Source: Escherichia coli (GTDB lineage: Bacteria; Pseudomonadota; Gammaproteobacteria; Enterobacterales; Enterobacteriaceae). From it: DNA of 64,000 nucleotides. The notes under the pieces were generated by a model that saw only the letters and a program-made list of their open reading frames with translations, had not been told where the DNA came from and did not search any database. The translations under genes and the position numbers were made by a program. The stretch lies in the NCBI RefSeq assembly GCF_050920415.1, contig NZ_CP169309.1. One strand, given 5' to 3'. Below are positions 1 through 64,000 of this stretch, piece after piece. The number at the start of each line of letters is the position of its first letter. Within the stretch, counting starts at the first letter, position 1.

Positions 1-110
1 AAGGGTTAGTTGTGGCATCCTGCGGTTGATACAGCTTCATTGCCGCGATGTCCCCAGTGTCGGCCACTACGGTGGTGTACTGACGAAGGGAGGTCAATTT
101 GTCCGTCATG
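1..110 (-). CDS. talB: transaldolase B, N-terminal 36 codons only (gene continues beyond window start)
   Basis: Reverse complement of 1-110 translates [36 protein letters not shown], the TalB N-terminus as I recall it; position next to yaaJ matches K-12 synteny. Confidence 0.85.
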
Positions 111-387
111 ATAGTATTTCTCTTTAAACAGCTTGTTAGGGGGATGTAACCGGTCTGCCCTGATGATATCACGACGCAACGTCAGCGCAACCGCCGACAA
201 GACGGTTATCGCCTGGCGAGACTGTTTCGGATTTCTGACACTGCGTTGATATCGCCCGCCATTTTTATACAAAACCTCATGTATGCTACGCAGAAGTTAT
301 CAACTACCTCGTAGCGTATATACTTCTTAAACAATTGGTAACGTTTACACAGGAAAGTCATCGCGACCGGCAATAAGAGGGATATGC

Positions 388-1818
388 ATGCCAGATTTTT
401 TCTCCTTTATTAACAGCGTCCTTTGGGGATCGGTAATGATTTACCTGCTCTTCGGCGCAGGTTGTTGGTTCACTTTTCGCACCGGATTTGTGCAGTTTCG
501 CTACATCCGCCAGTTTGGCAAAAGTCTTAAAAATAGCATTCATCCACAGCCAGGCGGTTTAACCTCATTTCAGTCATTGTGTACCAGTCTTGCGGCGCGC
601 GTGGGTAGCGGCAACCTGGCTGGCGTTGCGCTGGCTATTACCGCCGGTGGACCAGGTGCCGTCTTCTGGATGTGGGTTGCCGCGTTTATCGGCATGGCGA
701 CCTCGTTTGCCGAATGTTCCCTTGCACAACTTTATAAAGAACGTGACGTTAATGGGCAGTTTCGTGGCGGACCGGCATGGTATATGGCGCGCGGGCTGGG
801 GATGCGCTGGATGGGCGTTCTGTTCGCCCTCTTTTTGCTCATCGCCTACGGCATAATTTTCAGCGGAGTTCAGGCGAACGCCGTTGCCCGAGCCCTGAGT
901 TTTTCTTTTGATTTTCCCCCGCTGGTGACAGGCATTATTCTTGCTGTCTTTGCTCTGCTGGCAATCACTCGCGGTCTTCATGGCGTCGCCCGGCTCATGC
1001 AGGGGTTTGTCCCGTTGATGGCGATAATCTGGGTACTGACCAGCCTGGTAATTTGCGTAATGAATATCGGGCAACTTCCCCACGTCATTTGGTCTATTTT
1101 TGAGAGTGCTTTTGGCTGGCAGGAAGCGGCAGGCGGCGCGGCGGGATATACCTTAAGCCAGGCGATTACTAACGGTTTTCAGCGCAGTATGTTTTCCAAT
1201 GAGGCGGGAATGGGGTCGACGCCAAACGCGGCAGCGGCAGCTGCGTCCTGGCCTCCGCATCCCGCAGCGCAAGGGATTGTCCAGATGATTGGCATTTTTA
1301 TCGACACCCTGGTCATCTGTACGGCAAGCGCCATGCTGATATTACTGGCGGGTAACGGCACAACCTACATGCCGCTGGAAGGTATTCAGCTTATCCAGAA
1401 GGCGATGCGGGTGCTAATGGGCTCCTGGGGTGCGGAGTTTGTTACCCTCGTGGTTATTCTGTTTGCCTTCAGCTCCATCGTTGCCAACTACATTTATGCC
1501 GAAAACAATCTCTTCTTCTTACGCCTGAACAACCCTAAAGCGATCTGGTGTCTGCGAATCTGCACCTTCGCAACGGTCATCGGCGGCACCTTGCTAAGTC
1601 TTCCGCTGATGTGGCAACTGGCAGATATCATAATGGCCTGCATGGCTATTACCAATTTGACCGCCATATTACTGCTCTCGCCTGTGGTTCATACCATTGC
1701 CAGTGATTATCTACGCCAGCGTAAACTCGGCGTGCGCCCGGTGTTTGATCCGTTACGTTATCCGGATATTGGTCGCCAGCTTTCTCCGGACGCGTGGGAT
1801 GATGTTTCGCAGGAGTAA
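388..1818 (+). CDS. yaaJ: alanine/glycine:cation symporter family transporter
   Basis: 476-aa ORF; hydrophobic multi-pass protein matching K-12 YaaJ in sequence, length and position. Confidence 0.95.
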   Translation: MPDFFSFINSVLWGSVMIYLLFGAGCWFTFRTGFVQFRYIRQFGKSLKNSIHPQPGGLTSFQSLCTSLAARVGSGNLAGVALAITAGGPGAVFWMWVAAFIGMATSFAECSLAQLYKERDVNGQFRGGPAWYMARGLGMRWMGVLFALFLLIAYGIIFSGVQANAVARALSFSFDFPPLVTGIILAVFALLAITRGLHGVARLMQGFVPLMAIIWVLTSLVICVMNIGQLPHVIWSIFESAFGWQEAAGGAAGYTLSQAITNGFQRSMFSNEAGMGSTPNAAAAAASWPPHPAAQGIVQMIGIFIDTLVICTASAMLILLAGNGTTYMPLEGIQLIQKAMRVLMGSWGAEFVTLVVILFAFSSIVANYIYAENNLFFLRLNNPKAIWCLRICTFATVIGGTLLSLPLMWQLADIIMACMAITNLTAILLLSPVVHTIASDYLRQRKLGVRPVFDPLRYPDIGRQLSPDAWDDVSQE

Positions 1819-1887
1819 TCACAACTATCGATCAACTCATTCCCTTTTTTTGCTAAAGTCGGCATAAATTTCCTGCAAGGACTGGAT

Positions 1888-2664
1888 ATGCTGATTCTTA
1901 TTTCACCTGCGAAAACGCTTGATTACCAAAGCCCGTTGACCACCACGCGCTATACGCTGCCGGAGCTGTTAGACAACTCCCAGCAGCTGATCCATGAAGC
2001 GCGGAAACTGACGCCTCCGCAGATTAGCACGCTGATGCGCATCAGCGACAAACTGGCGGGCATCAACGCCGCTCGCTTTCATGACTGGCAGCCAGATTTC
2101 ACGCCAGAGAATGCCCGACAGGCGATTCTGGCGTTTAAAGGTGATGTCTACACCGGCTTGCAGGCCGAAACCTTCAGCGAAGACGATTTCGATTTTGCCC
2201 AACAACATTTGCGAATGCTTTCCGGCTTGTATGGCGTACTGCGCCCGCTCGATTTAATGCAGCCTTATCGTCTGGAAATGGGGATCCGTCTTGAGAATGC
2301 CCGAGGGAAAGATCTGTATCAATTCTGGGGAGATATCATCACCAACAAGCTGAACGAGGCGCTCGCAGCACAAGGCGATAATGTGGTGATTAATCTGGCG
2401 TCAGATGAGTATTTTAAATCGGTGAAGCCGAAGAAATTGAATGCCGAGATTATCAAGCCAGTGTTCCTCGATGAGAAGAACGGCAAATTTAAGATAATCA
2501 GCTTCTACGCTAAGAAAGCACGCGGTCTGATGAGTCGTTTCATTATTGAAAATCGGCTGACCAAACCAGAGCAACTGACTGGTTTTAATAGCGAAGGTTA
2601 CTTCTTTGATGAAGCTTCCTCCAGCAACGGCGAACTGGTGTTTAAACGCTACGAGCAGCGTTAA
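1888..2664 (+). CDS. yaaA: peroxide stress resistance protein YaaA (UPF0246/DUF328)
   Basis: 258-aa ORF matching K-12 YaaA; synteny with yaaJ. Confidence 0.95.
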
Positions 2665-2677
2665 GTTTGCAGTAAAT

Positions 2678-2711
2678 GCCGGATGCGGCATGAACGCCTT
2701 ATCCGGCCTAC
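2678..2711. repeat. REP (repetitive extragenic palindrome) downstream of yaaA
   Basis: gccggatgcggcatgaacgccttatccggcctac; imperfect palindrome of the GCCGGATG...CATCCGGC REP type. Confidence 0.6.
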
Positions 2712-2745
2712 AAAAGCATGCAGATTCAATATATTGCAGAATTAA

Positions 2746-4062
<1,317 letters not shown>

Positions 4063-4094
4063 TGAATGCCGGATTGTTACCCGGCATTTGTCAT

Positions 4095-4391
4095 TTAGCG
4101 GTGATGTTTGCCTGGACCATGACCGCCGTGATGATCATGAGGAGCTTTCTTATGGTGGCGCGGCGGTGGCGGTGGTCCGTGTGGGTGCCAGCGATTGCCT
4201 CGCCATTCATAATGTTGTTTCCACCAGCCGTGGTCGCGCCAGTGACCGCCATCCCAGTAATAGCCACGATTATCACGATCGCCTATCTGTAATTTTACTG
4301 ACGGGACTAACGTAATTTCCGCAGCCTGTGCTGCCATGGGAGCGACCAGAACCAGGGAAAGTGCGAGTACGATAGATTGCATCTTTTTCAC
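4095..4391 (-). CDS. yaaX: DUF2502 family putative periplasmic protein YaaX
   Basis: 98-aa ORF with signal peptide and His/Gly/Pro/Trp-rich C-terminus, matching K-12 YaaX; synteny next to thrC. Confidence 0.9.
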
Positions 4392-4548
4392 AGGTTACTC
4401 CTTTTATCATTGCCCGTTATGGGTCGATATCCGGAGATTACGCGATGAGAACGGCGGTTGTTATTCTCCGCAATCCTAATCTCTAAGTTACCGCATTTAT
4501 TGAGAATTCCTCCTTTTTTCCTGTCGTTTTTCTCCATATTTTCTTCAT

Positions 4549-4581
4549 AAAAAAGCCGGGCTGTATAAAAGCAAACCCGGC
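4549..4581 (-). terminator. intrinsic terminator downstream of thrC (thr operon terminator)
   Basis: On the minus strand a GC-rich hairpin (aggccgggtttgc...gcccggct) followed by a T run, just after the thrC stop. Confidence 0.6.
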
Positions 4582-4604
4582 CTGATTGAGATAATGAATA
4601 GATG

Positions 4605-5891
4605 TTACTGATGATTCATCATCAATTTACGCAACGCAGCAAAATCGGCGGGCAGATTATGCGAAAGCAAGGGTAAATCAGCACGTTCTGCCAGCTCTTT
4701 TGGCAGATCCAATGTTTCACCGAGAATCGCCTCCACGCTCTCTTTAAATTTCGCCGGATGCGCGGTGCCGAGGAACAGGCCATATTCGCCTGGATGCAAC
4801 TGGTCGCGCAGCGCACGATAAGCTACGGCAGCGTGCGGCTCCGAGGTATAGCCCAGCGCTTTTAACTCACGCATTGTCTGTTGCGTGGTTTCATCATCCA
4901 CGGCTGCATAGCCCAGCTCTTTCAGTTGCCAGATTTTGCGGCGGAATAACTCCTCCACACGCGGCCAGTTGTTCGGCTGACTCACGTCCATCGCATTGGA
5001 TAATGTCGCCTGAGTCGCTTTAGGGGACCACTGCCCGTCGTGCAAGAAACGCGGCACGGTATCGTTCACGTTAGTGGCAGCGATAAAACGCTTCACCGGC
5101 AGGCCAAGAGATTTCGCCAGCAGGCCCGCAGTCAAATCGCCGAAGTTACCGCTCGGCACCGAGACAACCAGCTGGTTGCGCGCTTCCTGCGGCAGCTGCG
5201 CAACAGCTTCAAAGTAGTAGCAAATCTGCGCCAGTAAACGACTGATGTTAATGGAGTTAGCAGAGTTCAGCCCCAAAGCCACTTTCAGTTCTTCATCATC
5301 AAACGCCTGCTTTACCAGCGCCTGACAGGCATCAAAATCGCCGTCAATGGCAATAGTTTCAATATTGCCACCCAACGTACAGAACAGTTTTTCTTGCAGT
5401 GGACTGATTTTGCCTCGTGGATAGAGGATAACCACTTTCACATTCGGTAAACCGTAGAAAGCATGAGCCACTGCCGCTCCAGTATCACCGGAGGTCGCGG
5501 TCAGAATGGTCACTGGCTTATCGCCCGCAATATGGGTCAGCATTTGTGCCATAAAGCGACCGCCGAAATCTTTAAATGCCAGCGTTGGCCCGTGAAACAA
5601 CTCCAGACAACCGACATCGCTTTCAACATTGGCGACCGGAGCCGGGAAGGCAAACGCCGCGCATACGCGCTCTTCCAGTATTTCCTGCGGGATTTCATCA
5701 CCAATAAACGCCGAGAGGATCTTCGCACTGCGGGTGACAAAATCCAGCTTCAGCATCTCATCAATTTCAGTCAGGCTGAATTCCGGTAGGTCGTGCGGAA
5801 AAAACAGCCCCTGATTTTTGCCCAACCCCTGAGTTACGGCTTGCGCAAAGCTGACCTGTTCGTTGTGATCTTTCAGATTGTAGAGTTTCAT
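4605..5891 (-). CDS. thrC: threonine synthase
   Basis: 428-aa ORF matching K-12 ThrC. Confidence 0.97.
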   Translation of the reverse strand: MKLYNLKDHNEQVSFAQAVTQGLGKNQGLFFPHDLPEFSLTEIDEMLKLDFVTRSAKILSAFIGDEIPQEILEERVCAAFAFPAPVANVESDVGCLELFHGPTLAFKDFGGRFMAQMLTHIAGDKPVTILTATSGDTGAAVAHAFYGLPNVKVVILYPRGKISPLQEKLFCTLGGNIETIAIDGDFDACQALVKQAFDDEELKVALGLNSANSINISRLLAQICYYFEAVAQLPQEARNQLVVSVPSGNFGDLTAGLLAKSLGLPVKRFIAATNVNDTVPRFLHDGQWSPKATQATLSNAMDVSQPNNWPRVEELFRRKIWQLKELGYAAVDDETTQQTMRELKALGYTSEPHAAVAYRALRDQLHPGEYGLFLGTAHPAKFKESVEAILGETLDLPKELAERADLPLLSHNLPADFAALRKLMMNHQ

Positions 5892-6824
5892 TTAGTTTTC
5901 CAGTACTCGTGCGCCCGCCGTATCCAGCCGGCAAATATGAACAAAACCTTCCTGATTTTGCAGGTAGTTCTTACCCAACCAGTCGGCAACGCGCTGGGCG
6001 GTATCCGGCTTGTCACACAGAGCGAACAAAGTCGGGCCGGAGCCGGAGATACCGCTCGCTACCGCGCCGATTTCCGCGACCGCCTGCCGCGCCTGCCGGA
6101 AGCCTGGCAGTAACCGTTCACGGTAGGGTTCAGCGATAACATCTTTCATCAGCTTCGCGGCAAGCTCAGGCTGACGGGAATAGCAGGCGTGAATGAAGCC
6201 TGCCAGATGTCGCCCGTGCGCAATGCAATCCTGGCGACGATACTGTGCCGGTAAAATAGCCCGGGCTTCTGCCGTCGAGACTTTAATCCCCGGATATGCC
6301 AGCACCCACAGCCACTCATCAAACCCCGGCACTTGCTGGCTGATGATGTCGTTTTCTTCGATCATCAACTGCATACCACCAAGAAAACACGGTGCCACGT
6401 TGTCGTAATGAATGCTGCCGGAGATACGCCCTTCCAGCTCGCCCATCAAAGCCAGCAAACGGGTGTCATTAAGCGGCTTGCCGCAATGTTCATTCATCGC
6501 CATCAGCGCCGCCACCACCGAACAAGCGCTGGAGCCTAAACCCGAACCGATCGGCATATTCTTTTCCAGCGTCATTGCCACTGGAATTTGCTTGCCCAGC
6601 TCCTGGCAAAAACGCTCCCAGCACTGATAAACGATATTTTCCCGTGGTTCTGACGGCAGCTTATCGGCAAAACGTCCGAGATTGTTGAGACTGAATGTCT
6701 CTGCCGCCTCAACCGTTACTACATCTCCGAGCAATGCACCATCAACAGGTGTCACCGCCGCCCCGAGCACATCAAACCCGACGCTCATATTGGCACTGGA
6801 AGCCGGGGCATAAACTTTAACCAT
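5892..6824 (-). CDS. thrB: homoserine kinase
   Basis: 310-aa ORF matching K-12 ThrB; directly follows thrA. Confidence 0.97.
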
Positions 6825-6825
6825 G

Positions 6826-9288
6826 TCAGACTCCTAACTTCCATGAGAGGGTACGTAGCAGATCGGCAAAGACACCAGCAGCTGTAACGTCATTGCCCGC
6901 GCCATATCCGCGCAGAACCAACGGCAGCGGCTGATAATAGTGGCTATAGAAGGCCAGGGCGTTTTCGCCATTTTTCACTTTGAACAGCGGATCATTGCCA
7001 TCCACTTCGGCAATCTTCACGCGGCAGATGCCATCTTCATCAATATTGCCAACATAGCGCAAAACTTTGCCCTCATCACGAGCCTTCGCCACGCGTGCGG
7101 CAAAGAGATCGTCGAGCTGTGAAAGATTCGCCATAAAAGCTGCAACATCACCCTCTGCGTTAAACTCTGCGGGCAGCACAGGTTCAATTTCAATATCCGC
7201 CAGTTCCAGTTCACGTCCCGTTTCACGGGCGAGGATCAATAGCTTACGCGCCACATCCATACCAGAAAGATCATCTCGCGGGTCCGGTTCGGTATAACCC
7301 ATTTCCCGCGCCAGCGTGGTCGCCTCGGAGAAACTCATGCCTTCGTCTAACTTGCCGAAGATATAAGAAAGCGAACCGGAAAGAATGCCGGAGAACTTCA
7401 TTAATTCATCACCTGCGTTGAGCAGATTTTGCAGGTTCTCAATAACCGGTAATCCAGCCCCAACGTTAGTGTCATAGAGGAATTTACGCCGCGATTTTTC
7501 CGCCGCATAACGCAACTGATGGTAGTAATCCATCGACGAGGTGTTGGCCTTTTTGTTTGGCGTAACCACGTGGAAACCTTCGCGCAGGAAGTCAGCATAC
7601 TGATCCGCCACCGCCTGGCTGGAGGTACAGTCGACAATCACCGGATTCAGCAAATGATATTCTTTCACCAGGCGAATTAAGCGCCCGAGGTTAAACGGCT
7701 CTTTGGCTTGCGCCAGTTCTTCCTGCCAGTTCTCCAGATTAAGGCCATGCACATTGGTGAGCAGAGCCTTTGAGTTGGCAACGCCGCAGACACGTAAGTC
7801 GATATGTTTATTCTTCAGCCAGCTTTGCTGACGCTTCAGTTGCTCCAGCAGCGCACCGCCAACGCCACCGACACCAATTACAAACACTTCGATAACCTGA
7901 TCGGTATTGAACAGCATCTGATGAGTAACGCGCACACCAGTGGTCGCATCATCGTTATTTACCACGACAGAGATTGAGCGTTCAGAAGATCCCTGAGCAA
8001 TGGCGACAATGTTGATATTGGCGCGGGCCAGCGCGGCAAAGAATTTCGCCGAGATCCCACGCAAGGTGCGCATACCATCACCTACCACCGAGATAATGGC
8101 TAGCCGTTCCGTCACCGCCAGCGGCTCCAGCAAGCCTTCCTTCAGTTCAAGATAGAACTCTTCCTGCATCGCCCGTTCAGCTCGCACACAGTCGCTTTGT
8201 GGAACGCAGAAACTGATACTGTATTCAGAAGACGATTGCGTAATCAGCACCACTGAAATGCGAGCGCGTGACATCGCTGCAAAGACGCGCGCCGCCATGC
8301 CGACCATTCCTTTCATCCCCGGGCCGGAAACACTGAACATTGCCATATTATTCAGATTGGAAATGCCCTTGACCGGTAATTCGTCTTCATCACGGCTGGC
8401 GCCAATGAGCGTACCTGGTGCTTGAGGATTTCCGGTGTTTTTAATCAGGCAAGGGATCTGGAACTGAGCGATGGGGGTAATGGTGCGGGGGTGAAGAACT
8501 TTAGCGCCGAAGTAGGAAAGCTCCATCGCTTCCTGATAGGACATCGACTTCAACAACCTCGCATCGGGCACCTGACGCGGGTCGCAGGTATAGACCCCGT
8601 CAACGTCCGTCCAGATCTCGCAACAATCGGCGCGTAAACAGGCAGCCAGTACCGCGGCGGAGTAGTCGGAACCGTTACGTCCAAGCACCACCAGTTCGCC
8701 TTTTTCATTACCGGCGGTGAAACCTGCCATCAGCACCATGTGGTCAGCCGGAATGCGGCTTGCCGCAATACGGCGGGTGGACTCAGCAATATCGACGGTA
8801 GATTCGAGGTAATGACCGACTGCCAGCAGTTTTTCGACCGGATCGATTACGGTAACGTTGTGACCACGCGCTTCTAACACGCCGGCCATAATGGCGATCG
8901 ACATTTTCTCGCCACGGCAAATCAGTGCCGCGTTGATGCTATCCGGGCACTGCCCTAACAAACTAATACCATGCAGGACATGTTTAATTTGGGCAAATTC
9001 CTGGTCGACGAAAGTTTTCAGCTGCGCCAGCGGGAATCCCGGCTGAGCGGCGGCGAGTCCCGTCAGAAGTTCGGCAAAAATACGTTCGGCATCGCTGATA
9101 TTGGGTAAAGCATCCTGGCCGCTAATGGTTTTTTCAATCATCGCCACCAGGTGGTTGGTGATTTTGGCGGGGGCAGAGAGGACGGTGGCCACCTGCCCCT
9201 GCCTGGCATTGCTTTCCAGAATATCGGCAACCCGCAGAAAACGTTCTGCATTTGCCACTGATGTACCGCCGAACTTCAACACTCGCAT
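6826..9288 (-). CDS. thrA: bifunctional aspartokinase I / homoserine dehydrogenase I
   Basis: ORF 6826-9330 contains the 820-aa ThrA starting [20 protein letters not shown] at the ATG at 9288; the upstream 14 codons of the ORF-track call run through the attenuator and are not coding. Confidence 0.97.
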
Positions 9289-9314
9289 GGTTGTTACCTC
9301 GTTACCTTTGGTCG

Positions 9315-9350
9315 AAAAAAAAGCCCGCACTGTCAGGTGCGGGCTTTTTT
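9315..9350 (-). terminator. thr operon attenuator (leader terminator)
   Basis: Minus strand reads aaaaaagcccgcacctgacagtgcgggc followed by an 8-T run, immediately downstream of thrL and upstream of thrA. Confidence 0.85.
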
Positions 9351-9368
9351 CTGTGTTTCCTGTACGCG

Positions 9369-9437
<69 letters not shown>

Positions 9438-9647
9438 TGTTGTGTACTCTGTAATTTTTATCTGTCTGTGCGCTATGCCTATATTGGTTAAAGTATTTAG
9501 TGACCTAAGTCAATAAAATTTTAATTTACTCACGGCAGGTAACCAGTTCAGAAGCTGCTGTCAGAGACACTTTTTTTAATCCACACAGAGACATATTGCC
9601 CGTTGCAGTCAGAATGAAAAGCTGAAAAATACTTACTAAGGCGTTTT

Positions 9648-10334
9648 TTATTTGGTGATATTTTTTTCAATATCATGCAGCAAACGATGCAACATTGCCG
9701 TGTCTCGTTGCTCTAAAAGCCCCAGCCGTTGTTGTAACCAGTCGACCAGTTTTGTGTCATCTGCCACTGCCAGGGTCGTCAGCAATGACATGGCTCGTTC
9801 GCGTAAAGCTTGCAGTTGATGTTGGTCTGCCGTTGTGTCACTTTTGGCCGGTTGTTGTATTAATGTTGCTAATTGATAGCAATAAACCATCACCGCCTGC
9901 CCCAGATTGAGCGAAGGATAATCTGCCACCATCGGCACACCAGTAAGAACGTCAGCCAAGGCTAACTCTTCGTTAGTCAGCCCGGAATCTTCGCGACCAA
10001 ACACCAGCGCTGCATGGCTCATCCACGAGGATTTTTCCTCTAACAGCGGCACCAGTTCCACCGGAGTGGCGTAGTAATGATATTTCGCCCGACTGCGTGC
10101 AGTGGTGGCGACAGTGAAGTCGACATCGTGTAACGATTCAGCCAGAGTTGGGAAAACTTTAATATTATCAATAATATCACCAGATCCATGTGCGACCCAG
10201 CGGGTAGCTGGCTCCAGGTGTGCCTGACTATCGACAATTCGCAGCTCGCTAAACCCCATCGTTTTCATTGCCCGCGCCGCTGCCCCAATATTTTCTGCTC
10301 TGGCGGGTGCGACCAGAATAATCGTTATACGCAT
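9648..10334 (-). CDS. lasT: SpoU-family RNA 2'-O-methyltransferase LasT (YjtD)
   Basis: 228-aa ORF matching K-12 YjtD/LasT; last gene before the K-12 coordinate origin. Confidence 0.9.
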   Translation of the reverse strand: MRITIILVAPARAENIGAAARAMKTMGFSELRIVDSQAHLEPATRWVAHGSGDIIDNIKVFPTLAESLHDVDFTVATTARSRAKYHYYATPVELVPLLEEKSSWMSHAALVFGREDSGLTNEELALADVLTGVPMVADYPSLNLGQAVMVYCYQLATLIQQPAKSDTTADQHQLQALRERAMSLLTTLAVADDTKLVDWLQQRLGLLEQRDTAMLHRLLHDIEKNITK

Positions 10335-10733
10335 ATTGCCACTCTTCTTGACCTAATAACCGCGCACAGGGTGATCATTGTCAACTTATTACGCGGATCG
10401 AATTTACAAACTCTTAACGTAAGTCGCAGAAAAAGCCCTTCACTTAGCTTAAAAAAGACTAAACTATTTCCTGACTGTACTAATGGTTGAATTGTTAAAA
10501 AATGCTACATATCCTTCTGTTTACTTAGGATAATTTTATAAAAAATAAATCTCGACAATTGGATTCACCACGTTTATTAGTTGTATGATGCAACTAGTTG
10601 GATTATTAAAATAATGTGACGAAAGCTAGCATTTAGATACGATGATTTCATCAAACTGTTAACGTGCTACAATTGAACTTGATATATGTCAACGAAGCGT
10701 AGTTTTATTGGGTGTCCGGCCCCTCTTAGCCTG

Positions 10734-10874
10734 TTATGTTGCTGTTAAAATGGTTAGGATGACAGCCGTTTTTGACACTGTCGGGTCCTGAGGGAAAGTA
10801 CCCACGACCAAGCTAATGATGTTGTTGACGTTGATGGAAAGTGCATCAAGAACGCAATTACGTACTTTAGTCAT
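10734..10874 (-). CDS. yjjY: small protein YjjY
   Basis: Reverse complement encodes MTKVRNCVLDALSINVNNIISLVVGTFPQDPTVSKTAVILTILTAT (46 aa), matching my recollection of K-12 YjjY between arcA and lasT; below the ORF-track cutoff. Confidence 0.6.
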   Translation of the reverse strand: MTKVRNCVLDALSINVNNIISLVVGTFPQDPTVSKTAVILTILTAT

Positions 10875-10969
10875 GTTACGCCGATCATGTTAATTTGCAG
10901 CATGCATCAGGCAGGTCAGGGACTTTTGTACTTCCTGTTTCGATTTAGTTGGCAATTTAGGTAGCAAAC

Positions 10970-11686
10970 ATGCAGACCCCGCACATTCTTATCGTTGAAG
11001 ACGAGTTGGTAACACGCAACACGTTGAAAAGTATTTTCGAAGCGGAAGGCTATGATGTTTTCGAAGCGACAGATGGCGCGGAAATGCATCAGATCCTCTC
11101 TGAATATGACATCAACCTGGTGATCATGGATATCAATCTGCCGGGTAAGAACGGTCTTCTGTTAGCGCGTGAACTGCGCGAGCAGGCGAATGTTGCGTTG
11201 ATGTTCCTGACTGGCCGTGACAACGAAGTCGATAAAATTCTCGGCCTCGAAATCGGTGCAGATGACTACATCACCAAACCGTTCAACCCGCGTGAACTGA
11301 CTATTCGTGCACGCAACCTGCTGTCTCGTACCATGAATCTGGGTACTGTCAGCGAAGAACGTCGTAGCGTTGAAAGCTACAAGTTCAATGGTTGGGAACT
11401 GGACATCAACAGCCGTTCGCTGATCGGCCCTGATGGCGAGCAGTACAAGCTGCCGCGCAGCGAGTTCCGCGCCATGCTTCACTTCTGTGAAAACCCAGGC
11501 AAAATTCAGTCCCGTGCTGAACTGCTGAAGAAAATGACCGGCCGTGAGCTGAAACCGCACGACCGTACTGTAGACGTGACGATCCGCCGTATTCGTAAAC
11601 ATTTCGAATCTACGCCGGATACGCCGGAAATCATCGCCACCATTCACGGTGAAGGTTATCGCTTCTGCGGTGATCTGGAAGATTAA
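10970..11686 (+). CDS. arcA: aerobic respiration control response regulator ArcA
   Basis: 238-aa OmpR-family response regulator matching K-12 ArcA. Confidence 0.97.
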
Positions 11687-11745
11687 TCGGCTTTACCACC
11701 GTCAAAAAAAACGGCGCTTTTTAGCGCCGTTTTTATTTTTCAACC

Positions 11746-13098
11746 TTATTTCCAGATACGTAACTCATCGTCCGTTGTAACTTCTTTACTGGCTTTCATT
11801 TTCGGCAGTGAAAACGCATACCAGTCGATATTACGGGTCACAAACATCATGCCGGCCAGCGCCACCACCAGCACACTGGTTCCCAACAACAGCGCGCTAT
11901 CGGCAGAGTTGAGCAGTCCCCACATCACACCATCCAGCAACAACAGCGCGAGGGTAAACAACATGCTGTTGCGCCAGCCTTTCAATACCGCCTGCAAATA
12001 AATACCGTTCATTAACGCCCCAATCAGACTGGCGATTATCCATGCCACGGTAAAACCGGTATGTTCAGAAAGCGCCAGCAAGAGCAAATAAAACATCACC
12101 AATGAAAGCCCCACCAGCAAATATTGCATTGGGTGTAAACGTTGCGCGGTGAGCGTTTCAAAAACAAAGAACGCCATAAAAGTCAGTGCAATCAGCAAAA
12201 TAGCGTACTTAGTCGCCCGATCCGTTAATTGGTATTGATCGGCTGGCGTCGTCACTGCGACGCTAAACGCCGGGAAGTTTTCCCAGCCGGTATCATTACC
12301 TGAAGCAAAACGCTCACCGAGATTATTAGCAAACCAGCTGCTTTGCCATTGCGCCTGAAAACCAGACTCGCTGACTTCCCGTTTGGCTGGCAGAAAATCA
12401 CCTAAAAAACTGGGATGCGGCCAGTTGCTGGTTAAGGTCATTTCGCTATTACGCCCGGCAGGCACCACAGAAAGATTGCCGGTACCGCTTAAATTCAGCG
12501 CCATATTCAGCTTCAGGTTCTGCTTCCGCCAGTCCCCTTCGGGTAAAGGGATATGCACGCCCTGCCCGCCTTGATCTAACCCGGTACCGGGTTCAATGGT
12601 CAGCGCCGTTCCGTTAACGTCAGGTGCTTTCACCACACCTATACCACGCGCATCCCCGACGCCAATCACAATAAATGGCTTGCCTAAGGTGATATTTGGC
12701 GCATTGAGTTTGCTAAGACGCGAAACATCAAAATCGGCTTTTAGCGTTAAATCACTATGCCAGACCTGACCGGTATAAATCCCAATCTTGCGTTCTTCCA
12801 CGTTCTGATTGCCATCAACCATCAATGACTCAGGTAACCAAAAATGGATAAAACTTCGTTTCCGCTCCACGGTTTTATCCTCTTCCTGCACCGTATAAAG
12901 CTCGGTCACAGGAATAGCGATGAGCGGTCCAACAAGTTTCTGCGGCCCGCTGGTACTTTGCCGAATCGCATCTTCCACATCGCTACGATAATCGGCACGT
13001 TCGACAATCACCTGCCGAATCAGCATTATCGGAATCAACAACAGCAATACTGCAGCAAACAGGGTGGTCATTTTCCAGAACAGGGGGGATTTCAACAT
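11746..13098 (-). CDS. creD: inner membrane protein CreD
   Basis: 450-aa membrane protein matching K-12 CreD; end of the creABCD operon. Confidence 0.95.
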   Translation of the reverse strand: MLKSPLFWKMTTLFAAVLLLLIPIMLIRQVIVERADYRSDVEDAIRQSTSGPQKLVGPLIAIPVTELYTVQEEDKTVERKRSFIHFWLPESLMVDGNQNVEERKIGIYTGQVWHSDLTLKADFDVSRLSKLNAPNITLGKPFIVIGVGDARGIGVVKAPDVNGTALTIEPGTGLDQGGQGVHIPLPEGDWRKQNLKLNMALNLSGTGNLSVVPAGRNSEMTLTSNWPHPSFLGDFLPAKREVSESGFQAQWQSSWFANNLGERFASGNDTGWENFPAFSVAVTTPADQYQLTDRATKYAILLIALTFMAFFVFETLTAQRLHPMQYLLVGLSLVMFYLLLLALSEHTGFTVAWIIASLIGALMNGIYLQAVLKGWRNSMLFTLALLLLDGVMWGLLNSADSALLLGTSVLVVALAGMMFVTRNIDWYAFSLPKMKASKEVTTDDELRIWK

Positions 13099-13155
13099 AG
13101 TCTTCTCCTTTGCAATGACCGCAGGTTACAAAGGCTATGTGGGAAGAATTTGAAG

Positions 13156-14580
13156 CTATGTGAAGTGACGGTGAAGTCGAAGCGAAGCCAGCACACCGCC
13201 TTGTGGCACGTTACACAGTGTGACTTCGCCATTAAGCAAACGGGCAACCTCACTGACGAACGCCAACCCCAGACCACTACTTTTTTGCCCATTCGCACGC
13301 GGCAAAGAGTAAAAGCGTTCAAAAATACGTGAAAGCGCGTAGTCAGGAATACCACTACCGGTATCCAGCACCTTAAGCGTGACGTGTTTCTGCTCCACTT
13401 CGGCGCTTAGCGTTATACGACCGCTCTCGGGGGTAAAATCGATGGCGTTATCCAGTAAATTCCCCAGCGCCTGCTCCAGTAACGTCGGTTCAGCAGCAAC
13501 ATTAACCTCGGTGGGCATAACATGTAGAGTGATGTTTTTTTCCGCCAACTGCACGGTGCGCGCTTCGCTGACGCGGCGAAATAATGCCGCCACATCAACA
13601 GCAGTCAAAACGACTTCCTGACGATTCTCCAGTCTTGCCTGGCGTAGTAACGTTTCCACCAGTGCCTGCATTCGCGCATTTTGCGTCAGAATGTTGTCGG
13701 TAAAACGAGCCACCACTTCCGGCGGCGGACCTTCGCGTAAAATTTCCGCCGCTCCACGAATCGCCGCCAGTGGGCTTTTTAGCTCATGAGTTAACGCATA
13801 AACATACTGCTCAATATAGTTTTTCCCTTCCAGCTTCACGCGCATACTTTCCAGCGCCTGCGCGAGTTTACGCAGCTCGCTACTACCGAGATCGGGGAGA
13901 GGAACGGGCTTATTGTCAGTGACAGAATCAGCATAGCGAGTGAGCCGGGCAATGGAGCGGTTGATCCACCAAACCATGCCTGCGCCAATCACCAGTGCAA
14001 TCCCCAACAAAATGGCGCTGGCCCATAAAATTCGCCGCTCGCTGCGCTTAATGACCGGAGCCATCGCCGCGTTCGGTTTGCCTACGCTCAAAACGCCAAT
14101 AAGCCGCGAGCCGTCCATAATTGGCGCGGCAACATACATCACAGAACTTTCGGGATCGTCAGGATTTTGCAATGTGCTGCGCGCACCATACTGACCACGC
14201 AACGTTAGCCAGACGTCATTCCAGCGCGAGTAATCCTGTCCAACGGCTTTATTTGCCGAATCGAACAATACTTTGCCCTGCGCATCGGTCATATAGACAT
14301 GATATTCATTGCGCACTTTGTTAATGCCACCGATATTGGCGCGAAACGGGCGATGTTGTAGCTGATTAAACGCCTGCGCCAGTTGCCCATGCGTTGGGTC
14401 CCCAGAGAGCAAATCGGGACGCGCCAGCTCCGCCAGCAACGTTGCGGTGTCGATCAACGTCCCCTCCGTTGCTCTTCGCACGCCCGGTTTAACTTCTTTG
14501 ACAAAAATAGCCAGTACGAACCAGGCCGCCACCGCCACCAGTAAAAAATAGCCCAGCAACAACCGCATGCCGATACGCAT
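13156..14580 (-). CDS. creC: sensor histidine kinase CreC
   Basis: 474-aa ORF with HisKA/HATPase motifs, matching K-12 CreC. Confidence 0.95.
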   Translation of the reverse strand: MRIGMRLLLGYFLLVAVAAWFVLAIFVKEVKPGVRRATEGTLIDTATLLAELARPDLLSGDPTHGQLAQAFNQLQHRPFRANIGGINKVRNEYHVYMTDAQGKVLFDSANKAVGQDYSRWNDVWLTLRGQYGARSTLQNPDDPESSVMYVAAPIMDGSRLIGVLSVGKPNAAMAPVIKRSERRILWASAILLGIALVIGAGMVWWINRSIARLTRYADSVTDNKPVPLPDLGSSELRKLAQALESMRVKLEGKNYIEQYVYALTHELKSPLAAIRGAAEILREGPPPEVVARFTDNILTQNARMQALVETLLRQARLENRQEVVLTAVDVAALFRRVSEARTVQLAEKNITLHVMPTEVNVAAEPTLLEQALGNLLDNAIDFTPESGRITLSAEVEQKHVTLKVLDTGSGIPDYALSRIFERFYSLPRANGQKSSGLGLAFVSEVARLLNGEVTLCNVPQGGVLASLRLHRHFT

Positions 14581-15269
14581 TACAGGCCCCTCAGGCTATA
14601 TCCCATGCCGCGATGAGTATTAATCGGTGAAAGATCGGGGTTGATGGCGCGCAGCTTGGCACGCAGCGTTTTAATGTGGGTATCGACGGTGCGATCGTAG
14701 GTGTCCTGCGCATCTTCCCACACGCTATCCATCAGTTGCTGGCGGGACCAGACGCGGCCCGGCGACTTGAGTAATGTTTTCAGCAGCAAAAACTCATACC
14801 GCGTCAGCGTTAATGGCGTGTCAAACCAGCTGATCTGCGCCGCAGGTTCATTCAATTCAAAATGACCAATACGGATAACGGGAGACGGCGTCGAGAACTT
14901 CCTCACCCGACGCAGTAAGGTGCGCACTCTGGCGCACACTTCGCGAGGTGAAAACGGTTTAGCCACGTAGTCGTCAGCGCCAATTTCCAGCCCAAGCAGG
15001 CGATCGACCTCTTCACTTCGGGCCGTCAGGAACAGTACAGGTAACGCCGGATGGAGCGCCAGTAACTGGCGGCACAATTCAAAGCCGCTGATATCAGGCA
15101 AACCAACATCGAGAATCATGACATCGGGAACCTGCTGGCGAGCTTTATCCAGCACCGGCAAGCCTCGCTCAAAGACCTCGACGTCAAAACCTTCCTGTTG
15201 CAACATGTAGACCAGCGTGTCGGCTATCCCTTGCTCATCTTCCACTAACCAGACCGTTTCCCGTTGCAT
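14580..15269 (-). CDS. creB: response regulator CreB
   Basis: 229-aa OmpR-family regulator matching K-12 CreB; 1-nt overlap with creC. Confidence 0.95.
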   Translation of the reverse strand: MQRETVWLVEDEQGIADTLVYMLQQEGFDVEVFERGLPVLDKARQQVPDVMILDVGLPDISGFELCRQLLALHPALPVLFLTARSEEVDRLLGLEIGADDYVAKPFSPREVCARVRTLLRRVRKFSTPSPVIRIGHFELNEPAAQISWFDTPLTLTRYEFLLLKTLLKSPGRVWSRQQLMDSVWEDAQDTYDRTVDTHIKTLRAKLRAINPDLSPINTHRGMGYSLRGL

Positions 15270-15281
15270 AAATCGCCTCTG

Positions 15282-15755
15282 TTATTGCCGCCACGGCATG
15301 ACAGGAACCGCGCTAATCGCGTTTTTCGGCGAACCTTCTACAACTTTGTCGGAGTAAGCCAGATAAGCGAGCGCGTTGCGTTTGGCGTCATAAAAGCGCA
15401 CGACCTGTAACGACTTAAAGACCAGGGACGTGCGTTTTTTGAATACTACCTCGCCCTGAGCTTTGCCGTTTTTAATACGATCCGACAGTTCAATCGGCCC
15501 GACTTGCTGACAAGAAATGGCCGCATCGGAGGTATCTTCTGCCAGGCCCAATCCCCCTTTAATACCGCCGGTTTTCGCCCGGCTCACATAGCAGGTGACA
15601 TTTTTCACATCGGGATCGTCAAAGGCTTCTACGACAATTTTGTGATCAGGACCGATCATTTTAAATACAGTGTCGACCGAACCAATCTCTTCTGCATGAG
15701 CCAACGGCCCCAGCATTATCAGGCTTAAGGACAGAATCAAATGCTTGTATTTCAT
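15282..15755 (-). CDS. creA: periplasmic protein CreA
   Basis: 157-aa ORF with signal peptide, matching K-12 CreA. Confidence 0.9.
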
Positions 15756-15965
15756 ATTGTTACCATTTTTATCTATGACATGAGCAATTAGTTCACCACG
15801 ATAAATAACATATTGATTAAGAACAAAATCTCAATACTTTTATTTCCGTCAAGACCTAAAACATACTCGACTAAGAAAAAAACACTGAATGCTAAAACAG
15901 CAAAAAATGCTATTATCCAATTACCTGATGTCAGGTGCTCGTTGTTGAAAGGATGAGGATATTTT

Positions 15966-16835
15966 ATGGATCAGGCCGGCATTATTCGCGACCTTTTAAT
16001 CTGGCTGGAAGGTCATCTGGATCAGCCCCTGTCGCTCGACAATGTAGCGGCGAAAGCAGGTTATTCCAAGTGGCACTTACAGAGAATGTTTAAAGATGTC
16101 ACTGGTCATGCTATTGGCGCGTATATTCGTGCTCGTCGTTTGTCGAAATCGGCGGTCGCACTACGCCTGACTGCGCGTCCAATTCTGGATATCGCGCTGC
16201 AATACCGCTTCGACTCTCAACAGACATTTACTCGCGCATTCAAGAAGCAGTTTGCCCAGACTCCTGCTCTTTACCGCCGTTCTCCTGAATGGAGCGCCTT
16301 TGGTATTCGCCCGCCGCTGCGTCTGGGTGAATTCACCATGCCAGAGCACAAATTTGTCACCCAGGAAGATACGCCGCTGATTGGTGTTACCCAGAGTTAC
16401 TCCTGTTCGCTGGAACAAATCTCTGATTTCCGCCATGAAATGCGTTATCAGTTCTGGCACGATTTTCTTGGCAACGCGCCGACCATTCCGCCTGTGCTCT
16501 ACGGCTTGAATGAAACGCGTCCGAGCCAGGATAAAGACGACGAGCAAGAGGTCTTCTATACCACCGCATTAGCCCAGGATCAGGCAGATGGCTATGTATT
16601 GACCGGGCATCCTGTGATGCTGCAAGGCGGTGAATATGTGATGTTTACCTATGAAGGTCTGGGAACAGGCGTGCAGGAGTTTATCCTGACGGTATACGGA
16701 ACGTGCATGCCAATGCTTAACCTGACGCGCCGTAAAGGTCAGGATATTGAGCGATACTACCCGGCAGAAGATGCCAAAGCGGGAGATCGCCCAATTAATC
16801 TGCGCTGTGAACTGCTGATTCCGATCCGTCGTTAA
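15966..16835 (+). CDS. rob: AraC-family transcriptional activator Rob
   Basis: 289-aa ORF matching K-12 Rob (N-terminal AraC-type HTH, C-terminal GyrI-like domain). Confidence 0.95.
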   Translation: MDQAGIIRDLLIWLEGHLDQPLSLDNVAAKAGYSKWHLQRMFKDVTGHAIGAYIRARRLSKSAVALRLTARPILDIALQYRFDSQQTFTRAFKKQFAQTPALYRRSPEWSAFGIRPPLRLGEFTMPEHKFVTQEDTPLIGVTQSYSCSLEQISDFRHEMRYQFWHDFLGNAPTIPPVLYGLNETRPSQDKDDEQEVFYTTALAQDQADGYVLTGHPVMLQGGEYVMFTYEGLGTGVQEFILTVYGTCMPMLNLTRRKGQDIERYYPAEDAKAGDRPINLRCELLIPIRR

Positions 16836-17479
16836 CGCTGCAGCTCATCTAATGCAGGGGCGTCCAGATGCGAGATGTCCCCTGCGGTTTCAACCACCCA
16901 GCCAGACGCCAGCCACAAGCTTTCCTGATAATCCACGCGCGAAATAGAACAGTTACGCAGACGTAAGCGACGCTCTGCCCATGCTGGTAATCCGAGAATC
17001 GTACTCACCAGGCATCCCAGTGCAATACCGTGGCTCACCAGCAGCGGTCGGCTTCCCTGCGGTAATTCCCGGCAAGATTCCAGTGCCGCATTGACACGAT
17101 CACTGAGCTCCTGCATAGACTCGCCTTCAGGAATACGTCCGTCGACAGTGCCATTGACCAGCTGGCGACGCCAGTTTTCTTCTTCTTCGGTGAGTGAATC
17201 GATATTTCTTGTTTCCAGTACACCCATATTTAATTCACGCAGGCGAGAATCAAAGATGATGTCACAGCCGCAGGCCTGGGCGATGATTTCCGCCGTGCGG
17301 CGGGTGCGCCCTAAATCGCTACTGATGATATGCGTAATGCCAAGCTCTTTGGCACGGGTCGCCACCTGCATCGCCTGTTGCTCACCTTTGGCAGTCAGCG
17401 GGCTATCAGACTGGCCCTGAATACGTCGCTCGGCGTTCCACTGCGTTTCACCGTGGCGGACTAGGTATACCTGTAACAT
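16832..17479 (-). CDS. gpmB: probable phosphoglycerate mutase GpmB
   Basis: 215-aa histidine phosphatase starting MLQVYLVRHGETQWN, matching K-12 GpmB. Confidence 0.95.
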   Translation of the reverse strand: MLQVYLVRHGETQWNAERRIQGQSDSPLTAKGEQQAMQVATRAKELGITHIISSDLGRTRRTAEIIAQACGCDIIFDSRLRELNMGVLETRNIDSLTEEEENWRRQLVNGTVDGRIPEGESMQELSDRVNAALESCRELPQGSRPLLVSHGIALGCLVSTILGLPAWAERRLRLRNCSISRVDYQESLWLASGWVVETAGDISHLDAPALDELQR

Positions 17480-17518
17480 GCTTTTTTTCCGTATACTGCT
17501 GTAACGTTAATTTTCTGA

Positions 17519-18381
<863 letters not shown>

Positions 18382-18413
18382 TTAGCGGGGGAAGCAAAAT
18401 GCCTCCCCCGGTT

Positions 18414-18431
18414 GTACTCGCTAAAGAGTAC
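18414..18431 (-). promoter_or_regulatory. putative TrpR autoregulatory operator in the trpR promoter
   Basis: Palindrome GTACTC-N6-GAGTAC (gtactctttagcgagtac on the minus strand) about 50 bp upstream of the trpR ATG, resembling the trp operator half-sites. Confidence 0.5.
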
Positions 18432-18455
18432 GATAGCATATCATAAACGTGCGGA

Positions 18456-20393
18456 TCAGTAACGACGTCCCCATTCCGTGGCGCTCATCAACGTTGGTTT
18501 ATCCCCCATGAAATAGCGGTAGTAAGCGTCATAAGCCAGCACGTTCTTCACATAACCGCGCGTCTCAGAGAACGGAATACTCTCGACAAATGCCACTGCG
18601 TCGATTCGACCAGCGCTGTTGCCAAGCCAGGTGCGCACTCGTCCAGGTCCGGCGTTATAAGCTGCTGAGGCGAAAATACGGTTATTGCCAAACTGCTGAT
18701 AAACATATTGCAGGTAACTGGTGCCGATGTTGATGTTCGTTTCCGGATCCAGCAATTGCCCAGGGCTGCTGTAGCCAGGAATAGAGAACATCTTCACCGT
18801 ATGGGTCGCCGTACCAGGCATAATCTGCATCAGCCCGCTGGCCCCTACCGGTGACTTCACTTTCGGATTCCAGGCGCTCTCCTGACGGGCAATCGCCATC
18901 GCATAGCTTTGCGGGATCTCCTTACCGCTGGTGTAACGTTTGAAAAGATCGTTGTAGGCCAGCGGGAATCGCTCTTCCAGATGATCCCACAACTTCCCGG
19001 CGATCGTCGCCTGAACGCTGAGATCCCACCATTGGTTGTTGAAAGCATACCGTGCCAGCTGTGCCTGCTCTGTTTTTGACTTGCTCTTCACCAGATTGGC
19101 CCACTCGCTACGCGCGGTGTTATCGAGATTCCAGTACATCAACTCGCGCACGCGCGCCATCTCCGGCCCCTGAGTCAGGGTGCTGTCAACATTCTGCGGC
19201 GCTTTATCAATCTTCAGCTCATACTCTTCGCCGATGCGCTGTGCAGCAACCATCGGGTAGAAACCACGCTGTTGCATGAGTTGATGCAGAATCTCTTTCG
19301 CTTCAGCTTCGCGTCCGCGTTCCAGCAATAAATCGGCCTGCCAGTAACGCCATTCATCTTTCTCTTTCGCTTCCATCGGCAAACGCGCCAGCCAGGTATT
19401 CAGGCCACGCCGATCGCCAGTACCAAGCGCCATCCGTACTCGGCGTTCAATCAACGAGGTGGATTGCGAGCGCATAATGGCGTCATCGCGCCATTTCGCC
19501 TGCTCGTCGGTGACATCGTTGCCCATCAAACGCCAGGCGACGATATCGCGCAGTTCCTGAATCTGATCTTCATTAAGCTGCTGTGCCTGAGCAAGCGATG
19601 GGATCATCAGCCGTGCATTTTCAGCATCCTGCCGCGCCACACTGGCAAACGCCACCGCCGCCATTTGACGGGTAAAATCGGTCGCTCCGGTTGTACGCGC
19701 GAAGGTCAGTACCGTATTAGGGTTGTTCGCCAGTGAAATGATTGCCGAGGCGATAGTCTGGTAATCGGCAGGCATCTGCCCTGCCAGCACTGTCACCAGG
19801 CCTGTGTTACCCGCTTTCATCGCCAGACGGATACGCTCCAGATACGCCAGCGGATCTTGTTTGCCTGACGCACGCCAGACGCTAAATAACTTGTCACAGG
19901 CGTTAGGCTGGCTCTTGCCGGTTAGCCACAGCTCTTTCGCCCCTTGCCAGGCTTCTTCACTCTGCCCGGTATTCCATTTCGCATAGTAGTAATTACATTG
20001 CGCTTCGGTAGTTCCTGGCTTTTCCGGGCTAAAGGCTAACAAACCACGCCAGTCTTCACGCCGCGCCAGTTCATTGACGAAACGAGATTGTAGCGTGCGA
20101 GCGGGAGGAAGCGTGGGGTTAGCGCGAACAAAGTTAGTGACCGTCACCGCCGGTTGATTCATCAGATCATCGGTGATCTGGCGGTATTCCAGATAGGGAT
20201 AAAGTGGATAATCCTTCAGTCCAGGCATCATTTGTTCGACCACATCCATTTGTCGATTATCCCAGGCCTGCTTAATTTGCGCGTAACGGCTACGCTGCTC
20301 ATCCAGTGAGTCGGCTCGCGCCACGCTGCTGACCGTCAGCAGACAGACACCGACAGCCAACAGCCGCCAGGTAACGTGTTTGGCTTTTTCCAC
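18456..20393 (-). CDS. slt: soluble lytic murein transglycosylase
   Basis: 645-aa ORF with signal peptide, matching K-12 Slt70. Confidence 0.95.
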   Translation of the reverse strand: MEKAKHVTWRLLAVGVCLLTVSSVARADSLDEQRSRYAQIKQAWDNRQMDVVEQMMPGLKDYPLYPYLEYRQITDDLMNQPAVTVTNFVRANPTLPPARTLQSRFVNELARREDWRGLLAFSPEKPGTTEAQCNYYYAKWNTGQSEEAWQGAKELWLTGKSQPNACDKLFSVWRASGKQDPLAYLERIRLAMKAGNTGLVTVLAGQMPADYQTIASAIISLANNPNTVLTFARTTGATDFTRQMAAVAFASVARQDAENARLMIPSLAQAQQLNEDQIQELRDIVAWRLMGNDVTDEQAKWRDDAIMRSQSTSLIERRVRMALGTGDRRGLNTWLARLPMEAKEKDEWRYWQADLLLERGREAEAKEILHQLMQQRGFYPMVAAQRIGEEYELKIDKAPQNVDSTLTQGPEMARVRELMYWNLDNTARSEWANLVKSKSKTEQAQLARYAFNNQWWDLSVQATIAGKLWDHLEERFPLAYNDLFKRYTSGKEIPQSYAMAIARQESAWNPKVKSPVGASGLMQIMPGTATHTVKMFSIPGYSSPGQLLDPETNINIGTSYLQYVYQQFGNNRIFASAAYNAGPGRVRTWLGNSAGRIDAVAFVESIPFSETRGYVKNVLAYDAYYRYFMGDKPTLMSATEWGRRY

Positions 20394-20603
20394 AAGCGCA
20401 TCCTCTAAGTGTCAATACATCAATGCAGCGTCATGCCGCGTAATAGATTTATGCTAACCAGTCATTGCCGTTTACGCCACGTTACGGACACTTTTTTACT
20501 TTTACTGCGAGGGTGATCGACCGGCTGGGATTAGATAAGGAAACAGGCTACACTTCGCCTTTGAAAACTCATCATCACGATAAACATAGAGGCGAAGTCC
20601 AAC

Positions 20604-22271
20604 GTGGCTCAATTCGTTTATACCATGCATCGTGTCGGCAAAGTTGTTCCGCCGAAACGTCATATTTTGAAAAACATCTCTCTGAGTTTCTTCCCTGGGG
20701 CAAAAATTGGTGTCCTGGGTCTGAACGGCGCGGGTAAGTCTACCCTGCTGCGCATTATGGCGGGCATTGATAAAGACATCGAAGGTGAAGCGCGTCCGCA
20801 ACCGGATATCAAGATTGGTTACCTGCCGCAGGAACCTCAGCTGAACCCGGAACACACCGTGCGTGAGTCCATTGAAGAAGCGGTTTCTGAAGTGGTTAAC
20901 GCTCTGAAACGTCTGGATGAAGTGTATGCGCTGTACGCCGATCCGGATGCCGATTTTGACAAGCTGGCCGCTGAACAAGGCCGTCTGGAAGAGATCATTC
21001 AGGCTCATGACGGTCATAACCTGAACGTTCAGCTGGAGCGTGCGGCTGATGCGCTGCGTCTGCCGGACTGGGACGCGAAAATCGCTAACCTTTCCGGTGG
21101 TGAGCGTCGTCGCGTGGCGTTGTGCCGCCTGCTGTTGGAAAAACCAGACATGCTGCTGCTCGACGAACCGACCAACCACCTGGATGCCGAATCCGTAGCG
21201 TGGCTGGAACGCTTCCTGCACGACTTCGAGGGCACCGTGGTGGCGATTACCCACGACCGTTACTTCCTCGATAACGTTGCAGGCTGGATCCTCGAACTTG
21301 ACCGCGGTGAAGGTATTCCGTGGGAAGGTAACTACTCCTCCTGGCTGGAGCAGAAAGATCAGCGTCTGGCGCAGGAAGCTTCACAAGAAGCAGCGCGTCG
21401 TAAGTCGATCGAGAAAGAGCTGGAGTGGGTACGTCAGGGAACTAAAGGCCGTCAGTCGAAAGGTAAAGCACGTCTGGCGCGCTTTGAAGAGCTGAACAGC
21501 ACCGAATATCAGAAACGTAACGAAACCAACGAACTGTTTATTCCGCCAGGACCGCGTCTGGGCGATAAAGTGCTGGAAGTCAGCAACCTGCGTAAATCTT
21601 ACGGCGATCGCCTGCTGATTGACTCCCTGAGCTTCTCGATCCCTAAAGGGGCGATCGTCGGGATCATCGGTCCGAACGGCGCGGGCAAATCAACACTGTT
21701 CCGTATGATCTCTGGTCAGGAACAACCAGACAGCGGCACCATCACTTTAGGTGAAACGGTGAAACTGGCATCTGTCGATCAGTTCCGTGACTCAATGGAT
21801 AACAGCAAAACCGTTTGGGAAGAAGTTTCCGGCGGGCTGGATATCATGAAGATCGGTAACACCGAGATGCCAAGCCGCGCCTACGTTGGCCGCTTCAACT
21901 TTAAAGGGGTTGATCAGGGTAAACGCGTTGGTGAACTCTCCGGTGGTGAGCGTGGTCGTCTGCATCTGGCGAAGCTGCTGCAGGTTGGCGGCAACATGCT
22001 GCTGCTCGACGAACCGACCAACGACCTGGATATCGAAACCCTGCGTGCGCTGGAAAACGCCCTGCTGGAGTTCCCGGGCTGCGCGATGGTTATCTCGCAC
22101 GACCGTTGGTTCCTCGACCGTATCGCCACACACATTCTGGATTACCAGGATGAAGGTAAAGTTGAGTTCTTTGAAGGTAACTTTACCGAGTACGAAGAGT
22201 ACAAGAAACGCACGCTGGGCGCAGACGCGCTGGAGCCGAAGCGTATCAAGTACAAGCGTATTGCGAAGTAA
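20604..22271 (+). CDS. ettA: ABC-F family energy-dependent translational throttle protein EttA
   Basis: 555-aa ORF with two ABC ATPase cassettes, matching K-12 EttA (YjjK). Confidence 0.95.
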   Translation: MAQFVYTMHRVGKVVPPKRHILKNISLSFFPGAKIGVLGLNGAGKSTLLRIMAGIDKDIEGEARPQPDIKIGYLPQEPQLNPEHTVRESIEEAVSEVVNALKRLDEVYALYADPDADFDKLAAEQGRLEEIIQAHDGHNLNVQLERAADALRLPDWDAKIANLSGGERRRVALCRLLLEKPDMLLLDEPTNHLDAESVAWLERFLHDFEGTVVAITHDRYFLDNVAGWILELDRGEGIPWEGNYSSWLEQKDQRLAQEASQEAARRKSIEKELEWVRQGTKGRQSKGKARLARFEELNSTEYQKRNETNELFIPPGPRLGDKVLEVSNLRKSYGDRLLIDSLSFSIPKGAIVGIIGPNGAGKSTLFRMISGQEQPDSGTITLGETVKLASVDQFRDSMDNSKTVWEEVSGGLDIMKIGNTEMPSRAYVGRFNFKGVDQGKRVGELSGGERGRLHLAKLLQVGGNMLLLDEPTNDLDIETLRALENALLEFPGCAMVISHDRWFLDRIATHILDYQDEGKVEFFEGNFTEYEEYKKRTLGADALEPKRIKYKRIAK

Positions 22272-22282
22272 TGCGTAAAATG

Positions 22283-22313
22283 CCGGATGCGGCGCGCCAG
22301 CATCGCATCCGGT
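22283..22313. terminator. REP-like hairpin between the convergent ettA gene and the toxin-antitoxin operon
   Basis: gccggatgcg...cgcatccggt inverted repeat directly after the ettA stop codon. Confidence 0.5.
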
Positions 22314-22326
22314 AATAGTTAAATGA

Positions 22327-22611
22327 TTAATGGGAGGCAAGTTCCCGGAAAAAGGCAGGATTTTCTTTAATTGTGGCAAGTACTTTTGCAGCCAATCCCG
22401 TAGGATTTCTTCGCTTCGATTCCCAGCTTTTAATGGTATCCACACTGGTTCCCAGAGCTTTTGCCATCTCACTTTGCGAAACGTTGAGTTGCTCACGAAT
22501 AGCTTTAACATCCGCAATTTCGTAGCGGGTCACCCGTGCAGGTTCTTTTAAACCTTGTTTAATCTCGACAGCCTCTTCCAGAGAGGTTTTCAACTCATCA
22601 AAAAAACTCAT
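22327..22611 (-). CDS. XRE-family HTH antitoxin (HigA-like) of a type II toxin-antitoxin pair
   Basis: 94 aa from the ATG at 22611 (MSFFDELKTSLEEAV...); helix-turn-helix segment NVSQSEMAKALGTSVDTIKSWE; GAGG ribosome-binding site; start codon 1 nt after the toxin stop; absent from K-12 at this position. Confidence 0.7.
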   Translation of the reverse strand: MSFFDELKTSLEEAVEIKQGLKEPARVTRYEIADVKAIREQLNVSQSEMAKALGTSVDTIKSWESKRRNPTGLAAKVLATIKENPAFFRELASH

Positions 22612-22612
22612 T

Positions 22613-22944
22613 TTATACCTCACCTTTGAGCAGTTTCGTCAACTTCTTTAGTTGAGCTTTTTCCGTATCTGTCAGACTGTCTTTGGCATTCTTCGGATAG
22701 GCCATAATCAAATAAATAATCTCTTCCGTCGCCAGAAAGTAAATTATTCTGACACTACCACTTTTTCCCTGTGAACCCGCAGCCATTCGGACTTTACGCA
22801 ATCCACCAGTCTGCTGAATGAGATCACCTTTATCGGGAGTTCCGATGAGTTCTTTTTGCAATTCCTTTAATTCATCATCGGTTGCAATCTGCTTGATCTG
22901 ACGCGTAAACATTGGCGTCTCTATAAATATTATCGCCTTGCCCA
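22613..22944 (-). CDS. RelE/ParE-superfamily toxin (HigB-like) of a type II toxin-antitoxin pair
   Basis: 110 aa from the ATG at 22944 (MGKAIIFIETPMFTRQIK...RIIYFLATEEIIYLIMAYPKNAKDSLT...); small basic protein encoded immediately upstream of an HTH gene in a 2-gene operon; the ORF-track call 22613-23023 has a 26-codon upstream extension that I do not accept. Confidence 0.7.
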
Positions 22945-23036
22945 TTACCCTTCCCTGGCAGGTACATTGTACACCAAAATGGAGTACTAAGTACACTTTT
23001 GAATCAGTAATATCACTCAACATCTTATAAAGATGA

Positions 23037-24269
23037 TTATCCCTGCTCCCCCATCATCTCCCGCACCAACTCCACGCAGCGCAGGAAACGGCTGTCGTAA
23101 TCGTCCTCTTCAACCCGCACAAATTCGATATTGTTCTCTTCCAGCATTTCCACCAGCAAGTTCTGGAACTCTTTGCGATCCACCGAACTGCCGAGACTGC
23201 GTAAACCATCCGCCACCCACGGCGTGTTGTTCTCCAGCAGAATCACCAGATCAAAACGGTATTCATCGATCAGCGCCTGTACGAACGGATGCTCGCGCCC
23301 TTCGTACTTTTTGCAGAACGCCTGAGTTGTCACAAAATCGGTGTCGATAAACGCCACTTTATTGGCATATTTTACTGCAAAATCAATATATTGAGCGTGT
23401 CCAAGTGCGATTTTATCGTAGTCGGAATACTGCAATGCGATCTCATCGCCGCCAAGATGTGAAAAGACATAATCGCGACCATATTCCCATGCACTGGTAG
23501 TGTTGAAGATATTGGCAAGTTTGTTTACCAGGGTGGATTTACCGCTCGATTCGCCGCCGAGGATCGCCACGGTGCGCACAAAGAACGGCTTCACTTCGGT
23601 AGGAATATATTCCCAGTAGCGGAACGGATTTTCGCGGATCTGCGCACCACTGATACTCATAAAAGTACGTTTCGGATCGACCAATACCGTTTCGATCCCC
23701 AGATGTTCCATATACTGCGGCGCGTCGGCTTCTTCCGAGGTGTAGATCAGATCCGGCTGGATCCCTTTTTCAGCCATAAACTTTTTGATGCCGTTGCTCC
23801 ACACATCCCAGCCATGCGGATACGGCTCCATGCCCTCTTCGTTGAATGCATGAATGCGAATATTTTTCTGATATTTAAAAGTTTGCAATAACCAGCGCAG
23901 ACGATCCGGCACCGTGGGCTGCTGCGACATGGCGCTGTCTTCGAACAACGCGCGGTCGCGGGTAGCGTCAAAGCCCATAATGATATGCAGCTCGTCAACC
24001 TGACTACAGGCACGCTGGATAAGGTAGATATGTCCGGTATGCAGCGGGTAAAACTTACCGAATACAACACCAATAGTTTTCTTCTGCCGGGGAAATTCAA
24101 GTCCCAAATAACGGTGCAACGCCTCCAGCTTTTGCGCGCTGGGGCTTTTAATTTTGGCATTCAGTAACTGGCTTAAATACCCTTTGGTCATACCGCTGGC
24201 ATCAGCCACCTGCTGTAGCGTACAGCCCTGTTGCTTGATGGCAGTTTTCAGATAATCAAATGACGACAT
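23037..24269 (-). CDS. nadR: trifunctional NAD biosynthesis/regulator protein NadR
   Basis: ORF 23037-24290 contains the K-12 NadR sequence starting MSSFDYLKTAIKQQG at the ATG at 24269 (410 aa). Confidence 0.95.
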   Translation of the reverse strand: MSSFDYLKTAIKQQGCTLQQVADASGMTKGYLSQLLNAKIKSPSAQKLEALHRYLGLEFPRQKKTIGVVFGKFYPLHTGHIYLIQRACSQVDELHIIMGFDATRDRALFEDSAMSQQPTVPDRLRWLLQTFKYQKNIRIHAFNEEGMEPYPHGWDVWSNGIKKFMAEKGIQPDLIYTSEEADAPQYMEHLGIETVLVDPKRTFMSISGAQIRENPFRYWEYIPTEVKPFFVRTVAILGGESSGKSTLVNKLANIFNTTSAWEYGRDYVFSHLGGDEIALQYSDYDKIALGHAQYIDFAVKYANKVAFIDTDFVTTQAFCKKYEGREHPFVQALIDEYRFDLVILLENNTPWVADGLRSLGSSVDRKEFQNLLVEMLEENNIEFVRVEEDDYDSRFLRCVELVREMMGEQG

Positions 24270-24289
24270 ATCTCCCTCCCTATCTCTCA

Positions 24290-25672
24290 TTATAAGTCGT
24301 CGAACACGCTAAGCGCGTCGGAGAGTTTTTTAACGCCAAAAATCTGCATCCCTTCCGGCGCTTTTTTCGGCACGTTGGCTGCCGGAACAATCGCCCGCCG
24401 AAAACCGTGTTTCGCCGCTTCAGAGATTCGTTCCTGGCCACTGGGCACTGGACGGATCTCACCTGCCAGCCCGACTTCACCAAACACCACCAGATCCTGC
24501 GGCAGCGGTCTGTCACGCAGGCTGGAAACCATCGCCAGCAGTAATGCTAAATCGGCACTGGTTTCGGTTACCTTCACGCCACCGACCACGTTCACAAACA
24601 CATCCTGATCGGCCATTTGCAGGCCACCGTGACGGTGAAGCACCGCCAGCAGGATTGCCAGACGGTTTTGCTCCAGCCCTACTGCGACGCGGCGTGGATT
24701 CGCCATCATCGAGTGATCGACCAGCGCCTGGATCTCCACCAGCAGCGGACGCGTTCCTTCCCACACCACCATCACTGAGCTGCCGGAGGTCACTTCATCG
24801 CCGCGACTTAAGAAGATGGCGGAAGGGTTGCTAACTTCACGCAGTCCCTGTTCAGTCATCGCGAAGACGCCCAGCTCATTCACCGCGCCGAAACGGTTTT
24901 TATGACTGCGTAAGGTGCGGAAACGGGAGTCGGCATCGCCGTCCAGAAGCACCGAACAGTCGATACAGTGTTCCAGCACTTTAGGGCCAGCCAGCGAACC
25001 ATCTTTGGTTACGTGCCCCACCATGACAATCGCCACACCGCGCGTTTTGGCGAAGCGCGTCAGATAAGCCGCCGTTTCACGCACCTGTGCCACGCTGCCA
25101 GGCGATGACTGAACATCCGCCATATGCATCACCTGGATGGAGTCAATGACCATCAGCTTCGGTTGCTCTTCTTCGGCAATCAGGCAGATCTGTTCGATGC
25201 TGGTTTCCGACAACATATTGAGATTGTCAGTCGGCAGGCCGAGGCGATGAGCGCGCATTGCCACCTGTTGCAGCGACTCTTCGCCAGTGACATATAGCGT
25301 TTTCATCTGCTGCGCCAGTTTGCACAGCGTTTGCAGTAGCAGCGTGGATTTCCCCGCGCCTGGGTTACCGCCAATCAGAATAGCGCTTCCTGGCACTACG
25401 CCGCCGCCTAATACGCGGTCGAACTCTTTAAATCCGGTGGAAAAACGCGGCAACTCCTCAAGGCTGATATCGGAGAGTTTCTGGACTTTTGCTACCCCGG
25501 CGCTACCGGCATAGCCACTGAGACGCTCGTTACGCGCCACCGTTGGCGACGCAGCAAGACGCACCTCGGTGATGGTGTTCCAGGCATGGCAGGCGCTGCA
25601 CTGCCCCTGCCAGCGCGGATAATCGGCCCCGCATTCATTACAAACAAAGGCGCGTTTTGGAGCTTTTGCCAC
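24290..25672 (-). CDS. radA: DNA repair protein RadA (Sms)
   Basis: ORF 24290-25720 contains RadA starting at the GTG at 25672 (V-AKAPKRAFVCNECGADY; 460 aa) with zinc finger, Walker A and Lon-like C-terminus. Confidence 0.95.
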   Translation of the reverse strand: MAKAPKRAFVCNECGADYPRWQGQCSACHAWNTITEVRLAASPTVARNERLSGYAGSAGVAKVQKLSDISLEELPRFSTGFKEFDRVLGGGVVPGSAILIGGNPGAGKSTLLLQTLCKLAQQMKTLYVTGEESLQQVAMRAHRLGLPTDNLNMLSETSIEQICLIAEEEQPKLMVIDSIQVMHMADVQSSPGSVAQVRETAAYLTRFAKTRGVAIVMVGHVTKDGSLAGPKVLEHCIDCSVLLDGDADSRFRTLRSHKNRFGAVNELGVFAMTEQGLREVSNPSAIFLSRGDEVTSGSSVMVVWEGTRPLLVEIQALVDHSMMANPRRVAVGLEQNRLAILLAVLHRHGGLQMADQDVFVNVVGGVKVTETSADLALLLAMVSSLRDRPLPQDLVVFGEVGLAGEIRPVPSGQERISEAAKHGFRRAIVPAANVPKKAPEGMQIFGVKKLSDALSVFDDL

Positions 25673-25720
25673 GGTGTACCTCGTTAATGCTGTGCCGCCC
25701 GCAGGATGACGGGCGGGCAA

Positions 25721-26689
25721 TTACTTCTGATTCAGGCTGCCAGAGAGGATGCAGAATACCCCCATCAGGTCAGCGTGACGGATGGTGACTTCCGTCTTTT
25801 CATTCACTTTTGGCTTGGCATGGTAGGCAATCCCCAGACCTGCCGCTTTGATCATCGGCAGGTCGTTGGCACCATCGCCAATCGCCACGGTTTGCGCCAG
25901 CGGGATTTCATACTCCTGCGCCAGGCGGGTCAGGGTTTTCGCTTTATACTGAGCGTCTACAATGTCGCCAATCACATTACCGGTAAATTTACCGTCCATG
26001 ATCTCCAGTTCATTGGCTACTACGGCGGTCAGGCGCAGCTTATCGCGCAGGTATTCGGCAAAGAAGGTAAAACCGCCGGAGGCAATCGCCACTTTCCAGC
26101 CCAGCGTTTCCAGCTTGAGTACCAGTTGCGTTAAGCCTGGCATCAGCGGCAGATTTTCACGCACCTGTTGCAGAATATTGGCGTCAGCGCCTTTCAGCGT
26201 TGCCACTCGACTGCGCAAGCTGGCAGCAAAATCGAGTTCGCCGCGCATCGCCCGCTCGGTTACTTCCGCCACCATCTCGCCCGTTCCGGCCAGTTTGGCA
26301 ATTTCGTCAATACATTCAATCTGAATGGCGGTGGAATCCATGTCCATCACCAGCAGACCTGGCGTGCGCAGATGCGGAATTTTCCCCAGCGGCGCGACAT
26401 CCAGTTGTGCTTCATGGGCCAGGCGCGTAGCCCGGGCGGTAAGCGAACCTGCCAGACGAATCACCTGATAATCTTCCACGCACCAGGCGGCAACAATCAC
26501 CATCGCCGCGCCCAGTTTGCTCTGGTATTGGGTCAGACGTTGTTTATCCAGCCCACGACCATACAGCAGCCAGCCGCTACGACCTGCGTGGTAATCCAGT
26601 GGCATCACTTCATCACCACTTAATGAAAGAGGCAGACCAGGCCATAAAGAGACATCTTCAGGCAGGTCGCACCAGGTAATGTTAGGCAT
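25721..26689 (-). CDS. serB: phosphoserine phosphatase
   Basis: ORF 25721-26827 contains the K-12 SerB sequence starting MPNITWCDLPEDVSLWPGLPL at the ATG at 26689 (322 aa). Confidence 0.95.
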   Translation of the reverse strand: MPNITWCDLPEDVSLWPGLPLSLSGDEVMPLDYHAGRSGWLLYGRGLDKQRLTQYQSKLGAAMVIVAAWCVEDYQVIRLAGSLTARATRLAHEAQLDVAPLGKIPHLRTPGLLVMDMDSTAIQIECIDEIAKLAGTGEMVAEVTERAMRGELDFAASLRSRVATLKGADANILQQVRENLPLMPGLTQLVLKLETLGWKVAIASGGFTFFAEYLRDKLRLTAVVANELEIMDGKFTGNVIGDIVDAQYKAKTLTRLAQEYEIPLAQTVAIGDGANDLPMIKAAGLGIAYHAKPKVNEKTEVTIRHADLMGVFCILSGSLNQK

Positions 26690-26794
26690 TAAGGCTCCTG
26701 TAAAATCGTTCGAAGCAGGGAAAATAACGCATGAGGCTACCTTGTATCCATTGCTTCTGGCAACATTAAGTCTCAAATTTTCAAAGGGTGGAAG

Positions 26795-27439
26795 ATGGCT
26801 CGCACAAAACTGAAATTCCGGCTGCATCGGGCAGTGATTGTCCTGTTCTGTCTTGCCTTGTTAGTGGCGCTGATGCAGGGGGCATCATGGTTTAGTCAAA
26901 ACCACCAGCGACAGCGTAATCCGCAGCTGGAAGAACTGGCCCGCACCCTGGCGCGGCAGGTGACGCTGAACGTTGCGCCGCTGATGCGTACCGACTCGCC
27001 GGATGAAAAACGTATTCAGGCGATCCTCGATCAGTTAACGGATGAAAGCCGCATCCTCGACGCGGGCGTGTATGACGAACAAGGCGATCTTATCGCCCGT
27101 TCTGGCGAAAGCGTCGAAGTGCGTGACCGGCTGGCGCTCGACGGTAAAAAAGCGGGCGGCTATTTTAACCAGCAGATTGTCGAACCCATTGCAGGGAAAA
27201 ATGGTCCGCTTGGCTATCTGCGCCTGACGCTCGACACCCATACGCTCGCCACCGAAGCTCAACAGGTGGATAACACCACTAACATTTTACGCCTGATGTT
27301 GTTGCTCTCGCTGGCAATCGGCGTAGTGCTGACCCGCACGCTGCTACAGGGTAAACGCACCCGCTGGCAGCAATCCCCCTTCCTGTTAACCGCCAGCAAA
27401 CCGGTGCCGGAAGAGGAAGAAAGCGAGAAAAAAGAGTGA
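26795..27439 (+). CDS. ytjB: inner membrane protein YtjB (Smp)
   Basis: 214-aa ORF matching K-12 YtjB/Smp. Confidence 0.9.
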   Translation: MARTKLKFRLHRAVIVLFCLALLVALMQGASWFSQNHQRQRNPQLEELARTLARQVTLNVAPLMRTDSPDEKRIQAILDQLTDESRILDAGVYDEQGDLIARSGESVEVRDRLALDGKKAGGYFNQQIVEPIAGKNGPLGYLRLTLDTHTLATEAQQVDNTTNILRLMLLLSLAIGVVLTRTLLQGKRTRWQQSPFLLTASKPVPEEEESEKKE

Positions 27440-27466
27440 CCCATTACTACAAGAAAGGAAATCGTT

Positions 27467-28483
27467 ATGTCCACATTACGCCTGCTCATCTCTGACTCTT
27501 ACGACCCGTGGTTTAACCTGGCGGTAGAGGAGTGTATTTTTCGCCAGATGCCCGCCACGCAGCGCGTTTTGTTTCTCTGGCGCAATGCCGACACGGTAGT
27601 GATTGGTCGCGCGCAGAACCCGTGGAAAGAGTGTAATACCCGGCGGATGGAAGAAGATAACGTTCGCCTGGCACGGCGCAGTAGCGGTGGCGGCGCGGTG
27701 TTCCACGATCTCGGCAATACCTGTTTTACCTTCATGGCTGGCAAGCCGGAATACGATAAAACGATCTCCACCTCGATTGTGCTCAATGCACTGAACGCGC
27801 TCGGTGTCAGCGCCGAAGCGTCCGGACGTAACGATTTGGTGGTGAAAACCGCCGAAGGCGACCGTAAAGTCTCAGGCTCGGCCTATCGCGAAACCAAAGA
27901 TCGTGGCTTCCATCACGGCACCTTGCTACTCAATGCCGACCTTAGCCGCCTGGCAAACTATCTCAACCCGGATAAAAAGAAACTGGCGGCGAAAGGCATT
28001 ACGTCGGTACGTTCCCGCGTGACCAATCTGACCGAATTGCTGCCGGGAATTACCCATGAGCAGGTTTGCGAGGCCATATCCGAAGCCTTTTTCGCCCATT
28101 ATGGCGAGCGTGTAGAAGCGGAAATTATCTCCCCGGACAAAACGCCGGACTTGCCGAACTTCGCCGAAACCTTTGCCCGCCAGAGTAGCTGGGAATGGAA
28201 TTTCGGACAGGCTCCAGCGTTCTCGCATCTGCTGGATGAACGCTTTACCTGGGGCGGCGTAGAACTGCATTTCGACGTCGAAAAAGGCCATATCACCCGC
28301 GCCCAGGTGTTTACCGATAGCCTCAACCCCGCACCTCTGGAAGCTCTCGCCGGACGACTGCAAGGCTGCCTGTACCGCGCGGACATGCTGCAACAAGAGT
28401 GTGAAGCGCTGTTGGTTGACTTCCCTGAACAGGAAAAAGAGCTACGGGAGTTGTCGACGTGGATAGCGGGAGCGGTACGGTAA
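27467..28483 (+). CDS. lplA: lipoate-protein ligase A
   Basis: 338-aa ORF matching K-12 LplA. Confidence 0.95.
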
Positions 28484-28514
28484 CTCGCTGATTAAAATAT
28501 CCAGGGAAGGAAAT

Positions 28515-28778
28515 ATGATCGATCTGAAGAACCAGGAACGGGAGATTATCAATTTAATGTTCAGCCAGGGTATATCCTGGCTAACCGCCGTGCGTATCAG
28601 GCATAAACTATCACTTGCTGAAGTTAGTAAAATGTTGGGTATCTCGATTAATTCTCTAAAACAAATCGAAAAGACGGAACGGCTTAGTTCAAACATCAAA
28701 AACAAAATGGCAGGAATTTATGGTTGTCCGCCAGAGTTGCTGATATGCCCTTACTGGATGACGGCTGAACATAAATGA
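28515..28778 (+). CDS. hypothetical XRE-type HTH protein (87 aa), strain-specific
   Basis: ORF with a good ribosome-binding site (ggaaggaaatATG) directly after lplA; predicted HTH segment LSLAEVSKMLGISINSLKQIEK; lies in an AT-rich segment at the position where K-12 carries yjjJ on the opposite strand. Confidence 0.5.
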   Translation: MIDLKNQEREIINLMFSQGISWLTAVRIRHKLSLAEVSKMLGISINSLKQIEKTERLSSNIKNKMAGIYGCPPELLICPYWMTAEHK

Positions 28779-28787
28779 ATAGTTTCG

Positions 28788-28876
28788 TGAATAGATACTC
28801 GAATGGATTTAATTTTCTATCCATATGAAAAATAATAGTAAATCTATAAATCAGTCGCTATTGATGAATAGATACT
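28788..28876. repeat. two exact copies of the 12-mer TGAATAGATACT in an AT-rich spacer
   Basis: TGAATAGATACT at 28788-28799 and 28865-28876; a third partial copy TGAATAG at about 28775. Confidence 0.5.
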
Positions 28877-28906
28877 AAAAAGCCGGAGCGGTCTCCCGCT
28901 CCGGCT
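28877..28906 (-). terminator. intrinsic terminator downstream of deoD (end of the deo operon)
   Basis: agccggagcgg-tctc-ccgctccggct hairpin; on the minus strand it is followed by TTTT, 30 bp after the deoD stop. Confidence 0.7.
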
Positions 28907-28938
28907 TCACACGACAATCGCCTTTCAGCGAAACACAA

Positions 28939-29658
28939 TTACTCTTTATCGCCCAGCAGAACGGATTCCAGTGCGATTTTGATCATGTCGTTGAAGGTAG
29001 TCTGACGCTCAGCGGCAGTGGTCTGCTCGTGCGTGCGGATATGGTCAGATACGGTGCAGATGGTCAGGGCTTTCGCGCCGAATTCTGCAGCGACGCCGTA
29101 GATACCAGCCGCTTCCATTTCCACACCGAGGATGCCGTATTTTTCCATCACGTCGAACATTTCGCCGTCCGGAGAGTAGAACAGGTCAGCGGAGAACAGG
29201 TTACCAACGCGAGCATCAATGCCCAGTGCTTTAGCTGCATCCACTGCGTTACGCACCATGTCGAAGTCAGCGATAGCGGCAAAGTCATGGTCTTTAAAAC
29301 GGATGCGGTTAACTTTGGAATCGGTGCAGGCACCCATACCAATCACTACGTCACGCAGTTTTACGTGCGGCAGAACTGCACCACAGGAACCAACGCGAAT
29401 GATTTTCTTCACGCCGAAATCGGTGATCAGTTCTTTAGTGTAGATGGAGCAGGACGGGATACCCATACCGTGGCCCATTACAGAAATTTTGCGGCCTTTG
29501 TAAGTACCGGTGAAGCCCAGCATACCGCGAACGTTGTTCACTTCACGAGCATCTTCAAGGAAAGTTTCAGCAATATACTTCGCACGCAGCGGGTCGCCTG
29601 GCATCAAAACTACGTCAGCGAAATCGCCCATTTCTGCATTAATGTGTGGAGTAGCCAT
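28939..29658 (-). CDS. deoD: purine nucleoside phosphorylase DeoD
   Basis: ORF 28939-29715 contains the K-12 DeoD sequence starting [23 protein letters not shown] at the ATG at 29658 (239 aa). Confidence 0.95.
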
Positions 29659-29714
29659 CATTTTATCCTTTTTGTGACATATTAAAGGCGGAGTCACTGC
29701 TCCGCCCAAATCCA

Positions 29715-30959
<1,245 letters not shown>

Positions 30960-30989
30960 TCAAATTTAAATGATCAGATCAGTATACCG

Positions 30990-32312
30990 TTATTCGCTGA
31001 TACGGCGATAGACAGTTGGTGTGCTTTCCGGTGCTTTATCGGCAAGTTTAATTGCCGCTTTCACCGCTTTCGCCGCTTCCTGCCAGCTGTTTTCGTCTTT
31101 CGCGTGGATAACCGCCAGCGGACGCTGACCGTCTACCTGGTCGCCCAGACGCGCCATATCAGTAAAGCCGACGCTGTAATCGATGGTGTCAGATGCCTGA
31201 CGGCGACCGCCGCCCATTGCAACCACTGCCATTCCCAGCGCGCGGGTATCCATTTCACTGACAAAACCTTCGGTATCAGCATAGACTGCTTTCGTCAGCA
31301 TCGCTGTCGGCAGATACTTCGCGTAGTTCTCAACGAAGTCGGTCGGGCCTTTTTGTGCCGCTACCATACGACCAAAGACTTCTGCCGCTTTACCGTTGTC
31401 CAGTACCGCCTGCAATTTCGCGCGCGCTTCGGCGTCATCTTTCGCCAGTTTGCCGGAGATCAACATCTCCACGCACAGTGCCATCGTGACATCAAACAGA
31501 CGCGGGTTACGATACTCACCAGTCAGGAACTGCACCGCTTCACGAACTTCAACCGCGTTACCTGCACTGGAGGCCAGCACCTGATTCATATCGGTGAGCA
31601 GCGCGGTGGTGCGCACGCCAGCGCCGTTAGCCACGCCAACAATCGCTTCGGCAAGGGCTTCAGAGAGTTCGTAGGTCGGCATAAACGCGCCGCTACCGAC
31701 TTTCACGTCCATCACCAGCGCGTCCAGACCTTCCGCCAGTTTCTTCGCCAGGATCGAGGCAGTGATCAGCGGGATGGAATCCACGGTTGCGGTAATATCG
31801 CGGGTCGCATAGAAACGTTTATCCGCCGGAGCCAGTGAACTGGTCTGGCCAATAATCGCCACGCCAACATCTTTAATAATTTCGCGGAAACGGTTGTCAT
31901 CTGGGAAGATGTCGAAGCCAGGGATGGATTCCAGTTTGTCGAGCGTACCGCCAGTATGGCCGAGGCCGCGACCGGAGATCATCGGAATATAGCCGCCGCA
32001 GGCTGCGACCATTGGCCCCAACATCAGCGAAGTCACATCGCCGACGCCGCCGGTCGAGTGTTTATCAACAATCGGGCCATTCAGATGCAGGCTTTTCCAG
32101 TCGAGAACGGTTCCTGAATCTCGCATCGCCATCGTCAGCGAGACACGCTCCGGCATTGTCATATCGTGGAAGAAAATGGTCATCGCGAGGGCGGCAATCT
32201 GCCCTTCGGAGATAGTGTTGTCGCGAATACCGTTGATAAAGAAGCGAATTTCTTCATCGCTCAGCGCATGACCATCACGTTTTTTACGAATAATTTCTTG
32301 TGCGAGAAACAA
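30990..32312 (-). CDS. deoA: thymidine phosphorylase
   Basis: 440-aa ORF matching K-12 DeoA. Confidence 0.95.
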
Positions 32313-32417
32313 GGTAACCTCCCGTGGAATAAGTTTGAAGGCGTTGTTGCCAGATGGCGGATGTTGTTATTGCCTGATGCTGACCGCTTCTTATCCTGCC
32401 TACACGGCAATCGTCCC

Positions 32418-32452
32418 GTAGGCCGGATAAGGCGTTCGCGCCGCATCCGGCA
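32418..32452. repeat. REP element in the deoC-deoA intergenic region
   Basis: gtaggccggataaggcgttcgcgccgcatccggca, an imperfect REP palindrome. Confidence 0.6.
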
Positions 32453-32475
32453 TCCACCCTCTGGCAAAAGGCAGC

Positions 32476-33255
32476 TTAGTAGCTGCTGGCGCTCTTACCG
32501 TCGCCGTGGCCCAGCGCTTTCAGCAGGCTTGCCAGCAGGCTGGAAGCACCAAAGCGGTAGTGACGCGCATCAGCCCAGTCAGCACCGAACAGTTCATCTG
32601 CGATGGCAAGATATTTCTGCGCATCTTCCGCAGTACGCACGCCGCCCGCCGGTTTGAAACCAACGGTTTTTTCTACGCCCATGTCGCGAATCACTTCCAT
32701 CATGATGCGCGCGCTTTCCGGCGTCGCATTCACAGCCACTTTACCGGTAGAGGTTTTGATGAAATCAGCACCCGCTTTGATGGATATTTCAGACGCTTTG
32801 CGGATCAGCGCTTCGTCTTTCAGTTCGCCGGTTTCGATGATCACTTTCAGCAGTACATTCGCTGCCGCGCAAGCCTCTTTACAGGCTTTCACCAGGTCAA
32901 AACCTACCTGCTCGTTACCCGCCATCAGCGCACGGTACGGGAACACCACATCAACTTCATCGGCACCGTAGGCGATTGCCGCGCGGGTTTCGGCCAGCGC
33001 GATTTCGATATCGTCGTTACCGTGTGGGAAGTTGGTTACCGTAGCGATACGGATTTCCGGGGTACCCTGCTCTTTCAGCGTTTTGCGAGCAATTGGGATA
33101 AAGCGAGGATAGATACAGATAGCGGCGGTATTGCCGACCGGAGTTTTGGCCTGATGACACAGGGCGATCACTTTCTCGTCGGTGTCGTCGTCATTCAGGG
33201 TGGTCAGGTCCATCAATTTCAGTGCACGCAGGCTGCTTGCTTTCAGATCAGTCAT
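32476..33255 (-). CDS. deoC: deoxyribose-phosphate aldolase
   Basis: ORF 32476-33279 contains the K-12 DeoC sequence starting [29 protein letters not shown] at the ATG at 33255 (259 aa). Confidence 0.95.
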
Positions 33256-33299
33256 TTCATTCTCCTGGCTTGTCGCCAATAAAATTCACCTTGCGAGTT

Positions 33300-33315
33300 T
33301 GTTAGTATTCTAACA
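33300..33315 (-). promoter_or_regulatory. DeoR operator O2 at the proximal deo promoter (deoP2)
   Basis: 16-bp near-palindrome tgttagtattctaaca (TGTTAGAATACTAACA on the deoC strand) 45 bp upstream of the deoC ATG. Confidence 0.7.
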
Positions 33316-33513
33316 TCGACTCCGCAACACACTTCGATATACATCACAATTAAGGAAATCTACTTACAAAATTGCATTACTGTAATGCGATCTGGTTCAA
33401 ATAATTCACTTTCAAATGAATGCGTCAGTGGTGGCAAACGCATCAGGATCAAAGTGAACATCACGAAACTTCTTACAATGGCGCATCACCTTCGGCATAA
33501 AAAGGAACAGAAG

Positions 33514-35064
33514 ATGCCCACTTCTCATGAAAATGCACTGCAACAACGTTGCCAGCAAATTGTCACCAGCTCAGTACTTAGCCCGGAGCAGAAGCGCCAT
33601 TTTCTGGCGCTGGAAGCAGAAAACAATCTGCCTTACCCACAGCTTCCTGCCGAAGCCCGCCGCGCGCTGGATGAAGGTGTAATCTGCGATATGTTTGAAG
33701 GTCATGCGCCGTATAAACCGCGCTATGTCTTACCCGATTACGCCCGTTTTTTGGCCAACGGTTCCGAATGGCTGGAGCTGGAAGGCGCAAAAGATCTTGA
33801 TGACGCACTCTCTCTGCTGACCATTCTTTACCACCACGTTCCTTCGGTCACATCGATGCCGGTCTACCTGGGGCAACTGGATGCGTTGTTGCAACCGTAT
33901 GTTAGAATTCTAACACAAGACGAGATCGATATTCGAATAAAACGTTTCTGGCGTTACCTCGACAGAACCCTGCCAGACGCCTTTATGCACGCCAATATTG
34001 GCCCATCTGATTCACCCATTACCCGTGCGATTTTACGCGCAGACGCAGAGCTGAAGCAGGTTTCACCGAACCTGACTTTTATCTACGATCCTGAAATCAC
34101 CCCTGATGACCTGCTGCTGGAAGTGGCGAAAAACATCTGTGAATGTAGCAAACCGCACATCGCCAACGGTCCCGTGCATGATAAAATTTTCACAAAAGGG
34201 AGCTACGGGATTGTGAGCTGTTACAACTCACTGCCGTTAGCGGGTGGTGGCAGTACGCTGGTACGCCTCAACCTGAAAGCCATTGCCGAGCGCAGTGAAT
34301 CGCTGGATGACTTCTTTACGCGCACTCTACCGCACTACTGCCAGCAGCAAATCGCCATCATCGATGCGCGGTGTGAATTCCTCTATCAACAATCACACTT
34401 CTTTGAGAATAGCTTCCTGGTGAAAGAAGGGCTGATTAACCCTGAACGTTTTGTGCCAATGTTTGGCATGTATGGGCTGGCGGAAGCGGTTAACTTGCTG
34501 TGTGAAAAAGAAGGAATTGCCGCACGTTACGGTAAAGAAGCCGCCGCAAATGAAGTGGGTTATCGCATTAGCGCGCAACTGGCGGAGTTTGTCGCCAATA
34601 CCCCCGTGAAATATGGCTGGCAAAAACGCGCCATGTTACACGCACAGTCGGGGATAAGTTCCGATATCGGCACCACGCCGGGCGCGCGTTTGCCGTATGG
34701 CGATGAGCCAGATCCGATCACCCATCTGCAAACTGTCGCCCCGCATCATGCTTATTATTATTCCGGCATCAGCGACATTTTGACGCTCGACGAAACCATC
34801 AAACGTAATCCGCAGGCGCTGGTACAGCTTTGCCTCGGTGCCTTTAAAGCCGGAATGCGTGAATTTACCGCCAATGTCAGCGGTAACGATCTGGTTCGCG
34901 TTACCGGTTATATGGTGCGTTTGTCGGATTTAGAAAAATATCGTGCCGAAGGTTCACGTACCAATACCACCTGGCTGGGAGAAGAAGCCGCACGCAACAC
35001 TCGTATTCTGGAACGCCAGCCGCGCGTTATAAGCCATGAACAGCAGATGCGCTTTAGTCAGTAA
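33514..35064 (+). CDS. yjjI: glycyl-radical-enzyme-like protein YjjI (DUF3029)
   Basis: ORF 33385-35064 contains the K-12 YjjI sequence starting [17 protein letters not shown] at the ATG at 33514 (516 aa). Confidence 0.93.
33900..33915 (-). promoter_or_regulatory. DeoR operator O1 at the distal deo promoter (deoP1), located inside the yjjI coding sequence
   Basis: Perfect 16-bp palindrome TGTTAGAATTCTAACA exactly 600 bp upstream of O2, matching the roughly 600-bp O1-O2 spacing I recall for the deo operon. Confidence 0.7.
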
Positions 35065-35899
35065 GATTATCCCCTTCTCCTGCGTTGACGGGCCAGGCAG
35101 TCGTCTGGCTCTGTTTTTACAGGGCTGCAATCTGCGCTGCAAAAACTGTCACAATCCGTGGACGATGGGGCGCTGTAATGATTGCGGTAAGTGCGTGCCA
35201 CAGTGTCCGCATCAGGCGTTGCAGATTATTAACAGCAAAGTAGTGTGGAACGCAGCCGTCTGCGAGCAGTGTGATACCTGTCTGAAGATGTGTCCGCAAC
35301 ATGCCACGCCGATGGCGCAATCCATGAGCGTGGATGAGGTGCTTAGACATATCCGCAAAGCGGTGCTGTTTATCGAAGGGATAACGGTAAGCGGCGGCGA
35401 AGCCACGACCCAGCTGCCGTTTGTGGTGGCGCTGTTTACTGCCATCAAAAACGATCCGCAACTGTGCCATCTCACCTGTCTGGTGGACAGTAACGGCATG
35501 TTGAGCGAAACCGGCTGGGAAAAATTACTCCCAGTGTGCGACGGCGCGATGCTCGACCTCAAAGCGTGGGGTGGCGCGTGCCATCAACAGCTAACCGGAC
35601 GCGATAATCAGCAGATCAAGCGCAGCATTAGTCTGCTTGCCGAGCGCGGCAAACTGGCAGAACTGCGTTTGCTGGTAATCCCAGGCCACGTGGATTATTT
35701 GCAGCATATCGATGAGCTGGCGGCGTTTATCAAGGGTCTTGGCGATGTTCCGGTACGCCTGAACGCGTTTCATGCTCACGGCGTGTATGGCGAGGCGCAA
35801 AGCTGGGCGAGCGCCACGCCGGAAGACGTTGAGCAATTGGCTGATGCGTTACGGGAGCACGGGGTGAGCCGATTAATATTTCCGGCGCTGTATTTGTGA
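35036..35899 (+). CDS. yjjW: glycyl-radical enzyme activating protein (radical SAM) YjjW
   Basis: 287-aa ORF with CxxxCxxC radical-SAM and ferredoxin-like Cys clusters, matching K-12 YjjW; overlaps the yjjI 3' end. Confidence 0.93.
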
Positions 35900-35915
35900 C
35901 ATGGCGGATGCAGCC

Positions 35916-36114
35916 TACGGTTCGGCACAGACCTGTAGGCATGATAAGACGCGTCAGCGTCGCATCAGGCATTGTGCGTCGACTGCCGGATGCGGTGTGA
36001 CGCCTTATCCGGCTTACGGTTCGGCACAGACTTGTAGGCATGATAAGACGCGTCAGCGTCGCATCAGGCATTGTGCGTCGACTGCCGGATGCGGTGTGAA
36101 CGCCTTATCCGGCT
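35916..36114. repeat. BIME: tandem duplication of an approximately 99-bp unit, each unit containing two REP-type palindromes
   Basis: Unit tacggttcggcacagacctgtaggcatgataagacgcgtcagcgtcgcatcaggcattgtgcgtcgactgccggatgcggtgtgacgccttatccggct at 35916-36014, repeated at 36015-36114 with 2 differences. Confidence 0.8.
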
Positions 36115-36127
36115 TACGAAGGGCAGA

Positions 36128-36910
36128 CTACCCACGAACGTTAAACACCGCATACGTGTTATTAAGCAACACTTCGGCAATCTCATCCGCGGGTTCCGGG
36201 CGTAACTCGCACAGCACGGCAAACACACGGGCGGCCTGTTCAGGGCGATTAGGCTGCCCCTGAAAACCATTGAGCGGCATATCTGGTGCGTCGGTCTCCA
36301 GCAACATCGATGCCAGCGGCAGCTTTGCGATGACATCGCGGGTTTTACTGGCGCGTGGATAGGTGATAGTACCGCCTACGCCAATTTTGTAGCCCAGCTG
36401 CACAAACCGTTCGGCCTGTTGCAGGCTGCCAGAAAAACCATGAACCACACCAGTGCGTGGCAAATTTTGGCGTTTAAGATGCATCGCCAGTTTGTCGTGC
36501 GTGCGCCGTGAATGAAGGATCACCGGCAGATCGTAGCGTTTCGCCAGTTTCAGTTGTTCATCAAGCAACCACTGCTGCCTCTCAAATTGCGGATCGTCAC
36601 CAAAGAGATCCAGGCCGATCTCCCCCACCGCCACCACCTTCGTCGGACGTCTTCCCAACGCCTGCTGTAACTGATCCAGCGATGCATCGTTATGTTTTTC
36701 CAACATCCCCGGATGGAACCCTAAAGCGGCATACAGCGGTTGATAATTTTCCGCTAACGCCTGCACGCGGGCAAAATTTGCCGCCTCGGTGGCCGGAACA
36801 ATGATCTTGCCTACGCCCGCTTGTGCCGCGCGTTGCAGGCTGGCCTCTTCATCGCCACTAAACGGCGGGAAATCAAAATGGCAGTGGGTGTCGATAAAAC
36901 GGCAAATCAA
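36128..36910 (-). CDS. yjjV: TatD-family metal-dependent hydrolase/DNase YjjV
   Basis: 260-aa ORF matching K-12 YjjV. Confidence 0.92.
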   Translation of the reverse strand: MICRFIDTHCHFDFPPFSGDEEASLQRAAQAGVGKIIVPATEAANFARVQALAENYQPLYAALGFHPGMLEKHNDASLDQLQQALGRRPTKVVAVGEIGLDLFGDDPQFERQQWLLDEQLKLAKRYDLPVILHSRRTHDKLAMHLKRQNLPRTGVVHGFSGSLQQAERFVQLGYKIGVGGTITYPRASKTRDVIAKLPLASMLLETDAPDMPLNGFQGQPNRPEQAARVFAVLCELRPEPADEIAEVLLNNTYAVFNVRG

Positions 36911-37980
36911 GCCAAATCCTCATTGTTAAATGTCGGGTCGTTCGCCTGTGGAGCGTCTATCACCTCGGTAACCAGCGTATCGTTGGCGACGGGTGCAGGC
37001 GGAATAACGATCGACTCCGGCGTCACCACCGGCACCAGATGGCGGCTCAGCGGCGCTTTTTCAGTCAATAACTTACCGACCGTTGCCAGAAAATAACGCC
37101 CGCATAAACGCCCAAGTTTATAGTCTTCACGCAGCGCCGGAATCCGACTGCCGAGCGCGATACTATGTAATGGCTTCGGCGGATAAATTTCGAATATCCT
37201 CAACTGGCCCGGTGGTTTCTCAATAAATTGCTGAATCTCACGATAGCTGGTTTCATGATGCTGCACCAGATTGACCAGCGGCTGCAGGCTACTGTCACCC
37301 AGCCAGCGTTCCATGCGTTTGAACCACTGCGGCGTATAGTACATTTGTGACGGCACAGTGCGGATAACGACCAACGTTTTTGCGCCCTGCCTTGCCGCCT
37401 CTTTAACCGGGATCGCATCACTGATCCCGCCATCCAGGTAATTAATGCCTTCCAGCGACACTCCGCTACGATAAAAGCCAGGTATTGCACTGGAGGCGCG
37501 AATCACATCCAGCCAGTTTTGTTTGGTTGGTAAAAAGTAATTCGGCGCGTAGTCATCCTGACGACAGGCGCACATATAAAACGATTTGCCGCTGTCAAAT
37601 AGCCGCGCTGCGGTGTCCATTTGCAACGGCATCTGGCTTGCGGTGGCCTCCACCAGCCAGTCGAGATCGATAAGATTTCCTCCACGGACAAAGCGCAATG
37701 GATCGAAAAATTCGCGTTTTGTGGTATAGCGCATGATGACTTTGCGCGCGTAACCGGGCTGATTGCAGATATACGCCGAGAGGTTCTGCGCCCCGGCAGA
37801 TGTGCCGAGATAAAGATCGAAAGGATTAAACTGCGCGCGCATAAACTCATCCAGCACGCCAGCTGTGAAAATTCCACGCTGCCCGCCGCCTTCGCACACC
37901 AGAGCTATTCGTCCAGGCTGGAACGGCCTTAGCGACAACGGCGCAATATTACCAAGCGTTACAGGTATTCGCTGCCCCAC
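36907..37980 (-). CDS. yjjU: patatin-like phospholipase family protein YjjU
   Basis: ORF 36907-38016 contains the K-12 YjjU sequence from a GTG at 37980 (V-GQRIPVTLGNIAPL; 357 aa); GxSxG patatin motif GTSAG present. Confidence 0.88.
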   Translation of the reverse strand: MGQRIPVTLGNIAPLSLRPFQPGRIALVCEGGGQRGIFTAGVLDEFMRAQFNPFDLYLGTSAGAQNLSAYICNQPGYARKVIMRYTTKREFFDPLRFVRGGNLIDLDWLVEATASQMPLQMDTAARLFDSGKSFYMCACRQDDYAPNYFLPTKQNWLDVIRASSAIPGFYRSGVSLEGINYLDGGISDAIPVKEAARQGAKTLVVIRTVPSQMYYTPQWFKRMERWLGDSSLQPLVNLVQHHETSYREIQQFIEKPPGQLRIFEIYPPKPLHSIALGSRIPALREDYKLGRLCGRYFLATVGKLLTEKAPLSRHLVPVVTPESIVIPPAPVANDTLVTEVIDAPQANDPTFNNEDLA

Positions 37981-38101
37981 CTCTGCCTTCCTGTTTTTGT
38001 TGTGAAAGAATGACAAAGTAACGCAATTTATTATTCGCTAAAACCGCAAAAGCCAGTCCGCTGGACTGGCTTTGGATAAAATTTTCTTAATGGTCTGAAA
38101 T

Positions 38102-38263
38102 CTAGGGTCGTTTTCGGCCCATGAACAAACTCACCAGGAACAGAATAATCCCGACGACAAAGACAATTTTAGCTGCGCCTGCAGCAGTACCGGCCAGACC
38201 ACCAAACCCAAGTGCGGCGGCGATTAACGCGATAACCAGAAATATGATGCCCCAACGAAACAT
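38102..38263 (-). CDS. ytjA: UPF0391 small membrane protein YtjA
   Basis: ORF 38102-38320 contains the 53-aa sequence [53 protein letters not shown] from the ATG at 38263. Confidence 0.8.
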
Positions 38264-38391
38264 ATAAGCGTCTCCTTTACCATAGTTAATGTCACCGCTT
38301 GATATGAGCGTGAAAATCACTCAATGCGATATTTTTAGTGTGGTGCACATCGCGCCTCCCGACAAAGTTCGGGAGGACGAATTACGACGAA

Positions 38392-38997
38392 TTACTTAGT
38401 TTTCAGATCATTTTTAACGCTTTTCACACCATCTACCGCTTTGGCGATACTTTCAGCACGGTCACTTTGTGCCTGAGAATCTACGGTACCGGAGAGCTGA
38501 ACCACGCCATCGGTGGTTTCAACTTTCACTTTACGTGAAGGGACGATATCGTCCGCCAGCAGCTTAGCTTTGATTTCACTGGTGGTGGCGGTGTCACCCG
38601 CGTAGCCCTTCACAGAGCCTTCTTTAGCGTCGCGAACGTGCAGTTTGTCGCTGACAGAGGTCACGCCTTCAACGCCTTTCGCCACTTTCACTGCCTCTTC
38701 GGCCTGGGCCTGGCTTTCAACGAAACCGCTCAGGGTCACGACTTTTTGATCGGTTTTGACAGAGATATCGGTGCTCTTGATGTTGTCATGATCCACCAGG
38801 GCCGCCTTCACTTTCGCGGTGATAGCGCTGTCATCCATGAAATTACCGACTTTATTCATAGAGCTATCGACTTTTTGCCCTGCGCTTTCATTGGTTGTCT
38901 GCGCGTTGTTTTCTGCGTAGGCAGAGCCGGTCGCGACGGCAGAGGTCAACATTACAGCCAGCAGAGTTTTCGAAATCTTCAGTCTTGTCATAGTCAT
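38392..38997 (-). CDS. osmY: osmotically inducible periplasmic protein OsmY
   Basis: ORF 38392-39075 contains the K-12 OsmY sequence starting [28 protein letters not shown] at the ATG at 38997 (201 aa). Confidence 0.95.
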
Positions 38998-39389
38998 CGA
39001 TTTATTCCTGTATGTTTGCTCGTAATTTGAGCCTGGCAACACGAGGTTGCATTGCTGAATAGGGAGAGACTTCACCCTCTACAGAAGTCAACGGTCTCCA
39101 TCACAAAATCGATGGGTGATGAATAACGACCATTACAGCCTCTGAATCAGTTATTAATATCGGTAGAATGACAATCGACGGCTTTAGATACTGATATCTA
39201 CGCATTGAACGGTATTTAACGCCGTCAGAAATGTCATTACTTTGTTAAATATAGATCACAATTTTGAAACCGCTCGGGATATCAGCGAAAACATAAGCAA
39301 AAGTGAATGTTTTAAGAACATTCCGTAAGCGGCTAATAAGGAAGGGAAATTGACAGGGCGCAGCGGCTACCGCGCCCTGGAGGCAAGAA

Positions 39390-40976
39390 TTAATGCTCGC
39401 GAGTCTGGTGGAACTGAACGTCCGGATAACGTTCCTGTGCCAGGCGCAGGTTGACCATGCTGGTAGCGATGTAAGCGAGGTTATCGCCGCCATCAAGCGC
39501 CAGTTGGCTTTCGTTCTTACGCTTGAACTCTTCGAATTTCTTCGCGTCCGCACATTCTACCCAGCGTGCAGTGGCAACGTTGACTGACTCATACACTGCT
39601 TCAACGTTGTATTCGCTCTTCAGGCGCGCTACCACCACATCAAACTGCAGCACACCAACCGCACCAACGATCAGGTCGTTGTTGGAGATCGGACGGAACA
39701 CCTGCACCGCGCCCTCTTCGGAAAGCTGTACCAGCCCTTTGAGCAGCTGTTTTTGCTTCAGCGGATCTTTCAGGCGGATACGACGGAACAGTTCCGGCGC
39801 AAAGTTCGGGATACCGGTGAACTTCATCATCTCACCCTGGGTAAAGGTGTCGCCGATCTGAATAGTGCCGTGGTTGTGCAGACCAAGGATGTCGCCCGGA
39901 TACGCTTCTTCAACATGCGAACGGTCGCCCGCCATAAAGGTCAGCGCGTCGGAGATCACCACATCTTTCGCGGTGCGCACCTGGCGCAGCTTCATACCTT
40001 TTTCATATTTACCAGATACCACACGCATAAACGCCACGCGGTCGCGGTGTTTCGGGTCCATGTTGGCCTGAATTTTAAATACGAAGCCGGTAAATTTATC
40101 TTCGCTCGCCTCTACGATACGGGTATCAGTCTGACGCGGCATCGGCGCAGGTGCCCACTCTACCAGGCCATCCAGCATATGATCGACGCCGAAGTTACCC
40201 AGCGCAGTACCAAAGAACACTGGAGTAATTTCGCCCGCAAGGAACAATTCTTTGTCGAACTCGTTAGACGCGCCTTTCACCAGTTCCAGTTCGTCACGCA
40301 GCTGCTGTGCCAGATCTTCACCAACCGCAGCATCGAGATCCGGGTTATTCAGCCCTTTAACAATACGGACTTCCTGAATGGTGTGACCTTTACCGCTCTG
40401 ATAGAGATAGGTTTCGTCTTTATAAAGGTGGTAAACGCCTTTAAACAGCTTGCCGCAGCCAATCGGCCAGGTGATCGGCGCACAGCCGATTTTCAGCTCG
40501 TTCTCAACTTCATCGAGCAGCTCCATCGGATCGCGGATATCACGGTCAAGTTTGTTCATAAAGGTGAGGATCGGCGTATCGCGCAGACGGGTAACTTCCA
40601 TCAGCTTACGGGTACGATCTTCAACACCTTTTGCGGCGTCGATAACCATCAGGCAGCAGTCCACCGCCGTCAGGGTACGATAGGTATCTTCCGAGAAGTC
40701 TTCGTGCCCGGGGGTGTCGAGCAGGTTAACCAGGCAGTCGTGATACGGAAACTGCATCACAGACGTGGTAATGGAGATCCCACGCTGCTTTTCCATCTCC
40801 ATCCAGTCCGACTTAGCGTGCTGGTTGGAACCACGGCCTTTTACTGTACCGGCAGTCTGAATGGCCTGTCCGAACAGCAGCACCTTCTCGGTGATGGTCG
40901 TTTTACCGGCGTCCGGGTGAGAAATAATTGCAAAGGTTCTTCTTTTCGCTACCTCTGCGGCCAAAAGGCTTGTCAT
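39390..40976 (-). CDS. prfC: peptide chain release factor 3, with a non-K-12 N-terminus
   Basis: 528 aa from the ATG at 40976 ([27 protein letters not shown]...); from residue 9 onward it matches K-12 RF3 as I recall it (K-12 begins MTLSPYLQEVAKRR). Confidence 0.93.
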
Positions 40977-41162
40977 AATTGTTGTCTCTTTGATTATGTA
41001 CAATCATATGTACAAAGAAAAATTCATGCCGCTGATTGTACATTTTGGAGGTATCAGAGCATAGCAGAACATGATCAGTAGGTGTATTTGTAGCCAAAGA
41101 ACATTTGTACATGCAGCAATCTTTACTCTATTGACACTGTTTATTCATACAGTAAAAAATAG

Positions 41163-41182
41163 TGCTGTATACAAATACAGTA
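41163..41182 (+). promoter_or_regulatory. LexA (SOS) box upstream of the dinI-like gene
   Basis: tgCTGTatacaaatACAGta matches the CTGT-N8-ACAG LexA consensus, 14 bp upstream of the dinI-like ATG. Confidence 0.75.
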
Positions 41183-41195
41183 TAGAGGGATTTTT

Positions 41196-41444
41196 ATGCG
41201 TATTGAGATCTGCATAGCCAAAGAGAAAATGACTAAAATGCCAAGCGGTGCTGTTGATGCGTTAAAGGAAGAATTAACTCGGCGCATCAGTAAGCGTTAT
41301 GACGATGTAGAAGTAATCGTAAAAGCCACCAGCAATGACGGGCTTTCTGTTACACGCACCGCAGATAAGGATTCTGCAAAAACATTTGTTCAGGAGACTC
41401 TGAAAGATACTTGGGAGTCTGCTGACGAGTGGTTTGTTCACTAA
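41196..41444 (+). CDS. DinI-family protein (prophage-encoded)
   Basis: 82-aa [14 protein letters not shown]...[15 protein letters not shown] resembling E. coli DinI in size and C-terminal motif; GAGGGA ribosome-binding site. Confidence 0.85.
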
Positions 41445-41694
41445 TAGACACGTAAAATCGGTAACGGCTGGAAATAATTCAATACTCGCACTATCGGAAG
41501 TTCACCAGCCAGCCGCAGCACGTTCTTGCATACGACGTGCCTGCGGTTTCAACTCCCGCCAGCTCCACCACTTTTGATAGGACTGCAACCGGACAGCGGC
41601 AATAAAAACAGCCACTTACGGACACTGACCAGACAGTAAGCGGACTTAAAAAAGACAAAAATATACACGCAAAATGCACGTGCATTTCAAAAAA

Positions 41695-41728
41695 GCCTCT
41701 GATTGTGAAGTCAGAGGCTTTTCTATTT
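41695..41728 (+). terminator. intrinsic terminator on the plus strand
   Basis: gcctctga-ttgtgaag-tcagaggc hairpin followed by ttttctattt. Confidence 0.6.
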
Positions 41729-41768
41729 GTAACTAAGAGTAACAATTCAACATAACGCAACCTACCAA

Positions 41769-42341
41769 TTACGTCACGTCAAACGCTCTGATTGAACGCA
41801 AATCATCCAGATTATTCAGTTGTTCCTTCATCTCGCGCTGGCGTTCGTGGATTTTAAAGCCCTCCGCCACCATGGCCACCATCATGGCATCGTTCAGCGC
41901 AATAAGTTTCTCCCTGGTCAGTATGACGTTGTTATTATCCGCATCAGTCCAGAAAAAACCATCCGGAAGCAGCCCGGCCTGCGCTGTTGCAACCACGGGC
42001 GCAAGGCGTGACTGCGAGGTTTTTCCGCCATCAAAACGACGGCCATCAAACGTGAAAATAAACTCAACGTTTTCCTGACTGTCGCGCCATGCCTCAATTT
42101 CCCGCCTTTTGGCATCCTTTGCCGCTGCAATAAGTTCCGGCGTGACGGTGAACGGGGCGATTTCGCCCCATTTCCCGCTTTGCAGCTCCTGCCAGACATG
42201 CTGGCCTGTCGGGGCCATATCATCCTGTATGGCGGTATACAGGACGAACTCCGTTTCACCTTCAAATAACACCTCGCAGTCAACCGCACCATTTTCAAGA
42301 TAATGCGCGTTTCTGATGCCTTTCACCGCTCTGATTTTCAT
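41769..42341 (-). CDS. putative tail fibre assembly / chaperone protein
   Basis: 190-aa ORF immediately downstream of the side tail fibre gene, the position occupied by tfa in lambda; assignment is by position and size, sequence is not lambda Tfa-like. Confidence 0.55.
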   Translation of the reverse strand: MKIRAVKGIRNAHYLENGAVDCEVLFEGETEFVLYTAIQDDMAPTGQHVWQELQSGKWGEIAPFTVTPELIAAAKDAKRREIEAWRDSQENVEFIFTFDGRRFDGGKTSQSRLAPVVATAQAGLLPDGFFWTDADNNNVILTREKLIALNDAMMVAMVAEGFKIHERQREMKEQLNNLDDLRSIRAFDVT

Positions 42342-42355
42342 GTCTTATTTCCTTA

Positions 42356-44446
42356 TTACTCAATGCGTACAAAAAGACCGATATAGCCACGCGTTGTATC
42401 GTGACTAATGCGGGTCCCCGAAAGCGCCGTGTAACGACCGGGGAAGTTGTATTCACCAGCACCGCCAATCACAACCTGCGGTGAGGATGCGTATGTCCCT
42501 GTATCGCTAACCCGTGCACTCATAGCCAGAGGGCCAAGACGGGAACCCGGCACAATATCACCGAGCCCCAGAGACGCATCTGCACCAAAACTCTCCCCCT
42601 GATATGCCGCCATAATCGGCACACCAACGGCCGGGTATTTATAATATGAGCCTGAGCCCGCCATCCTGGACAGCAGGTACGCCAGTGAATCTCCGTCGTA
42701 TACAACTACCCGCGATGACATGTTCCAGCTGTTATCGCTGTCGTTGTACCGGTACTGCATATAGTGAATACAGTGTTCACCCTGATAATACTGGTTGTAG
42801 CACATCAGGGTTTTAAATTTGCGGACTGTGTCGGATTCACTGTTGGCGTACGGTGACCACATCACATCAATAATGCCGTTAAATTGCGTGGTACCGGTAA
42901 GCAGTTGCGAGGAGTCTGTAATACTGACCGCATACCGCCCCGGCGTGACTTTCTTCAACCACTCAACGAAATCAGACAGCCCCTCAAACGCCAGAGCGTC
43001 AGTGCTGGTGAATGCCTGTCCAAACCCATACATCCCGGACAGGGCCAGCCTGCCCGGTGTGCGGTCACGGATATCACTCTGGGGTTCCATCGTCGCAGCC
43101 GCGTTCAGCTCAAGCTCCGTGCGCATGGCTTCAGCCGTGTCATGCGCCAGTAATGCGCGGCCCTTCTCTGACAGCAGAGACAGTGAGGCATTCCCGTCTG
43201 TATTGAAGTACAGAAGATTATCTGCCCGTTGCGTCAGTGCGCTGATTGCCGTTAAGACGTCATTAAGCGGTTGTTTGCCTGCCAGCGCGTTTGTGATTGT
43301 CGTCGCAAAGTTCGGGTCATTGCCCAGCGCCGCAGCCAGTTCGTTCAGGGTGTCCAGAACTTCCGGTGACGAATCAACCAGCGCAGCAAGCAGTTTGCGC
43401 ACAAACGCCGCGTTCGCTGCTTCCAGACCGGCGGCATCATCCTGTGGGGTTGGGGTGGTTGGGGTGCCGGTGAAGGCCGGGCTGTCCAGTGGCGCTTTTG
43501 TTTTCGTCTCCTCCATGACGGTTTTGACAGCCTTTGGCGTGGCAGCCAGTTCCTCGCTGTCGTTATCCGTGTCACTACAGAGTTGCACCAGACCTTTTTC
43601 TGTCGTGGAGGCATTTGTTGCATTCAGGTCATCAACTATCTGCTGCGTCTCATCCCTGTACTGTTTCGCTTCCTGCGCATTGTCTGCACCTGCATCCTGG
43701 CTGGCTTTAGCCTGTCGGGCGTATTCGGCGGCACTGTTTTTGTGCCCCAGCGCCGCATTTGCCGACAGTTCTGAACTGGTCGCTGCTGATGATGCGGCAT
43801 TATGATAAAGGCGGGCGCGTTCGGCGGCATCGACTGATTCGTCCCGCGCTGTGCCTGATGACTGTGCGCTGTTTTCTGCCTCACCCGCAAAACGTTCCGC
43901 ATCATCACGGGCCGTTGCGGTTGTCGTCACATCCTGTGCCGTCTGCTGTGCGTTTCCGGCTGCAGCTTCGGCGCTCTGCTGTGTCTGATTTTTTAGCTCT
44001 TCTGCCTCATCCTTACTAACCGCCGCAGATGTTGCTGCATTGATTGCATCATCAGCAGCTGTTTCTGCTCTCTCCCTGTCACTGACCACCTGCTCAGACA
44101 AGCGAACAACGGTATTTACCATTTCCTCAAAACGCTTCATTACCTCAGGGCGTAAATCACCCTCCTTTGGTGCATCCAGAAAAGCATTCAGCGTATCCGG
44201 CTCATCTGTCGGTGCAACATAAATTTCCCCCGCCTTTACAGGAGGATGCCCTGAGCGGGACAAAAATACATCATAAAATCCCGGCTCAGCATTAATAGTA
44301 TACCCGCCATCACTTCCCGTAAGACAGGTTGCCACAATATTAACCACAACTGTCGGACTGGTTCTTCTGGCTCGCAATTCAATCGCACAGTTTACGACAG
44401 GCTCACCTGCTCCGTCCTTCAGGACACCTGAAATCTTTACTGCCAT
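42356..44446 (-). CDS. stf: side tail fibre protein (Stf-like)
   Basis: ATG at 44446 gives MAVKISGVLKDGAGEPV..., the conserved N-terminus of lambdoid side tail fibres; long Ala/Ser/Thr/Gln-rich shaft; about 696 aa. Confidence 0.85.
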   Translation of the reverse strand: MAVKISGVLKDGAGEPVVNCAIELRARRTSPTVVVNIVATCLTGSDGGYTINAEPGFYDVFLSRSGHPPVKAGEIYVAPTDEPDTLNAFLDAPKEGDLRPEVMKRFEEMVNTVVRLSEQVVSDRERAETAADDAINAATSAAVSKDEAEELKNQTQQSAEAAAGNAQQTAQDVTTTATARDDAERFAGEAENSAQSSGTARDESVDAAERARLYHNAASSAATSSELSANAALGHKNSAAEYARQAKASQDAGADNAQEAKQYRDETQQIVDDLNATNASTTEKGLVQLCSDTDNDSEELAATPKAVKTVMEETKTKAPLDSPAFTGTPTTPTPQDDAAGLEAANAAFVRKLLAALVDSSPEVLDTLNELAAALGNDPNFATTITNALAGKQPLNDVLTAISALTQRADNLLYFNTDGNASLSLLSEKGRALLAHDTAEAMRTELELNAAATMEPQSDIRDRTPGRLALSGMYGFGQAFTSTDALAFEGLSDFVEWLKKVTPGRYAVSITDSSQLLTGTTQFNGIIDVMWSPYANSESDTVRKFKTLMCYNQYYQGEHCIHYMQYRYNDSDNSWNMSSRVVVYDGDSLAYLLSRMAGSGSYYKYPAVGVPIMAAYQGESFGADASLGLGDIVPGSRLGPLAMSARVSDTGTYASSPQVVIGGAGEYNFPGRYTALSGTRISHDTTRGYIGLFVRIE

Positions 44447-44511
44447 ATTCACCCCACAAAAAAGCCCGCCTGAACCCGGCGGGCTGTCATAACACTGTGT
44501 TACCTGGCTAA

Positions 44512-45111
44512 TCAGAACTTATAACCGACACCCACGATGAAACCGTCAGTGCGCCAGTCGCCACTGCCGGAGCCTTCATAAGCAATATCAATAGCCACGG
44601 ATTCGGTCGGGTTAAACTGCACGCCAGCTCCCCACGCCAGAGACGTGTTGCTGTGGCGACCGTCATCACTTCCGGTCAGCACATCGTGCGTTTTCCCCTT
44701 ATTGTCAGTTACGCGGAGATAATCCCCGGAGAAAGTCGACACACGGCTGTAAGCCACACCCGCCATCGCATACGCGCTGAACCATTCATTCACGCGCACA
44801 GACGGCCCCGCCATTACGCTGAACCAGCGGTTACGAACGGAATCTTCATGCCAGCGGGTATCGCTGTAACGGGTCAGCTGGCGATTCTTGTCTCCTGCAT
44901 AGCTGAATGACGTCACCATACCCAGTGTGTCCGTAAACTCATAACGGTATTTCACGTTAATCCCGTTCAGATCATCGCTGCCGGGAACGTTCGTCGAGAC
45001 ATGAAGATACCCCGCGCTCAGCGTGGACTGATGTTCAGACGCCCATGCAGGCGCACCGGATAAGGCCAGACAAATGGCTGCGGACAAAATGGCGGCATAA
45101 AGTTTACGCAT
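44512..45111 (-). CDS. lom: Lom/Ail-family outer membrane beta-barrel protein
   Basis: 199-aa ORF with signal peptide and C-terminal ...GYKF, between J and stf as in lambda. Confidence 0.88.
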   Translation of the reverse strand: MRKLYAAILSAAICLALSGAPAWASEHQSTLSAGYLHVSTNVPGSDDLNGINVKYRYEFTDTLGMVTSFSYAGDKNRQLTRYSDTRWHEDSVRNRWFSVMAGPSVRVNEWFSAYAMAGVAYSRVSTFSGDYLRVTDNKGKTHDVLTGSDDGRHSNTSLAWGAGVQFNPTESVAIDIAYEGSGSGDWRTDGFIVGVGYKF

Positions 45112-45177
45112 AATTACCTCTCGCTTTTCTGCAATAAAAAAGGCGTCATTTCTGACGCCCGTTATGGGTTATAAAAT

Positions 45178-48100
45178 TCAGCTGATACTGATACCTGCTG
45201 TGGATTTCTTCATCACCACAACCAGCAGATCGCTGATACTGGTTGTTGGTGTCCAGTTATTCGCTCCTGATGAAGATACGGTGAATGTCAGTGTCAGCGT
45301 CCCCTGTCCGGCAGGCATATCTATAACTGAGGAAAATACGCCCTGAGCATCCGTCGTGGACTGATTAAAAATCTCCTGACCATTGCGGGTCACTCTTAAC
45401 CGGCAGGTTGAATACCAGTATGACTGTTGGTTATTACTGTTGAAATTCTCATGCTTACCACCACGGAACAACACTGGCGGTATCATGACCTGCCGGTCAA
45501 ATTTCTGATCATCACTGATTCTTACCGTGATGGTGCCACTGGCATAACTGTTCGTGCGGGGGAAAGACTTGCTGACCGTTTTGACAATATCGCCTTCAAT
45601 CTGGTTGGCTGACAGTTTCCCCTTAATCTGACAGTTCTCATTTATCGTGACGTTGTTGAGCGTCCCGGAGTTCGCATTCACGTTACCGCTGATATCGGCA
45701 TTTTTAGCGGTCAGCTTTCCGTCCGGTGTCAGGGAAAATGCAGGAGGATTACCGCCGCTGGTAATGGTGGGAGCCGTCAGATATTTCAGGAACACTTCAT
45801 TCATGAATATCTGATCACCCTGACCAACAAACATCGGTTTTGTGTTGCCATTTGCAGGATTAATCATCGCAATCCTGTCTGCCGCCAGCAGCACCTGACT
45901 CTGCATGCCGTCGGGGGTGTTCTCAATACCGGCACCGATACCCGCAATATAAAGGCGACCATCCTGCATCTGCTGCAGTTTCACGGCCCACATACTGTTC
46001 AGGTTATTACTGGTGTCCGTCTGAACCTTTTGTATCTGCTGGATGGTGGCCTCCTGATCTCCCAGCTTCTGGTCCGTTGTCGTCATGATTTCACTGCTTT
46101 TTTGATCCACATACTGGCGAACCTGCGCTATCTGGCGTGCATTCTCCTCATTACTCTGACTGACCGTCTGCGTGAGTTCGCTGCTGACGTTATCCACTCT
46201 CTGGCTCACCTGTGATATACCCAGTGACAGCTCATCATTTTTTTTCGCAACCAGCTGTGTGAGGCTGTTTTCTGTCTCCCCGATTTTTTGGGTCACTTCA
46301 GCAATATCACTCTCTATCTGCTGATTGATCTCATCCTCCAGTTGCTCAACTTCACTGCGCAATGCCGAGGCATTAATACGATCGTTCAGCTCCTGCCCCA
46401 GCAGGGTGCTGTTTATTTTCCCTTCAAAAAAATTGAGATACACCTCAGCATCATTAACCGGCTGGCCAACAGCTTCCACAAACGCTGATTTACCGACGAT
46501 GTTCACACTGCGGATATAAAAGTAATAATCATGGCCCGGCCTGATATTAATACTGGCAGCTGTCCAGTACATCGCCGTACCAAGATAGCGGGCTGTGGTT
46601 TCAACCTGCCGGATATCCGTAATCTGATTTTCCGAGAACCAGAACTCAAACTGCACCGTCGGGTCATACACCGCAAGACGCGGGACTGCCGTTATCTGAA
46701 AATACCCCGGTATCAGTTCAATCTGTGACGGCGCTGCCGGGGCGTTAATCCGGAATGAGGTGGTGGCGGGTTCCCCCTGCTGGCCATAACTGTTTATCGC
46801 CCGCACCGTCAGGGTGTATTCCCCCAGTGGCAGACCACTGAAACGGTGCGCCGTGTCTGCAGTGATGGCGTTGGTCACCAGACGGCTGTCTTCACCGCTT
46901 CCACGGTTCAGGCGCAGACTGAAGCGCACACCCTTCACCACCCGCGGCGTGTCCCATTTCGCCTGCGCCAGATACTGGCCATCATCCGCGCTCACCTCCA
47001 CCGTGAGGTGCTGCACTGCCGGAGGAGTGACGCTGTTCAGGGAGCCGGACAGCGGCTCAAAGGTGGCCCCGTTATCCACAATGGCTTCTTTTTCCGGTAC
47101 GTGCTGCACCGCCGTGATGGCAAAGGTGCCGTCCGTGTTTTCCCGGATGGCCACACAGCGGAACAGGCGACGTCGAAGGCCGGGAATTTTCAGCCCCCAT
47201 ACCCCGTATGTCGCCACGCCATCAGGCAGGGCGCTGACCTGTATCCGGTCAGGAGCAGGCTGTGCCGTGATGTCCACACTCACCGGCTTACCGCTGCCAT
47301 TAATCAGGTTCACCGTGGCGGTACCGGTCTCCGGAAGCGTCACCTCCCGGTCCAGCGTCAGGGTGAGACTGGCGGCATCGATGTTCAGAATGCGCCCGCC
47401 GGTCAGGGTCCCGGCGTAGTCGTTATCACAGACTTCAATGATGTCACCGGGCGTGTGGCGCAGCCCCTGTGATCCGAGCGTGAAATCCACCGTCTGCGTT
47501 TCCAGCAGTTCGGTCTTTATCACCCACAGTCCGGCACGGTGAGCCTGACCGCGACTGGTACAGCCGAACGCATCCATCTTCAGCAGATTACGTCCGTAGC
47601 GCAGTATGGCTTCCGGGTCTTCCACCAGTTCAGTGGAGGTCTGCCAACCGTTCTGCGGGTCGGTGTAATTCACCTCCACCGCCGTGTGCCGGTCCTTCAG
47701 GGCGCTGAAGCTGTAGCGGAAGCCCACACCGTTATCATCCACCACCACATCGCTGTTGGTGTAGGGCCACACCACATCCGACGGGCGGTCCTGCACGAAC
47801 GTCAGCGTCTGCCCGTTCCATACCGGCATACAGCGCATCGCCGAGCAGAAATCACTGAGCACATCCCACGCCTTACGCTGTTGTGACAGGTACGCATTAA
47901 ACGTCATCCGCGGTTCGGTCCCCCCGAAGCCATCCGGCACCGGCTGGTCGCAGTACTGCGCAATGGCATACAGAGCCCATTTGTCCACGTCTGCGGCCCC
48001 CAGACGTTTCCCCATCCCGTAGCGCGGGTGGGTCAGCATGTCCCACAGGCACCAGGCCGGGTTGTTGCTCCAGGCCGGTTTCATACACCCGTCCCAGATA

Positions 48101-48873
48101 CCGCTGTAAGTACGTTTTTCCGGGTCATAGTTTGACGGCACCTGAATGATGCGACCGCGGATATGGTAGTTCACAGTTATCTGCTGACCGCCAAACTGCT
48201 CCGCATCCACCTGCAGGCCCACAATGGCCGTGTTCGGGTAGCACTGTTCCACATCGATGATTTCGGTGTATGACGACCACAGCGTTCTGTTCTGCAGCTG
48301 GTCCGTGGTGCTGTCAGCCGTCTCCCTGACCATCCGGATGTTAAAGGGGCGCTCAGGCAGATTATTCAGAATCACCGACGTCAGGTACTGCGAGGTGGTC
48401 TTACCGTTAATGGTGACATCCTTTTCCGTCACCCAGCTACCGTTACGCTGCAGCTGAATCAGCAGACGAACAGAAGCCGGATTACGGTCGCCCCTGGAGG
48501 TGGTCTCCACCAGTGACTGTACCCCGAAGGTGACCCGCAGGCGGTCAATGTTCGCGGACGTGATGGTACGCGTCACCGGCTTTGCCTTCGTCACTTCCAC
48601 ACCCAGCGCAGTTTCAGCCCCGGAGGACTCAAAACCTTCCGGCGGGGTCTGCTCCTGCTCCCCGGCGCGCCAGACGGCGGTCACACCGTGTATCACGGGA
48701 TTGCCGTCCGTGTCCGTCAGCGGGGTTTTATTCACCAGGATACTCTGCAGTCCCTTCACCGGGCCTTCTATCGGTCCCTCTCCAATCGCATCAATCACGC
48801 TCATCATCTGCGTGGACTTAAGATTGTCCTTTGCCTCAACTGGCGTGTGCGCCTTGCCGCCACCTTTTCCCAT
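45178..48873 (-). CDS. J: tail tip host-specificity protein J
   Basis: ORF 45178-48909; ATG at 48873 gives [37 protein letters not shown], lambda gpJ-like N-terminus; 1231 aa. Confidence 0.93.
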
Positions 48874-49116
48874 TGCCTCACCCTTTACTGTGATAACTGT
48901 TACGCACAAAAGAACAGGCCCCCCGGGGATGCCTGTATCATAATGACTGAATAAAAATTCTGAGTTTATTCACATTTCCGGAAACTGACGGTTGCAGGAA
49001 TAACTCCACATTTTTACAGTTCTTCAGCCTGATAAAGGCAATTGGTCAAAACTTAACTAATCAAGGTGACTATTCATTTCTCCCGTAATATTCGTGAGTA
49101 TTACGGGAGATTTTTT

Positions 49117-49761
49117 TTATCCTCTGCCGATAACCACCACTTTCCCGTCACCACCTTCATCACGGGTACTGATGTCCTGGGATATCCGTCGGGAACCAAC
49201 CAGCATTTCACCGTATGGCACCGGCACCGGATTACCCTGAGCAATCATATTGTCCAGCGAGGAAAAGTAGGTGTTCTGTCTGCCGTTATCCGTTGTCCGG
49301 TAATCCGGTGTTTTTGCCTTCGGGGCCAGCATCTGTGCCACCCCACCCAGCGCCATTGCAGTCCCCATGGCAAACATAATATTGCTGGCTGCAATACCGA
49401 TACCCGGCATCCAGATAGCTGCCGCAGCCAGCGCAACGCCAAGAACCGCCTGAAACACACCCCCACTTTTGGCTCCTTCAGTCCGGGGTACCAGATGAAT
49501 GACATCCCCCGGGCTCAGTGGCTCATGCAGTCGGGTCGATATCTGGTCCGGCGCAGTATCCTCACCGGCAATACGTACCCGGTACCAGCCTTCGGTCATC
49601 TGACGGCGGAATCCCGGCAGCTGCAGAGACAGCGCCCGGATGGCTTCCGCTGCCGTGTTCACATACAGGCTGAGGCGGCGGCCAAATCGTTGTAAATCCC
49701 CGTGAAGGCAGATGCGGACCAGTGGCGGTGATGCCAGACAGAATGCGTTCGTCGTTGCCAT
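49117..49761 (-). CDS. I: tail assembly protein I
   Basis: 214-aa ORF; ...ICLHGDLQRFGRR... and ...NTYFSSLDNM..QGN..PV.YGEM.VGSR resemble lambda gpI. Confidence 0.88.
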   Translation of the reverse strand: MATTNAFCLASPPLVRICLHGDLQRFGRRLSLYVNTAAEAIRALSLQLPGFRRQMTEGWYRVRIAGEDTAPDQISTRLHEPLSPGDVIHLVPRTEGAKSGGVFQAVLGVALAAAAIWMPGIGIAASNIMFAMGTAMALGGVAQMLAPKAKTPDYRTTDNGRQNTYFSSLDNMIAQGNPVPVPYGEMLVGSRRISQDISTRDEGGDGKVVVIGRG

Positions 49762-50402
49762 TTTTCAGAATACCTCTCCCGTTTACTCAGTTGTTCAGGT
49801 ATATGGTGAAGCAGTTCACCGTTACCGCAGTAAATGGCGGCGTGATTGGCCACCGATGCGCCAAAGCAGCACAGCAGGATATCGCCCGGCTGTGCAGAGG
49901 GCAGGGGCACCCGGTAAAAGCCCGTGGCCTCCATATTGTCCAGGTACAGGTTCTGGCCGTTGCGCCACCACTCATCCTCGCGCGCAAAATCCGGCAGCGT
50001 TATCCCTGCCAGATGGTATGCATCCCGGAACAGGGTGTAACAGTCCGTCACACCATGTTCAAAGCGCCGTCCGGTCAGGTGCGGCACACAGCGGAACTTG
50101 TGAATCGCCCCCCGGCAGACCAGCCACCAGGACAGGGCACTTTTCACCTGCAGCCGCCGGTCCGCCTCGCTCAGCCAGGGCAGACCACCGGGATGACTGT
50201 GGACCAGTGCCACAATCTCCCCCTGCATCTCTGCCCGCAGCCAGTCCTCCGGTGCAATACGAAAATATGCCTCAGGCTCTGCGGAGGTATTCACGCAGGG
50301 AAGATACCTGTCTCCCTCCGGCGTTCTCACCACGAAGCCGCACGACTCCGCAGGCGCACACCGCCGGGCATGCGCCAGAATCGCTGATTCAGTCTGTGTC
50401 AT
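49659..50402 (-). CDS. K: tail assembly protein K (Mov34/NlpC-P60-type)
   Basis: ORF 49659-50663 contains a K-like protein from the ATG at 50402 (MTQTESAILAHARRCAPAESCGF...HSHPGG...); 247 aa; overlaps the start of I by about 100 nt. Confidence 0.8.
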   Translation of the reverse strand: MTQTESAILAHARRCAPAESCGFVVRTPEGDRYLPCVNTSAEPEAYFRIAPEDWLRAEMQGEIVALVHSHPGGLPWLSEADRRLQVKSALSWWLVCRGAIHKFRCVPHLTGRRFEHGVTDCYTLFRDAYHLAGITLPDFAREDEWWRNGQNLYLDNMEATGFYRVPLPSAQPGDILLCCFGASVANHAAIYCGNGELLHHIPEQLSKRERYSEKWQRRTHSVWHHRHWSASAFTGIYNDLAAASACM

Positions 50403-50412
50403 AAAATGGGAT

Positions 50413-51111
50413 TTACTGCGAAAGTTTATTAATGGAAAGGAAACCGCCAAAATTAGCGACCATGCCGCGCATCTCACACCCGCGCATGCACTTGCTGCAT
50501 TTGTCCTTACGGATATCTGTGGTGGGTTTATCGAACTCATCCGCCACTGCCGGACCGTTATACCCGCATTCATCTCCCCGGTAATCCCACATACAGGTAT
50601 TCGCCAGCATAATGCGACCGGGAAACAACGCCCCGTCCGTCTCGGTCGGAGTGGCCAGCACAAACGAGGCCGTCATGGCCGTCAGCTCTGACATCTGCTC
50701 CACCACCCAGCGGTCGCTCAGCTCCTGCTCCGGGTCCGCCTCCGGATTGCCCGCAACGAAATTCACCGCATCCAGAAAACGCGCATACACCCGGCGGCGG
50801 ACCACCGTTGCCCCCACCAGACTCTGCAGGTCCTCCGCCATCCCGGTGACAAGGCCAAACAGATTGGACACCGTCAGCGACGGTCTGGCACTGCTGCCCT
50901 TCCCGTTCATCTCAAAGCCGCTGCCGTCAATCGGGTATGCCTGATATTCCCGCCCCTGCCAGGTCACCGGCTCCCCTTTTTCATTCAGCTCATTGCAGAA
51001 AAAATACCGCTCACCGCCCTGCACCGTCAGGTCGATTTCCCAGAGTACCACCCGCGGTGACTGCTCTGATTTAACCGACTCGTTAAGACTTTCTTCGTGG
51101 ATATCCTGCAT
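50413..51111 (-). CDS. L: tail tip assembly protein L
   Basis: 232-aa ORF, same length as lambda gpL, with conserved C-terminal Cys cluster. Confidence 0.9.
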   Translation of the reverse strand: MQDIHEESLNESVKSEQSPRVVLWEIDLTVQGGERYFFCNELNEKGEPVTWQGREYQAYPIDGSGFEMNGKGSSARPSLTVSNLFGLVTGMAEDLQSLVGATVVRRRVYARFLDAVNFVAGNPEADPEQELSDRWVVEQMSELTAMTASFVLATPTETDGALFPGRIMLANTCMWDYRGDECGYNGPAVADEFDKPTTDIRKDKCSKCMRGCEMRGMVANFGGFLSINKLSQ

Positions 51112-51440
51112 CAGTTCACCACCTGCTTAAACTCCGCGCTGAACTCAACGCGCAACATCCCGACCCGCGCAGACCACCCGGCACAGGTCACCTTTATCTG
51201 CCGGTATGCATAAGGCGGTGTCCACAGAAACGCCTTCCAGCCACCGTGCTCTGCCAGGAACGCCTCCAGATGCCGGGCCTCCTCCCGGGTCACGGAAAGC
51301 ATCACCCTGTATGTTTTCAGGTCAGCATTCAGTCCCGCCGCCATGCGCTGCGAATACCCGTCACCAAAACGCACTTCACGCACCGATGACTGCGAGTTCA
51401 CCTCCATATCCGGCTTCACTTTCCAGTGAAATGTTTTCAT
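51111..51440 (-). CDS. M: minor tail protein M
   Basis: 109-aa ORF, same length and position as lambda gpM. Confidence 0.9.
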   Translation of the reverse strand: MKTFHWKVKPDMEVNSQSSVREVRFGDGYSQRMAAGLNADLKTYRVMLSVTREEARHLEAFLAEHGGWKAFLWTPPYAYRQIKVTCAGWSARVGMLRVEFSAEFKQVVN

Positions 51441-53947
51441 CGCCCGCTCCCTGATAACATACCGCCATCACGTAACTGCAGCCGGAGCTCATCCTGCGCC
51501 CCCTTACGGGCCATGTCATACACCGCTTTCATCAGCTGCGGCCCCGCCTGTCCGTTGATACCGTCGTTCTGAATCACCACGTGATTGTTCTGATTAAAAT
51601 TAATGCCTTCCACCCGCCGCATCTGCGCCGGACTTCCGGCACCACCCACATAACCACCTTCCGCATAGCCATGCATCAGGCGGTACAGGTTGCCGACGCC
51701 AATCCGGCTGGTCGCCTCCTTCGTGAAGACAAACTCCCCGCGGTGAACAATCCCCGCAGGCTCGTATTTGCCGCCAGTACCTGTAAAACCACCACCGGCA
51801 AACCCAATGGCACTACCGATACTCCCGACAATCCCCACCATTGCCTGCTTAAGCAGAATTTCTGTCATCATGGACAGCACGGAGCGGGTGAAGCTGCGCC
51901 AGTTCTGTTCACTGCCGGTCAGCATCGCCGCCATATTCTGCGCAATACCATCAAAGGTCTGCGTGGCCGCGCTTTTAACCTGCGAAAAACTGTCCATGGC
52001 ACTTTCCGCCCACTCACCCCAGCCGGATTTCAGCCCGACCATCCAGCTTCCACGAAGCTGCTCCTCCGCAGACCAGGTGTTCTTCAGTGCAGATGTGGCC
52101 TTCGCCAGCGCATCCGGATTATCACCGTACACGTCACGAAGGCGCTGCTCTTCCGACTCCCGCTGCGCCTGACGGTCGGTGAGGCCGCGGGCTTTTGCGC
52201 TGATGGCGGCCTGCTTCGCGCTCTGCTGCTGTTCAAACCGCGCCGCCTGCTGTGCCAGCTCATTCAGCCGTTTCTGGTGTTCAACCTTGTCGCCCAGGTC
52301 AGCCAGCTGGCGTTTGTACTCCAGCGTCTCTTTCTCATGGGCCAGCAGCGATTTTTCCTGCCCGGATAACTGCCGTTTCGTGGCGGCCTCTTTCAGGACC
52401 GCATACTGATTTTCCGCTTTCCATAAATCACGGCGCTGCTGGCTGATTTTCTCATTCGCACCGGCATGCTTCTCCAGCGTCCTGAGCTCAGTTTCAAGCG
52501 CCAGCATGGCTGCATGCGCCCGGTCTTCCTGACGCTCCCCGGCTGACACTTTGACACCTGACGACTTCGGTTTTTTCAGCGTCGATTCATAATCCTTTTT
52601 CGCCGCCGCCATCAGCGTGTTGTAATCCGCCTGCAGGATTTTCCCGTCTTTCAGGGCATTATTCAGCTCTTCCTGCCGGTCAGTATATTTCTCCAGTGGC
52701 GTCAGCAGGCGCTCATACGCCTTCTGCGCCTCTCCGGTATACTTCAGCTGTGACGCCTCACGCTCAGCCCGGTCCCTTGCCACCAGTTCACCGGCTTTTT
52801 CCATATCCGACTGCAGCGTGGCTGCCGCCAGCCCCAGACGGGCATTTTCACGGTCATCCCATGCACCCTGAAGGTTGGCACGGAAAGAGGAGGTCTTTCC
52901 CCGGCGCTGACTCCGGCTCTGGTACCACTGCCATTTTTTATCCGCCTCATCAAATGCCTTCTGCGCACTGGCGAGCATATCCGCTGAGGATTCAGGACGA
53001 CCGATATCCAGGATGGCATCCCACATCAATTTGAATGCCTTCCCGGTTTTATCCGCCCAGGTTTCCAGCGTCCCCATGTTTTCTTTCAGGCGACGGGTCT
53101 GCTCATCAAAGCCTTTTGTGGCGATATCGTTCGCCGCCTGTAAGGCCCCTGCCTCATCACCCGAACGCTGCAGCTGCGTAACATACGCAATCTGCTCTGC
53201 CGTCACGTTACGGAACTGGCGCGCCATAGCCATCAGTCCCGACGTCGGGTCGGTGGTCAGCTTTCCAAAAGCCTCTGCAACCTTGTCCACTTCCACACCG
53301 GATGCAGAAGCAAAACGCGCCACACTCTGGTTGATGGCATCAAACTGTTCACCACCACGCACACCGGCATTCACCAGGGCTGCCAGTGACTCACTCGCCT
53401 GGTTAAACGTCAGCCCTGCTGCCTGTCCGGCTCTGGAGAGCGTCAGCATGCGAGCGGCAGTCAGTCCGGACTGATTACCGGAAAGAACCAGGGTTTTATT
53501 AAACGCTGAAAGCATGGAATCCCCCTGGTACCAGGCATACGCCAGCGCACCTGTCGCCACCGCCAGCGAGGTGACCCCGACCATCGGCAGGGTGATCGCA
53601 CCGGCAAGCCCCCTGAACATGGGGAGCATCCCGCCGAAGGCGTCCTTCACCTGACCGCCCTGTTGCAGCAGAATAAGCCAGGGATTCTGACCACCGGCAA
53701 GCTGCGTGGCGATATCCGTAAACTGTGCAGGCAGGGTACGCATGGCCGCTTTATACTGCCCGACGGAAATCCCGGCTTTTTGTGCAGCCAGCGCCTGACG
53801 GCTCAGGCCCTGTTCAACAGCACTGGCGGTTTTTCTGGCGTCGGTATCCAGTCCTGAAAAATGACGCCTTACCCGGCTTATCTGCTCATCGAAACGGACC
53901 GCATCCAGACTCAGGTCAATAACAAGATCACCAACCGGCTGGGACAT
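51437..53947 (-). CDS. H: tail tape measure protein H
   Basis: 836-aa ORF closely resembling lambda gpH along its length. Confidence 0.93.
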   Translation of the reverse strand: MSQPVGDLVIDLSLDAVRFDEQISRVRRHFSGLDTDARKTASAVEQGLSRQALAAQKAGISVGQYKAAMRTLPAQFTDIATQLAGGQNPWLILLQQGGQVKDAFGGMLPMFRGLAGAITLPMVGVTSLAVATGALAYAWYQGDSMLSAFNKTLVLSGNQSGLTAARMLTLSRAGQAAGLTFNQASESLAALVNAGVRGGEQFDAINQSVARFASASGVEVDKVAEAFGKLTTDPTSGLMAMARQFRNVTAEQIAYVTQLQRSGDEAGALQAANDIATKGFDEQTRRLKENMGTLETWADKTGKAFKLMWDAILDIGRPESSADMLASAQKAFDEADKKWQWYQSRSQRRGKTSSFRANLQGAWDDRENARLGLAAATLQSDMEKAGELVARDRAEREASQLKYTGEAQKAYERLLTPLEKYTDRQEELNNALKDGKILQADYNTLMAAAKKDYESTLKKPKSSGVKVSAGERQEDRAHAAMLALETELRTLEKHAGANEKISQQRRDLWKAENQYAVLKEAATKRQLSGQEKSLLAHEKETLEYKRQLADLGDKVEHQKRLNELAQQAARFEQQQSAKQAAISAKARGLTDRQAQRESEEQRLRDVYGDNPDALAKATSALKNTWSAEEQLRGSWMVGLKSGWGEWAESAMDSFSQVKSAATQTFDGIAQNMAAMLTGSEQNWRSFTRSVLSMMTEILLKQAMVGIVGSIGSAIGFAGGGFTGTGGKYEPAGIVHRGEFVFTKEATSRIGVGNLYRLMHGYAEGGYVGGAGSPAQMRRVEGINFNQNNHVVIQNDGINGQAGPQLMKAVYDMARKGAQDELRLQLRDGGMLSGSGR

Positions 53948-54799
53948 ATCTCACACCTCCAGGAATCCCCGCTGAAGCCATCATTAATGCGACATCATCC
54001 TCACTGACATCCACCACATCCGCAGAAGGTGAAATATCGCCCCCTCCTTCCCCACCAAACCGGATGCCTCCGGCAAGTCCTGCCGCTTTCTGCATCAGCA
54101 TTTTTTCCTCATCCGCCATCTCCGTCTGCTCTTCCTCACGCCGGGGGGCAAGCAGACTGAAGTCCGAGGGATACATATCCGGATCGCAAAAAAACAGGCT
54201 GAGTACGGTGTACGTCAGCCCGGAAAAATGCATATCCAGTTGGGTATCGTGAAAATAATGCGTGCGGTAAAAATGTCGCCAGTCGGCATATTCGGTGGAT
54301 GTCATCCCGGCAAGCATGGCGCGCCAGTCAGGCCTCCCCATCTCACGCGCCAGTCTGAGGGCAAAATTCAGCTCGCCGTCGAAGACTTTCCCGCAGAAAA
54401 ATCATCATCAGTAAGCGCATTATTTTTCTCCACTTCGGTGATATCCGTATCCACATGAACAGGCTCACTCATCCCGGACAGACGCAACACCACGTCTTCC
54501 GCCCGGGCAATGGCATCAGCAGGCCAGGTGGTCAGGACTTCCTGCTCAATCTGCATCACAGCCTCATTCATTGACGGTGACTCCGTTTTCTGCGGATGGT
54601 TATGCCACAGGGACATCGCCACCAGAAACGCCCCGGTTCTGACAAGGTCTTCCACGCTCACCTGCAGGTTGCCGCTGGCTTCAGACTCTTCTGCCCGCCG
54701 TTTCAGGAGGGCAAGATGCTCTATACGCTGCAGCGCAGACAGTTCGGAAAGGGTGACGGACACACCGTTATATTCAAATTCTTCTGTTTTCAGAAACAT
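53928..54799 (-). CDS. GT: tail assembly chaperone G-T fusion, made by programmed -1 ribosomal frameshift
   Basis: T reading frame (ORF 53928-54341) is open upstream to the G GGA AAG slippery heptamer near the end of G; shifting -1 there reads ...GKVFDGELNFALRLAREMGRPDWRAM... into the T frame. Confidence 0.8.
54368..54799 (-). CDS. G: tail assembly chaperone G
   Basis: 143-aa ORF between V and H as in lambda. Confidence 0.88.
   Translation of the reverse strand: MFLKTEEFEYNGVSVTLSELSALQRIEHLALLKRRAEESEASGNLQVSVEDLVRTGAFLVAMSLWHNHPQKTESPSMNEAVMQIEQEVLTTWPADAIARAEDVVLRLSGMSEPVHVDTDITEVEKNNALTDDDFSAGKSSTAS
54386..54392 (-). promoter_or_regulatory. programmed -1 frameshift slippery site G GGA AAG (G to G-T)
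   Basis: Plus-strand ctttccc; on the minus strand gcG GGA AAG in the zero frame of G, 6 codons before the G stop. Confidence 0.8.
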
Positions 54800-54812
54800 G
54801 TATTACCTCCGT

Positions 54813-55565
54813 TTACCCTGCAGCGCCCGCTTCAGTAACGGTGACTTCAGCTACCGTGGCAAACTGACCATTACCGGAAATCACGGGGATACTCACTTTT
54901 CCAGCCTTAACCCCCGTCACAGTGATCACCATATCTTTCACAGCAATGGTTCCCGTTGACGGATCGGCGGAAACCGCTCTGAACGTCTTGTCGGTTGCAC
55001 TTTCCGGCTCAAAAGAAACAGTCAGGGTGGTTGCTTTCCCTTTTTCCACAGTACCGGATGTCGGCGTCACCTTAATTGCAGTGACCGGCGTAATTTCGCT
55101 GCGTTCTTCCGCCACGGAGGGTTTGCCCACGTTGGTAACTTTCACTGTTCGGGTGATCACTTCTTTCGCCGTCACGGCCTTACCGATACTGCTGACCCAG
55201 CCACGAAACACATCCACCGTGCCATTCGGAAAACGGATTTTATAGGCCCGGACATCGCCGCTTTCAAACCAGCCTATAAGCCCTTTCTGGCCTTCCTCTC
55301 CCGGTTTCCAGGCCAGCGTAAAACTGGTATCACCCGCAGATTTCTGTCCCTGCCCGGTCGCGGTCCAGTCCGCGTCTTCATCATCCAGGTAGTTATCATC
55401 GTAGGATTCTGCCGTCATCTCGCCGGGTGTCAGATCCTTCACCTTAGCCAGTCGCTGCCAGTCATCGTCTGACAACGGGTTTGCATAAGCATCACCCGTG
55501 CCGGTGTAAACCCACAGTGTGGTACCGGCACCTTTTACCGGCGCCAGGGGATTTGGTGTTGCCAT
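54813..55565 (-). CDS. V: major tail protein V
   Basis: 250-aa ORF; N-terminal tail tube domain plus C-terminal Ig-like region, lambda gpV-like. Confidence 0.92.
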
Positions 55566-55572
55566 ATCGTCC

Positions 55573-55968
55573 TCACATCTCGTATGTAATGGAATAAGTC
55601 AGATCTGCAGAACTCCACAATGCCATATCGTCATCACGACGATAGTCATAGCCCTGCGTAACCATCGTGGTAATCATGCCTGCCAGTGCAGGGATCGCCG
55701 CCATCGCCGGGTAAATCCGGCTTTCCATCCACTGATCAAGCTCTGAATCCGGTACCTGTGCCGGTAAAAACACCTCAATATGCAGTGTGGCCCGCCAGGT
55801 ATCTGCATCCAGCTCTTCACCGGTATACTCTGCATCCGTCAGATAAACCGCGACCGCGGGAAAATCCTCTTCGTCAAAAACAACGGGGCGACCATCAAAC
55901 AGCGTCGCCCCGTGTTCATGCTGCTCCAGTGCATCCAGCACTGCCCCGCGGATATCAGTATGTTTCAT
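55573..55968 (-). CDS. U: tail terminator protein U
   Basis: 131-aa ORF, same length and position as lambda gpU. Confidence 0.9.
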
Positions 55969-56498
55969 CGTTTTATCGCAATCCTCAGTTGTTGTTTCAG
56001 CGCGTATGCCAGTTCTTCTGGCAGGCGTTCACGCCGGATACGGTCAACGTTCTCATCAAACGCCTGTTTCAGCGGGGCCGCCATCGGGATTTTCACCACA
56101 TCAATGGGGTAACGGTTTTTCCCGGCCACACGCTGCATGACATGCCAGCGACCGTTTTTTAATCGCTGGATAAATGCCCGCTGATACCGATGCTGACCAG
56201 CTTTAAGTATGCTGTTCGGACGACGGCCCAGCCTCCTGATCCCCAGCTTAATCACAGGAAGATCACCGCGGTTAACGATAATTTTTGCATTCGGATTTCT
56301 GACCGTCGCCCTTTTCAGCCTGGCCCTTTCCTTTACCAGTTTCCGGCGTACCTTTGTCTCACGGGCAACCTGTGACGCCGACTGATTTATTGCCGTTGTG
56401 GCCACACGGTTAATGGCCATTGCTGAAGCAGCAGGAATGGCGTTTTTACGAACCCGGCTCAGATTATCAATCGCCTGATCAAGCCCTTTTATCGCCAT
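55965..56498 (-). CDS. Z: tail completion protein Z
   Basis: 177-aa ORF at the lambda gpZ position. Confidence 0.85.
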   Translation of the reverse strand: MAIKGLDQAIDNLSRVRKNAIPAASAMAINRVATTAINQSASQVARETKVRRKLVKERARLKRATVRNPNAKIIVNRGDLPVIKLGIRRLGRRPNSILKAGQHRYQRAFIQRLKNGRWHVMQRVAGKNRYPIDVVKIPMAAPLKQAFDENVDRIRRERLPEELAYALKQQLRIAIKR

Positions 56499-56513
56499 AA
56501 TTTCACCCTGCGT

Positions 56514-56867
56514 TTATCGTCGCCGGTTAACTGCGGGTGGTTGCCCACGGTTGAGCCAGATATAACAGCTGCCCCCGTCATCCGGAGAAACACGATCCGC
56601 CCAGAACATCTCGCCGTTAATGGTCAGCGTGTCTCCACGCCGCAGTTGCCGCACATCATCAGTCCGGACAAACAGGGACGGGCTGGAGCCTTCAACGCGC
56701 ACGCCCTGTCCGGCATAGCTGATATTTTCAGGGTCATCAAAAACACCACGTATCACAGCACCGGACTGCTCACCGGATGTCATGGTGGCTGACGTTCCCA
56801 TGTACCCGCGTATCGTTTCATCGGCGCGGGCAATGGCAGCATCGAACAGGTTATCGAAATCAGCCAC
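56514..56867 (-). CDS. FII: head-tail joining protein FII
   Basis: 117-aa ORF, same length and position as lambda gpFII. Confidence 0.88.
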   Translation of the reverse strand: MADFDNLFDAAIARADETIRGYMGTSATMTSGEQSGAVIRGVFDDPENISYAGQGVRVEGSSPSLFVRTDDVRQLRRGDTLTINGEMFWADRVSPDDGGSCYIWLNRGQPPAVNRRR

Positions 56868-56878
56868 AGTGCCTCCCG

Positions 56879-57277
56879 TTATTGCATTCTGGCCAGGCCA
56901 CGTTCTGTCATTTCGGCTGCCACACCGGCAGAGACACGAAACGCCGTTCCCGGCAGCACAAATGCCACAGGTTCATCCCGCGTGGCGTGAAGTGCATCGG
57001 TATGCAGCGTCACCAGTGCCACAACCGTGACCAGAGCAGCCGTATCCTGAATCACGGTATCCGGCTGCGCTGATACCACCTCATTTTCATGCCCGGTCAG
57101 CGCATTTTCCGGGCTGACAGACGTGTCCTGACCGGCTGCGTCATCCGTGTCATCAAGCTCCTCTTCCAGCTCTGCCACACGGAGCGCCAGTTCTTCTTTC
57201 GTCCCCGTCAGGCTGACATCACGGTTCAGTTGCTCACCCAGCGACCGGAGACGGGCAATCAGTTCATCTTTCGTCAT
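56879..57277 (-). CDS. FI: DNA packaging protein FI
   Basis: ORF 56879-57316; ATG at 57277 gives MTKDELIARLRSLGEQLNRDVSLTGTKEELALRVAELEEE..., lambda gpFI-like; 132 aa. Confidence 0.9.
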   Translation of the reverse strand: MTKDELIARLRSLGEQLNRDVSLTGTKEELALRVAELEEELDDTDDAAGQDTSVSPENALTGHENEVVSAQPDTVIQDTAALVTVVALVTLHTDALHATRDEPVAFVLPGTAFRVSAGVAAEMTERGLARMQ

Positions 57278-57318
57278 GGACTCCTCCACAGAGAGAAAAT
57301 GGCCCCGAAGGGCCATGA

Positions 57319-58344
57319 TTACGCCAGTTGAACGGATACGAACTCATCAGGATCAGCCAGCAGCATCAGCGGTGCTGACTGAATCATGGTGAACTCTCGC
57401 GCCGGATCGCCGGATGTCTTCCAGTTTTTCGGATAACGGGGAGACGCATTAATACCCTCACTCAATGCATCCGCATCCTGAATACAGCCATAGGTGCGCA
57501 GACCGCGTGCATGAGTGTTACCCAGCACCATCGTGTTGTCCGGCAGGAAGTTCTTTTTGACGCCGTTTTCCACGTACTGTCCGGAATACACGACGATGGC
57601 CACATCGCCATACATTCCCTTATAAGACACCGCTTTGCCCAGGTCTTTTACCGCTGTCTCCAGTTCGGAATGAGAGCCGCGACGGGTATCCAGCTTCTCC
57701 CTGACGGCTTTGAAGGAACGGAACTGCGCCCAGCCTTTCGGATCAAACACGATGATATTCACCACACCGCTGGCGTTCAGCGCGTAGGCTTCGATATCGT
57801 CGGTCGGGTCATATGTGGACTTGTCACGCTTGCTCCACTCCGTGCCGCCGGACTGCGTGATGTTGTTCGCCGCACTGCGGCCCATATCCACCTCAACCGG
57901 ATCGAAGGCTTCACCGGTCATGGTGTATTTGCCCTTGAGCACGGCAGAAACGGCCTGCATCTCTTCGACCTGAGCAATGGCCAGCTCTTCGTCTCGCATG
58001 TTCTGCATGATGATGCGACGGCGGCGGTAAGCCGGGTCCGCCAGATTCTGCGGATCTTCATCCGGCAGGCGACGCAGGGTCATCTGCGGATTCACCTCAT
58101 GCTTGGGCTTGACATATCCCGGTGTAAATTCAGAGGTGGAGCCGCCACGGGAGCGGATAACCTCACCGGAAACAATCGGCGAAACGTACAGCGCCATGTT
58201 TACCAGTCCCGGAATTTGTGAGAGATAGACTTTCTCCGTGGTGAAGGGATAGCTCTCACGGAAAAAGAGACGCAGAAACAGCGGATCAAACTTAAATTTC
58301 TGCTCATTTGCCGCCAGCAGTTGGGCGGTTGTGTACATCGACAT
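57319..58344 (-). CDS. E: major capsid protein E
   Basis: 341-aa ORF (MSMYTTAQLLAANEQKFKFDPLFLRLFFRESYPF...), same length as lambda gpE and near-identical as I recall it. Confidence 0.95.
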   Translation of the reverse strand: MSMYTTAQLLAANEQKFKFDPLFLRLFFRESYPFTTEKVYLSQIPGLVNMALYVSPIVSGEVIRSRGGSTSEFTPGYVKPKHEVNPQMTLRRLPDEDPQNLADPAYRRRRIIMQNMRDEELAIAQVEEMQAVSAVLKGKYTMTGEAFDPVEVDMGRSAANNITQSGGTEWSKRDKSTYDPTDDIEAYALNASGVVNIIVFDPKGWAQFRSFKAVREKLDTRRGSHSELETAVKDLGKAVSYKGMYGDVAIVVYSGQYVENGVKKNFLPDNTMVLGNTHARGLRTYGCIQDADALSEGINASPRYPKNWKTSGDPAREFTMIQSAPLMLLADPDEFVSVQLA

Positions 58345-58398
58345 AAAAAAATCCCGTAAAAAAGCCGCACAGGCGGCCTTTAGTGATGAAGGGTCAGG

Positions 58399-58731
58399 TT
58401 AAACGATGCTGATTGCCGTTCTGGCAAACGCGGTCCGTTTTTTCGTCTCGTCGCTGGCAGCCTCCGGCCAGAGCACATCCTCATAACGGAACGTGCCGGA
58501 CTTGTAGAACGTCAGTGTGGTGCTGGTCTGGTCAGCAGCAACCGCAAGAATGCCAACGGCAGCACCGTCGGTGGTGCCATCCCACGCAACCAGTTTACGG
58601 GTGGAGGTGTCCAGCATCAGCGGGGTCATTGCAGGCGCTTTCGCACTCAATCCGCCGGGCGCGGTTGCGGTATGAGCCGGGTCACTGTTGCCCAGCGGCT
58701 GGTAATGGGTAAAGGTTTCTTTGCTCGTCAT
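58399..58731 (-). CDS. D: capsid decoration protein D
   Basis: ORF 58399-58737; ATG at 58731 gives [40 protein letters not shown]..., lambda gpD-like; 110 aa. Confidence 0.93.
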
Positions 58732-58740
58732 AAACATCCC

Positions 58741-60040
58741 TTACACTGGTGTGTTCAGCAAATCGTTAACGGCATCAGATGCCGGGTTACCTGCAGCCAG
58801 CGGTGCCGGTGCCCCCTGCATCAGACGATCCAGCGCAGTGTCACTGCGCGCCTGTGCACTCTGTGGTGCTGCGGCCAGAATGCGGCGGGCCGTTTCCACG
58901 GTCATACCGGGGGTTTCTGCCAGCACGCGAGCCTGTTCTTCGCGTCCGTGAGCCTCCTCACAGTTGAGGATCCCCATAATGCGGCTGTTTTCTGCCGCAA
59001 CCGCTGCGGTGATCTGCGCGTTCACGTCCGGCTGCGCCGCGCTGGCGTTCTCGCCCTCCTTCGCTGGCTCCACGCTGGTGATGTCAGCCTGCGAAGCAGT
59101 GGCTGAAACAGTTGTTGATTGAGTCTCTTTGGTCATTCGCCCTCCTGAGAGACGGGATTTACGTGCATCCAGTGCATCACGCATGACGGTGATCGCATCG
59201 GTGCTGTTAACAAGTTCATCAGCCAGTCCGGCATCAATGGCCTCCTGACCGCTGTACACTGCAGCCTCGGTATCCAGCACAGCCTGCACGGACAGGCCGG
59301 TATATGCCGACACCTTCTGTGCAAACATCCGGCGGGTTGCATCCATCCGGGACTGCAGTGTTTCCCGGACATCATCCGGTAGATGGCTGTAGGGGTTGCC
59401 ATCCACCTTATGGCTGCCGCTGTAAATCAGCGTGATTTCCACGCCCTGTTTCTCCAGCGCAGCGCCGTAATTACTGTGAGCCATCATGACGCCGATGGAG
59501 CCTGTCCGGGCGGTCTGCGTGACCAGACGTCGGGAGGCGGCGCTGGCAAGCAACTGACCTGCACTGCAGTTCATGTCGTTGGCCAGCGCCCATACCGGCT
59601 TTATGTCACGCACACGGGCGATGATGTCAGCGCAGTCAAATGCCCCTGCCACCATCCCGCCTGGCGTATCCATATCGAGCAGAATGCCGGCCACCATCGG
59701 GTCGCTGGCAGCCTGTTGCAGACGGGCGATAATGCCGTTGTAACCGGTCATCCCCGAATACGGCTGCAGCGCCCGCGTCCGGCTGACCAGCGTGCCGGAC
59801 ACCGGCAGCACGGCGATGCCGTTCATGACCTGATAACTGCGGGCCTGTCGTGGTCCGTCATCATCACCGGATAACGCCAGCGTCGCGGGTGCCTCTCCGG
59901 CAGCCAGGCTGTCACCGGACACCGCATCCGTCAGGCGGCTGATCCCAAGCTGGCCAGCAAGCGCACAAAAGAAAACCCGCGCATAGGCGGGTTCAAGCAT
60001 CAGCGGCTCATTAAAGGCCATGCTGGCAATATGCGGGAGA

Positions 60041-60060
<20 letters not shown>
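58741..60060 (-). CDS. C: head protease / scaffold protein C (ClpP/S49-like)
   Basis: ORF 58741-60207 contains a lambda gpC-like protein from the GTG at 60060 (V-TAELRNLPHIASMAFNEPLMLEPAYARVFF...); 439 aa. Confidence 0.9.
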
Positions 60061-63741
<3,681 letters not shown>

Positions 63742-63767
<26 letters not shown>

Positions 63768-64000
63768 TCAGCAACCCCGGTATCAGTTCATCCAGCGCAG
63801 CTGCTTTGTTCATGGCTTTGATGATATCCCGTTTCAGGAAATCAACATGTCGGTTTTCCAGTTCCGGAAAACGCCGCTGCAACGACAGGGGGATCCCGTC
63901 GAGAATACTGGCAATTTCACCTGCGATCCGCGACAGCACGAAAGTACAGAATGCGGTTTCCACCACTTCAGCGGAGTCTCTGGCATTCTTCAGTTCCTGT
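63742..64000 (-). CDS. nu1: terminase small subunit Nu1, C-terminal part (N-terminus beyond window end)
   Basis: Frame open to the window edge; C-terminus ...VVETAFCTFVLSRIAGEIASILDGIPLSLQRRFPELENRHVDFLKRDIIKAMNKAAALDELIPGLLSEYIEQSG matches lambda Nu1; 26-nt overlap with A as in lambda. Confidence 0.9.

Follow-up and report, generated by a model that had tools for sequence, protein, structure and literature searches.

The spacer between the convergent genes ettA and nadR of Escherichia coli raises the question of what it carries in strains where it is longer than in K-12, and of how the two states came to differ. The locus was analysed in a window of 64,000 nt, which is the whole stretch of E. 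coli DNA under study (NCBI RefSeq GCF_050920415.1, contig NZ_CP169309.1). Here the spacer holds what is in all likelihood an intact chromosomal type II toxin–antitoxin operon of the HigB2/HigA2 family, with a mechanism assigned by homology. Gene order, homology, conserved catalytic residues and a conserved palindrome are observed in the sequences themselves.

The flanking gene ettA (20604–22271, plus strand) converges on the operon, while nadR (23037–24269, minus strand, 1233 bp) lies directly upstream of the pair on the same strand; both were identified from their open reading frames and from RefSeq, which for ettA annotates an identical locus. With ettA ending at 22271 and the nadR stop codon at 23037–23039, the spacer extends over 22272–23036, which agrees with the 765 bp given in an earlier note made from the sequence alone. 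The two-gene minus-strand operon described there is likewise present, as a 110-aa ORF, a 1-nt gap and a 94-aa ORF. The toxin gene (22613–22945, minus strand) encodes 110 aa plus stop from an ATG at 22945, and the antitoxin gene, nadS (22327–22611, minus strand), encodes 94 aa plus stop. Only nucleotide 22612 lies between the toxin TAA (22613–22615) and the antitoxin ATG at 22611. The Shine-Dalgarno sequence GAGG, which the note had assigned to the HTH gene, is found at 22618–22621 on the minus strand, inside the last toxin codons and 6 nt before that ATG. A toxin-first order with an immediately downstream, translationally coupled antitoxin, as seen here from the 1-nt gap and the GAGG in the toxin 3' end, is the arrangement of HigB2/HigA2-type operons. 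A candidate ribosome-binding site for the toxin, the purine-rich GGGAAGGG, can be read on the minus strand at 22948–22955, and homologous loci have GGAG or AAGG at this position.

The hairpin that the note had placed on the ettA side is located at 22281–22314, between the ettA and antitoxin stop codons, and is assigned to neither strand, with a predicted folding energy of -25.3 kcal/mol on the plus strand (z -3.0) and -20.9 kcal/mol on the minus strand (z about -3). Its 5' arm, AATGCCGGATGCGGCG, is identical to the canonical K-12 REP at this locus and its 3' half differs, so that by sequence it is REP-like or REP-derived; it probably acts as a 3'-end or terminator structure serving both convergent units. 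The hairpin and the palindromes discussed below were located by reading, folding and pattern search, and neither the short palindromes nor the REP hairpin were in the output of the repeat search at the settings used. A terminator scan of the 91 bp that separate nadR from the toxin gene returned no terminator-like site, so read-through from nadR is possible. A perfect 6-bp AT-rich inverted repeat, catctt-ata-aagatg (23021–23035), follows directly on the nadR stop codon, 5' of the toxin promoter region; it is below the strength of a scored terminator.

The two proteins

RefSeq labels the first protein a RelE/ParE family toxin. The profile search that the note had proposed for both proteins matched it to the Pfam RelE family PF06296 (5.9e-10), with a weak match to Gp49, PF05973 (0.0013, 19 bits), well below that to PF06296; no NCBIfam model matched the toxin above its cut-off. 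Among solved structures, the Vibrio cholerae HigB-2 chains are its sole significant relatives (E 7.5e-17), with 40% identity to V. cholerae HigB2 over 95 aa. Its AlphaFold2 model (pLDDT 84.9) retrieved eleven HigB2 chains first in Foldseek (E 8e-10 to 3e-7, TM 0.74–0.80), and Mycobacterium tuberculosis HigB1 and ParE toxins appeared only after these, at E of about 1e-2. The RelE/ParE-like toxin of the note is thus confirmed by family, by sequence match and by predicted fold, and the RelE/ParE-fold similarity whose absence the note had named as grounds for giving up this reading was found in the form of the HigB2 fold.

Alanine substitution of Arg51, Arg64, Tyr82 and Lys84 in V. cholerae HigB2 (VcHigB2) lowers its activity 170- to 3000-fold (PMC5416850). 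These residues align to R53, R66, Y83 and K85 of the toxin, which are invariant in an alignment of 28 family sequences including VcHigB2 and are the predicted active-site residues. The N-terminus of the toxin, MGKAII, differs from the family consensus MSHAIE. Sub-threshold matches to residues 14–96 of the toxin, namely to NCBIfam Crn1 (E 0.004, far below cut-off), to SSO2081 in the PDB (E 0.14) and to a PADLOC CARF model (E 0.0025), were considered as a possible Crn1 ring nuclease/CARF identity and set aside as probable noise. PADLOC assigned neither protein to a defence system. In phage records the toxin has only distant relatives, with 41–53% identity.

The second protein matches the NCBIfam model NadS, NF041265, over model positions 1–94 of 94 (182.6 bits, cut-off 60), and has a Pfam HTH_3 domain at residues 35–79 (6.1e-10). 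As a single sequence it aligns to V. cholerae HigA-2 in the PDB with an E of 2.2e-6, and a profile of 25 family members aligns antitoxin residues 3–92 to V. cholerae HigA2 (VcHigA2) with an E of 2.8e-9. The profile alignment takes in the N-terminal helix, FFDELKTSLEEA in the antitoxin and LFAELSSALVEA in VcHigA2. The VcHigA2 helix folds against the toxin, and a peptide of it is enough for neutralisation (PMC5416850). By sequence the antitoxin is therefore HigA2-like, with a predicted N-terminal toxin-neutralising segment (residues 1 to about 32) followed by a C-terminal XRE HTH domain (about 35–80). The XRE-type HTH protein of 94 aa proposed in the note is upheld by both the HTH_3 domain and the homology to HigA2. 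No function of NadS was found in the literature, and the name therefore appears to be positional only, an address on the E. coli chromosome.

The characterised V. cholerae homologue is the source for attributing toxicity, neutralisation, mRNA cleavage and DNA binding to the pair; the literature searched gave no experiment on the E. coli pair, and on the locus or on NadS only the AIEC catalogue (PMC7232551) and a mention in a PIRT-seq study (PMC12350097). By this homology, the 110-aa toxin would be a RelE-like endonuclease that depends on the ribosome and cleaves mRNA at its A site. NadS would work as VcHigA2 does, with its N-terminal segment folding onto the toxin and inactivating it. A dimer of its C-terminal XRE HTH domain would bind two palindromes of the GGTGTAC-N3-GTACACC type that overlap the presumed promoter, and thus repress the operon.

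Predicted operator and promoter region

The palindrome gtacattgtaca, suggested in the note as an autoregulatory operator, is real, with its coordinates corrected from 22961–22972 to 22962–22973. It belongs to the proximal predicted operator, O1, at 22960–22976 (TGGTGTACAATGTACCT on the minus strand), which has the conserved motif GTAC-N3-GTAC as its core (22962–22972). The same motif analysis gives a distal predicted operator, O2, at 22982–22996 (GTGTACTTAGTACTC on the minus strand), and its core at 22984–22994 is a second copy of the motif that the earlier note had missed. The centres of O1 and O2 are 22 bp apart. A consensus promoter scan of 22946–23036 returned no minus-strand sigma-70 site; by eye, the best -10 candidate is the -10-like hexamer TACAAT inside O1 (22966–22971 in plus-strand numbering), which has a poor -35.

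GTACNNNGTAC occurs four times in the 64-kb window; shuffled sequences gave an expectation of 0.38, and none of them had as many as four. The only other GTAC-N3-GTAC sites in the window are located at 49575–49585 (GTACCCGGTAC) and 54203–54213 (GTACGGTGTAC).

The evidence for an operator comes from homologous loci in other genera, where the DNA 5' of the toxin gene is unalignable except for a single motif, GTAC-N3-GTAC. This motif lies at most 115 nt upstream of the toxin start in 41 of 45 such loci (5.2 kb of upstream DNA in total), compared with only four more sites in the 251 kb that make up the rest of these loci. Three of these four belong to the three loci that have no motif 5' of the toxin, where it is found directly upstream of nadS instead. 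The operator consensus is GGTGTAC-nnT-GTAC(a/t)C, an inverted repeat of 15–17 bp in which the centres of the 7-mer half-sites are 10 bp apart. A two-site arrangement with a spacing of 20–22 bp is also seen in Serratia, Enterobacter sp. and others (loci L004, L006, L010, L015 and L018). Across the family the recognition helix of the antitoxin, TSVDTIKSWExKRRNPTGLAAKVL, hardly varies, which fits an operator common to the members.

VcHigA2 binds a single inverted repeat, TGTACGC-N5-GCGTACA, that overlaps the -10 element (PMC11006873). Three of its four base-contacting residues are changed in NadS (R68 to D, E71 to K and N72 to S), and the spacing also differs, with N3 here against N5 between the 7-mers of the Vibrio repeat. 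Since contact residues and spacing both differ, the operator call relies on footprinting across loci and not on the Vibrio complex. On that comparison of sequences, it is very probable that the TGTACA-containing palindrome serves as the operator of the pair.

A variant of this regulatory region was observed in an Enterobacter MAG (L017:2887-3400), in Lelliottia nimipressuralis (L019:2887-3400) and in Pseudenterobacter timonensis (L050:2891-3400). These loci carry a LexA-box-like CTGT-N8-ACAG about 95–115 nt upstream of the toxin start and GTAC-N3-GTAC at about 3352, just 5' of nadS, and they have a longer gap between toxin and antitoxin. Such an arrangement suggests an SOS-controlled toxin accompanied by a separately autoregulated antitoxin.

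Mobility of the cassette and states of the E. coli locus

A scan of one genome per species gave 57 loci in other genera with toxin homologues of 48–82% identity, in Serratia, Enterobacter, Pectobacterium, Pantoea, Xenorhabdus, Photorhabdus, Yersinia, Halomonas/Vreelandella, Thioalkalivibrio and others, and in 56 of them a NadS homologue follows directly downstream. The same scan contained no Escherichia, Salmonella or Citrobacter representative with a close toxin homologue. Both genes show a dN of 0.10–0.29 with saturated dS, and a dN/dS of about 0.05–0.07 where it is computable. Neither ettA nor nadR (the latter looked for within 3 kb) stands beside the pair in any of the 57 loci, which indicates that the pair has been mobile on a longer time scale. 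As judged from these sequences, it is a conserved, horizontally mobile two-gene cassette.

In several loci from Halomonas/Vreelandella, Thioalkalivibrio and Xenorhabdus the toxin has decayed and the NadS match is full. The toxin match is truncated, split or frameshifted beside a full 94-residue NadS match in L053, L054, L056, L057 and L058; L048, also among the loci with a decayed toxin, has a stop inside the nadS frame. Decay of the toxin first, as seen in these six loci, is the usual pattern and runs parallel to the K-12 relic described below.

A cassette of toxin and NadS, with about 80% identity in the toxin, is also found on the Shigella boydii plasmid p600690_6 (6986 bp, MOBP), between the mobilisation genes and the replication-initiation gene (L065:1799-2417), and on about 25 other mobilisable plasmids of 4–7 kb. 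The hosts of these plasmids include Yersinia ruckeri, Citrobacter, Pectobacterium, Hafnia, Serratia, Klebsiella, Enterobacter and Shigella. Small mobilisable plasmids are a likely vehicle of the cassette, and it is possible that chromosomal copies cross-neutralise the plasmid-borne ones.

Within E. coli, three states of the locus were distinguished, the first two of them counted among 5426 complete genomes, with the full pair defined as at least 80% coverage of a 901-bp query. State A, the full pair, occurs in 673 of these genomes and is annotated in RefSeq as a RelE/ParE family toxin plus nadS; among the matches listed, four of full length are 97.7–100% identical and have both genes annotated. 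State B, the K-12-type spacer of 307 bp, occurs in 3764 genomes (about 69%). State C is a spacer of 120 bp that consists of two REPs with no trace of the pair, as in E. coli WP4-W18-ESBL-08 (L062:3573-3692) and Esc10 (L064:2501-2620). The state C strains share the EttA accession WP_000046754.1 with a record that matches the window at 100% identity throughout the 901-bp query, and their loss of the pair may therefore be recent or recombinational.

The comparison with K-12, which the earlier note had called for and which it expected to reveal an insertion in the present strain, gave a mixed answer. The K-12 spacer is indeed shorter, but it is not empty: it holds fragments of the pair, and the proposed polarity is therefore wrong. 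A stretch of 144 bp in the K-12 spacer is 94% identical to 22498–22641 of the window and corresponds to the last 9–10 toxin codons, the ribosome-binding site and nadS codons 1–38. Three REP elements stand in place of the 3' part of nadS, and on the other side the relic joins the nadR stop codon after 3 nt. Because it contains fragments of two genes, state B cannot be a pre-insertion state and derives from state A by deletion; on this sequence evidence, the K-12 spacer appears as a deletion derivative of the pair-bearing state. State C is state B without its third REP and without the relic, and the most economical order would be A to B to C. The cassette would thus already have occupied the ettA–nadR spacer when most of it was deleted in the lineages ancestral to K-12, and was presumably acquired horizontally at some earlier time.

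The K-12 relic forms a 55-aa ORF, MSFFDELKTSLEEAVEIKQGLKKPARVTRHEIEDAKAVVDRKRCSRRIRHSVLNA (L061:1582-1749; MG1655 NC_000913.3 4628581-4628748), which is homologous to 22498–22611 of the window and starts 34 nt after the nadR stop codon. Its residues 1–38 correspond to the N-terminal, toxin-neutralising segment of the antitoxin, and its tail is encoded by a REP element. The ORF has no annotation in the MG1655 record, and elsewhere PGAP annotates nadS, often as a pseudogene; in BL21 the relic has lost both start codon and reading frame. The K-12 nadS fragment was found by PIRT-seq to be expressed in BW25113, and has been reported to be co-conserved with nadR (PMC12350097). The chromosomal pair might act in anti-addiction against the plasmid cassettes of about 80% identity, with the 55-aa relic in about 69% of E. 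coli being a selected, expressed equivalent of the antitoxin peptide. This seems unlikely; if true, it would explain why exactly the N-terminal fragment of nadS survives and was detected as translated in BW25113.

Rival readings and comparison with known systems

The published label 'ParE-3' would make the toxin a gyrase poison of the ParE type and not an mRNA endonuclease. CDD does place it in the ParE_toxin superfamily (PMC7232551), and the ParE structures 8c24 and 7r5a are among its Foldseek matches (E 1e-2 to 3e-2, TM 0.53–0.56). However, that superfamily label spans RelE and ParE alike, the best matches in both sequence and fold are all HigB2 (E 1e-17 and 8e-10), and the four RelE-type HigB2 active-site residues are all kept. 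With no ParE match in the sequence searches of Pfam and the PDB, a gyrase poison appears extremely unlikely. It is also very unlikely that the HTH protein acts chiefly as an independent transcription factor tied to nadR and NAD metabolism, with the upstream ORF as an accessory or inactivated partner. The NCBIfam name NadS, the location of the pair just behind nadR in the same orientation, uninterrupted by a terminator, and the expression of the K-12 fragment and its co-conservation with nadR (PMC12350097) would all be in keeping with such a link. Against it, nadR is within 3 kb in none of the 57 loci in other genera, while a NadS homologue stands behind the toxin in 56 of them; the conserved palindrome precedes the pair itself; the toxin, with its catalytic residues intact, is under strong purifying selection; and the name, as noted, seems to reflect position only.

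A further reading takes the pair in this strain to be a decaying relic on its way to the K-12 state, with its toxicity attenuated or lost. The roughly 69% of complete E. coli genomes with only the 307-bp remnant, the E. coli genomes that retain REPs alone, and the loci L053, L054 and L056–L058, in which an apparently full-length antitoxin accompanies a toxin that is truncated or frameshifted, all point in this direction. Nonetheless, both ORFs are of full length here, the catalytic and DNA-recognition residues are conserved and both operator copies are intact; moreover, the 901-bp query is matched over at least 80% of its length in 673 genomes, with 97.7–100% identity in the four full-length matches listed. 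Decay is accordingly regarded as quite improbable, and an intact operon of the HigB2/HigA2 family is the preferred reading.

The pair is an ordinary and already known type II module, which is annotated in RefSeq, has been catalogued, and belongs to a family that is structurally and biochemically characterised. Its weight as a discovery is small. What is added here is the assignment to the HigB2/RelE family, an operator consensus, and the recognition of the K-12 spacer and its 'nadS' as a relic of the pair, and three modest by-products follow. The published label 'ParE-3' should read HigB2/RelE-type. The predicted operator, GGTGTAC-N3-GTACACC, is a concrete one, footprinted across more than 40 loci in other genera. 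Lastly, the recently noticed small K-12 gene 'nadS' corresponds to the N-terminal stump of the present antitoxin, which bears on how that small protein is interpreted.

The catalogued counterpart is parE-3/yiaG-2 (TA30), which an in-silico survey lists on a genomic islet of the AIEC strain NRG857c that is shared with CFT073 and absent from K-12 and HS (PMC7232551). TA30 occupies the same locus between nadR and ettA, with genes of 333 and 285 bp. The catalogue differs from the present account in calling the toxin ParE and in taking the 307-bp K-12 spacer as lacking the two genes, whereas here the toxin is of the HigB2/RelE type and the spacer contains a relic. The cassettes of the Enterobacterales MOBP plasmids also have genes of 333 and 285 bp with a 1-nt gap, toxins of about 80% identity and GTGTAC-N3-GTAC upstream. 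In contrast to the chromosomal pair, those cassettes (for instance on S. boydii p600690_6 and the 5.2-kb plasmids of Y. ruckeri) are plasmid-borne, presumably for plasmid maintenance. The short, probably plasmid contigs L007, L008, L013 and L020–L022 have a single operator copy, whereas the window has two.

With regard to characterised systems, the HigBA-type arrangement proposed in the note stands as far as a toxin-first order with an HTH antitoxin is concerned, but the family is that of V. cholerae HigB2/HigA2 (PF06296) and not that of Proteus Rts1 HigBA. Proteus vulgaris Rts1 HigB/HigA shares with the pair the toxin-first order, a RelE-superfamily toxin and an HTH antitoxin. Its toxin is of a different subfamily, and the present toxin has only the weak match to Pfam Gp49 (0.0013). 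P. vulgaris HigB has no C-terminal helix and is distantly related to HigB2 in structure, and P. vulgaris HigA neutralises its toxin differently (PMC5416850). Acinetobacter baumannii HigBA2 was considered as a characterised relative and dropped, as, according to its authors, the toxin has a Gp49 domain and resembles the Vibrio HigB toxins only slightly.

The closest likeness is to HigB2/HigA2 of the V. cholerae superintegron (PDB 5JA8, 5JAA and 8A0X), which is also a toxin-first operon. The toxins share 40% identity, the four active-site residues and the fold, and have similar lengths, 110 aa here compared with about 110 aa for the chains in the PDB. In both antitoxins a neutralising helix at the N-terminus precedes an XRE HTH at the C-terminus. 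The V. cholerae operon has an inverted-repeat operator with TGTAC that overlaps the promoter, and the predicted operators here would be its counterpart. The antitoxins are otherwise weakly similar (E 2e-6), with three of four base-contact residues different. Furthermore, a single TGTACGC-N5-GCGTACA in V. cholerae compares with two predicted copies of GGTGTAC-N3-GTACACC here, and an integron cassette with a pair that lies in the chromosomal spacer between ettA and nadR.

Follow-up and report, generated by a model that had tools for sequence, protein, structure and literature searches.

A small antitoxin-derived helix-turn-helix gene beside the box array of hipH: two apparently old alleles at the lplA–deoD site of Escherichia coli

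What lies between lplA and deoD in Escherichia coli when yjjJ is missing? In K-12 this site holds the hipH (yjjJ) gene, a monocistronic gene for a HipA-family Ser/Thr kinase with an N-terminal HTH, on the deoD strand and opposite to lplA. We analysed a window of 64,000 nucleotides of E. coli DNA, in which a sequence-only reading had described an AT-rich segment of 455 bp at this position, with an 87-aa XRE-type HTH gene on the lplA strand, a strong ribosome-binding site, two exact copies of a 12-bp repeat and the deoD terminator. The features of the interval are collected in Table 1, and these descriptive points were all borne out. A tblastn search with YjjJ, performed on an identical locus (L002), showed that a HipA_C kinase ORF is absent between lplA and deoD. 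The GC fraction is 0.396 for 28484–28938, and 0.248 in its 3′ part, compared with 0.561 for lplA and 0.517 for deoD; a very AT-rich stretch of ~100 bp lies between the 87-aa ORF and a GC-rich hairpin. The ribosome-binding site corresponds to the purine-rich GGGAAGGA, and both copies of TGAATAGATACT are exact. In dinucleotide-preserving shuffles of the whole 455-bp segment, an exact direct repeat of at least 12 nt arose in 56 of 5000 (1.1%). The hairpin at 28880–28907 has a 12-bp stem (28880–28891 / 28896–28907) and folds on the deoD strand with −29.9 kcal/mol (z = −4.9), followed by a U-run that appears on the + strand as the A-run 28877–28881; the fold energy and the U-run identify it as the terminator of deoD. 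The variable cassette extends from lplA on the left to this terminator on the right. No terminator-like site was found by a scan between lplA and the HTH ORF, and the lplA side is the likely source of transcription of the HTH gene, whose product is named ‘helix-turn-helix domain-containing protein’ in RefSeq.

Table 1. Features of the lplA–deoD interval, in window coordinates.
Feature	Position	Strand	Basis or remark
lplA (lipoate-protein ligase)	27467..28483	+	338-aa ORF; lplA annotation in identical RefSeq locus
31-bp spacer with purine-rich, Shine-Dalgarno-like GGGAAGGA (28504–28511)	28484..28514	+	direct sequence reading
87-aa stand-alone XRE-fold HTH gene, RefSeq WP_000566247.1	28515..28778	+	Pfam, AF2, hhalign, dN/dS, RefSeq CDS
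Box 1 (proximal), TGAATAGtTTCG on + strand	28776..28787	-	alignment to hipH upstream regions
Box 2 (middle), exact TGAATAGATACT = AGTATCTATTCA in hipH sense	28788..28799	-	repeat search, alignment
Box 3, cGAATgGATTTA	28800..28811	-	two mismatches here; perfect in commonest E. coli allele
Conserved spacer block TGAAAAATAATAGTAAAT	28826..28843	-	aligns with CT(T/A)TAC(A/T)TTTCA block of hipH upstream regions
Distal box, exact TGAATAGATACT	28865..28876	-	77 bp from box 2; abuts deoD terminator
deoD intrinsic terminator	28877..28907	-	inverted repeat, 100% complementary
deoD (purine-nucleoside phosphorylase, 239 aa)	28939..29658	-	tblastn, annotation

Among 5426 complete E. coli genomes, 4037 (74%) carry the full 455-bp segment and 1346 (25%) the yjjJ/hipH gene, and the two are essentially mutually exclusive in this set. 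Thus, K-12 carries the minority allele. The window's own version of the segment is uncommon, with only 170 of the 5426 genomes at least 99% identical to it. Rare states of the locus were also seen: CFT073 has hipH plus IS200C, HS-02 has lost the HTH gene by deletion, and WB61 has an internal hipH deletion that leaves only the part coding for the N-terminal HTH. Alignment of the interval to K-12 and other E. coli showed that 28770–28938 is homologous to the region upstream of hipH, with 81–84% identity to the hipH–deoD spacer of yjjJ strains, and that the replaced stretch runs from the stop codon of lplA to the position of the hipH start codon. The two kinds of locus share a deoD-proximal region of ~165 bp, with four boxes of the type AGTATCTATTCA, and the same deoD terminator; they differ in that the 1332-bp kinase ORF of K-12 is missing here and an unrelated HTH gene of 264 bp lies on the opposite strand. 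The earlier suggestion of a replacement or deletion at a variable locus was thus correct as to the replacement of the kinase gene, but the norm that it took from K-12 is the reverse of what the genome counts show. We conclude from these alignments that the segment represents one of two old alleles at the hipH locus; it is a very common form of the locus and no peculiarity of a single strain. The array of the window is about 18% diverged from that of yjjJ-type E. coli. Between the two E. coli allele classes, the array differs by 20–24%, and the flanking lplA and deoD by ~1–5%. Since divergence of 20–24% in the array stands beside 1–5% in the flanking genes, the alleles are, as judged from the alignments, much older than the strains that carry them, and recombination would have confined the difference to the cassette. 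An excess of lplA or deoD divergence between the allele classes, as a signature of balancing selection, was not seen outside the cassette.

What are the repeats? The sequence-only reading had seen two of the boxes, and had not seen the homology of 28770–28938 to the region upstream of hipH. Two more, degenerate copies (boxes 1 and 3) show that the repeats belong to an array of four, with three tandem boxes at a period of 12 bp and one distal box 77 bp from the middle one. Of the four copies in the window, those in the middle and distal positions are exact, while box 1 (TGAATAGtT) has one mismatch to the 9-mer core, TGAATAGAT, and box 3 reads cGAATgGAT; the middle box is the best conserved of the tandem boxes. 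In yjjJ-type alleles, the tandem boxes end 1–3 nt before the hipH ATG, and the distal box adjoins the deoD terminator. Alignments show the array upstream of hipH in E. albertii, Citrobacter, Kosakonia, Pseudocitrobacter and Leclercia, and also in Silvania, Salmonella, Cedecea, Erwinia tasmaniensis and Winslowiella, relatives whose HipH shares 48–94% identity with that of E. coli. Middle and distal boxes are 76–78 bp apart in 10 of 11 hipH loci, with the sequence between them scrambled. Furthermore, 22.6 kb of lplA–deoD spacers contain 25 exact copies of the 9-mer, and the 611 kb of flanking DNA sampled from 73 species contain none; one more copy lies elsewhere in the 64-kb window. The occurrence upstream of hipH across genera with equal spacing indicates that the boxes are the ancient 5′ regulatory array of hipH. 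The kept spacing and the confinement of the 9-mer to lplA–deoD spacers likewise argue for a conserved cis-element of hipH and against a scar. It had been proposed that the repeats are a scar of the rearrangement (a target-site duplication or a recombination footprint), and two exact 12-mers near the replacement junction would fit this. However, the two copies do not flank the replaced gene but sit to one side of it, within the region common to the unreplaced allele, and the same boxes occur with the same spacing in hipH genomes, distant genera included, that never had the HTH gene. These comparisons refute the scar explanation, and we give it practically no chance of being correct. The boxes are instead an old cis-element of the 5′ region of hipH that selection has maintained; when the hipH reading frame was exchanged they stayed behind, and they now lie 3′ of the new gene. 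A known RNA element was also sought: Rfam gave only a sub-threshold chance match, on the terminator, and RNA folds of the array are unremarkable (z = −2.6 and −1.2). We found no description of a four-box array upstream of hipH in the searchable literature.

The age of the hipH arrangement can be judged from the 73 species. In 50 of them the lplA–deoD spacer is shorter than 110 bp and has no box array, although a single decayed box persists in one of them (Kosakonia L024). In Erwiniaceae, hipH follows deoD although lplA is elsewhere. Given how widespread the empty spacers are, and that deoD and hipH are linked even in Erwiniaceae, the hipH arrangement is ancient and has been repeatedly lost. 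Decayed boxes remain in gene-less remnants of two Kosakonia species and Phytobacter, and half of the distal box remains in E. whittamii. Other genera have other single genes at the site, encoding a lipoprotein, REP-associated transposases, fimbrial-like proteins, a YjdF-like protein and a 406-aa protein. As unrelated single genes fill it in other genera, the lplA–deoD site is a general hot spot.

What is the 87-aa protein, and where did it come from? Pfam gives matches to HTH_3 (i-Evalue 7.8e-5) and Sigma70_r4 (1.7e-5), and also to HTH_19, HTH_25 and HTH_31; these are weak but consistent support for the XRE assignment. PADLOC HTH_VI (1e-5) and phrog_7241 (2e-9) were matched as well. The AlphaFold2 model (pLDDT 90.3) is an N-terminal helix followed by a five-helix XRE fold, with predicted helices at residues 4–18 (the extra one), 22–29, 34–41, 45–54, 59–69 and 73–76. 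The top Foldseek matches to this model are XRE proteins, namely CylR2, C-proteins of restriction-modification systems, 434 Cro and the N-terminal domain of SinR, with target-normalised TM-scores of 0.6–0.76 and rmsd of 1.6–2.2 Å over 53–60 residues. Although these small repressors are its best fold matches, the 87-aa protein differs from them in the extra N-terminal helix (4–18), in a C-terminal CP-x-W tail and in that no palindromic operator was identified.

A search for relatives of the protein found homologues in other genera and, as its closest non-orthologous relatives, proteins of 118–122 aa with 30–38% identity over residues 10–77. Their genes directly follow those of RelE/ParE toxins in three independent replicons, namely one plasmid each of Serratia and Leclercia and the Pasteurella phage Pmp14. 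The gene of the 122-aa Pmp14 protein lies downstream of a RelE-like toxin gene, and hhalign aligns the 87-aa family with residues 51–121 of this protein with a probability of 98.3% (E 1e-14). In the alignment, the 87-aa protein starts at residue ~50 of the 118–129-aa relatives, so that the N-terminal ~50 residues are missing. Since the family aligns to the C-terminal 70 residues of toxin-linked relatives, the 87-aa gene is a 5′-truncated derivative of a HigA-like antitoxin gene that retains only the DNA-binding domain. With HigA/HigA2-like antitoxins (toxin-first RelE/ParE modules, ~120 aa, C-terminal XRE HTH) it has in common an A-x-R motif and an (I/V)Y-x-C...L tail. Unlike these modules, it lacks the N-terminal ~50 residues, which by analogy with HigA2 would presumably contact the toxin, as well as a toxin gene and CTTATAT/ATATAAG operators. 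There is no toxin gene beside it, as lplA ends 31 bp before the ATG and the array and terminator lie downstream, and an adjacent toxin gene is also absent at the HTH loci of other genera. In the 31-bp spacer upstream of the ORF, neither a CTTATAT/ATATAAG palindrome nor a separate promoter was found. Thus, of the properties of an antitoxin module, the homology of the DNA-binding domain was found, while the toxin, the N-terminal segment and the palindromic operator were not.

A relation to HipB was also considered, since the 87-aa gene has a tie to a HipA-family kinase locus and HipB, the hipBA antitoxin, is of nearly the same length (88 aa) and of the same XRE fold class. Searches of all PDB chains, which include HipB structures, by phmmer and profile at E values up to 10 returned CylR2, sigma-70 and others and no HipB match, and a HipB-like identity was rejected. 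Furthermore, no kinase lies beside the 87-aa gene, and its ancestry is in RelE/ParE-type modules. HipB has been reported to rescue YjjJ toxicity in trans (PMC9948734). Descent from the N-terminal HTH of HipH by inversion was likewise rejected: the gene is on the opposite strand, its product has an XRE fold and not a winged helix, and tblastn found no similarity. The earlier idea of an orphan antitoxin-like regulator thus stands as to ancestry, through the RelE/ParE antitoxins, and fails as to HipB similarity, a toxin partner, the N-terminal segment and an operator. We regard the gene as an uncharacterised and often inactivated member of a familiar class, the solitary antitoxin-derived XRE regulators.

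Homologues of the 87-aa protein with 44–49% identity are encoded at this position in Superficieibacter, the MAG UBA3516, Salmonella enterica and one further lineage. In every lineage examined, the TGA stop codon of the HTH ORF is the first triplet of the proximal box, and this common stop-in-box junction suggests a single origin of the HTH allele followed by divergence. Relative to E. coli, dS of the HTH gene is 1.3–2.4 (saturated), and dN/dS is 0.14–0.32 both within Escherichia and between genera, so that the 87-aa protein has been under purifying selection. An alignment of 8 HTH protein sequences, which covers genera with no more than 40–45% identity to the window protein, has 23 invariant columns. 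Three HTH-allele lineages (Escherichia, Superficieibacter-like and UBA3516-like) retain the boxes despite the saturated dS, and this retention without hipH hints that the array may still do something there. A pure ‘left-over’ reading of the array does not account for it.

Is the HTH gene needed in E. coli? The commonest E. coli allele combines four perfect boxes with a nonsense codon in the HTH gene, Q50* (CAA-to-TAA). This allele is annotated with an ‘internal stop’ in all 4 records checked, and six further rows of the allele spread are identical in sequence to the first of these. As 1697 of the 5426 genomes are at least 99% identical to the Q50* allele, probably ~31% of complete E. coli genomes carry it, a figure that counts the whole ≥99% identity class as Q50*. 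With a nonsense allele so widespread, the HTH gene appears to be dispensable in E. coli. This raises the alternative that the ORF is here a functionless remnant drifting to loss, with nothing in the segment active any longer. Frameshifted and truncated variants are common, deletion alleles occur in HS-02 and E. whittamii, and several alleles have degenerate boxes 1 and 3 or have lost one 12-bp unit, all of which would be expected of such a remnant. However, the low dN/dS within Escherichia and between genera and the invariant columns argue for constraint on the protein, and an intact ORF is found in the window as well as in representatives of O157:H7, O145:H28, B-type and ST131 strains. We consider it unlikely that the segment as a whole is inert in this way.

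Does the 87-aa protein use the boxes? It had been proposed that the protein is an orphan antitoxin-like autoregulator and that the TGAATAGATACT repeats are its own operator sites. The boxes adjoin the HTH gene, they are kept in the three HTH-allele lineages at saturated dS, and the antitoxin-domain ancestry of the protein would suit such a role. However, the boxes are older than the HTH gene, being found upstream of hipH as far as Erwiniaceae, and they lie 3′ of the gene that they would control. As direct repeats they are asymmetric, unlike the CTTATAT/ATATAAG palindromes in the promoters of the related RelE-type modules, where no such box occurs. Between genera, the predicted recognition helix changes (ISINSLKQ versus ITPDALKR/ITPESLAR), while the boxes are constant. 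Finally, Salmonella and one other lineage (loci L111 and L090) have an intact HTH gene but only one degenerate box left of the array, and the E. coli Q50* alleles have four perfect boxes. The evidence thus leans against use of the boxes by the 87-aa protein, and we think autoregulation through them improbable. By these comparisons, the repeats belong to hipH, with its array across Enterobacterales, and not to the HTH gene.

What, then, might bind the boxes? They are candidate protein-binding sites that would control hipH transcription, and the candidates for binding them would be the N-terminal winged HTH of HipH itself or a conserved host factor. DNA binding by the HipH N-terminal HTH was proposed by Gerdes et al. 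(PMC8262856), who state the control of HipH activity as a gap, and its helix (I/V)SQAT(F/L)SR is as invariant as the boxes. In a ChIP-exo screen of K-12, myc-tagged YjjJ gave not a single binding site (PMC8464067). This weakens the case for autoregulation by HipH, although the negative result could be due to toxicity, the tag or the growth conditions. Furthermore, c-di-GMP is reported to act at the hipH promoter, with no factor or route named (PMC11452175), and this leaves room for a host factor. The boxes could, on this alternative, be sites for a conserved host regulator, for example the mediator of the c-di-GMP control, and the array would have been kept because the factor still uses it, for example in antisense or read-through control at the convergent lplA/deoD junction. 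The negative ChIP-exo screen, the c-di-GMP effect and the retention of the array without hipH in three lineages are all in keeping with this. Against it, the occurrences of the 9-mer (none in the sampled 611 kb of flanks, one elsewhere in the window) give no sign of a regulon, the boxes decay or vanish once both genes are gone, and no motif of a known E. coli factor matched the boxes. We regard a host regulator as a real, though not a favoured, possibility. TorR boxes were considered and rejected: the tor box CTGTTCATAT (confirmed in PMC9239176) agrees with CTATTCA at only 6 of 7 core bases, with G-to-A as an invariant difference, and a period of 12 bp is atypical. A simple sigma-70 scan was applied to the − strand of the window and to the DNA upstream of hipH in K-12, E. 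albertii and Salmonella, and it called no consensus promoter in any of them. A published Reg-Seq study has yjjJ among its targets (PMC12133099). The −35 and extended −10 of a hipH promoter were picked by eye as candidates, and the conserved block TGAAAAATAATAGTAAAT may be the −35-like element.

We suggest that the segment is an old allele of the hipH locus in which the kinase ORF was swapped for an antitoxin-derived HTH gene, with the hipH box array left in place, and we consider this explanation likely on the alignments described. The ancestral order in Enterobacterales was deoD, its terminator, a regulatory region of ~165 bp and hipH. This region carried four AGTATCTATTCA boxes, one by the terminator and three in tandem (12-bp period) ending 1–3 nt before the hipH ATG, which are putative binding sites for a protein governing hipH transcription. 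The hipH reading frame, from its start codon to the lplA stop, was then replaced by an AT-rich gene on the opposite strand, which encodes no more than the XRE-type DNA-binding domain of a HigA-like antitoxin of the RelE/ParE-associated type. The array stayed, and so came to lie 3′ of the HTH gene, with the TGA of the latter overlapping the proximal box. The 87-aa protein would be made by read-through from ytjB–lplA and, if active at all, would presumably be a solitary repressor-type DNA binder acting independently of the boxes. In E. coli the gene would be dispensable, and it would be decaying in a large clade.

A more elaborate explanation is that the two alleles are functional alternatives around one operator array, a trans-species polymorphism of toxin versus silencer. 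HipH would bind the AGTATCTATTCA boxes via its N-terminal HTH and restrain its own promoter, and the small XRE protein would be kept because it binds the same boxes in trans. If this were true, the HTH allele would be an ‘anti-addiction’ or immunity allele that silences either an incoming hipH or the residual hipH promoter running antisense into lplA. What keeps this explanation alive is that three lineages without hipH still have the boxes although dS is saturated; we judge the explanation to be very unlikely.

What does the replacement of hipH mean for E. coli? The 87-aa gene is in our assessment an ordinary orphan regulator and no new type of system, and the lplA–deoD interval is an ordinary but informative variable locus. 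HipH/YjjJ is under study as a toxin kinase and DNase linked to persistence. Three quarters of the complete E. coli genomes sampled are without hipH and have there instead a small antitoxin-derived HTH gene. This allele split bears on whether results on HipH-dependent persistence in K-12 and UPEC can be carried over to other strains. The most valuable by-product of the analysis is the four-box array, which offers a concrete candidate operator for the control of hipH.

The lplA-deoD spacer of E. whittamii (L006; L-numbers denote the lplA-deoD loci of the other genomes compared) is 76 bp long and 'empty', yet in it TTGATGAAT, one half of the distal box, still runs straight into TAAAAAGCC of the terminator. 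Because the half box is joined directly to the terminator, the site is a deletion derivative and not one that was never occupied.

The two-allele state of E. coli is also seen in Salmonella enterica (L099, L111), in which some genomes carry hipH with a complete box array, and in others the small HTH gene is present and the box array is nearly all gone. Variants of the hipH allele were found within E. coli as well. In CFT073 (L003), a copy of IS200C is inserted between the deoD terminator and the hipH box array, so that the distal box is parted from the terminator. WB61 (L110) has a rare allele with an internal deletion of hipH, of which nothing is left but the initial ~140 nt that encode the N-terminal HTH; this remnant overlaps the 3′ end of lplA and is labeled by PGAP as a partial 'transcriptional regulator' pseudogene.

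The junction at which lplA and deoD converge is a general hot spot for insertions. Single, unrelated cargo genes occupy this spacer in other Enterobacteriaceae (L031, L034, L036, L060, L062, L069, L083), and they encode a lipoprotein, REP-associated tyrosine transposases, fimbrial-like proteins, a YjdF-like membrane protein, and a 406-aa secreted protein.

The lplA gene of the window differs from that of other E. coli by 3.5–5.3% in its first 717 bp and by 6–8.7% in its last 300 bp, far more than the remaining E. coli strains compared differ among themselves. The 87-aa HTH protein has 97% identity to a cluster with a representative that bears the name E. marmotae. The window strain, or this tract, may represent a divergent or introgressed lineage.

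One more exact copy of the core box motif, TGAATAGAT, lies in the window away from the locus (chance expectation in 64 kb, 0.35); this copy is solitary and is not part of an array.

Coordinates of the features discussed
Feature	Sequence	Position	Strand
Additional TGAATAGAT	window	4595-4603	
lplA	window	27467-28483	
lplA, last 300 bp	window	28184-28483	
Antisense ORF, 87 aa	window	28442-28705	-
Antisense ORF, 42 aa	window	28696-28824	-
IS200C allele	CFT073 (L003)	2186-3063	
hipH deletion allele	WB61 (L110)	1449-1640	

Two ORFs lie antisense to the region of the HTH gene and box array. One of the antisense frames seems to be conserved in other genera, a pattern that appears to follow from conservation of the sense frame. 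The old hipH promoter, if it is still active, would transcribe the strand that carries these antisense ORFs.

Follow-up and report, generated by a model that had tools for sequence, protein, structure and literature searches.

Repressor-binding sites within reading frames are known from the lac and gal systems, where the auxiliary operators lac O2 and gal OI lie in the coding sequences of lacZ and galE, respectively, and act by looping. The deo region of Escherichia coli is among the systems on which the concept of long-range repression through DNA loops was founded, and its architecture is in itself not news. The promoters deoP1 and deoP2 are 599 bp apart and are both under repression by DeoR, which holds them together through a single DNA loop (PMC3334521). 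The repressor forms a hexamer or octamer, with natural looping over distances of up to about 900 bp (PMC4217526), and its binding to DNA and its release by deoxyribose-5-phosphate have been described (PMC5326754, PMC3258297). The title of a 1986 paper by Valentin-Hansen et al., cited in PMC5326754, speaks of three operators. In addition, one of the promoters of deoCABD, which drives the whole operon, was located by Choe et al. 'in an upstream gene, yjjI' (PMC6389913). Since that paper places a deoCABD promoter in yjjI, the core finding is already in print; the arrangement is known, and the comparative quantification given here is the only addition to it, as an illustration rather than a discovery.

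The window analysed here is a stretch of 64,000 nucleotides (64 kb) of E. coli DNA, running in the orientation opposite to that of the K-12 map. Among complete genomes, strain MFDS1022581 matches the 2 kb surrounding the sites at 100% identity, and nearly all of the 5,423 others do so at 95-99%. Among the approximately 5,425 places in E. coli that match the region, 3 are on plasmids and not on chromosomes, and a few genomes carry two copies. The locus is the same as the deo control region of K-12, with identical operators and the same deoC-yjjI-yjjW order. The region is read here, with a probability of about 0.93, as the classical three-operator control of deoCABD, in which DeoR would bridge the operators O1, O2 and OE and cover the -10 elements of both promoters as long as deoxyribose-5-phosphate does not release it.

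Genes, operators and promoters of the deoC-yjjI region

The features of the locus are listed in Table 1. The intergenic region between deoC and the divergent yjjI is 258 bp long (33256-33513). The product of yjjI, described in the initial annotation as glycyl-radical-enzyme-like, matches Pfam family PF11230 (E=2e-220, YjjI domain over residues 22-504) and carries the motif RVTGY at residue 462, which is a glycyl-radical motif of the C-terminal RVxG[FWY] type. Together with the adjoining gene for a radical-SAM activase, these properties are those of a glycyl radical enzyme of the YjjI family, as had been proposed. The start of yjjW lies 29 nt before the yjjI stop, and the two genes overlap at 35036-35064. 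An Rfam search of positions 33000-35200 gave no match.

Table 1. Coordinates of genes, operators and other elements in the window, with sequences read as given or in the deo direction where indicated
Feature	Position	Strand	Description
deoB	29715-30938		downstream of deoA
deoA	30990-32312		downstream of deoC
deoC CDS	32476-33255	-	first gene of deoCABD; ATG at 33255; 259 aa, begins MTDLKASSL; ORF list and RefSeq
DeoR operator O2	33300-33315	-	TGTTAGTATTCTAACA; TGTTAGAATACTAACA in deo direction; deoP2 -10 TAGAAT at 33307-33312
CRP site of deoP2	33333-33348	-	TGTGATGTATATCGAA
yjjI ribosome-binding region	33497-33510	+	AAAAAGGAACAGAAG in window, AAAAGGAAAAGAAG in K-12; from alignment
yjjI CDS	33514-35064	+	516 aa; 'YjjI family glycine radical enzyme' (RefSeq)
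DeoR operator O1	33900-33915	-	perfect 16-bp palindrome TGTTAGAATTCTAACA; deoP1 extended -10 TGTTAGAAT, hexamer TAGAAT at 33907-33912
Conserved stretch	33937-33951	-	CCAGAAACGTTTTAT in deo direction; about -37 to -51 from the putative deoP1 start
Candidate operator OE	34179-34194	not assigned	TGATAAAATTTTCACA; yjjI codons 222-227
yjjW	35036-35899	+	radical-SAM activase; Radical_SAM and Fer4 family matches

The initial annotation had placed a proximal DeoR operator 45 bp upstream of deoC and a perfectly palindromic second operator exactly 600 bp further upstream, about 130 codons into the divergent yjjI, and all of these positions were recovered. From the deoC ATG it is 45 bp to the start of O2, with 44 bp in between, the distance from O2 to O1 in the window is 600 bp from start to start, and O1 covers the third base of yjjI codon 129 through codon 134 (Y-V-R-I-L-T) of the plus-strand gene. 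With up to three mismatches allowed, O1 and O2 are the sole matches to the palindrome in the 64-kb window; over 100 shuffled sequences, the mean was 0.21 matches, and no shuffle contained two or more. The DeoR-binding palindromes TGTTAGAA-TACTAACA (O2) and TGTTAGAA-TTCTAACA (O1) are quoted from work of 1986-1989 in PMC5326754, and both 16-mers of the window match them exactly. Judged by sequence, O1 and O2 are the classical DeoR sites of this operon.

The extended -10 element TGTTAGAAT is present within both O1 and O2, which fits the published placement of the operators over the promoters. A simple consensus promoter scan called neither deoP1 nor deoP2 because their -35 regions are weak, and the scan is therefore no test of them. 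The start of deoP1 would be expected at about 33900 on the minus strand. The CRP site TGTGATGTATATCGAA of deoP2 is listed as a CRP ChIP-seq site between yjjI and deoC in ETEC, where a CRP ChIP-seq peak was also found inside yjjI, with the predicted site CGTACCGTCGGTCACA (PMC4287617). The latter site maps to about 33837-33852 of the window, approximately 55 bp downstream of the putative deoP1 start, and the window differs from K-12 and ETEC at two bases within it.

In K-12 MG1655, the distance between O1 and O2 is 599 bp, equal to the published figure, against 600 bp in the window. Over a compared stretch of 1,061 bp, the window and K-12 are 98% identical, and the ribosome-binding region of yjjI differs by a 1-bp insertion and two substitutions (Table 1); the inserted base, immediately 5' of the yjjI ATG, accounts for the distance of 600 instead of 599 bp. 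When complete E. coli genomes were searched with a 41-nt probe, the window-type allele was found in 399 of 5,426 (about 7%) and the K-12 type in 5,022. The 600-bp distance is thus a minority allele of the 599-bp map and does not contradict it. The published deoP1/deoP2 map, proposed in the initial annotation as a check, therefore agrees with the operator sequences and departs from the proposed distance by 1 bp; another published distance had been named there as a refutation, but strain polymorphism explains the 1-bp departure. The initial annotation needs three corrections: the standard spacing is 599 bp, yjjI holds a third site, and the promoter in yjjI had been published before. The window-type allele might affect the initiation of yjjI translation.

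Across species, nearly every O1-O2 distance from 596 to 604 bp was observed (597 bp was missing), outlying values ranged from 589 to 626 bp, and in Edwardsiella there was only a weak O2 candidate with 5 mismatches, 675 bp away. A functional role of helical phasing or of a spacing of exactly 599 or 600 bp was rejected, since the O1-O2 distance varies among species, as expected for loops this long. Since the reading frame that holds both O1 and OE is free of indels, their distance is constant, at 279 bp.

Association of the operators with deoC and predicted control by DeoR

For the comparison across species, 80 yjjI loci were taken from a species-level genome collection and 10 were added via protein look-ups. 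In all 73 analysable yjjI genes with a divergent deoC neighbour (including those of Escherichia, Salmonella, Citrobacter, Enterobacter, Lelliottia, Kosakonia, Kluyvera, Hafnia and Edwardsiella), O1 was always located at yjjI nucleotide +386, with no mismatch in 54 genes, one mismatch in 15 and two mismatches in 4. The 12 yjjI genes not beside deoC (four from Proteus, two from Vibrio, and one each from Providencia, Moellerella, a relative, Gilliamella, Orbus and a Vibrionaceae-like source) had 6-9 mismatches at the O1 position, and no operator-like site was found anywhere in these 12 loci. The association of the site with an adjoining deoC is strict. O2 is less well conserved than O1 across species, with 1-5 mismatches. 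Within E. coli, 4,493 of 5,422 genomes share one 30-mer around O1, and the sampled variants (two around O1 and one around OE) differ only in the flanks.

The third site is 279 bp past O1, at a distance of 879 bp from O2, and from its position we take it to be the published OE. It fits the consensus at 12 of 16 bases, which is at chance level by sequence alone; in the 64-kb window, 4 sites with up to four mismatches were found against 1.8 expected, so OE is not callable from its own sequence. Among the aligned yjjI genes, it is the most conserved 16-nt window (rank 1 of 1,533) and the second for silent sites, and in the 12 genes without a deoC neighbour, 8-12 of the 16 bases differ at this position. 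The site fits the third operator of the three-operator model, in which an additional upstream site strengthens repression.

Under the three-operator reading, multimeric DeoR is predicted to bind O2, O1 and OE, and DNA loops of about 600, 279 and 879 bp would bridge the operators; the published looping range of up to 900 bp accommodates the longest of these, between OE and O2. The looped complex would shut both deoP1 and deoP2 because each promoter operator carries its -10 hexamer TAGAAT, and deoxyribose-5-phosphate would free the operators of DeoR. The same bases would then act as operators and as yjjI codons 129-134 and 222-227, with the promoter on the antisense strand. deoP1/O1 and OE sit in the yjjI frame because so little intergenic DNA separates the two genes. 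The binding of DeoR, the looping, the inducer and the promoter activity within yjjI are taken from the literature.

The intragenic operators could also control yjjI-yjjW, which would extend the three-operator reading rather than replace it, and this is considered possible but rather doubtful. DeoR at O1 and OE would then block or trap the RNA polymerase transcribing yjjI, antisense transcripts from deoP1 would interfere with yjjI, and FNR-driven transcription of yjjI would disturb deoP1 and DeoR. The predicted geometry is consistent with such coupling, since transcripts from deoP1 would run antisense through the initial 386 nt of yjjI and on across its promoter region, and the yjjI promoter would lie inside the O1-O2 loop, with polymerase having to pass DeoR at O1 and OE. 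Coupling is also favoured by the FNR activation of yjjI, to which an FNR ChIP peak was assigned with 'TSS not known' (PMC3688515), and by the anaerobic induction of yjjI in Yersinia (PMC3792023). A search for an FNR box of yjjI in the intergenic region (33256-33513) gave only weak matches, with 2-3 mismatches and overlapping the CRP sites of deoP2. On the other side, neither yjjI expression data in deoR mutants nor a paper naming both DeoR and yjjI was found in the literature search, and the short intergenic region alone could account for the arrangement.

The gene neighbourhoods of yjjI-yjjW bear on the same question, and three nucleoside-linked arrangements were observed. In Enterobacteriaceae, Hafnia and Edwardsiella, the genes diverge from deoCABD. 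The two further arrangements are in other lineages. In Moellerella (locus L083, 1647-4554) and a relative (L086, 1681-4557), yjjI-yjjW is preceded at about 70-80 bp by a same-strand gene for a nucleoside transporter of the NupC family. Genes for thymidine phosphorylase and 5'-nucleotidase precede yjjI-yjjW on the same strand in Gilliamella (L084, 1-5389) and in Orbus (L093, 1-6389), where a cytidine deaminase gene is present in addition. This placement beside nucleoside-catabolism genes suggests a shared pathway and counts in favour of coupling, whereas three Vibrionaceae loci and a Providencia locus have no nucleoside link. Because yjjI-yjjW adjoins nucleoside genes in three arrangements, a role of YjjI in nucleoside or deoxyribose metabolism is suggested, and the repeated linkage is a lead to the function of this glycyl radical enzyme. 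It is unlikely, on present evidence, that the nesting is a device coupling FNR-activated yjjI-yjjW to DeoR and deoxyribose-5-phosphate, with YjjI as an enzyme of anaerobic nucleoside or deoxyribose catabolism.

Silent-site constraint and protein change in yjjI

Silent-site variation was determined as third-position entropy summed over five-codon windows in 69 non-redundant deoC-adjacent genes with a mean pairwise nucleotide identity of 78%. The lowest value in the gene was that of O1 (codons 130-134), with a summed entropy of 0.30 (rank 1 of 512 windows), followed by the OE window with 0.71 (rank 2 of 512), codons 142-146 with 0.93 and the yjjI/yjjW overlap window with 1.14. The overlap, with the fourth strongest constraint, provides the method with a positive control from within the gene. 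The next window, which is the first without an overlapping function to explain it, had a value of 2.46, and the median over windows of six consecutive third positions was 7.08. The edges of the constraint at O1 are sharp, with 1.74 at Pro128 and 1.56 at Asp136. The excess of silent-site constraint is confined to the site and is lost where the second function is absent, as in dual-use DNA. The synonymous-site comparison suggested in the initial annotation thus gave the lowest variation in yjjI across O1, and its statement that the overlap of regulatory and coding DNA constrains both is supported by this rank and by the presence of the site only where deoC adjoins.

The codons of O1 are GTT-AGA-ATT-CTA-ACA, and GTT, ATT, CTA and ACA are unchanged in 67-69 of the 69 genes. 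AGA131 is one of two AGA among the 33 Arg codons of yjjI, and CTA133 is one of two CTA among its 56 Leu codons; the operator forces these rare codons in yjjI. Nearly all variation of O1 is in codons 130-131, the exceptions being one Tyr129Phe and, in Edwardsiella, a silent change of codon 133 from CTA to TTA.

The constraint also extends to the protein. In Enterobacteriaceae, the encoded sequence is Y-V-(R/K)-I-L-T, with Arg (AGA) or Lys (AAA) at codon 131 (33904-33906). In Hafnia and Edwardsiella, it is Y-V-G-I-L-T, and the operator TGTTGGAA... has one mismatch. Y-V-G-x-L-T is present in 11 of 11 non-adjacent genes that keep the motif, and Gly131 is found in 12 of 12 yjjI genes without a deoC neighbour in addition to Hafnia and Edwardsiella. 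A change of GGA to AGA at codon 131 completes the O1 palindrome. The regulatory site has apparently overridden a conserved residue, with Gly131 replaced by Arg or Lys.

The third most constrained five-codon window of yjjI (codons 142-146) corresponds to the stretch CCAGAAACGTTTTAT upstream of deoP1. Its rare codons are kept, CGA141 in 57 and ATA142 in 66 of the 69 genes. The stretch may be an UP-like upstream element of deoP1 or the site of some regulator; we only infer such a role, since the invariant residues K-R-F-W explain part of the conservation.

It is very improbable that codons 129-134 and 222-227 are conserved for the sake of yjjI itself, through a rare-codon pause or an mRNA hairpin, with the likeness to a DeoR site being secondary. 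Rare codons do cluster here (AGA131, CTA133, CGA141 and ATA142), and the 16-mer is able to form an RNA hairpin, but the motif is absent from all 12 non-adjacent genes, the protein of which is 61-72% identical to the queries used. Moreover, the sequence equals that of the intergenic O2 and of the published DeoR palindrome, and silent variation is near zero only across the 16-bp operator and normal in the adjoining codons. That the palindrome, which contains an EcoRI site, arose by chance, or that yjjI is mis-annotated and there is no coding overlap, is scarcely credible, given 2 observed palindromes against the shuffled mean of 0.21 and given that, although an in-frame extension of the ORF from 33385 (559 aa) makes the choice of start non-trivial, yjjI codons 1-128 vary as coding DNA (entropy 0.37/0.28/1.23 at codon positions 1/2/3 in 69 orthologues), the aligned start is ATG in 63 of 69 species, an in-frame stop occurs within 43 codons upstream of this ATG in 58 of 69 species, and the Pfam domain begins at residue 22. 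The longer ORF was rejected as yjjI on the basis of the coding signature, the conserved ATG and the upstream in-frame stops.

Comparison with known systems

The locus amounts to a natural experiment on dual-use DNA, in which two 16-bp sites are the most silent-constrained stretches of a 1.5-kb gene. Recoding or deleting yjjI would be expected to disturb deo regulation, and an analysis that takes silent-site conservation as a neutral baseline would misjudge this gene.

Compared with the deo control region of K-12, the locus differs in the O1-O2 distance, by the single base pair described above. The likeness to lac O2 and gal OI consists in a repressor site that lies in a reading frame and loops to a promoter-proximal operator. 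However, lac O2 and gal OI lie in the first gene of the regulated operon itself, on the sense strand, whereas in the deo system, a full promoter and two operators are antisense in an unrelated, divergent gene. In addition, the intragenic O1 is the best-conserved, perfect site and not a weak auxiliary one. Overlapping genes are similar in that silent positions are frozen by a second function, and the overlap with yjjW shows the same signature within yjjI. Unlike in overlapping genes, the second function in the deo region is protein-DNA binding and not a reading frame, and a residue, Gly131, also appears to have been replaced.

Follow-up and report, generated by a model that had tools for sequence, protein, structure and literature searches.

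Two nearly identical repeat units lie head to tail in the 228-nt gap between the convergent genes yjjW and yjjV of Escherichia coli, in the 64,000-nt stretch of DNA analysed here (the window). Their near-identity raises the question of whether the second unit was created by a recent duplication, as the original prediction held, or whether an array that already had two units became uniform later. The answer depends on what kind of element the array is, how it varies among E. coli genomes, and which variants of the unit its relatives carry.

Anatomy of the array

We took gene annotation from the chromosome of E. coli MFDS1022581 (NZ_CP169399.1, 4387766–4451765), which is 100% identical to the window. 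Tandem Repeats Finder reported one array at 35916–36118 (period 99, 2.0 copies, 98% matches, score 392), and a second, separate repeat search returned the identical pair of copies at a spacing of 99–100 nt. When unit 1 and unit 2 are aligned in register, two differences separate them: a substitution (35933 is C, 36032 is T) and a 1-nt indel, the loop of the unit 1 Y REP lacking an A after 36000. This matches the two nearly identical head-to-tail units with two differences that had been described at the outset. The similarity of the units is far above chance; the 1-nt indel between them may be an assembly or sequencing error.

In each unit, GGTTCGGCACAGAC and a CT or TT are followed by an inverted Z2 REP, then by TTGTGCGTCGAC and a forward Y REP (Table 1). 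We typed the REPs against the Y and Z2 reference sequences quoted in PMC11208160. Both Y REPs fit the Y reference and fit Z1 and Z2 clearly worse, and both minus-strand REPs are of the Z2 and not the Z1 type, scoring 32 for Z2 versus 17 for Z1. REP orientation alternates in each unit, with Z2 on the minus strand and Y on the plus strand, and the linkers measure 12 nt on the head-to-head side and 14–16 nt on the tail-to-tail side. The full REPs all fold on either strand, forming hairpins of −15 to −20 kcal/mol. The array is extragenic, flanked by the stop codons of yjjW (35899) and yjjV (36128). By definition, a BIME-2 element combines z2 and y REPs in multiple tandem copies, and strains differ in how many copies they have at a particular locus (PMC3333891); at yjjW–yjjV, too, the tandem copies are strain-variable in number, from 0 to 5 in two samples of 59 genomes. 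The REP typing (Z2 34/36; Y 31–32/35) and the gene annotation together bear out the expectation of a BIME with two REPs per unit between convergent yjjW and yjjV, and the array is an ordinary element of an already described kind. The copy of the K-12 record NC_000913.3 that we examined has no REP or repeat features at yjjW–yjjV, where it holds CDSs only.

Table 1. Features of the yjjW–yjjV locus and of related loci (window coordinates unless stated otherwise)
Feature	Coordinates	Strand	Details
yjjW	35036–35899	+	PGAP annotation; stop TGA 35897–35899
Truncated Y-type REP remnant	35902–35918	+	TGGCGGATGCAGCCTAC; partial Y match 13/16; 2 nt past yjjW stop
BIME-2 unit 1	35919–36017		99 nt; linker GGTTCGGCACAGAC (14 nt), CT, inverted Z2 REP, linker TTGTGCGTCGAC (12 nt), Y REP
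Z2-type REP, unit 1	35935–35971	−	34/36 to Z2 reference; hairpin −14.8 to −15.3 kcal/mol
Y-type REP, unit 1	35984–36017	+	31/35 to Y reference; hairpin −18.9 kcal/mol as plus-strand RNA; 1-nt loop deletion versus unit 2
Match to Rfam naRNA4 RF02564, unit 1	35938–36014	−	62.9 bits versus gathering score 59.5; model 1–77 of 77
BIME-2 unit 2	36018–36117		100 nt; architecture as in unit 1, 14-nt linker then TT
Z2-type REP, unit 2	36034–36070	−	34/36 to Z2 reference; hairpin about −15 kcal/mol
Y-type REP, unit 2	36083–36117	+	32/35 to Y reference; hairpin −19.8 (+) and −15.6 (−) kcal/mol
Match to Rfam naRNA4 RF02564, unit 2	36037–36114	−	69.6 bits versus gathering score 59.5; model 1–77 of 77
yjjV	36128–36910	−	PGAP annotation; stop 36128–36130
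IS621 in GPEC548	2240–2290 and 3540–3560 of extracted locus		one-unit yjjV–yjjW allele
hicA/hicB at REPtron locus	21939–23372 of extracted source-genome segment		between flhA(lfhA) and yafL

The Y remnant at the yjjW end retains the head and the tail of a Y REP and lacks the central stem-loop; it has no stable fold (−4.2 kcal/mol, z = 0.1). It is found as TGCCGGATaCGGCCTAC at the equivalent position in all compared alleles with at least one unit, except in IMT16316 and HS-02, where it is reduced to AGCCTAC. At the other end, on the yjjV mRNA strand, the stem of the unit 2 Y REP starts 14 nt past the yjjV stop codon. REPs close to stop codons are said to be the subject of work by Liang, Rudd and Deutscher in 2015. 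The junction with yjjV takes other forms in some genomes. K-12-type alleles have a deletion of about 17 nt that fuses the last Y REP to yjjV, so that the conserved CTAC tail of the REP supplies the stop TAG and the last codon, and the CDS measures 780 nt instead of 783. HS-02 has a 41-nt GC-rich insertion, GGGGCTCGTTGTGCTGCGTGCGTGCGCTTCGGCTCGGCTCC, at the yjjV stop (about 670–710 of the extracted locus); its yjjV is annotated as a pseudogene, with the C-terminus missing. A 120-aa open reading frame at 35901–36263 (+) was considered as a small protein and treated as spurious; it crosses the REPs and then runs antisense into yjjV.

Elsewhere in the window, another REP-containing stretch lies between deoA and deoC (32368–32452); its similarity to the yjj units is about 80%, and a Y-tail, ATCCGGCCTAC, is found in it on the minus strand (32418–32428). 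At 22327–22945, between ettA and nadR, a gene for a RelE/ParE-family toxin adjoins nadS, which encodes a NadS family protein; K-12 is not known to have genes between ettA and nadR. A lambda-like prophage occupies about 41500–64000, beside prfC and a DinI-like gene, and includes genes for tail fibre, gpJ, tape measure, capsid, portal and terminase, the portal gene being marked frameshifted.

Unit number across E. coli

We searched 5,426 complete E. coli genomes, using as query the two 400-nt flanks of the gap without the gap itself. This flank query matched 5,423 of the genomes, nearly always at one place. Unit number was read from the distance between the flanks, which falls into classes about 100 nt apart, and the frequencies rest on two systematic samples of 59 of the 5,423 genomes, in a collection biased to clinical clones. 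The first sample held two genomes with no unit, 13 with one, 11 with two, eight with three, eight with four and 17 with five. In the second, which was ranked with K-12 flanks, the corresponding numbers were 4, 13, 10, 3, 11 and 18. Neither 59-genome sample contained an allele of more than five units. K-12 has four units at yjjW–yjjV.

With 0–5 units among the sampled genomes, the array is not a pair of units present identically in all E. coli, and the view that the locus is not fixed holds. Zero-unit strains exist, which means that no copy number is essential. Copy-number polymorphism had already been reported for BIME-2 elements generally (PMC3333891, citing Bachellier et al. 1997). We also parsed 16 alleles, from the window and 15 other genomes, and found one unit architecture throughout, with a few polymorphic sites shuffled among the units, so that unit variants form different mosaics in different strains. 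Two adjacent units of SCU-313 (u2 and u3) are 100% identical, a separate recent duplication.

Origin of the near-identity

We compared the window with its closest relatives at this locus. Among the 50 genomes with flanks closest to the window (93–100% identity), 44 have two units and six have one. The units of every compared two-unit relative, U1 and U2, differ at 3–5 substitution sites, and allele parsing gave GACC/GACT, GCGCCAAC/GCGTCGAC, GGCGTG/GGTGTG and GGCCTAC/GGCTTAC as the main U1/U2 marker sites. Unit 1 of the window has the U1-type C at 35933, the 5′ marker, and U2-type bases at four 3′ markers, which cover the linker and the Y REP. Unit 2 of the window is identical to unit 2 of both IMT16316 and HS-02. 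The unit nearest to window unit 1 is unit 2 of O104:H4, the sole difference being the 1-nt deletion. Over the 851 nt spanning the array, a match of at least 99% was found only in the source genome.

To judge from these alleles, the two-unit state is old and inherited. The presence of two U2-type units is private to the source genome and looks like a recent homogenization of an existing array, in which no second copy was created. Because the two-unit state is shared with relatives, and because U1 and U2 differ there, the near-identity points to homogenization and not to a new duplication. The original prediction was only partly right: the recent, private change is that unit 1 turned U2-like. 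It does not hold for the second copy, since relatives have two units as well, and theirs are distinct.

In this homogenization, the 3′ part of unit 1 (linker and Y REP) would have been overwritten by U2-type sequence, leaving the 5′ marker as U1. The route may have been a gene conversion tract across the linker and the Y REP. Alternatively, the 100-nt direct repeats may have undergone unequal exchange or replication slippage, by which the array grew to three units and then contracted. We infer that a conversion tract, or such an expansion and contraction, is the most economical route. The agents would be host recombination or replication functions and not a REP transposase.

We also considered a plain recent tandem duplication, in which a one-unit allele was duplicated and the copies then gained two differences. 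This would account directly for two near-identical units, and perfect adjacent duplicates are known at the locus (u2 = u3 in SCU-313), but window unit 1 retains the U1-type C at 35933. One-unit alleles, from which a duplication would start, do occur in the haplotype group, in the six of the 50 best-matching genomes noted above; however, the single one-unit relative compared, RMDEC465, has a U1-type unit (GCGCCAAC, GGCGTG, GGCCTAC) and not a U2-type one, and the other 44 genomes are already two-unit. Furthermore, the distal unit of every compared two-unit relative is identical to window unit 2 or within 1 substitution of it. Had U2 been duplicated, U1 would first have had to be lost, and the very site that is polymorphic would have had to change from T to C in addition. 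This C/T marker is polymorphic among U2-type units, with C in unit 2 of O104:H4, and the conversion scenario is only one or two steps apart from one in which U1 was lost, U2 was duplicated and T changed to C. Taken together, we consider a plain duplication unlikely and favour homogenization of an inherited two-unit array.

Polymorphism and insertion elements at the locus

From about 35000 to 37250, a region that takes in the BIME together with the 3′ portion of yjjW and the greater part of yjjV, the window is 88–94% identical to K-12, compared with 97–100% on both sides of it. Across the species, several haplotypes of the 800 nt of flanking sequence exist, and they differ by 5–10%. With the window flanks as query, 20 records matched at 99% or more and 5,267 at 90–95%; with the K-12 flanks as query, 454 records matched at 99% or more, 2,418 at 95–99% and 2,551 at 90–95%. 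Such flank polymorphism is unusually high for E. coli core genes. The roughly 90% identity to most E. coli raised the possibility of an origin outside the species. We rejected it because an E. coli chromosome matches the window at 100% identity, and because the divergence does not extend beyond about 35000–37250.

The original prediction regarded the array as the kind of REP-rich site that IS621 targets and located the target motif at the atcaggc of each unit. In nature, IS621 targets the 11-mer ATCAGGCCTAC, which has a CT core (PMC11208160), and this 11-mer in REP tails was described as the IS621 target by Choi et al. 2003, as cited in PMC1525189. We found no exact target with a CT core in the array, either as ATCAGGCCTAC or as ATCGGGCCTAC. 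The nearest target arm is ATCATGCCTAC, in the Z2 REP tails on the minus strand (35935–35945 and 36034–36044), with one mismatch, T for G at position 5. The atcaggc at 35964–35970 and 36064–36070 reads ATCAGGCATTG; it is the opposite (head) arm of the palindrome and continues with ATTG, so that there is no CT core and no AC. The prediction was therefore correct as to the kind of site, as an insertion at the orthologous site in GPEC548 demonstrates, and misplaced as to the position, the real arm being on the minus strand. K-12 and O157 have an exact IS621 target in their first unit.

GPEC548 has an intact IS621 in the orthologous Z2 REP of a one-unit allele, at the site ATCATGC/CT/AC, with flanks ...cttatcatgcCT and CTac.... 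A query that joined the yjjV flank to the left end of IS621 found this arrangement, in the tested orientation, in one of 5,426 genomes, GPEC548 itself. The variant target ATCATGCCTAC is thus usable by IS621 in nature. In one PMC11208160 supplementary file of natural targets, it occurs seven times, versus 596 times for the canonical 11-mer. The source genome, in which a query with the IS621 left end matched 11 places, suggesting about ten copies, has an empty IS621 site at the array despite these copies. One of the copies, 1,278 nt long, is in the window (2749–4026, minus strand). It interrupts a Z2 REP that lies between yaaA and yaaX, at ATCAGGC/CT/AC, which agrees with the natural target, and has the CT core at both junctions and the flanks ...cttatcaggcCT and CTac...; PGAP marks its transposase (2855–3834) as frameshifted.

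A second element was found in L1PEag1, which has a zero-unit allele with a single Y REP; IS1397, of the IS3 family, interrupts the loop of this REP (1525–2990 of the extracted locus). The palindromic units of BIMEs are published targets of IS1397 (Bachellier 1997; Clement 1999; both as cited in PMC1525189 and PMC3333891). We conclude that insertion sequences specific to REPs use the yjjW–yjjV BIME-2 as a landing site; IS621 enters the Z2 tail and IS1397 the Y loop.

In a broader reading, the copy number would change recurrently without a REP transposase. Together with the two unrelated families of REP-specific insertion sequences and the approximately 2.2 kb of polymorphic coding sequence around the array, this would make the yjjW–yjjV BIME-2 more than a passive repeat, namely a local hotspot of recombination and insertion, in which the array perhaps promotes exchange of flanking DNA, and in which copy number (0–5) perhaps tunes 3′-end stability or gyrase loading of the two convergent operons. 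We regard this reading as improbable.

Possible functions of the array

We found no intrinsic terminator-like site inside 35900–36127, which implies that both convergent transcripts would run into the REP hairpins. These hairpins could protect the 3′ ends of the yjjW and yjjV transcripts and attenuate read-through; stabilization of mRNA 3′ ends and attenuation of transcription are classical REP roles (PMC3333891). The Y REPs of the array may also be preferred, transcription-independent cleavage sites of DNA gyrase, as gyrase cleavage sites are enriched at BIME-2 elements, mainly at y REPs, and their signal is transcription-independent (PMC6379681). The text supplementary files of PMC6379681 make no mention of yjjV or yjjW. 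Finally, if transcribed, the units would resemble the HU-binding naRNA4; transcribed Y-Z2 units can bind HU (PMC4550694). For the array itself, 3′-end protection, gyrase cleavage and HU binding are roles that we infer by analogy.

Both units exceed the gathering score of the Rfam model RF02564 over its full length, linker included, on the minus strand (Table 1), and they could on this basis belong to a dedicated small RNA locus, with two naRNA4 paralogues that are transcribed from the minus strand and act with HU in nucleoid condensation. The presence of both hairpins in each unit fits this proposal, because naRNA4 activity requires two hairpins, Y and Z2 (PMC4550694). However, naRNA4 corresponds to a single Y-l-Z2 unit of REP325, itself a BIME-2 (PMC4550694). 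Since RF02564 is modelled on one such generic unit, any BIME-2 unit is expected to match it, and the match denotes a BIME-2 unit and not a specific small RNA gene. The plus strand, too, gives scores, of 50.3 and 49.2 bits, which do not reach the gathering score of 59.5. We detected no sigma-70-like promoter in 35400–36600, which implies that any RNA from the array would be yjjV read-through. Some strains, moreover, have zero units. A dedicated small RNA locus at yjjW–yjjV is therefore improbable in our view.

The REP transposase and the fidelity of the assembly

The REP transposase TnpA_REP, a RAYT, offers a different route to similar units: by cutting at CT sites, either in a linker or in a REP tail, it could add or replace a BIME unit. 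TnpA_REP cleaves and joins BIME DNA in vitro, and models of tandem BIME amplification have been published (PMC3333891). In E. coli, tnpA_REP is found only between yafL and flhA(lfhA), and in B1-clade strains it is replaced there by hicA/hicB (PMC3333891). In the source genome, we did not find tnpA_REP at this canonical locus between yafL and flhA(lfhA), also written fhiA(lfhA). The gene order is yafL-hicB-hicA-flhA: the hicA/hicB toxin–antitoxin genes stand in for tnpA_REP, with no room for another gene. The homogenization is private to the source genome and is therefore most likely younger than the clade-level replacement of tnpA_REP, which argues against the transposase as its agent. The number of REPs and BIMEs also differs only slightly between strains with and without tnpA_REP (PMC3333891). 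Amplification driven by TnpA_REP is hence very unlikely, and the presence of hicA/hicB at the canonical locus indicates that homogenization most likely occurred by host recombination or replication slippage.

An assembly artefact, in which repeat mis-assembly produced the near-identical copy or the differences between copies, is extremely unlikely. PGAP flags three CDSs of the window as frameshifted, so that residual indel errors are conceivable, and the 1-nt indel between the units falls in an AA run. However, the repeat of 2 × 100 nt is shorter than an ordinary read, related haplotypes usually have two units, and two independent genomes have a unit 2 that agrees with that of the window at every base. 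The risk of an artefact plausibly applies to the 1-nt indel only.

Discussion

We conclude that the yjjW–yjjV array is, very probably, a BIME-2 of Y/Z2 REP pairs that is present in almost every E. coli, and that its two units became near-identical when unit-2-type sequence recently overwrote unit 1 through host functions and not through a REP transposase. As a textbook BIME-2 it is of little importance and will not surprise a specialist. What it provides is a clean case of concerted evolution in a BIME array, in a genome without the REP transposase at its canonical locus, together with natural evidence for the use of the variant target ATCATGCCTAC by IS621 and an unusually polymorphic coding sequence around the array.

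The array compares closely with known systems. With the BIME-2 family of Gilson, Bachellier and Hofnung (via PMC3333891), it shares alternating Y and Z2 REPs, short linkers and tandem units of about 100 nt, as well as an extragenic position between convergent genes, a variable copy number and units that stay similar within one locus (PMC3333891). It shows no difference of substance from this family; what marks the window is an array of two units that both belong to the distal (U2) variant, with a truncated Y remnant on the yjjW side. With REP325/naRNA4 (RF02564; PMC4550694), it shares the full-length 77-nt Y-l-Z2 alignment, including the two hairpins that are both said to be needed for HU-dependent DNA condensation. 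However, REP325 consists of six units at yjdM–yjdN, whereas the array described here, at yjjW–yjjV, has two. As a potential site for IS621, the array has the Z2-tail 11-mer with a CT core, in the same strand and position as at the IS621 insertion in the window (about 4027–4037), but with T instead of G at position 5 (ATCATGCCTAC), a minor natural target. The IS1397 insertion of L1PEag1 is in the target type known for that element, the loop of a Y REP, whereas yjjW–yjjV in the window genome is free of IS1397.

Follow-up and report, generated by a model that had tools for sequence, protein, structure and literature searches.

A lambdoid prophage junction in the 5' end of prfC in Escherichia coli, with a phage-borne surrogate start for the gene

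In the 64,000-nt stretch of Escherichia coli DNA analysed here (contig NZ_CP169309.1; hereafter the window), a full-length prfC lies directly beside prophage DNA, which raises the question of where the phage ends, where the host gene begins and what the phage supplies to the gene. A sequence-only reading of this locus had placed phage DNA immediately 5' of prfC, and this is what we found: the dinI-like gene comes first, followed by the tail-fibre, Lom and J genes (Table 1). It had also called for an alignment with the K-12 junction; when 40800..41250 (reverse strand) was aligned, the interior of prfC is near-identical and the DNA 5' of the start codon is dissimilar, with zero similarity between the sequence upstream of the prfC ATG and the K-12 yjjG-prfC spacer.

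At the protein level, RF3 begins with MTSLLAA in the window and with MTLSPYLQ in K-12, where the protein has 529 aa and the N-terminal sequence MTLSPYLQEVAKRR. From residue 8 of the window protein (K-12 residue 9) to the C-terminus, 520 of 521 residues are identical in the alignment to K-12 RF3, and the host-like prfC coding sequence is an intact ORF with one substitution compared with K-12. The earlier statement that the protein is K-12-like from residue 9 holds; in the DNA, the phage-derived segment reaches codon 16 and not codon 8. Codons 8-16 of the window differ from K-12 at 8 nt, all of them synonymous (8 of 8; GTA GCG AAA AGA AGA ACC TTT GCA in the window, GTG GCG AAG CGC CGC ACT TTT GCC in K-12), so the DNA breakpoint lies deeper in prfC than the amino-acid sequence implies.

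In order to locate the breakpoint, four types of site were compared: attB from K-12 and two unoccupied strains (CE0021a and O55:H7), attP from 2H10 (LR595862), a free phage whose Int shares 99% identity with that of the relevant prophages, attR from the window and the closest genome, and attL from NZ_CP169399.1 and an O103:H2 strain. A 14-bp core, ATTATTTCTCACCC, is the sole segment common to attB, attP, attR and attL, and it occurs once in the window. On both sides of it the arms are swapped reciprocally. The left arm of attR matches attP of 2H10 (262/270), while its last 60 bp match K-12 at 32 of 60 positions; its right arm matches attB of K-12 (264/270). For attL, the left arm follows attB (266/270) and the right arm follows attP (230/240), and the base flanking the core on either side follows the expected parent. 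Moreover, when an attL query was compared with 5426 complete E. coli genomes, the match to unoccupied genomes stopped precisely at the final base of the core (query position 169). Two synonymous differences just right of the core (AAA ACG against AAG ACT) were considered as a recombination footprint, which we rejected because these positions vary among unoccupied strains and the P' arm of the phage is unrelated.

From the above, the window junction is the attR site of a temperate siphovirus with lambda-like structural genes, in which strand exchange took place within the 14-bp core and a full-length prfC was rebuilt with a phage-supplied start; we put the probability of this reading at about 0.93. 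The prophage terminates within the 5' end of prfC, as had been proposed from the sequence, and it is the source of the surrogate N-terminus, the start codon, the ribosome-binding region and everything farther upstream. The core, however, which had been expected within about the first 30 nt of prfC, sits at nt 49-62 in the four-way comparison.

Table 1. Positions of the features at and around the prfC junction in the window
Feature	Position	Strand	Description or basis
prfC (hybrid)	39390..40976	-	ATG at 40976; 528 aa product
Host-derived prfC segment	39390..40914	-	nt 63-1587 of hybrid gene, including stop codon
att core ATTATTTCTCACCC	40915..40928	-	nt 49-62 of hybrid prfC; codons I17 I18 S19 H20 P21, P-loop start
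Surrogate coding segment, ATG + 15 codons	40929..40976	-	identical to attP of free phage 2H10
Prophage part in window	40929..64000	-	att end, tail, head and packaging genes; collinear with NZ_CP169399.1
Phage P-arm / divergent intergenic region	40977..41195	-	collinear with 2H10 attP, 262/270
Ribosome-binding-like AAAGAGA, purine-rich	40985..40991	-	9-15 nt upstream of surrogate ATG; putative function
Weak promoter candidate TTTTCT-17-CATAAT	-10 at 40998..40993	-	consensus scan
Weak promoter candidate TATGCT-17-TACAAT	-10 at 41040..41035	-	consensus scan
TGTACA candidate integrase arm-type site 1 (TTGTACATAA)	40997..41002		motif match
TGTACA candidate arm-type site 2 (TTGTACATAT)	41009..41014		motif match
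TGTACA candidate arm-type site 3 (ATGTACAATC)	41037..41042		motif match
TGTACA candidate arm-type site 4 (ATGTACAAAT)	41106..41111		motif match
dinI-like promoter-like site TTGACA-18-AAAAAT, near-consensus	41131..41160	+	scan
LexA-box-like palindrome CTGT-N8-ACAG	41137..41152		within spacer of dinI-like promoter
Second LexA-box-like palindrome CTGT-N8-ACAG	41165..41180		just after dinI-like promoter
DinI-like gene, 82 aa	41196..41444	+	phrog_189 (RecA-filament-binding DinI), E 5.8e-31
Hairpin, perfect 14-bp stem, AAAAGCCTCTGA...TCAGAGGCTTTT, flanking A/T runs	41691..41722		between convergent tail-fibre-assembly and dinI-like genes
Tail fibre assembly	41769..42341	-	ORF; annotation of near-identical NZ_CP169399.1
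Tail fibre	42356..44452	-	ORF; annotation of near-identical NZ_CP169399.1
Lom	44512..45111	-	ORF; annotation of near-identical NZ_CP169399.1
J (start uncertain)	45178..48909	-	ORF; annotation of near-identical NZ_CP169399.1

The surrogate segment of 48 nt, which encodes 16 residues, is present in the free-phage attP and the window attR alike, and 2H10 has the dinI-like gene, surrogate prfC start, core, P' arm and int as one contiguous block. In the 2H10 attP (L011:4710..4781), the surrogate start begins a 23-codon mini-ORF that spans the core and ends within the P' arm. The purine-rich AAAGAGA upstream of the surrogate ATG is similar to the native AAGAAGAAAG at the equal position in K-12, and the new tip of RF3 retains the (A/L)xE(V/I) pattern of native RF3 in Vibrio, Pseudomonas and Pantoea and of the surrogate carried by R997 (SXT/R391 family). 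We infer from these sequence comparisons that the surrogate is kept by selection and able to rebuild a working RF3, because codons 8-16 diverge only synonymously, the tip pattern is conserved and R997 has an analogous in-frame surrogate.

Adjoining the core on the left, the phage attP has an in-frame start, the 16 codons of the surrogate and a ribosome-binding region rich in purines. Integration thus detaches the native 5' end of the gene: the native promoter, ribosome-binding site and first 17 codons are severed and left at attL as a 24-codon remnant beside yjjG. Full-length prfC is restored, encoding an RF3 with a new 7-residue tip. In the mechanism we propose, the rebuilt gene would be transcribed from a promoter in the ~220-bp phage P arm, giving functional RF3. 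Phage 21 and e14 show a related solution at icd: each brings a surrogate for the gene end that it displaces, which leaves the host ORF whole. At icd it is the 3' end that is exchanged, and the gene keeps its own promoter and start, unlike in the prfC case.

The int end of the prophage lies beyond the window, so attL was inferred from relatives, and Int was examined in NZ_CP169399.1 (L003:25845-27101) and in the free phages which share attP. NZ_CP169399.1 is the closest complete genome, with 99.9% identity over the host DNA and the junction. Its prophage extends for ~47.6 kb to int and a prfC remnant, and its far end consists of int, the 69-nt remnant of prfC (24 codons, annotated as a pseudogene) and yjjG-rimI-holD. 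The earlier reading had suggested looking at the opposite prophage end for an integrase gene and a direct repeat of the att core; this nearest relative has both there. Within the remnant (L003:27346..27396), GCG is replaced by TCG (A11S), while GCG is found in K-12, the two unoccupied strains and the O103:H2 attL; this may reflect early decay without selection or a sequencing error.

In the nearest genome, Int is a tyrosine recombinase of 418 aa with the domains Arm-DNA-bind_3 (DUF4102, PF13356), Phage_int_M (PF22022) and Phage_integrase (PF00589), and it matches the phrog_1 integrase family (E 4.5e-74). Scanned against NCBIfam, Int scored below threshold with generic integrase models only, and therefore received no named equivalog. 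An excisionase of 64 aa (phrog_1553) is present in 2H10 and the nearest genome. This arrangement is not that of a lambda-type Int with xis-int transcribed toward attP: Int is DUF4102/P4-like and transcribed away from the core, and xis is separate.

The same Int, at 97-99% identity, is found in the free phages 2H10, Ayreon, cdtI and PhiR63_1 and in many Stx1a and Stx2c phages. Homologues with 51-83% identity exist in Vibrio diabolicus, Pseudomonas and Pantoea stewartii, and all those checked in these three genera are inserted at a single shared prfC codon; each lies 210-240 bp downstream of a prfC start that is truncated at the ATYATYTCNCAYCC core. The cargo of these elements is very different; for example, the Vibrio element carries a type I restriction system and a second integrase, and the Pantoea element carries phage-like small genes. 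Two records classed as E. coli plasmids, NZ_CP019281.1 (a 33.7-kb "plasmid") and NZ_CP135245.1, contain the same Int at 98%, and the P' arm is also present in NZ_CP019281.1. Excision of a prfC-type phage, or misassembly, may explain both records.

In the window, morphogenesis genes in lambda order adjoin the att site (terminase, portal, capsid, tape measure, J, lom, tail fibre and its assembly protein), and the dinI-like gene, divergent from prfC, is the last phage gene before it. Compared with 2H10, 81% of the window prophage part is covered at 87.7% identity. The description of this prophage as lambda-like thus suits its structural genes but not its integrase, which is of the DUF4102/IntSXT type and not lambda Int. 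No stx or cdt genes were seen in the window part, which ends before the Q-to-lysis region, or in the annotated prophage of the nearest genome, whose Q-to-lysis region holds tRNAs and a methyltransferase and no annotated stx. Elsewhere in the window (35730..36336), overlapping ORFs with repeated peptide motifs (MPDATLTRLIMPT...) are typical of REP/BIME-type intergenic repeats downstream of yjjV; they look ordinary and unrelated to the prfC junction.

The tail genes of NZ_CP169399.1 are 96.9-97.9% identical to those of the window, against 99.9% over the host DNA and the junction. Such mosaic identity would fit a history in which the junction was inherited: the att ends would stem from an older prfC prophage whose interior was later exchanged with other lambdoid phages through homologous recombination. 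A recombinational "phage shift at prfC" has been proposed for CC119 (PMC10132054). We regard this history as possible though on balance unlikely, and it would alter only the history, since the junction is still the product of site-specific integration and identical to free-phage attP.

The known elements closest to this prophage are the other prfC lambdoid phages, i.e. the Stx1 phage of O103, the Stx1a and Stx2c phages of CC119, cdt-I (Asakura et al. 2007), 2H10 and Ayreon. They are alike in Int (97-99%), attP and site, their structural genes are lambda-like too, and the replacement of the RF-3 N-terminus, ribosome-binding site and promoter is as described in PMC2323221; their cargo and mosaic segments differ from those of the window prophage.

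[quoted passage not shown] They insert at the same position in prfC, and the element again gives RF3 a new N-terminus (as seen in R997) and, according to PMC8409611, also a promoter. Their Int is homologous and of the DUF4102 type; the phage Int shares 39% identity with that of R997 over 402 aa (E 1e-89), and the cdt-I phage Int and SXT Int were placed in one prfC-targeting "SXT cluster" by Smyshlyaev 2021 (PMC8138268). Between them, the window junction and the relatives in which Int was examined show traits of this cluster, namely a DUF4102 recombinase, the ATYATYTCNCAYCC core in the prfC 5' end, an in-frame surrogate and homology to IntSXT. R997 and the phage both have TGTACA pairs at two places, a short distance 5' of the surrogate ATG and in the int-side arm, and the small Xis of R997 belongs to a family related to phage Xis. 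However, SXT/R391 is a conjugative element while the window element is a phage with lambda-like head and tail genes, and the family proper has near-identical Int (~99%) and a conserved conjugative backbone, so that the phage, with Int at 39%, falls outside it. The gene order differs as well: in R997, int is directed at the core and xis lies between the two; the phage int faces the opposite way, with xis deeper in the prophage. The core identity of R997 is longer (...CACCCTGA) than the phage core, and its limits are approximate because the record NZ_KY433363.1 is linearised within the core with a small duplication. The join of this record falls within the att core, where the sequence is ...GCTATCATC followed directly by ATTATTTCC..., with two Ile codons duplicated, and it looks assembled from integrated ends and not like a true attP. 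Islands which target dusA, such as IMEVchUSA3, are also comparable; they differ from the prfC phage in both target gene and kind of element.

In the nearest genome, yjjG, rimI, holD and the native intergenic region are ~47.6 kb from prfC after integration, therefore transcription of prfC can start only in phage DNA, and any promoter which now drives the gene must lie in the divergent intergenic region of the P arm. Two consensus scans of this region (40977..41195), including a weighted-hexamer scan, yielded no convincing sigma-70 promoter in the orientation of prfC. The scans gave two weak candidates (Table 1), and we name neither as the prfC promoter. The failure to detect a strong promoter speaks for an alternative in which integration inactivates prfC, the hybrid ORF being silent or poorly expressed and tolerated as RF3 is non-essential, with surrogate codons that have no role. 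[quoted passage not shown] However, we consider inactivation improbable: the 8 differences in the phage-borne codons 8-16 are synonymous throughout, an in-frame ATG is maintained in free phages and, independently, in R997, and the prfC ORF has one substitution compared with K-12 and an intact annotation across hundreds of lysogens. In analogy with SXT, and in line with the intact gene and its synonymous-only divergence, a phage promoter may drive prfC. The last alternative, an ordinary host allele which abuts phage DNA by chance, might appeal to the variation of RF3 N-terminal tips among species, but it is refuted because free phage genomes contain this very 48-nt segment together with the 220 bp preceding it, contiguous with int, and because all unoccupied E. 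coli genomes have the K-12-type prfC 5' end.

The P arm also contains repeats which are candidate arm-type sites of Int, judging from their position and conservation across homologous att sites. All four matches to TGTACAWA in the 64-kb window lie inside 40995..41111; their total is not above chance (4 found, 2.35 expected), and only their clustering and their recurrence in homologous att arms are meaningful. TGTACA(A/T)A pairs are found in the int-side P' arm of the E. coli, Vibrio, Pseudomonas and Pantoea elements and of R997. In the phage as well as in R997, a further pair is found 18-20 nt upstream of the surrogate ATG.

On the other side of this region, the dinI-like gene is probably SOS-regulated, because two LexA-box-like palindromes lie in and just after its promoter-like site. 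The hairpin between the convergent tail-fibre-assembly and dinI-like genes looks like a candidate bidirectional terminator, which would shield prfC from read-through of the late operon unless the polymerase is antiterminated. These features allow a speculation, to which we give only a slim chance, that RF3 synthesis in lysogens depends on which state the prophage is in. Two of the four candidate Int arm sites are 20-40 nt upstream of the surrogate ATG, in the place where any prfC promoter or 5'-UTR must be, the two putative LexA boxes of the divergent dinI-like promoter lie 160-200 bp upstream, and the late tail operon points toward prfC, so that Int/Xis binding, SOS induction or Q-antiterminated read-through could alter RF3 levels.

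The attR junction, in which prfC is joined to the dinI-like gene, was found in 647 of the 5426 complete E. coli genomes, with a DinI-like family protein annotated at the junction in 647 genomes, and the attL junction was found in 700 of 5426. About 12-13% of complete E. coli genomes thus carry the junction. The sequence-only reading named prfC as a known integration site of lambdoid and Stx phages, and the literature bears this out (PMC2323221, PMC10132054, PMC8065619): a review lists prfC among the Stx-phage sites (PMC8065619), and in CC119 it hosts Stx1a and Stx2c phages (PMC10132054). For SXT, integration in prfC with a new N-terminus and promoter is attributed to Hochhut & Waldor 1999 in PMC8409611. 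The feature described here is of a known kind and a known instance of it, with no new biology beyond published work.

In summary, this locus is a textbook case in which a phage targets the highly conserved P-loop start of RF3 and compensates with a surrogate gene start. The site in prfC is common to Stx- and Cdt-converting phages and to the SXT/R391 resistance elements, which makes the junction useful for prophage typing and annotation. Our comparisons suggest that the label "disrupted" is too strong for the hybrid prfC, which should not be so annotated, and that the 69-nt remnant at attL should be read as the displaced native start. If RF3 synthesis were indeed coupled to the prophage, termination fidelity could be altered in roughly one E. 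coli genome in eight.

What the first reader, a model, noticed from the sequence alone, without database searches (positions are those of the whole stretch)
40996..41112. Four copies of the 8-mer ATGTACAA (two in each orientation) clustered just upstream of prfC at the prophage end
ATGTACAA occurs at 40996-41003 and 41008-41015, and its reverse complement TTGTACAT at 41036-41043 and 41105-41112, all within 117 bp between the prfC start and the dinI-like promoter. Four occurrences of an 8-mer built around the palindromic core TGTACA within such a short stretch is unlikely by chance. Candidates are integrase arm-type binding sites of the attR arm, or operator sites of a phage or host regulator now controlling prfC.
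Basis: seen in the sequence. Interest (0 to 1): 0.45.

Follow-up and report, generated by a model that had tools for sequence, protein, structure and literature searches.

The report
Prophage integrase arm sites beside prfC
The four ATGTACAA repeats are most likely docking ("arm-type") sites for the integrase of a lambda-like prophage that inserts into the start of the release-factor gene prfC and replaces its first 16 codons; this is an ordinary kind of feature, but the motif proves to be shared with the SXT/R391 antibiotic-resistance elements and with elements in more than 120 bacterial species.

Summary
ATGTACAA occurs four times in the 64-kb window, all within 40996-41112, and no local shuffle out of 20,000 reproduces this.

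The repeats are not host DNA. The crossover core is GGGTGAGAAATAAT (40915-40928), inside prfC. Everything to its right is phage attP DNA, including prfC codons 1-16.

The other prophage end, next to the integrase start codon, carries four more TGTACA sites. Phage 2H10 has all eight in one intact attP.

The integrase has an N-terminal arm-DNA-binding domain of the P4 type. Its relatives down to 39% identity keep TGTACA repeats at matching positions, including the SXT/R391 element R997. Relatives with other targets keep the motif. A sister clade that targets lepA uses TGGACA instead.

A species-wide scan found at least 120 loci with a TGTACA pair, always 12 bp apart and 73-77 bp from the prfC core.

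Best reading: integrase arm-type sites (about 0.8), unproven without binding assays. R1-R2 is the universal pair; R3 and R4 are lineage-specific extras. Whether the sites also affect prfC expression is open. This is a new member of a known kind, of moderate interest.

The parts
39390..40976 (-). Hybrid prfC (release factor 3), 528 codons. The host-derived body is joined at the core to 16 phage-encoded N-terminal codons ([16 protein letters not shown]; K-12 has the 17 codons [17 protein letters not shown]).
   Evidence: ORF list, RefSeq annotation of the identical locus, and the attR/attB/attL alignment.
40915..40928 (.). Common core (crossover region) GGGTGAGAAATAAT. On the prfC strand it reads ATTATTTCTCACCC, codons I-I-S-H-P (17-21).
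   Evidence: It is the only block shared by attR (window), attB (K-12), attL and the intact attP of phage 2H10. The same codons form the core in R997.
40929..41120 (.). Phage-derived P arm of attP, now the attR arm. It holds the replacement prfC 5' end, the ribosome-binding region and the four repeats.
   Evidence: It is collinear with the intact attP of phage 2H10 and unrelated to the K-12 sequence upstream of prfC. It is nearly invariant in 7 E. coli and phage sequences, and variation begins at about 41121.
40996..41003 (+). R1, ATGTACAA: the core-proximal member of the tandem pair (12-bp period).
   Evidence: It belongs to the pair found at a fixed distance from the core in at least 120 species.
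41008..41015 (+). R2, ATGTACAA: the distal member of the tandem pair.
41036..41043 (-). R3, ATGTACAA on the minus strand (TTGTACAT on +): an accessory site.
   Evidence: It is kept at the same distance (114 bp from the core) in the Pantoea stewartii relative L107 and absent in most other loci.
41105..41112 (-). R4, ATGTACAA on the minus strand: the most distal accessory site.
   Evidence: It was seen only in the E. coli group (L115). One E. coli strain carries TTGTATAT here.
40993..41021 (-). Best sigma-70-like promoter candidate for the hybrid prfC: TTTTCT (41021-41016), 17-bp spacer, CATAAT (40998-40993). R2 lies in the spacer and the -10 overlaps R1.
   Evidence: Position-weight scan score 8.77. 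This is above the 90th percentile (8.17) and below the 99th (9.70) for random windows. The stricter consensus scan finds nothing on this strand, and the position is not conserved in the family. It is a candidate only.
41131..41180 (+). Promoter-like site of the dinI-like gene (TTGACA-18-AAAAAT) overlapped by two LexA-box-like CTG-N10-CAG elements (41137-41152 and 41165-41180). It marks the right-hand limit of the att arm.
   Evidence: The LexA-box reading comes from the sequence and the known SOS-box consensus.
41196..41444 (+). DinI-like gene, 82 aa; the first phage gene beyond the att arm.
   Evidence: Pfam PF06183, E = 1.5e-19; RefSeq annotation.

Best explanation
The four 8-mers are arm-type binding sites for the prophage's own tyrosine integrase. 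This 418-aa P4-family enzyme is encoded about 48 kb away at the other prophage end, outside the window.

Shown: the phage attP reads int ATG - four TGTACA sites (9-67 bp from the ATG) - core GGGTGAGAAATAAT (about 231 bp) - a 16-codon imitation of the prfC 5' end - four ATGTACAA sites (68-197 bp beyond the core) - the dinI-like gene. Integration at the I-I-S-H-P codons of prfC splits this. The window therefore holds attR: host prfC body + core + phage-supplied N-terminus + the four sites.

Inferred mechanism: the N-terminal arm-binding domain of Int docks on these sites while its C-terminal domains hold the core. This bridges the arms and core into the recombination complex for integration (attP x attB) and, with the small HTH_17-type excisionase, for excision (attL x attR).

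The tandem pair R1-R2 (12-bp period, 73-77 bp from the core in all relatives) is the essential element. R3 and R4 are lineage-specific extras.

The pair lies 19-38 nt upstream of the phage-supplied prfC start codon. Any promoter for the hybrid prfC must therefore overlap or lie just beyond it, so Int occupancy might also affect prfC expression. That step is speculative.
For: (1) attR/attB/attL/attP alignments place all four sites in phage DNA and define the core.
(2) The same motif occurs four times on the other arm, beside the int start. 8 of the 10 TGTACA hexamers in the 49.5-kb prophage locus lie in the two arms, and TGTACA-derived k-mers top the list of those repeated at least twice on both arms.
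(3) Int carries Arm-DNA-bind_3 (PF13356, E = 2e-16), a central domain and a catalytic domain. Its residues 1-80 match PDB chains 3JTZ and 3JU0.
(4) Phylogenetic footprint: Int relatives of 84, 83, 65, 60, 52 and 51% identity, all at prfC, keep 3-4 TGTACA sites at similar offsets from the int ATG while the DNA between them diverges. Poisson P is 1e-6 to 1e-14 per locus.
(5) The motif follows Int and not the target. A Morganella phage (50%) and an A. baumannii element (45%) have no prfC core but keep ATGTACAC repeats.
(6) Co-variation: lepA-targeting phages (Int 44-45%) have the same layout with ATGGACAC, and their arm domains differ at several conserved positions.
(7) SXT/R391 element R997 (Int 39%) has GTGTACAAA pairs on both sides of the same prfC core.
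(8) A species-wide scan found at least 120 loci, against fewer than 1 expected by chance. The pair had exactly a 12-bp period and sat 73-77 bp from the core, with 70 different replacement N-termini.
(9) The annotated P4 attP has the same geometry: 12-bp tandem arm repeats by the int start and beyond the core.
Against: No binding or mutational data exist, so everything is comparative. All these elements also encode a small HTH_17-type excisionase candidate, so Int is not the only shared DNA-binding protein. The hexamer core is palindromic, which is more typical of dimeric regulators than of monomeric arm domains. The distance from the pair to the prfC start codon is as constant as its distance to the core, so spacing alone cannot separate a recombination role from an expression role. 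Within E. coli the whole arm is conserved, not just the 8-mers, and R4 is mutated in one strain. Some loci from the wide scan have ordinary-looking genes upstream, so not every hit is demonstrably an active element.
Confidence: 0.8

Rival explanations
1. The repeats are binding sites for the recombination directionality factor (the small HTH_17-type excisionase) rather than for Int. They would bend the arm to favour excision.
For: Every element examined has a small HTH_17-like ORF convergent with int, including SXT/R391 Xis. A second DNA-binding protein therefore co-occurs with the motif. Tandem direct repeats next to a core are also how lambda Xis sites are arranged (established knowledge).
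Against: The sites occur on both arms and directly against the int start codon, like the annotated P4 Int arm repeats. Excisionase sites are usually confined to one arm. The excisionase candidates are very divergent (20-29% identity between the E. coli phage protein and the Morganella, Edwardsiella and SXT ones), yet the motif is almost unchanged. The arm domain is far better conserved (45-88%). The domain architecture of Int requires arm sites, and TGTACA-derived k-mers top the list of those repeated on both arms.
Confidence: 0.07
2. The repeats are primarily promoter or operator elements that drive or regulate the element-supplied prfC 5' end. They would be bound by RNA polymerase or by a phage or host regulator.
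For: The pair always lies 17-21 nt upstream of the replacement start codon. In E. coli the best promoter candidate has R2 in its spacer and R1 overlapping its -10. SXT is reported to supply a new promoter for prfC (PMC8409611, citing Hochhut & Waldor 1999).
Against: The same motif clusters at the int end of attP, far from prfC. It also occurs in relatives that do not target prfC at all. The elements have unrelated regulatory circuits (lambdoid phage versus SXT SetR/SetCD). No promoter position is conserved relative to the pair across 107 unique sequences. The native K-12 prfC upstream region has no TGTACA.
Confidence: 0.06
3. The cluster is a chance product of AT-rich composition, or a remnant of a local duplication with no function.
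For: The region is 33% GC, and R1-R2 could have arisen by a 12-bp duplication.
Against: 0 of 20,000 local shuffles reach 4 copies. The motif recurs at the other arm and in at least 120 species at a fixed position.
Confidence: 0.01

Closest known systems
SXT/R391 integrative conjugative elements (IntSXT, attP/attB in the 5' end of prfC)
   Same: Same target gene and the same crossover codons (I-I-S-H-P). Both carry a substitute prfC 5' end in attP. Both have the same TGTACA(A) repeat as 12-bp-period pairs, at the same distance upstream of the core and again on the int/xis side. Both integrases have the same domain architecture. [quoted passage not shown]
   Different: This element is a lambdoid prophage with head, tail, lysis and CI-like genes, not a conjugative element. 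Its Int is only 39% identical to the R997 integrase, whereas SXT/R391 membership is defined by a near-identical Int (PMC2791158). Here int starts right at the att arm and is transcribed away from it. In R997, xis lies between attP and a convergent int.
Satellite phage P4 attP and Int (founder of the P4 integrase family)
   Same: Same integrase family: the N-terminal arm-binding domain is annotated in the P4 record, and P4 Int is about 25% identical. Same attP geometry: arm repeats at the int start codon, the core about 115-165 bp away, and a directly adjacent 12-bp tandem pair 54-77 bp beyond the core.
   Different: The P4 repeat sequence (ATGCCCCCAAT-type) is unrelated. From established knowledge, P4 targets the 3' end of a tRNA-Leu gene and does not have to supply a promoter or an N-terminus.
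Phage lambda Int arm-type sites (P1, P2, P'1-3)
   Same: Same principle: a heterobivalent integrase whose N-terminal domain binds repeated arm sites on both sides of the core to build the intasome (summarised in PMC2951348).
   Different: The arm-domain family, the consensus and the gene order differ. Lambda int is transcribed towards att, and lambda integrates between genes.
KplE1/HK620-type recombination modules (IntS, TorI)
   Same: The integrase gene points away from attL, so arm-type sites overlap its promoter or leader, and the integrase is negatively autoregulated (shown experimentally, PMC2951348). Here four sites lie between the best int promoter candidate and the int ATG.
   Different: The integrase lineage, motif and target (argW tRNA) differ. 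Autoregulation has not been tested here.
dusA-specific integrative elements
   Same: [quoted passage not shown]
   Different: The integrase, target and accessory factors are unrelated.

Membership tests
Arm-type integrase-binding sites of a tyrosine-integrase attP | Several copies of one short motif on both sides of the core, within a few hundred bp | tested here: met
   Four sites lie 164-222 bp to the int side of the core and four lie 68-197 bp beyond the core's other end, in the intact attP of phage 2H10 and in attL plus attR of the prophage.
Arm-type integrase-binding sites of a tyrosine-integrase attP | The cognate integrase has a separate N-terminal arm-DNA-binding domain | tested here: met
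   PF13356 Arm-DNA-bind_3, E = 2.2e-16, residues 3-90. Residues 1-80 match PDB 3JTZ/3JU0.
Arm-type integrase-binding sites of a tyrosine-integrase attP | The motif is distinct from the core-type sites | tested here: met
   The core region has no TGTACA. It shows its own inverted repeat, AATTATT-N9-AATAATT, around GGGGTGAGA (sequence printed). The reading as core-type sites is inferred.
Arm-type integrase-binding sites of a tyrosine-integrase attP | The motif tracks the integrase lineage and not the target, and co-varies with the arm domain | tested here: met
   TGTACA is kept in 39-84% Int relatives, including ones with non-prfC targets. It is replaced by TGGACA in the lepA-targeting clade, whose arm domain differs.
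Arm-type integrase-binding sites of a tyrosine-integrase attP | Direct binding by the integrase N-domain, and loss of recombination when the sites are mutated | not testable with these tools
   This needs gel-shift or footprinting and in vivo integration/excision assays.
SXT/R391 family of ICEs | [quoted passage not shown] | tested here: met
   The core lies at the same I-I-S-H-P codons, and 16 element-encoded codons replace the native 17.
SXT/R391 family of ICEs | Integrase nearly identical (about 99%) to IntSXT (PMC2791158) | tested here: not met
   39% identity to the R997 integrase by tblastn.
SXT/R391 family of ICEs | Conserved conjugative backbone (tra, setR/setCD) | tested here: not met
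   The element is a lambdoid prophage with terminase, portal, capsid, tail, lysis, Q and CI-like genes.
Sigma-70 promoter for the hybrid prfC overlapping the repeats | -35/-10 elements at proper spacing upstream of the start codon, conserved among relatives | tested here: inconclusive
   There is one moderate candidate in E. coli (score 8.77, between the 90th and 99th percentile of random windows). The strict scan finds none, and no position is conserved in 107 relatives.

The most novel reading that the evidence does not exclude
The universal TGTACA pair may do double duty. Besides docking Int, it could act as an operator within the element-supplied prfC promoter or leader, only 17-21 nt from the start codon. 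The amount of release factor 3 would then depend on integrase occupancy, wiring a host translation-termination factor to the recombination state of phages, islands and SXT-type elements across Proteobacteria. A related point is that this integrase lineage appears to have spread by retargeting the homologous G1-motif codons of paralogous translational GTPase genes (prfC IISHPD, lepA IIAHID), with a one-base change in its arm motif.
Probability: 0.15. Interest if true: 0.6.

Novelty: new member of a known kind. Interest (0 to 1): 0.38.

Why it matters
Arm-type sites are textbook features, so the category holds no surprise. Four practical points follow from the analysis.

- **prfC is rebuilt, not broken.** About 690 of 5,426 complete E. 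coli genomes carry this junction, including Stx1a/Stx2c-converting phages. At least one survey has counted this kind of insertion as gene disruption.
- **A motif for SXT/R391-type integrases.** The work gives a candidate arm-site consensus (K-TGTACA-W-A, 12-bp tandem pair, 73-77 bp from the core). It applies to the integrase lineage that includes the SXT/R391 resistance elements, whose attP architecture seems not to have been dissected in the literature I could reach.
- **A search signature.** The signature finds prfC-inserted elements in at least 120 species from sequence alone.
- **A specificity-swap experiment.** The TGTACA versus TGGACA difference between the prfC-targeting and lepA-targeting clades is a ready-made test of arm-domain specificity.

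Tried and rejected
- **Viral contig search with the integrase.** It returned only relatives at least 95% identical, which are useless for footprinting. I replaced it with a protein search plus context look-ups.
- **Full-text search for the motif strings.** It returned only primer noise. Burrus & Waldor 2003 (PMC181012) is not held and Hochhut & Waldor 1999 is not available. I therefore cannot rule out that the SXT repeats were noted there.
- **Within-E. coli variation.** The whole arm is conserved, so this cannot single out the 8-mers. It only marks the module boundary near 41120 and shows R4 is dispensable in one strain.
- **Strict IHF consensus WATCARNNNNTTR.** No match in attP.
- **A conserved -10 element.** I considered one formed by the proximal site plus its 3' flank. 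The family-wide scan puts the top promoter candidates elsewhere and at scattered positions, so I rejected it as a general rule.
- **A difference in site orientation between SXT and the phage.** I first thought the orientations differed. The 120-locus consensus shows the pair has the same orientation everywhere.
- **A native prfC feature in Acinetobacter.** I considered that the pair might be native there. Upstream DNA is variable while prfC is conserved, and attP-type copies exist apart from prfC, which favours island junctions. This is not fully settled.

Full report
**1. The observation**

The window has ATGTACAA at 40996 and 41008 on the + strand and at 41036 and 41105 on the - strand. These are the only four copies in 64 kb. 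Four of the seven TGTACA hexamers in the window lie here.

The stretch is AT-rich (33% GC), but composition does not explain the cluster:

- None of 20,000 dinucleotide-preserving shuffles of 40978-41195 reached four copies.
- Only 1 of 3,000 shuffles had any 8-mer four times.
- No other 218-bp stretch of the window has an 8-mer four times.

**2. Where the repeats sit**

The window is E. coli. prfC runs 39390-40976 on the minus strand. A dinI-like gene starts at 41196, and a lambdoid prophage follows and runs off the window.

The encoded PrfC starts [13 protein letters not shown], not the K-12 MTLSPYLQEVAKRR. I aligned four sequences:

- the window junction;
- the empty K-12 site;
- the far junction of a 99.9%-identical prophage (NZ_CP169399.1);
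- the intact attP of phage 2H10 (LR595862.1).

Only GGGTGAGAAATAAT (40915-40928) is common to all four. On the prfC strand this is ATTATTTCTCACCC, codons I-I-S-H-P.

Everything to the right of 40928 is phage DNA: 16 substitute prfC codons, the ribosome-binding region and all four 8-mers. The displaced native prfC start and its promoter remain at the other end, beside yjjG. There RefSeq annotates a 69-bp pseudogene.

The hybrid gene has 528 codons, against 529 for the native gene.

About 647-691 of 5,426 complete E. coli genomes carry this junction. The integrase also occurs in Stx1a- and Stx2c-converting phages (PMC10132054). One survey listed prfC among genes "disrupted" by prophages (PMC3603311). 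In fact the gene is rebuilt.

**3.

Immediately upstream of the integrase start codon the attL arm reads TTGTACAA, TTGTACAT, ATGTACAA and ATGTACAG, within 70 bp.

In the 49.5-kb prophage locus, 8 of the 10 TGTACA hexamers lie in the two att arms. TGTACA-derived words top the list of k-mers repeated at least twice on both arms.

The attP order is therefore: int ATG, four sites, core, prfC imitation, four sites, dinI-like gene.

**4. The integrase**

The integrase is 418 aa. It has Arm-DNA-bind_3 (PF13356), a central domain and the catalytic domain. Its first 80 residues match the integrase N-terminal domain chains 3JTZ and 3JU0. From memory, these are the arm-binding domains of the HPI and HAI7 island integrases.

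It is about 25% identical to P4 Int. The annotated P4 attP has the same geometry. Arm repeats sit at the int start codon, the core lies beyond them, and a directly adjacent 12-bp tandem pair sits 54-77 bp past the core. The repeat sequence itself is different.

**5. Relatives**

Int relatives were found by protein search and their contexts fetched.

| Relative | Int identity | Position |
|---|---|---|
| Salmonella | 84% | prfC site |
| Pantoea | 83% | prfC site |
| Xenorhabdus | 65% | prfC site |
| Serratia | 60% | prfC site |
| Vibrio | 52% | prfC site |
| Shewanella | 51% | prfC site |

At each of these, a native prfC 5' remnant follows a core-like GGGTGNGANATNAT about 200-234 bp from the int ATG. 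Each has three or four TGTACA sites within about 80 bp of the int ATG, while the DNA between the sites has diverged. Against the rest of each locus the enrichment gives Poisson P between 1e-6 and 1e-14.

Two relatives have no prfC core yet keep ATGTACAC-type repeats, so the motif travels with the integrase and not with the target:

- a Morganella phage (50%);
- an A. baumannii element (45%, inserted after an alaS-like gene).

Three circular phage genomes from Edwardsiella and Enterobacter (Int 44-45%) have the same layout, but the repeat is ATGGACAC. Their core lies in an imitation of the lepA 5' end (MKNIRNFSIIAHID). Their arm domains differ from the TGTACA clade at several otherwise conserved positions. 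This is the co-variation expected of a protein and its site.

**6. SXT/R391**

The family member R997 is available as a circular record. Its Int is 39% identical. Its attP has:

- the core ATTATTTCCCACCC;
- a substitute start (MANQDFLNEINKRR);
- GTGTACAAA-N3-GTGTACAAA 16-38 nt upstream of that start;
- two more such pairs on the xis/int side.

The phage module and the SXT module are therefore homologous, and they share the motif.

**7. Species-wide test of the arm in the finding**

I scanned one genome per species for TGTACA-N5-7-TGTACA-N55-85-ATHATHTCNCAYCC. I estimate fewer than one hit by chance, a rough figure assuming uniform base composition.

The hits span Gamma-, Beta- and Alphaproteobacteria. 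Every locus has a period of exactly 12 bp, and the proximal hexamer starts 73-77 bp from the core. Yet there are 74 distinct 30-mers and 70 distinct substitute N-termini. The oriented consensus on the prfC strand is K-TGTACA-W-A.

For the four sites in the finding:

- **R1-R2** is the universal pair. Phage relatives in Pantoea, Xenorhabdus and Serratia carry it.
- **R3** is shared with Pantoea.
- **R4** is confined to the E. coli group and is mutated in one E. coli strain.

Some hits are complete attP arrangements, or carry the substitute N-terminus apart from prfC (L134, L172, L158). This shows that the pair is element-borne.

Genes upstream of the pair include phage tail, McrBC, HipA, ImpB-type and acyltransferase genes, but also ordinary-looking ones. 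In Acinetobacter the upstream DNA is highly variable while prfC is conserved. That fits island junctions.

**8. Mechanism**

Shown:

- the anatomy of attP, attL and attR;
- the domain content of Int;
- the conservation, fixed spacing and co-variation of the motif.

Inferred:

- Int's N-domain binds these sites and bridges the arms to the core in the intasome.
- R1-R2 is the essential pair.
- The four sites by the int ATG lie between the best int promoter candidate (score 9.73) and the start codon. They probably impose negative autoregulation, as shown for KplE1 IntS (PMC2951348).

Speculative: the pair also affects prfC expression. In E. coli the best promoter candidate (TTTTCT-17-CATAAT, score 8.77) has R2 in its spacer and R1 over its -10. 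The strict scan finds nothing on this strand, and no promoter position is conserved across 107 relatives.

**9. Rivals**

- **Excisionase sites.** These are not excluded, because a small HTH_17-type protein accompanies int in every element. However, those proteins are very divergent while the motif is nearly constant. The sites also lie on both arms, like the P4 Int repeats.
- **A pure promoter or operator role.** This is contradicted by the int-side cluster and by relatives that do not target prfC.
- **Chance.** This is excluded.

**10. Verdict**

It is an ordinary kind of element: arm-type sites of a P4-family integrase. It is a new member of a known kind, and it connects a common E. coli prophage to the SXT/R391 integration module. 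Binding experiments are still needed.

Noticed in passing
window 40929-40976 (and 39390-40976): prfC is a hybrid gene. Its first 16 codons ([16 protein letters not shown]), its ribosome-binding region and its promoter are phage DNA. The native 17 codons and the strong native promoter candidate (TTGCCT-16-TAAAAT, score 10.4) are left at the other prophage end as a 69-bp pseudogene. One survey counts prfC as 'disrupted' by prophages.
   Followed up: yes
L098, L099, L100 (circular phage genomes of Edwardsiella and Enterobacter), about 200-250 bp upstream of int: A sister clade of the integrase (44-45% identity) carries in its attP an imitation of the lepA 5' end (MKNIRNFSIIAHID) and uses ATGGACAC repeats. 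The lineage seems to target the homologous G1-motif codons of two paralogous translational GTPase genes (prfC IISHPD, lepA IIAHID).
   Followed up: partly
L003 1690-1830 (attL arm between the int-side sites and the core); also L086, L089: A second set of repeats lies here. There are three copies of RTTACATRA in E. coli, and TGAAAGRRKTT-like words recur two or three times in E. coli, Salmonella and Pantoea. They are candidate excisionase or bending-protein sites. No strict IHF consensus was found in attP.
   Followed up: partly
window 41137-41152 and 41165-41180: Two LexA-box-like CTG-N10-CAG elements overlap the promoter-like site of the dinI-like gene, so this gene is probably SOS-controlled. 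The stretch from about 41121 to 41195 is the variable part of the region among E. coli lysogens, whereas the att arm to its left is nearly invariant. This points to a mosaic boundary at about 41120.
   Followed up: partly
L109-L210 (21 Acinetobacter-type loci), L121: Many Acinetobacter species carry the TGTACA pair and a substitute-looking PrfC N-terminus (MFKDELAREVKARR and variants), with very different genes upstream. In A. kyonggiensis (L121) the pair and N-terminus are followed by unrelated AT-rich DNA and a stop, with no integrase nearby. Whether these are active islands or fixed remnants that now serve as the resident prfC 5' end is unresolved.
   Followed up: partly
L157 and L158 (Motilimonas cestriensis, same contig, about 10 kb apart): The same contig has two hits. 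One is joined to the prfC body and one is followed by the SXT-type attP continuation (IISHPDAAQPFNA*). This suggests a tandem or composite arrangement of prfC-targeting elements.
   Followed up: no
window 41445-41768: A stretch of about 320 bp lies between the dinI-like gene and the tail-fibre assembly (DUF4376) gene. It has no annotated gene in the identical RefSeq locus and only short unannotated ORFs in the mechanical list. It was not examined.
   Followed up: no
L004 4010-4729 / L002 46886-47605 (just downstream of int, outside the window): A 239-aa protein is encoded directly after int on the same strand. It has no Pfam match, and its role is unknown. The likely excisionase is the 64-aa HTH_17-like ORF further on, convergent with int.
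   Followed up: partly
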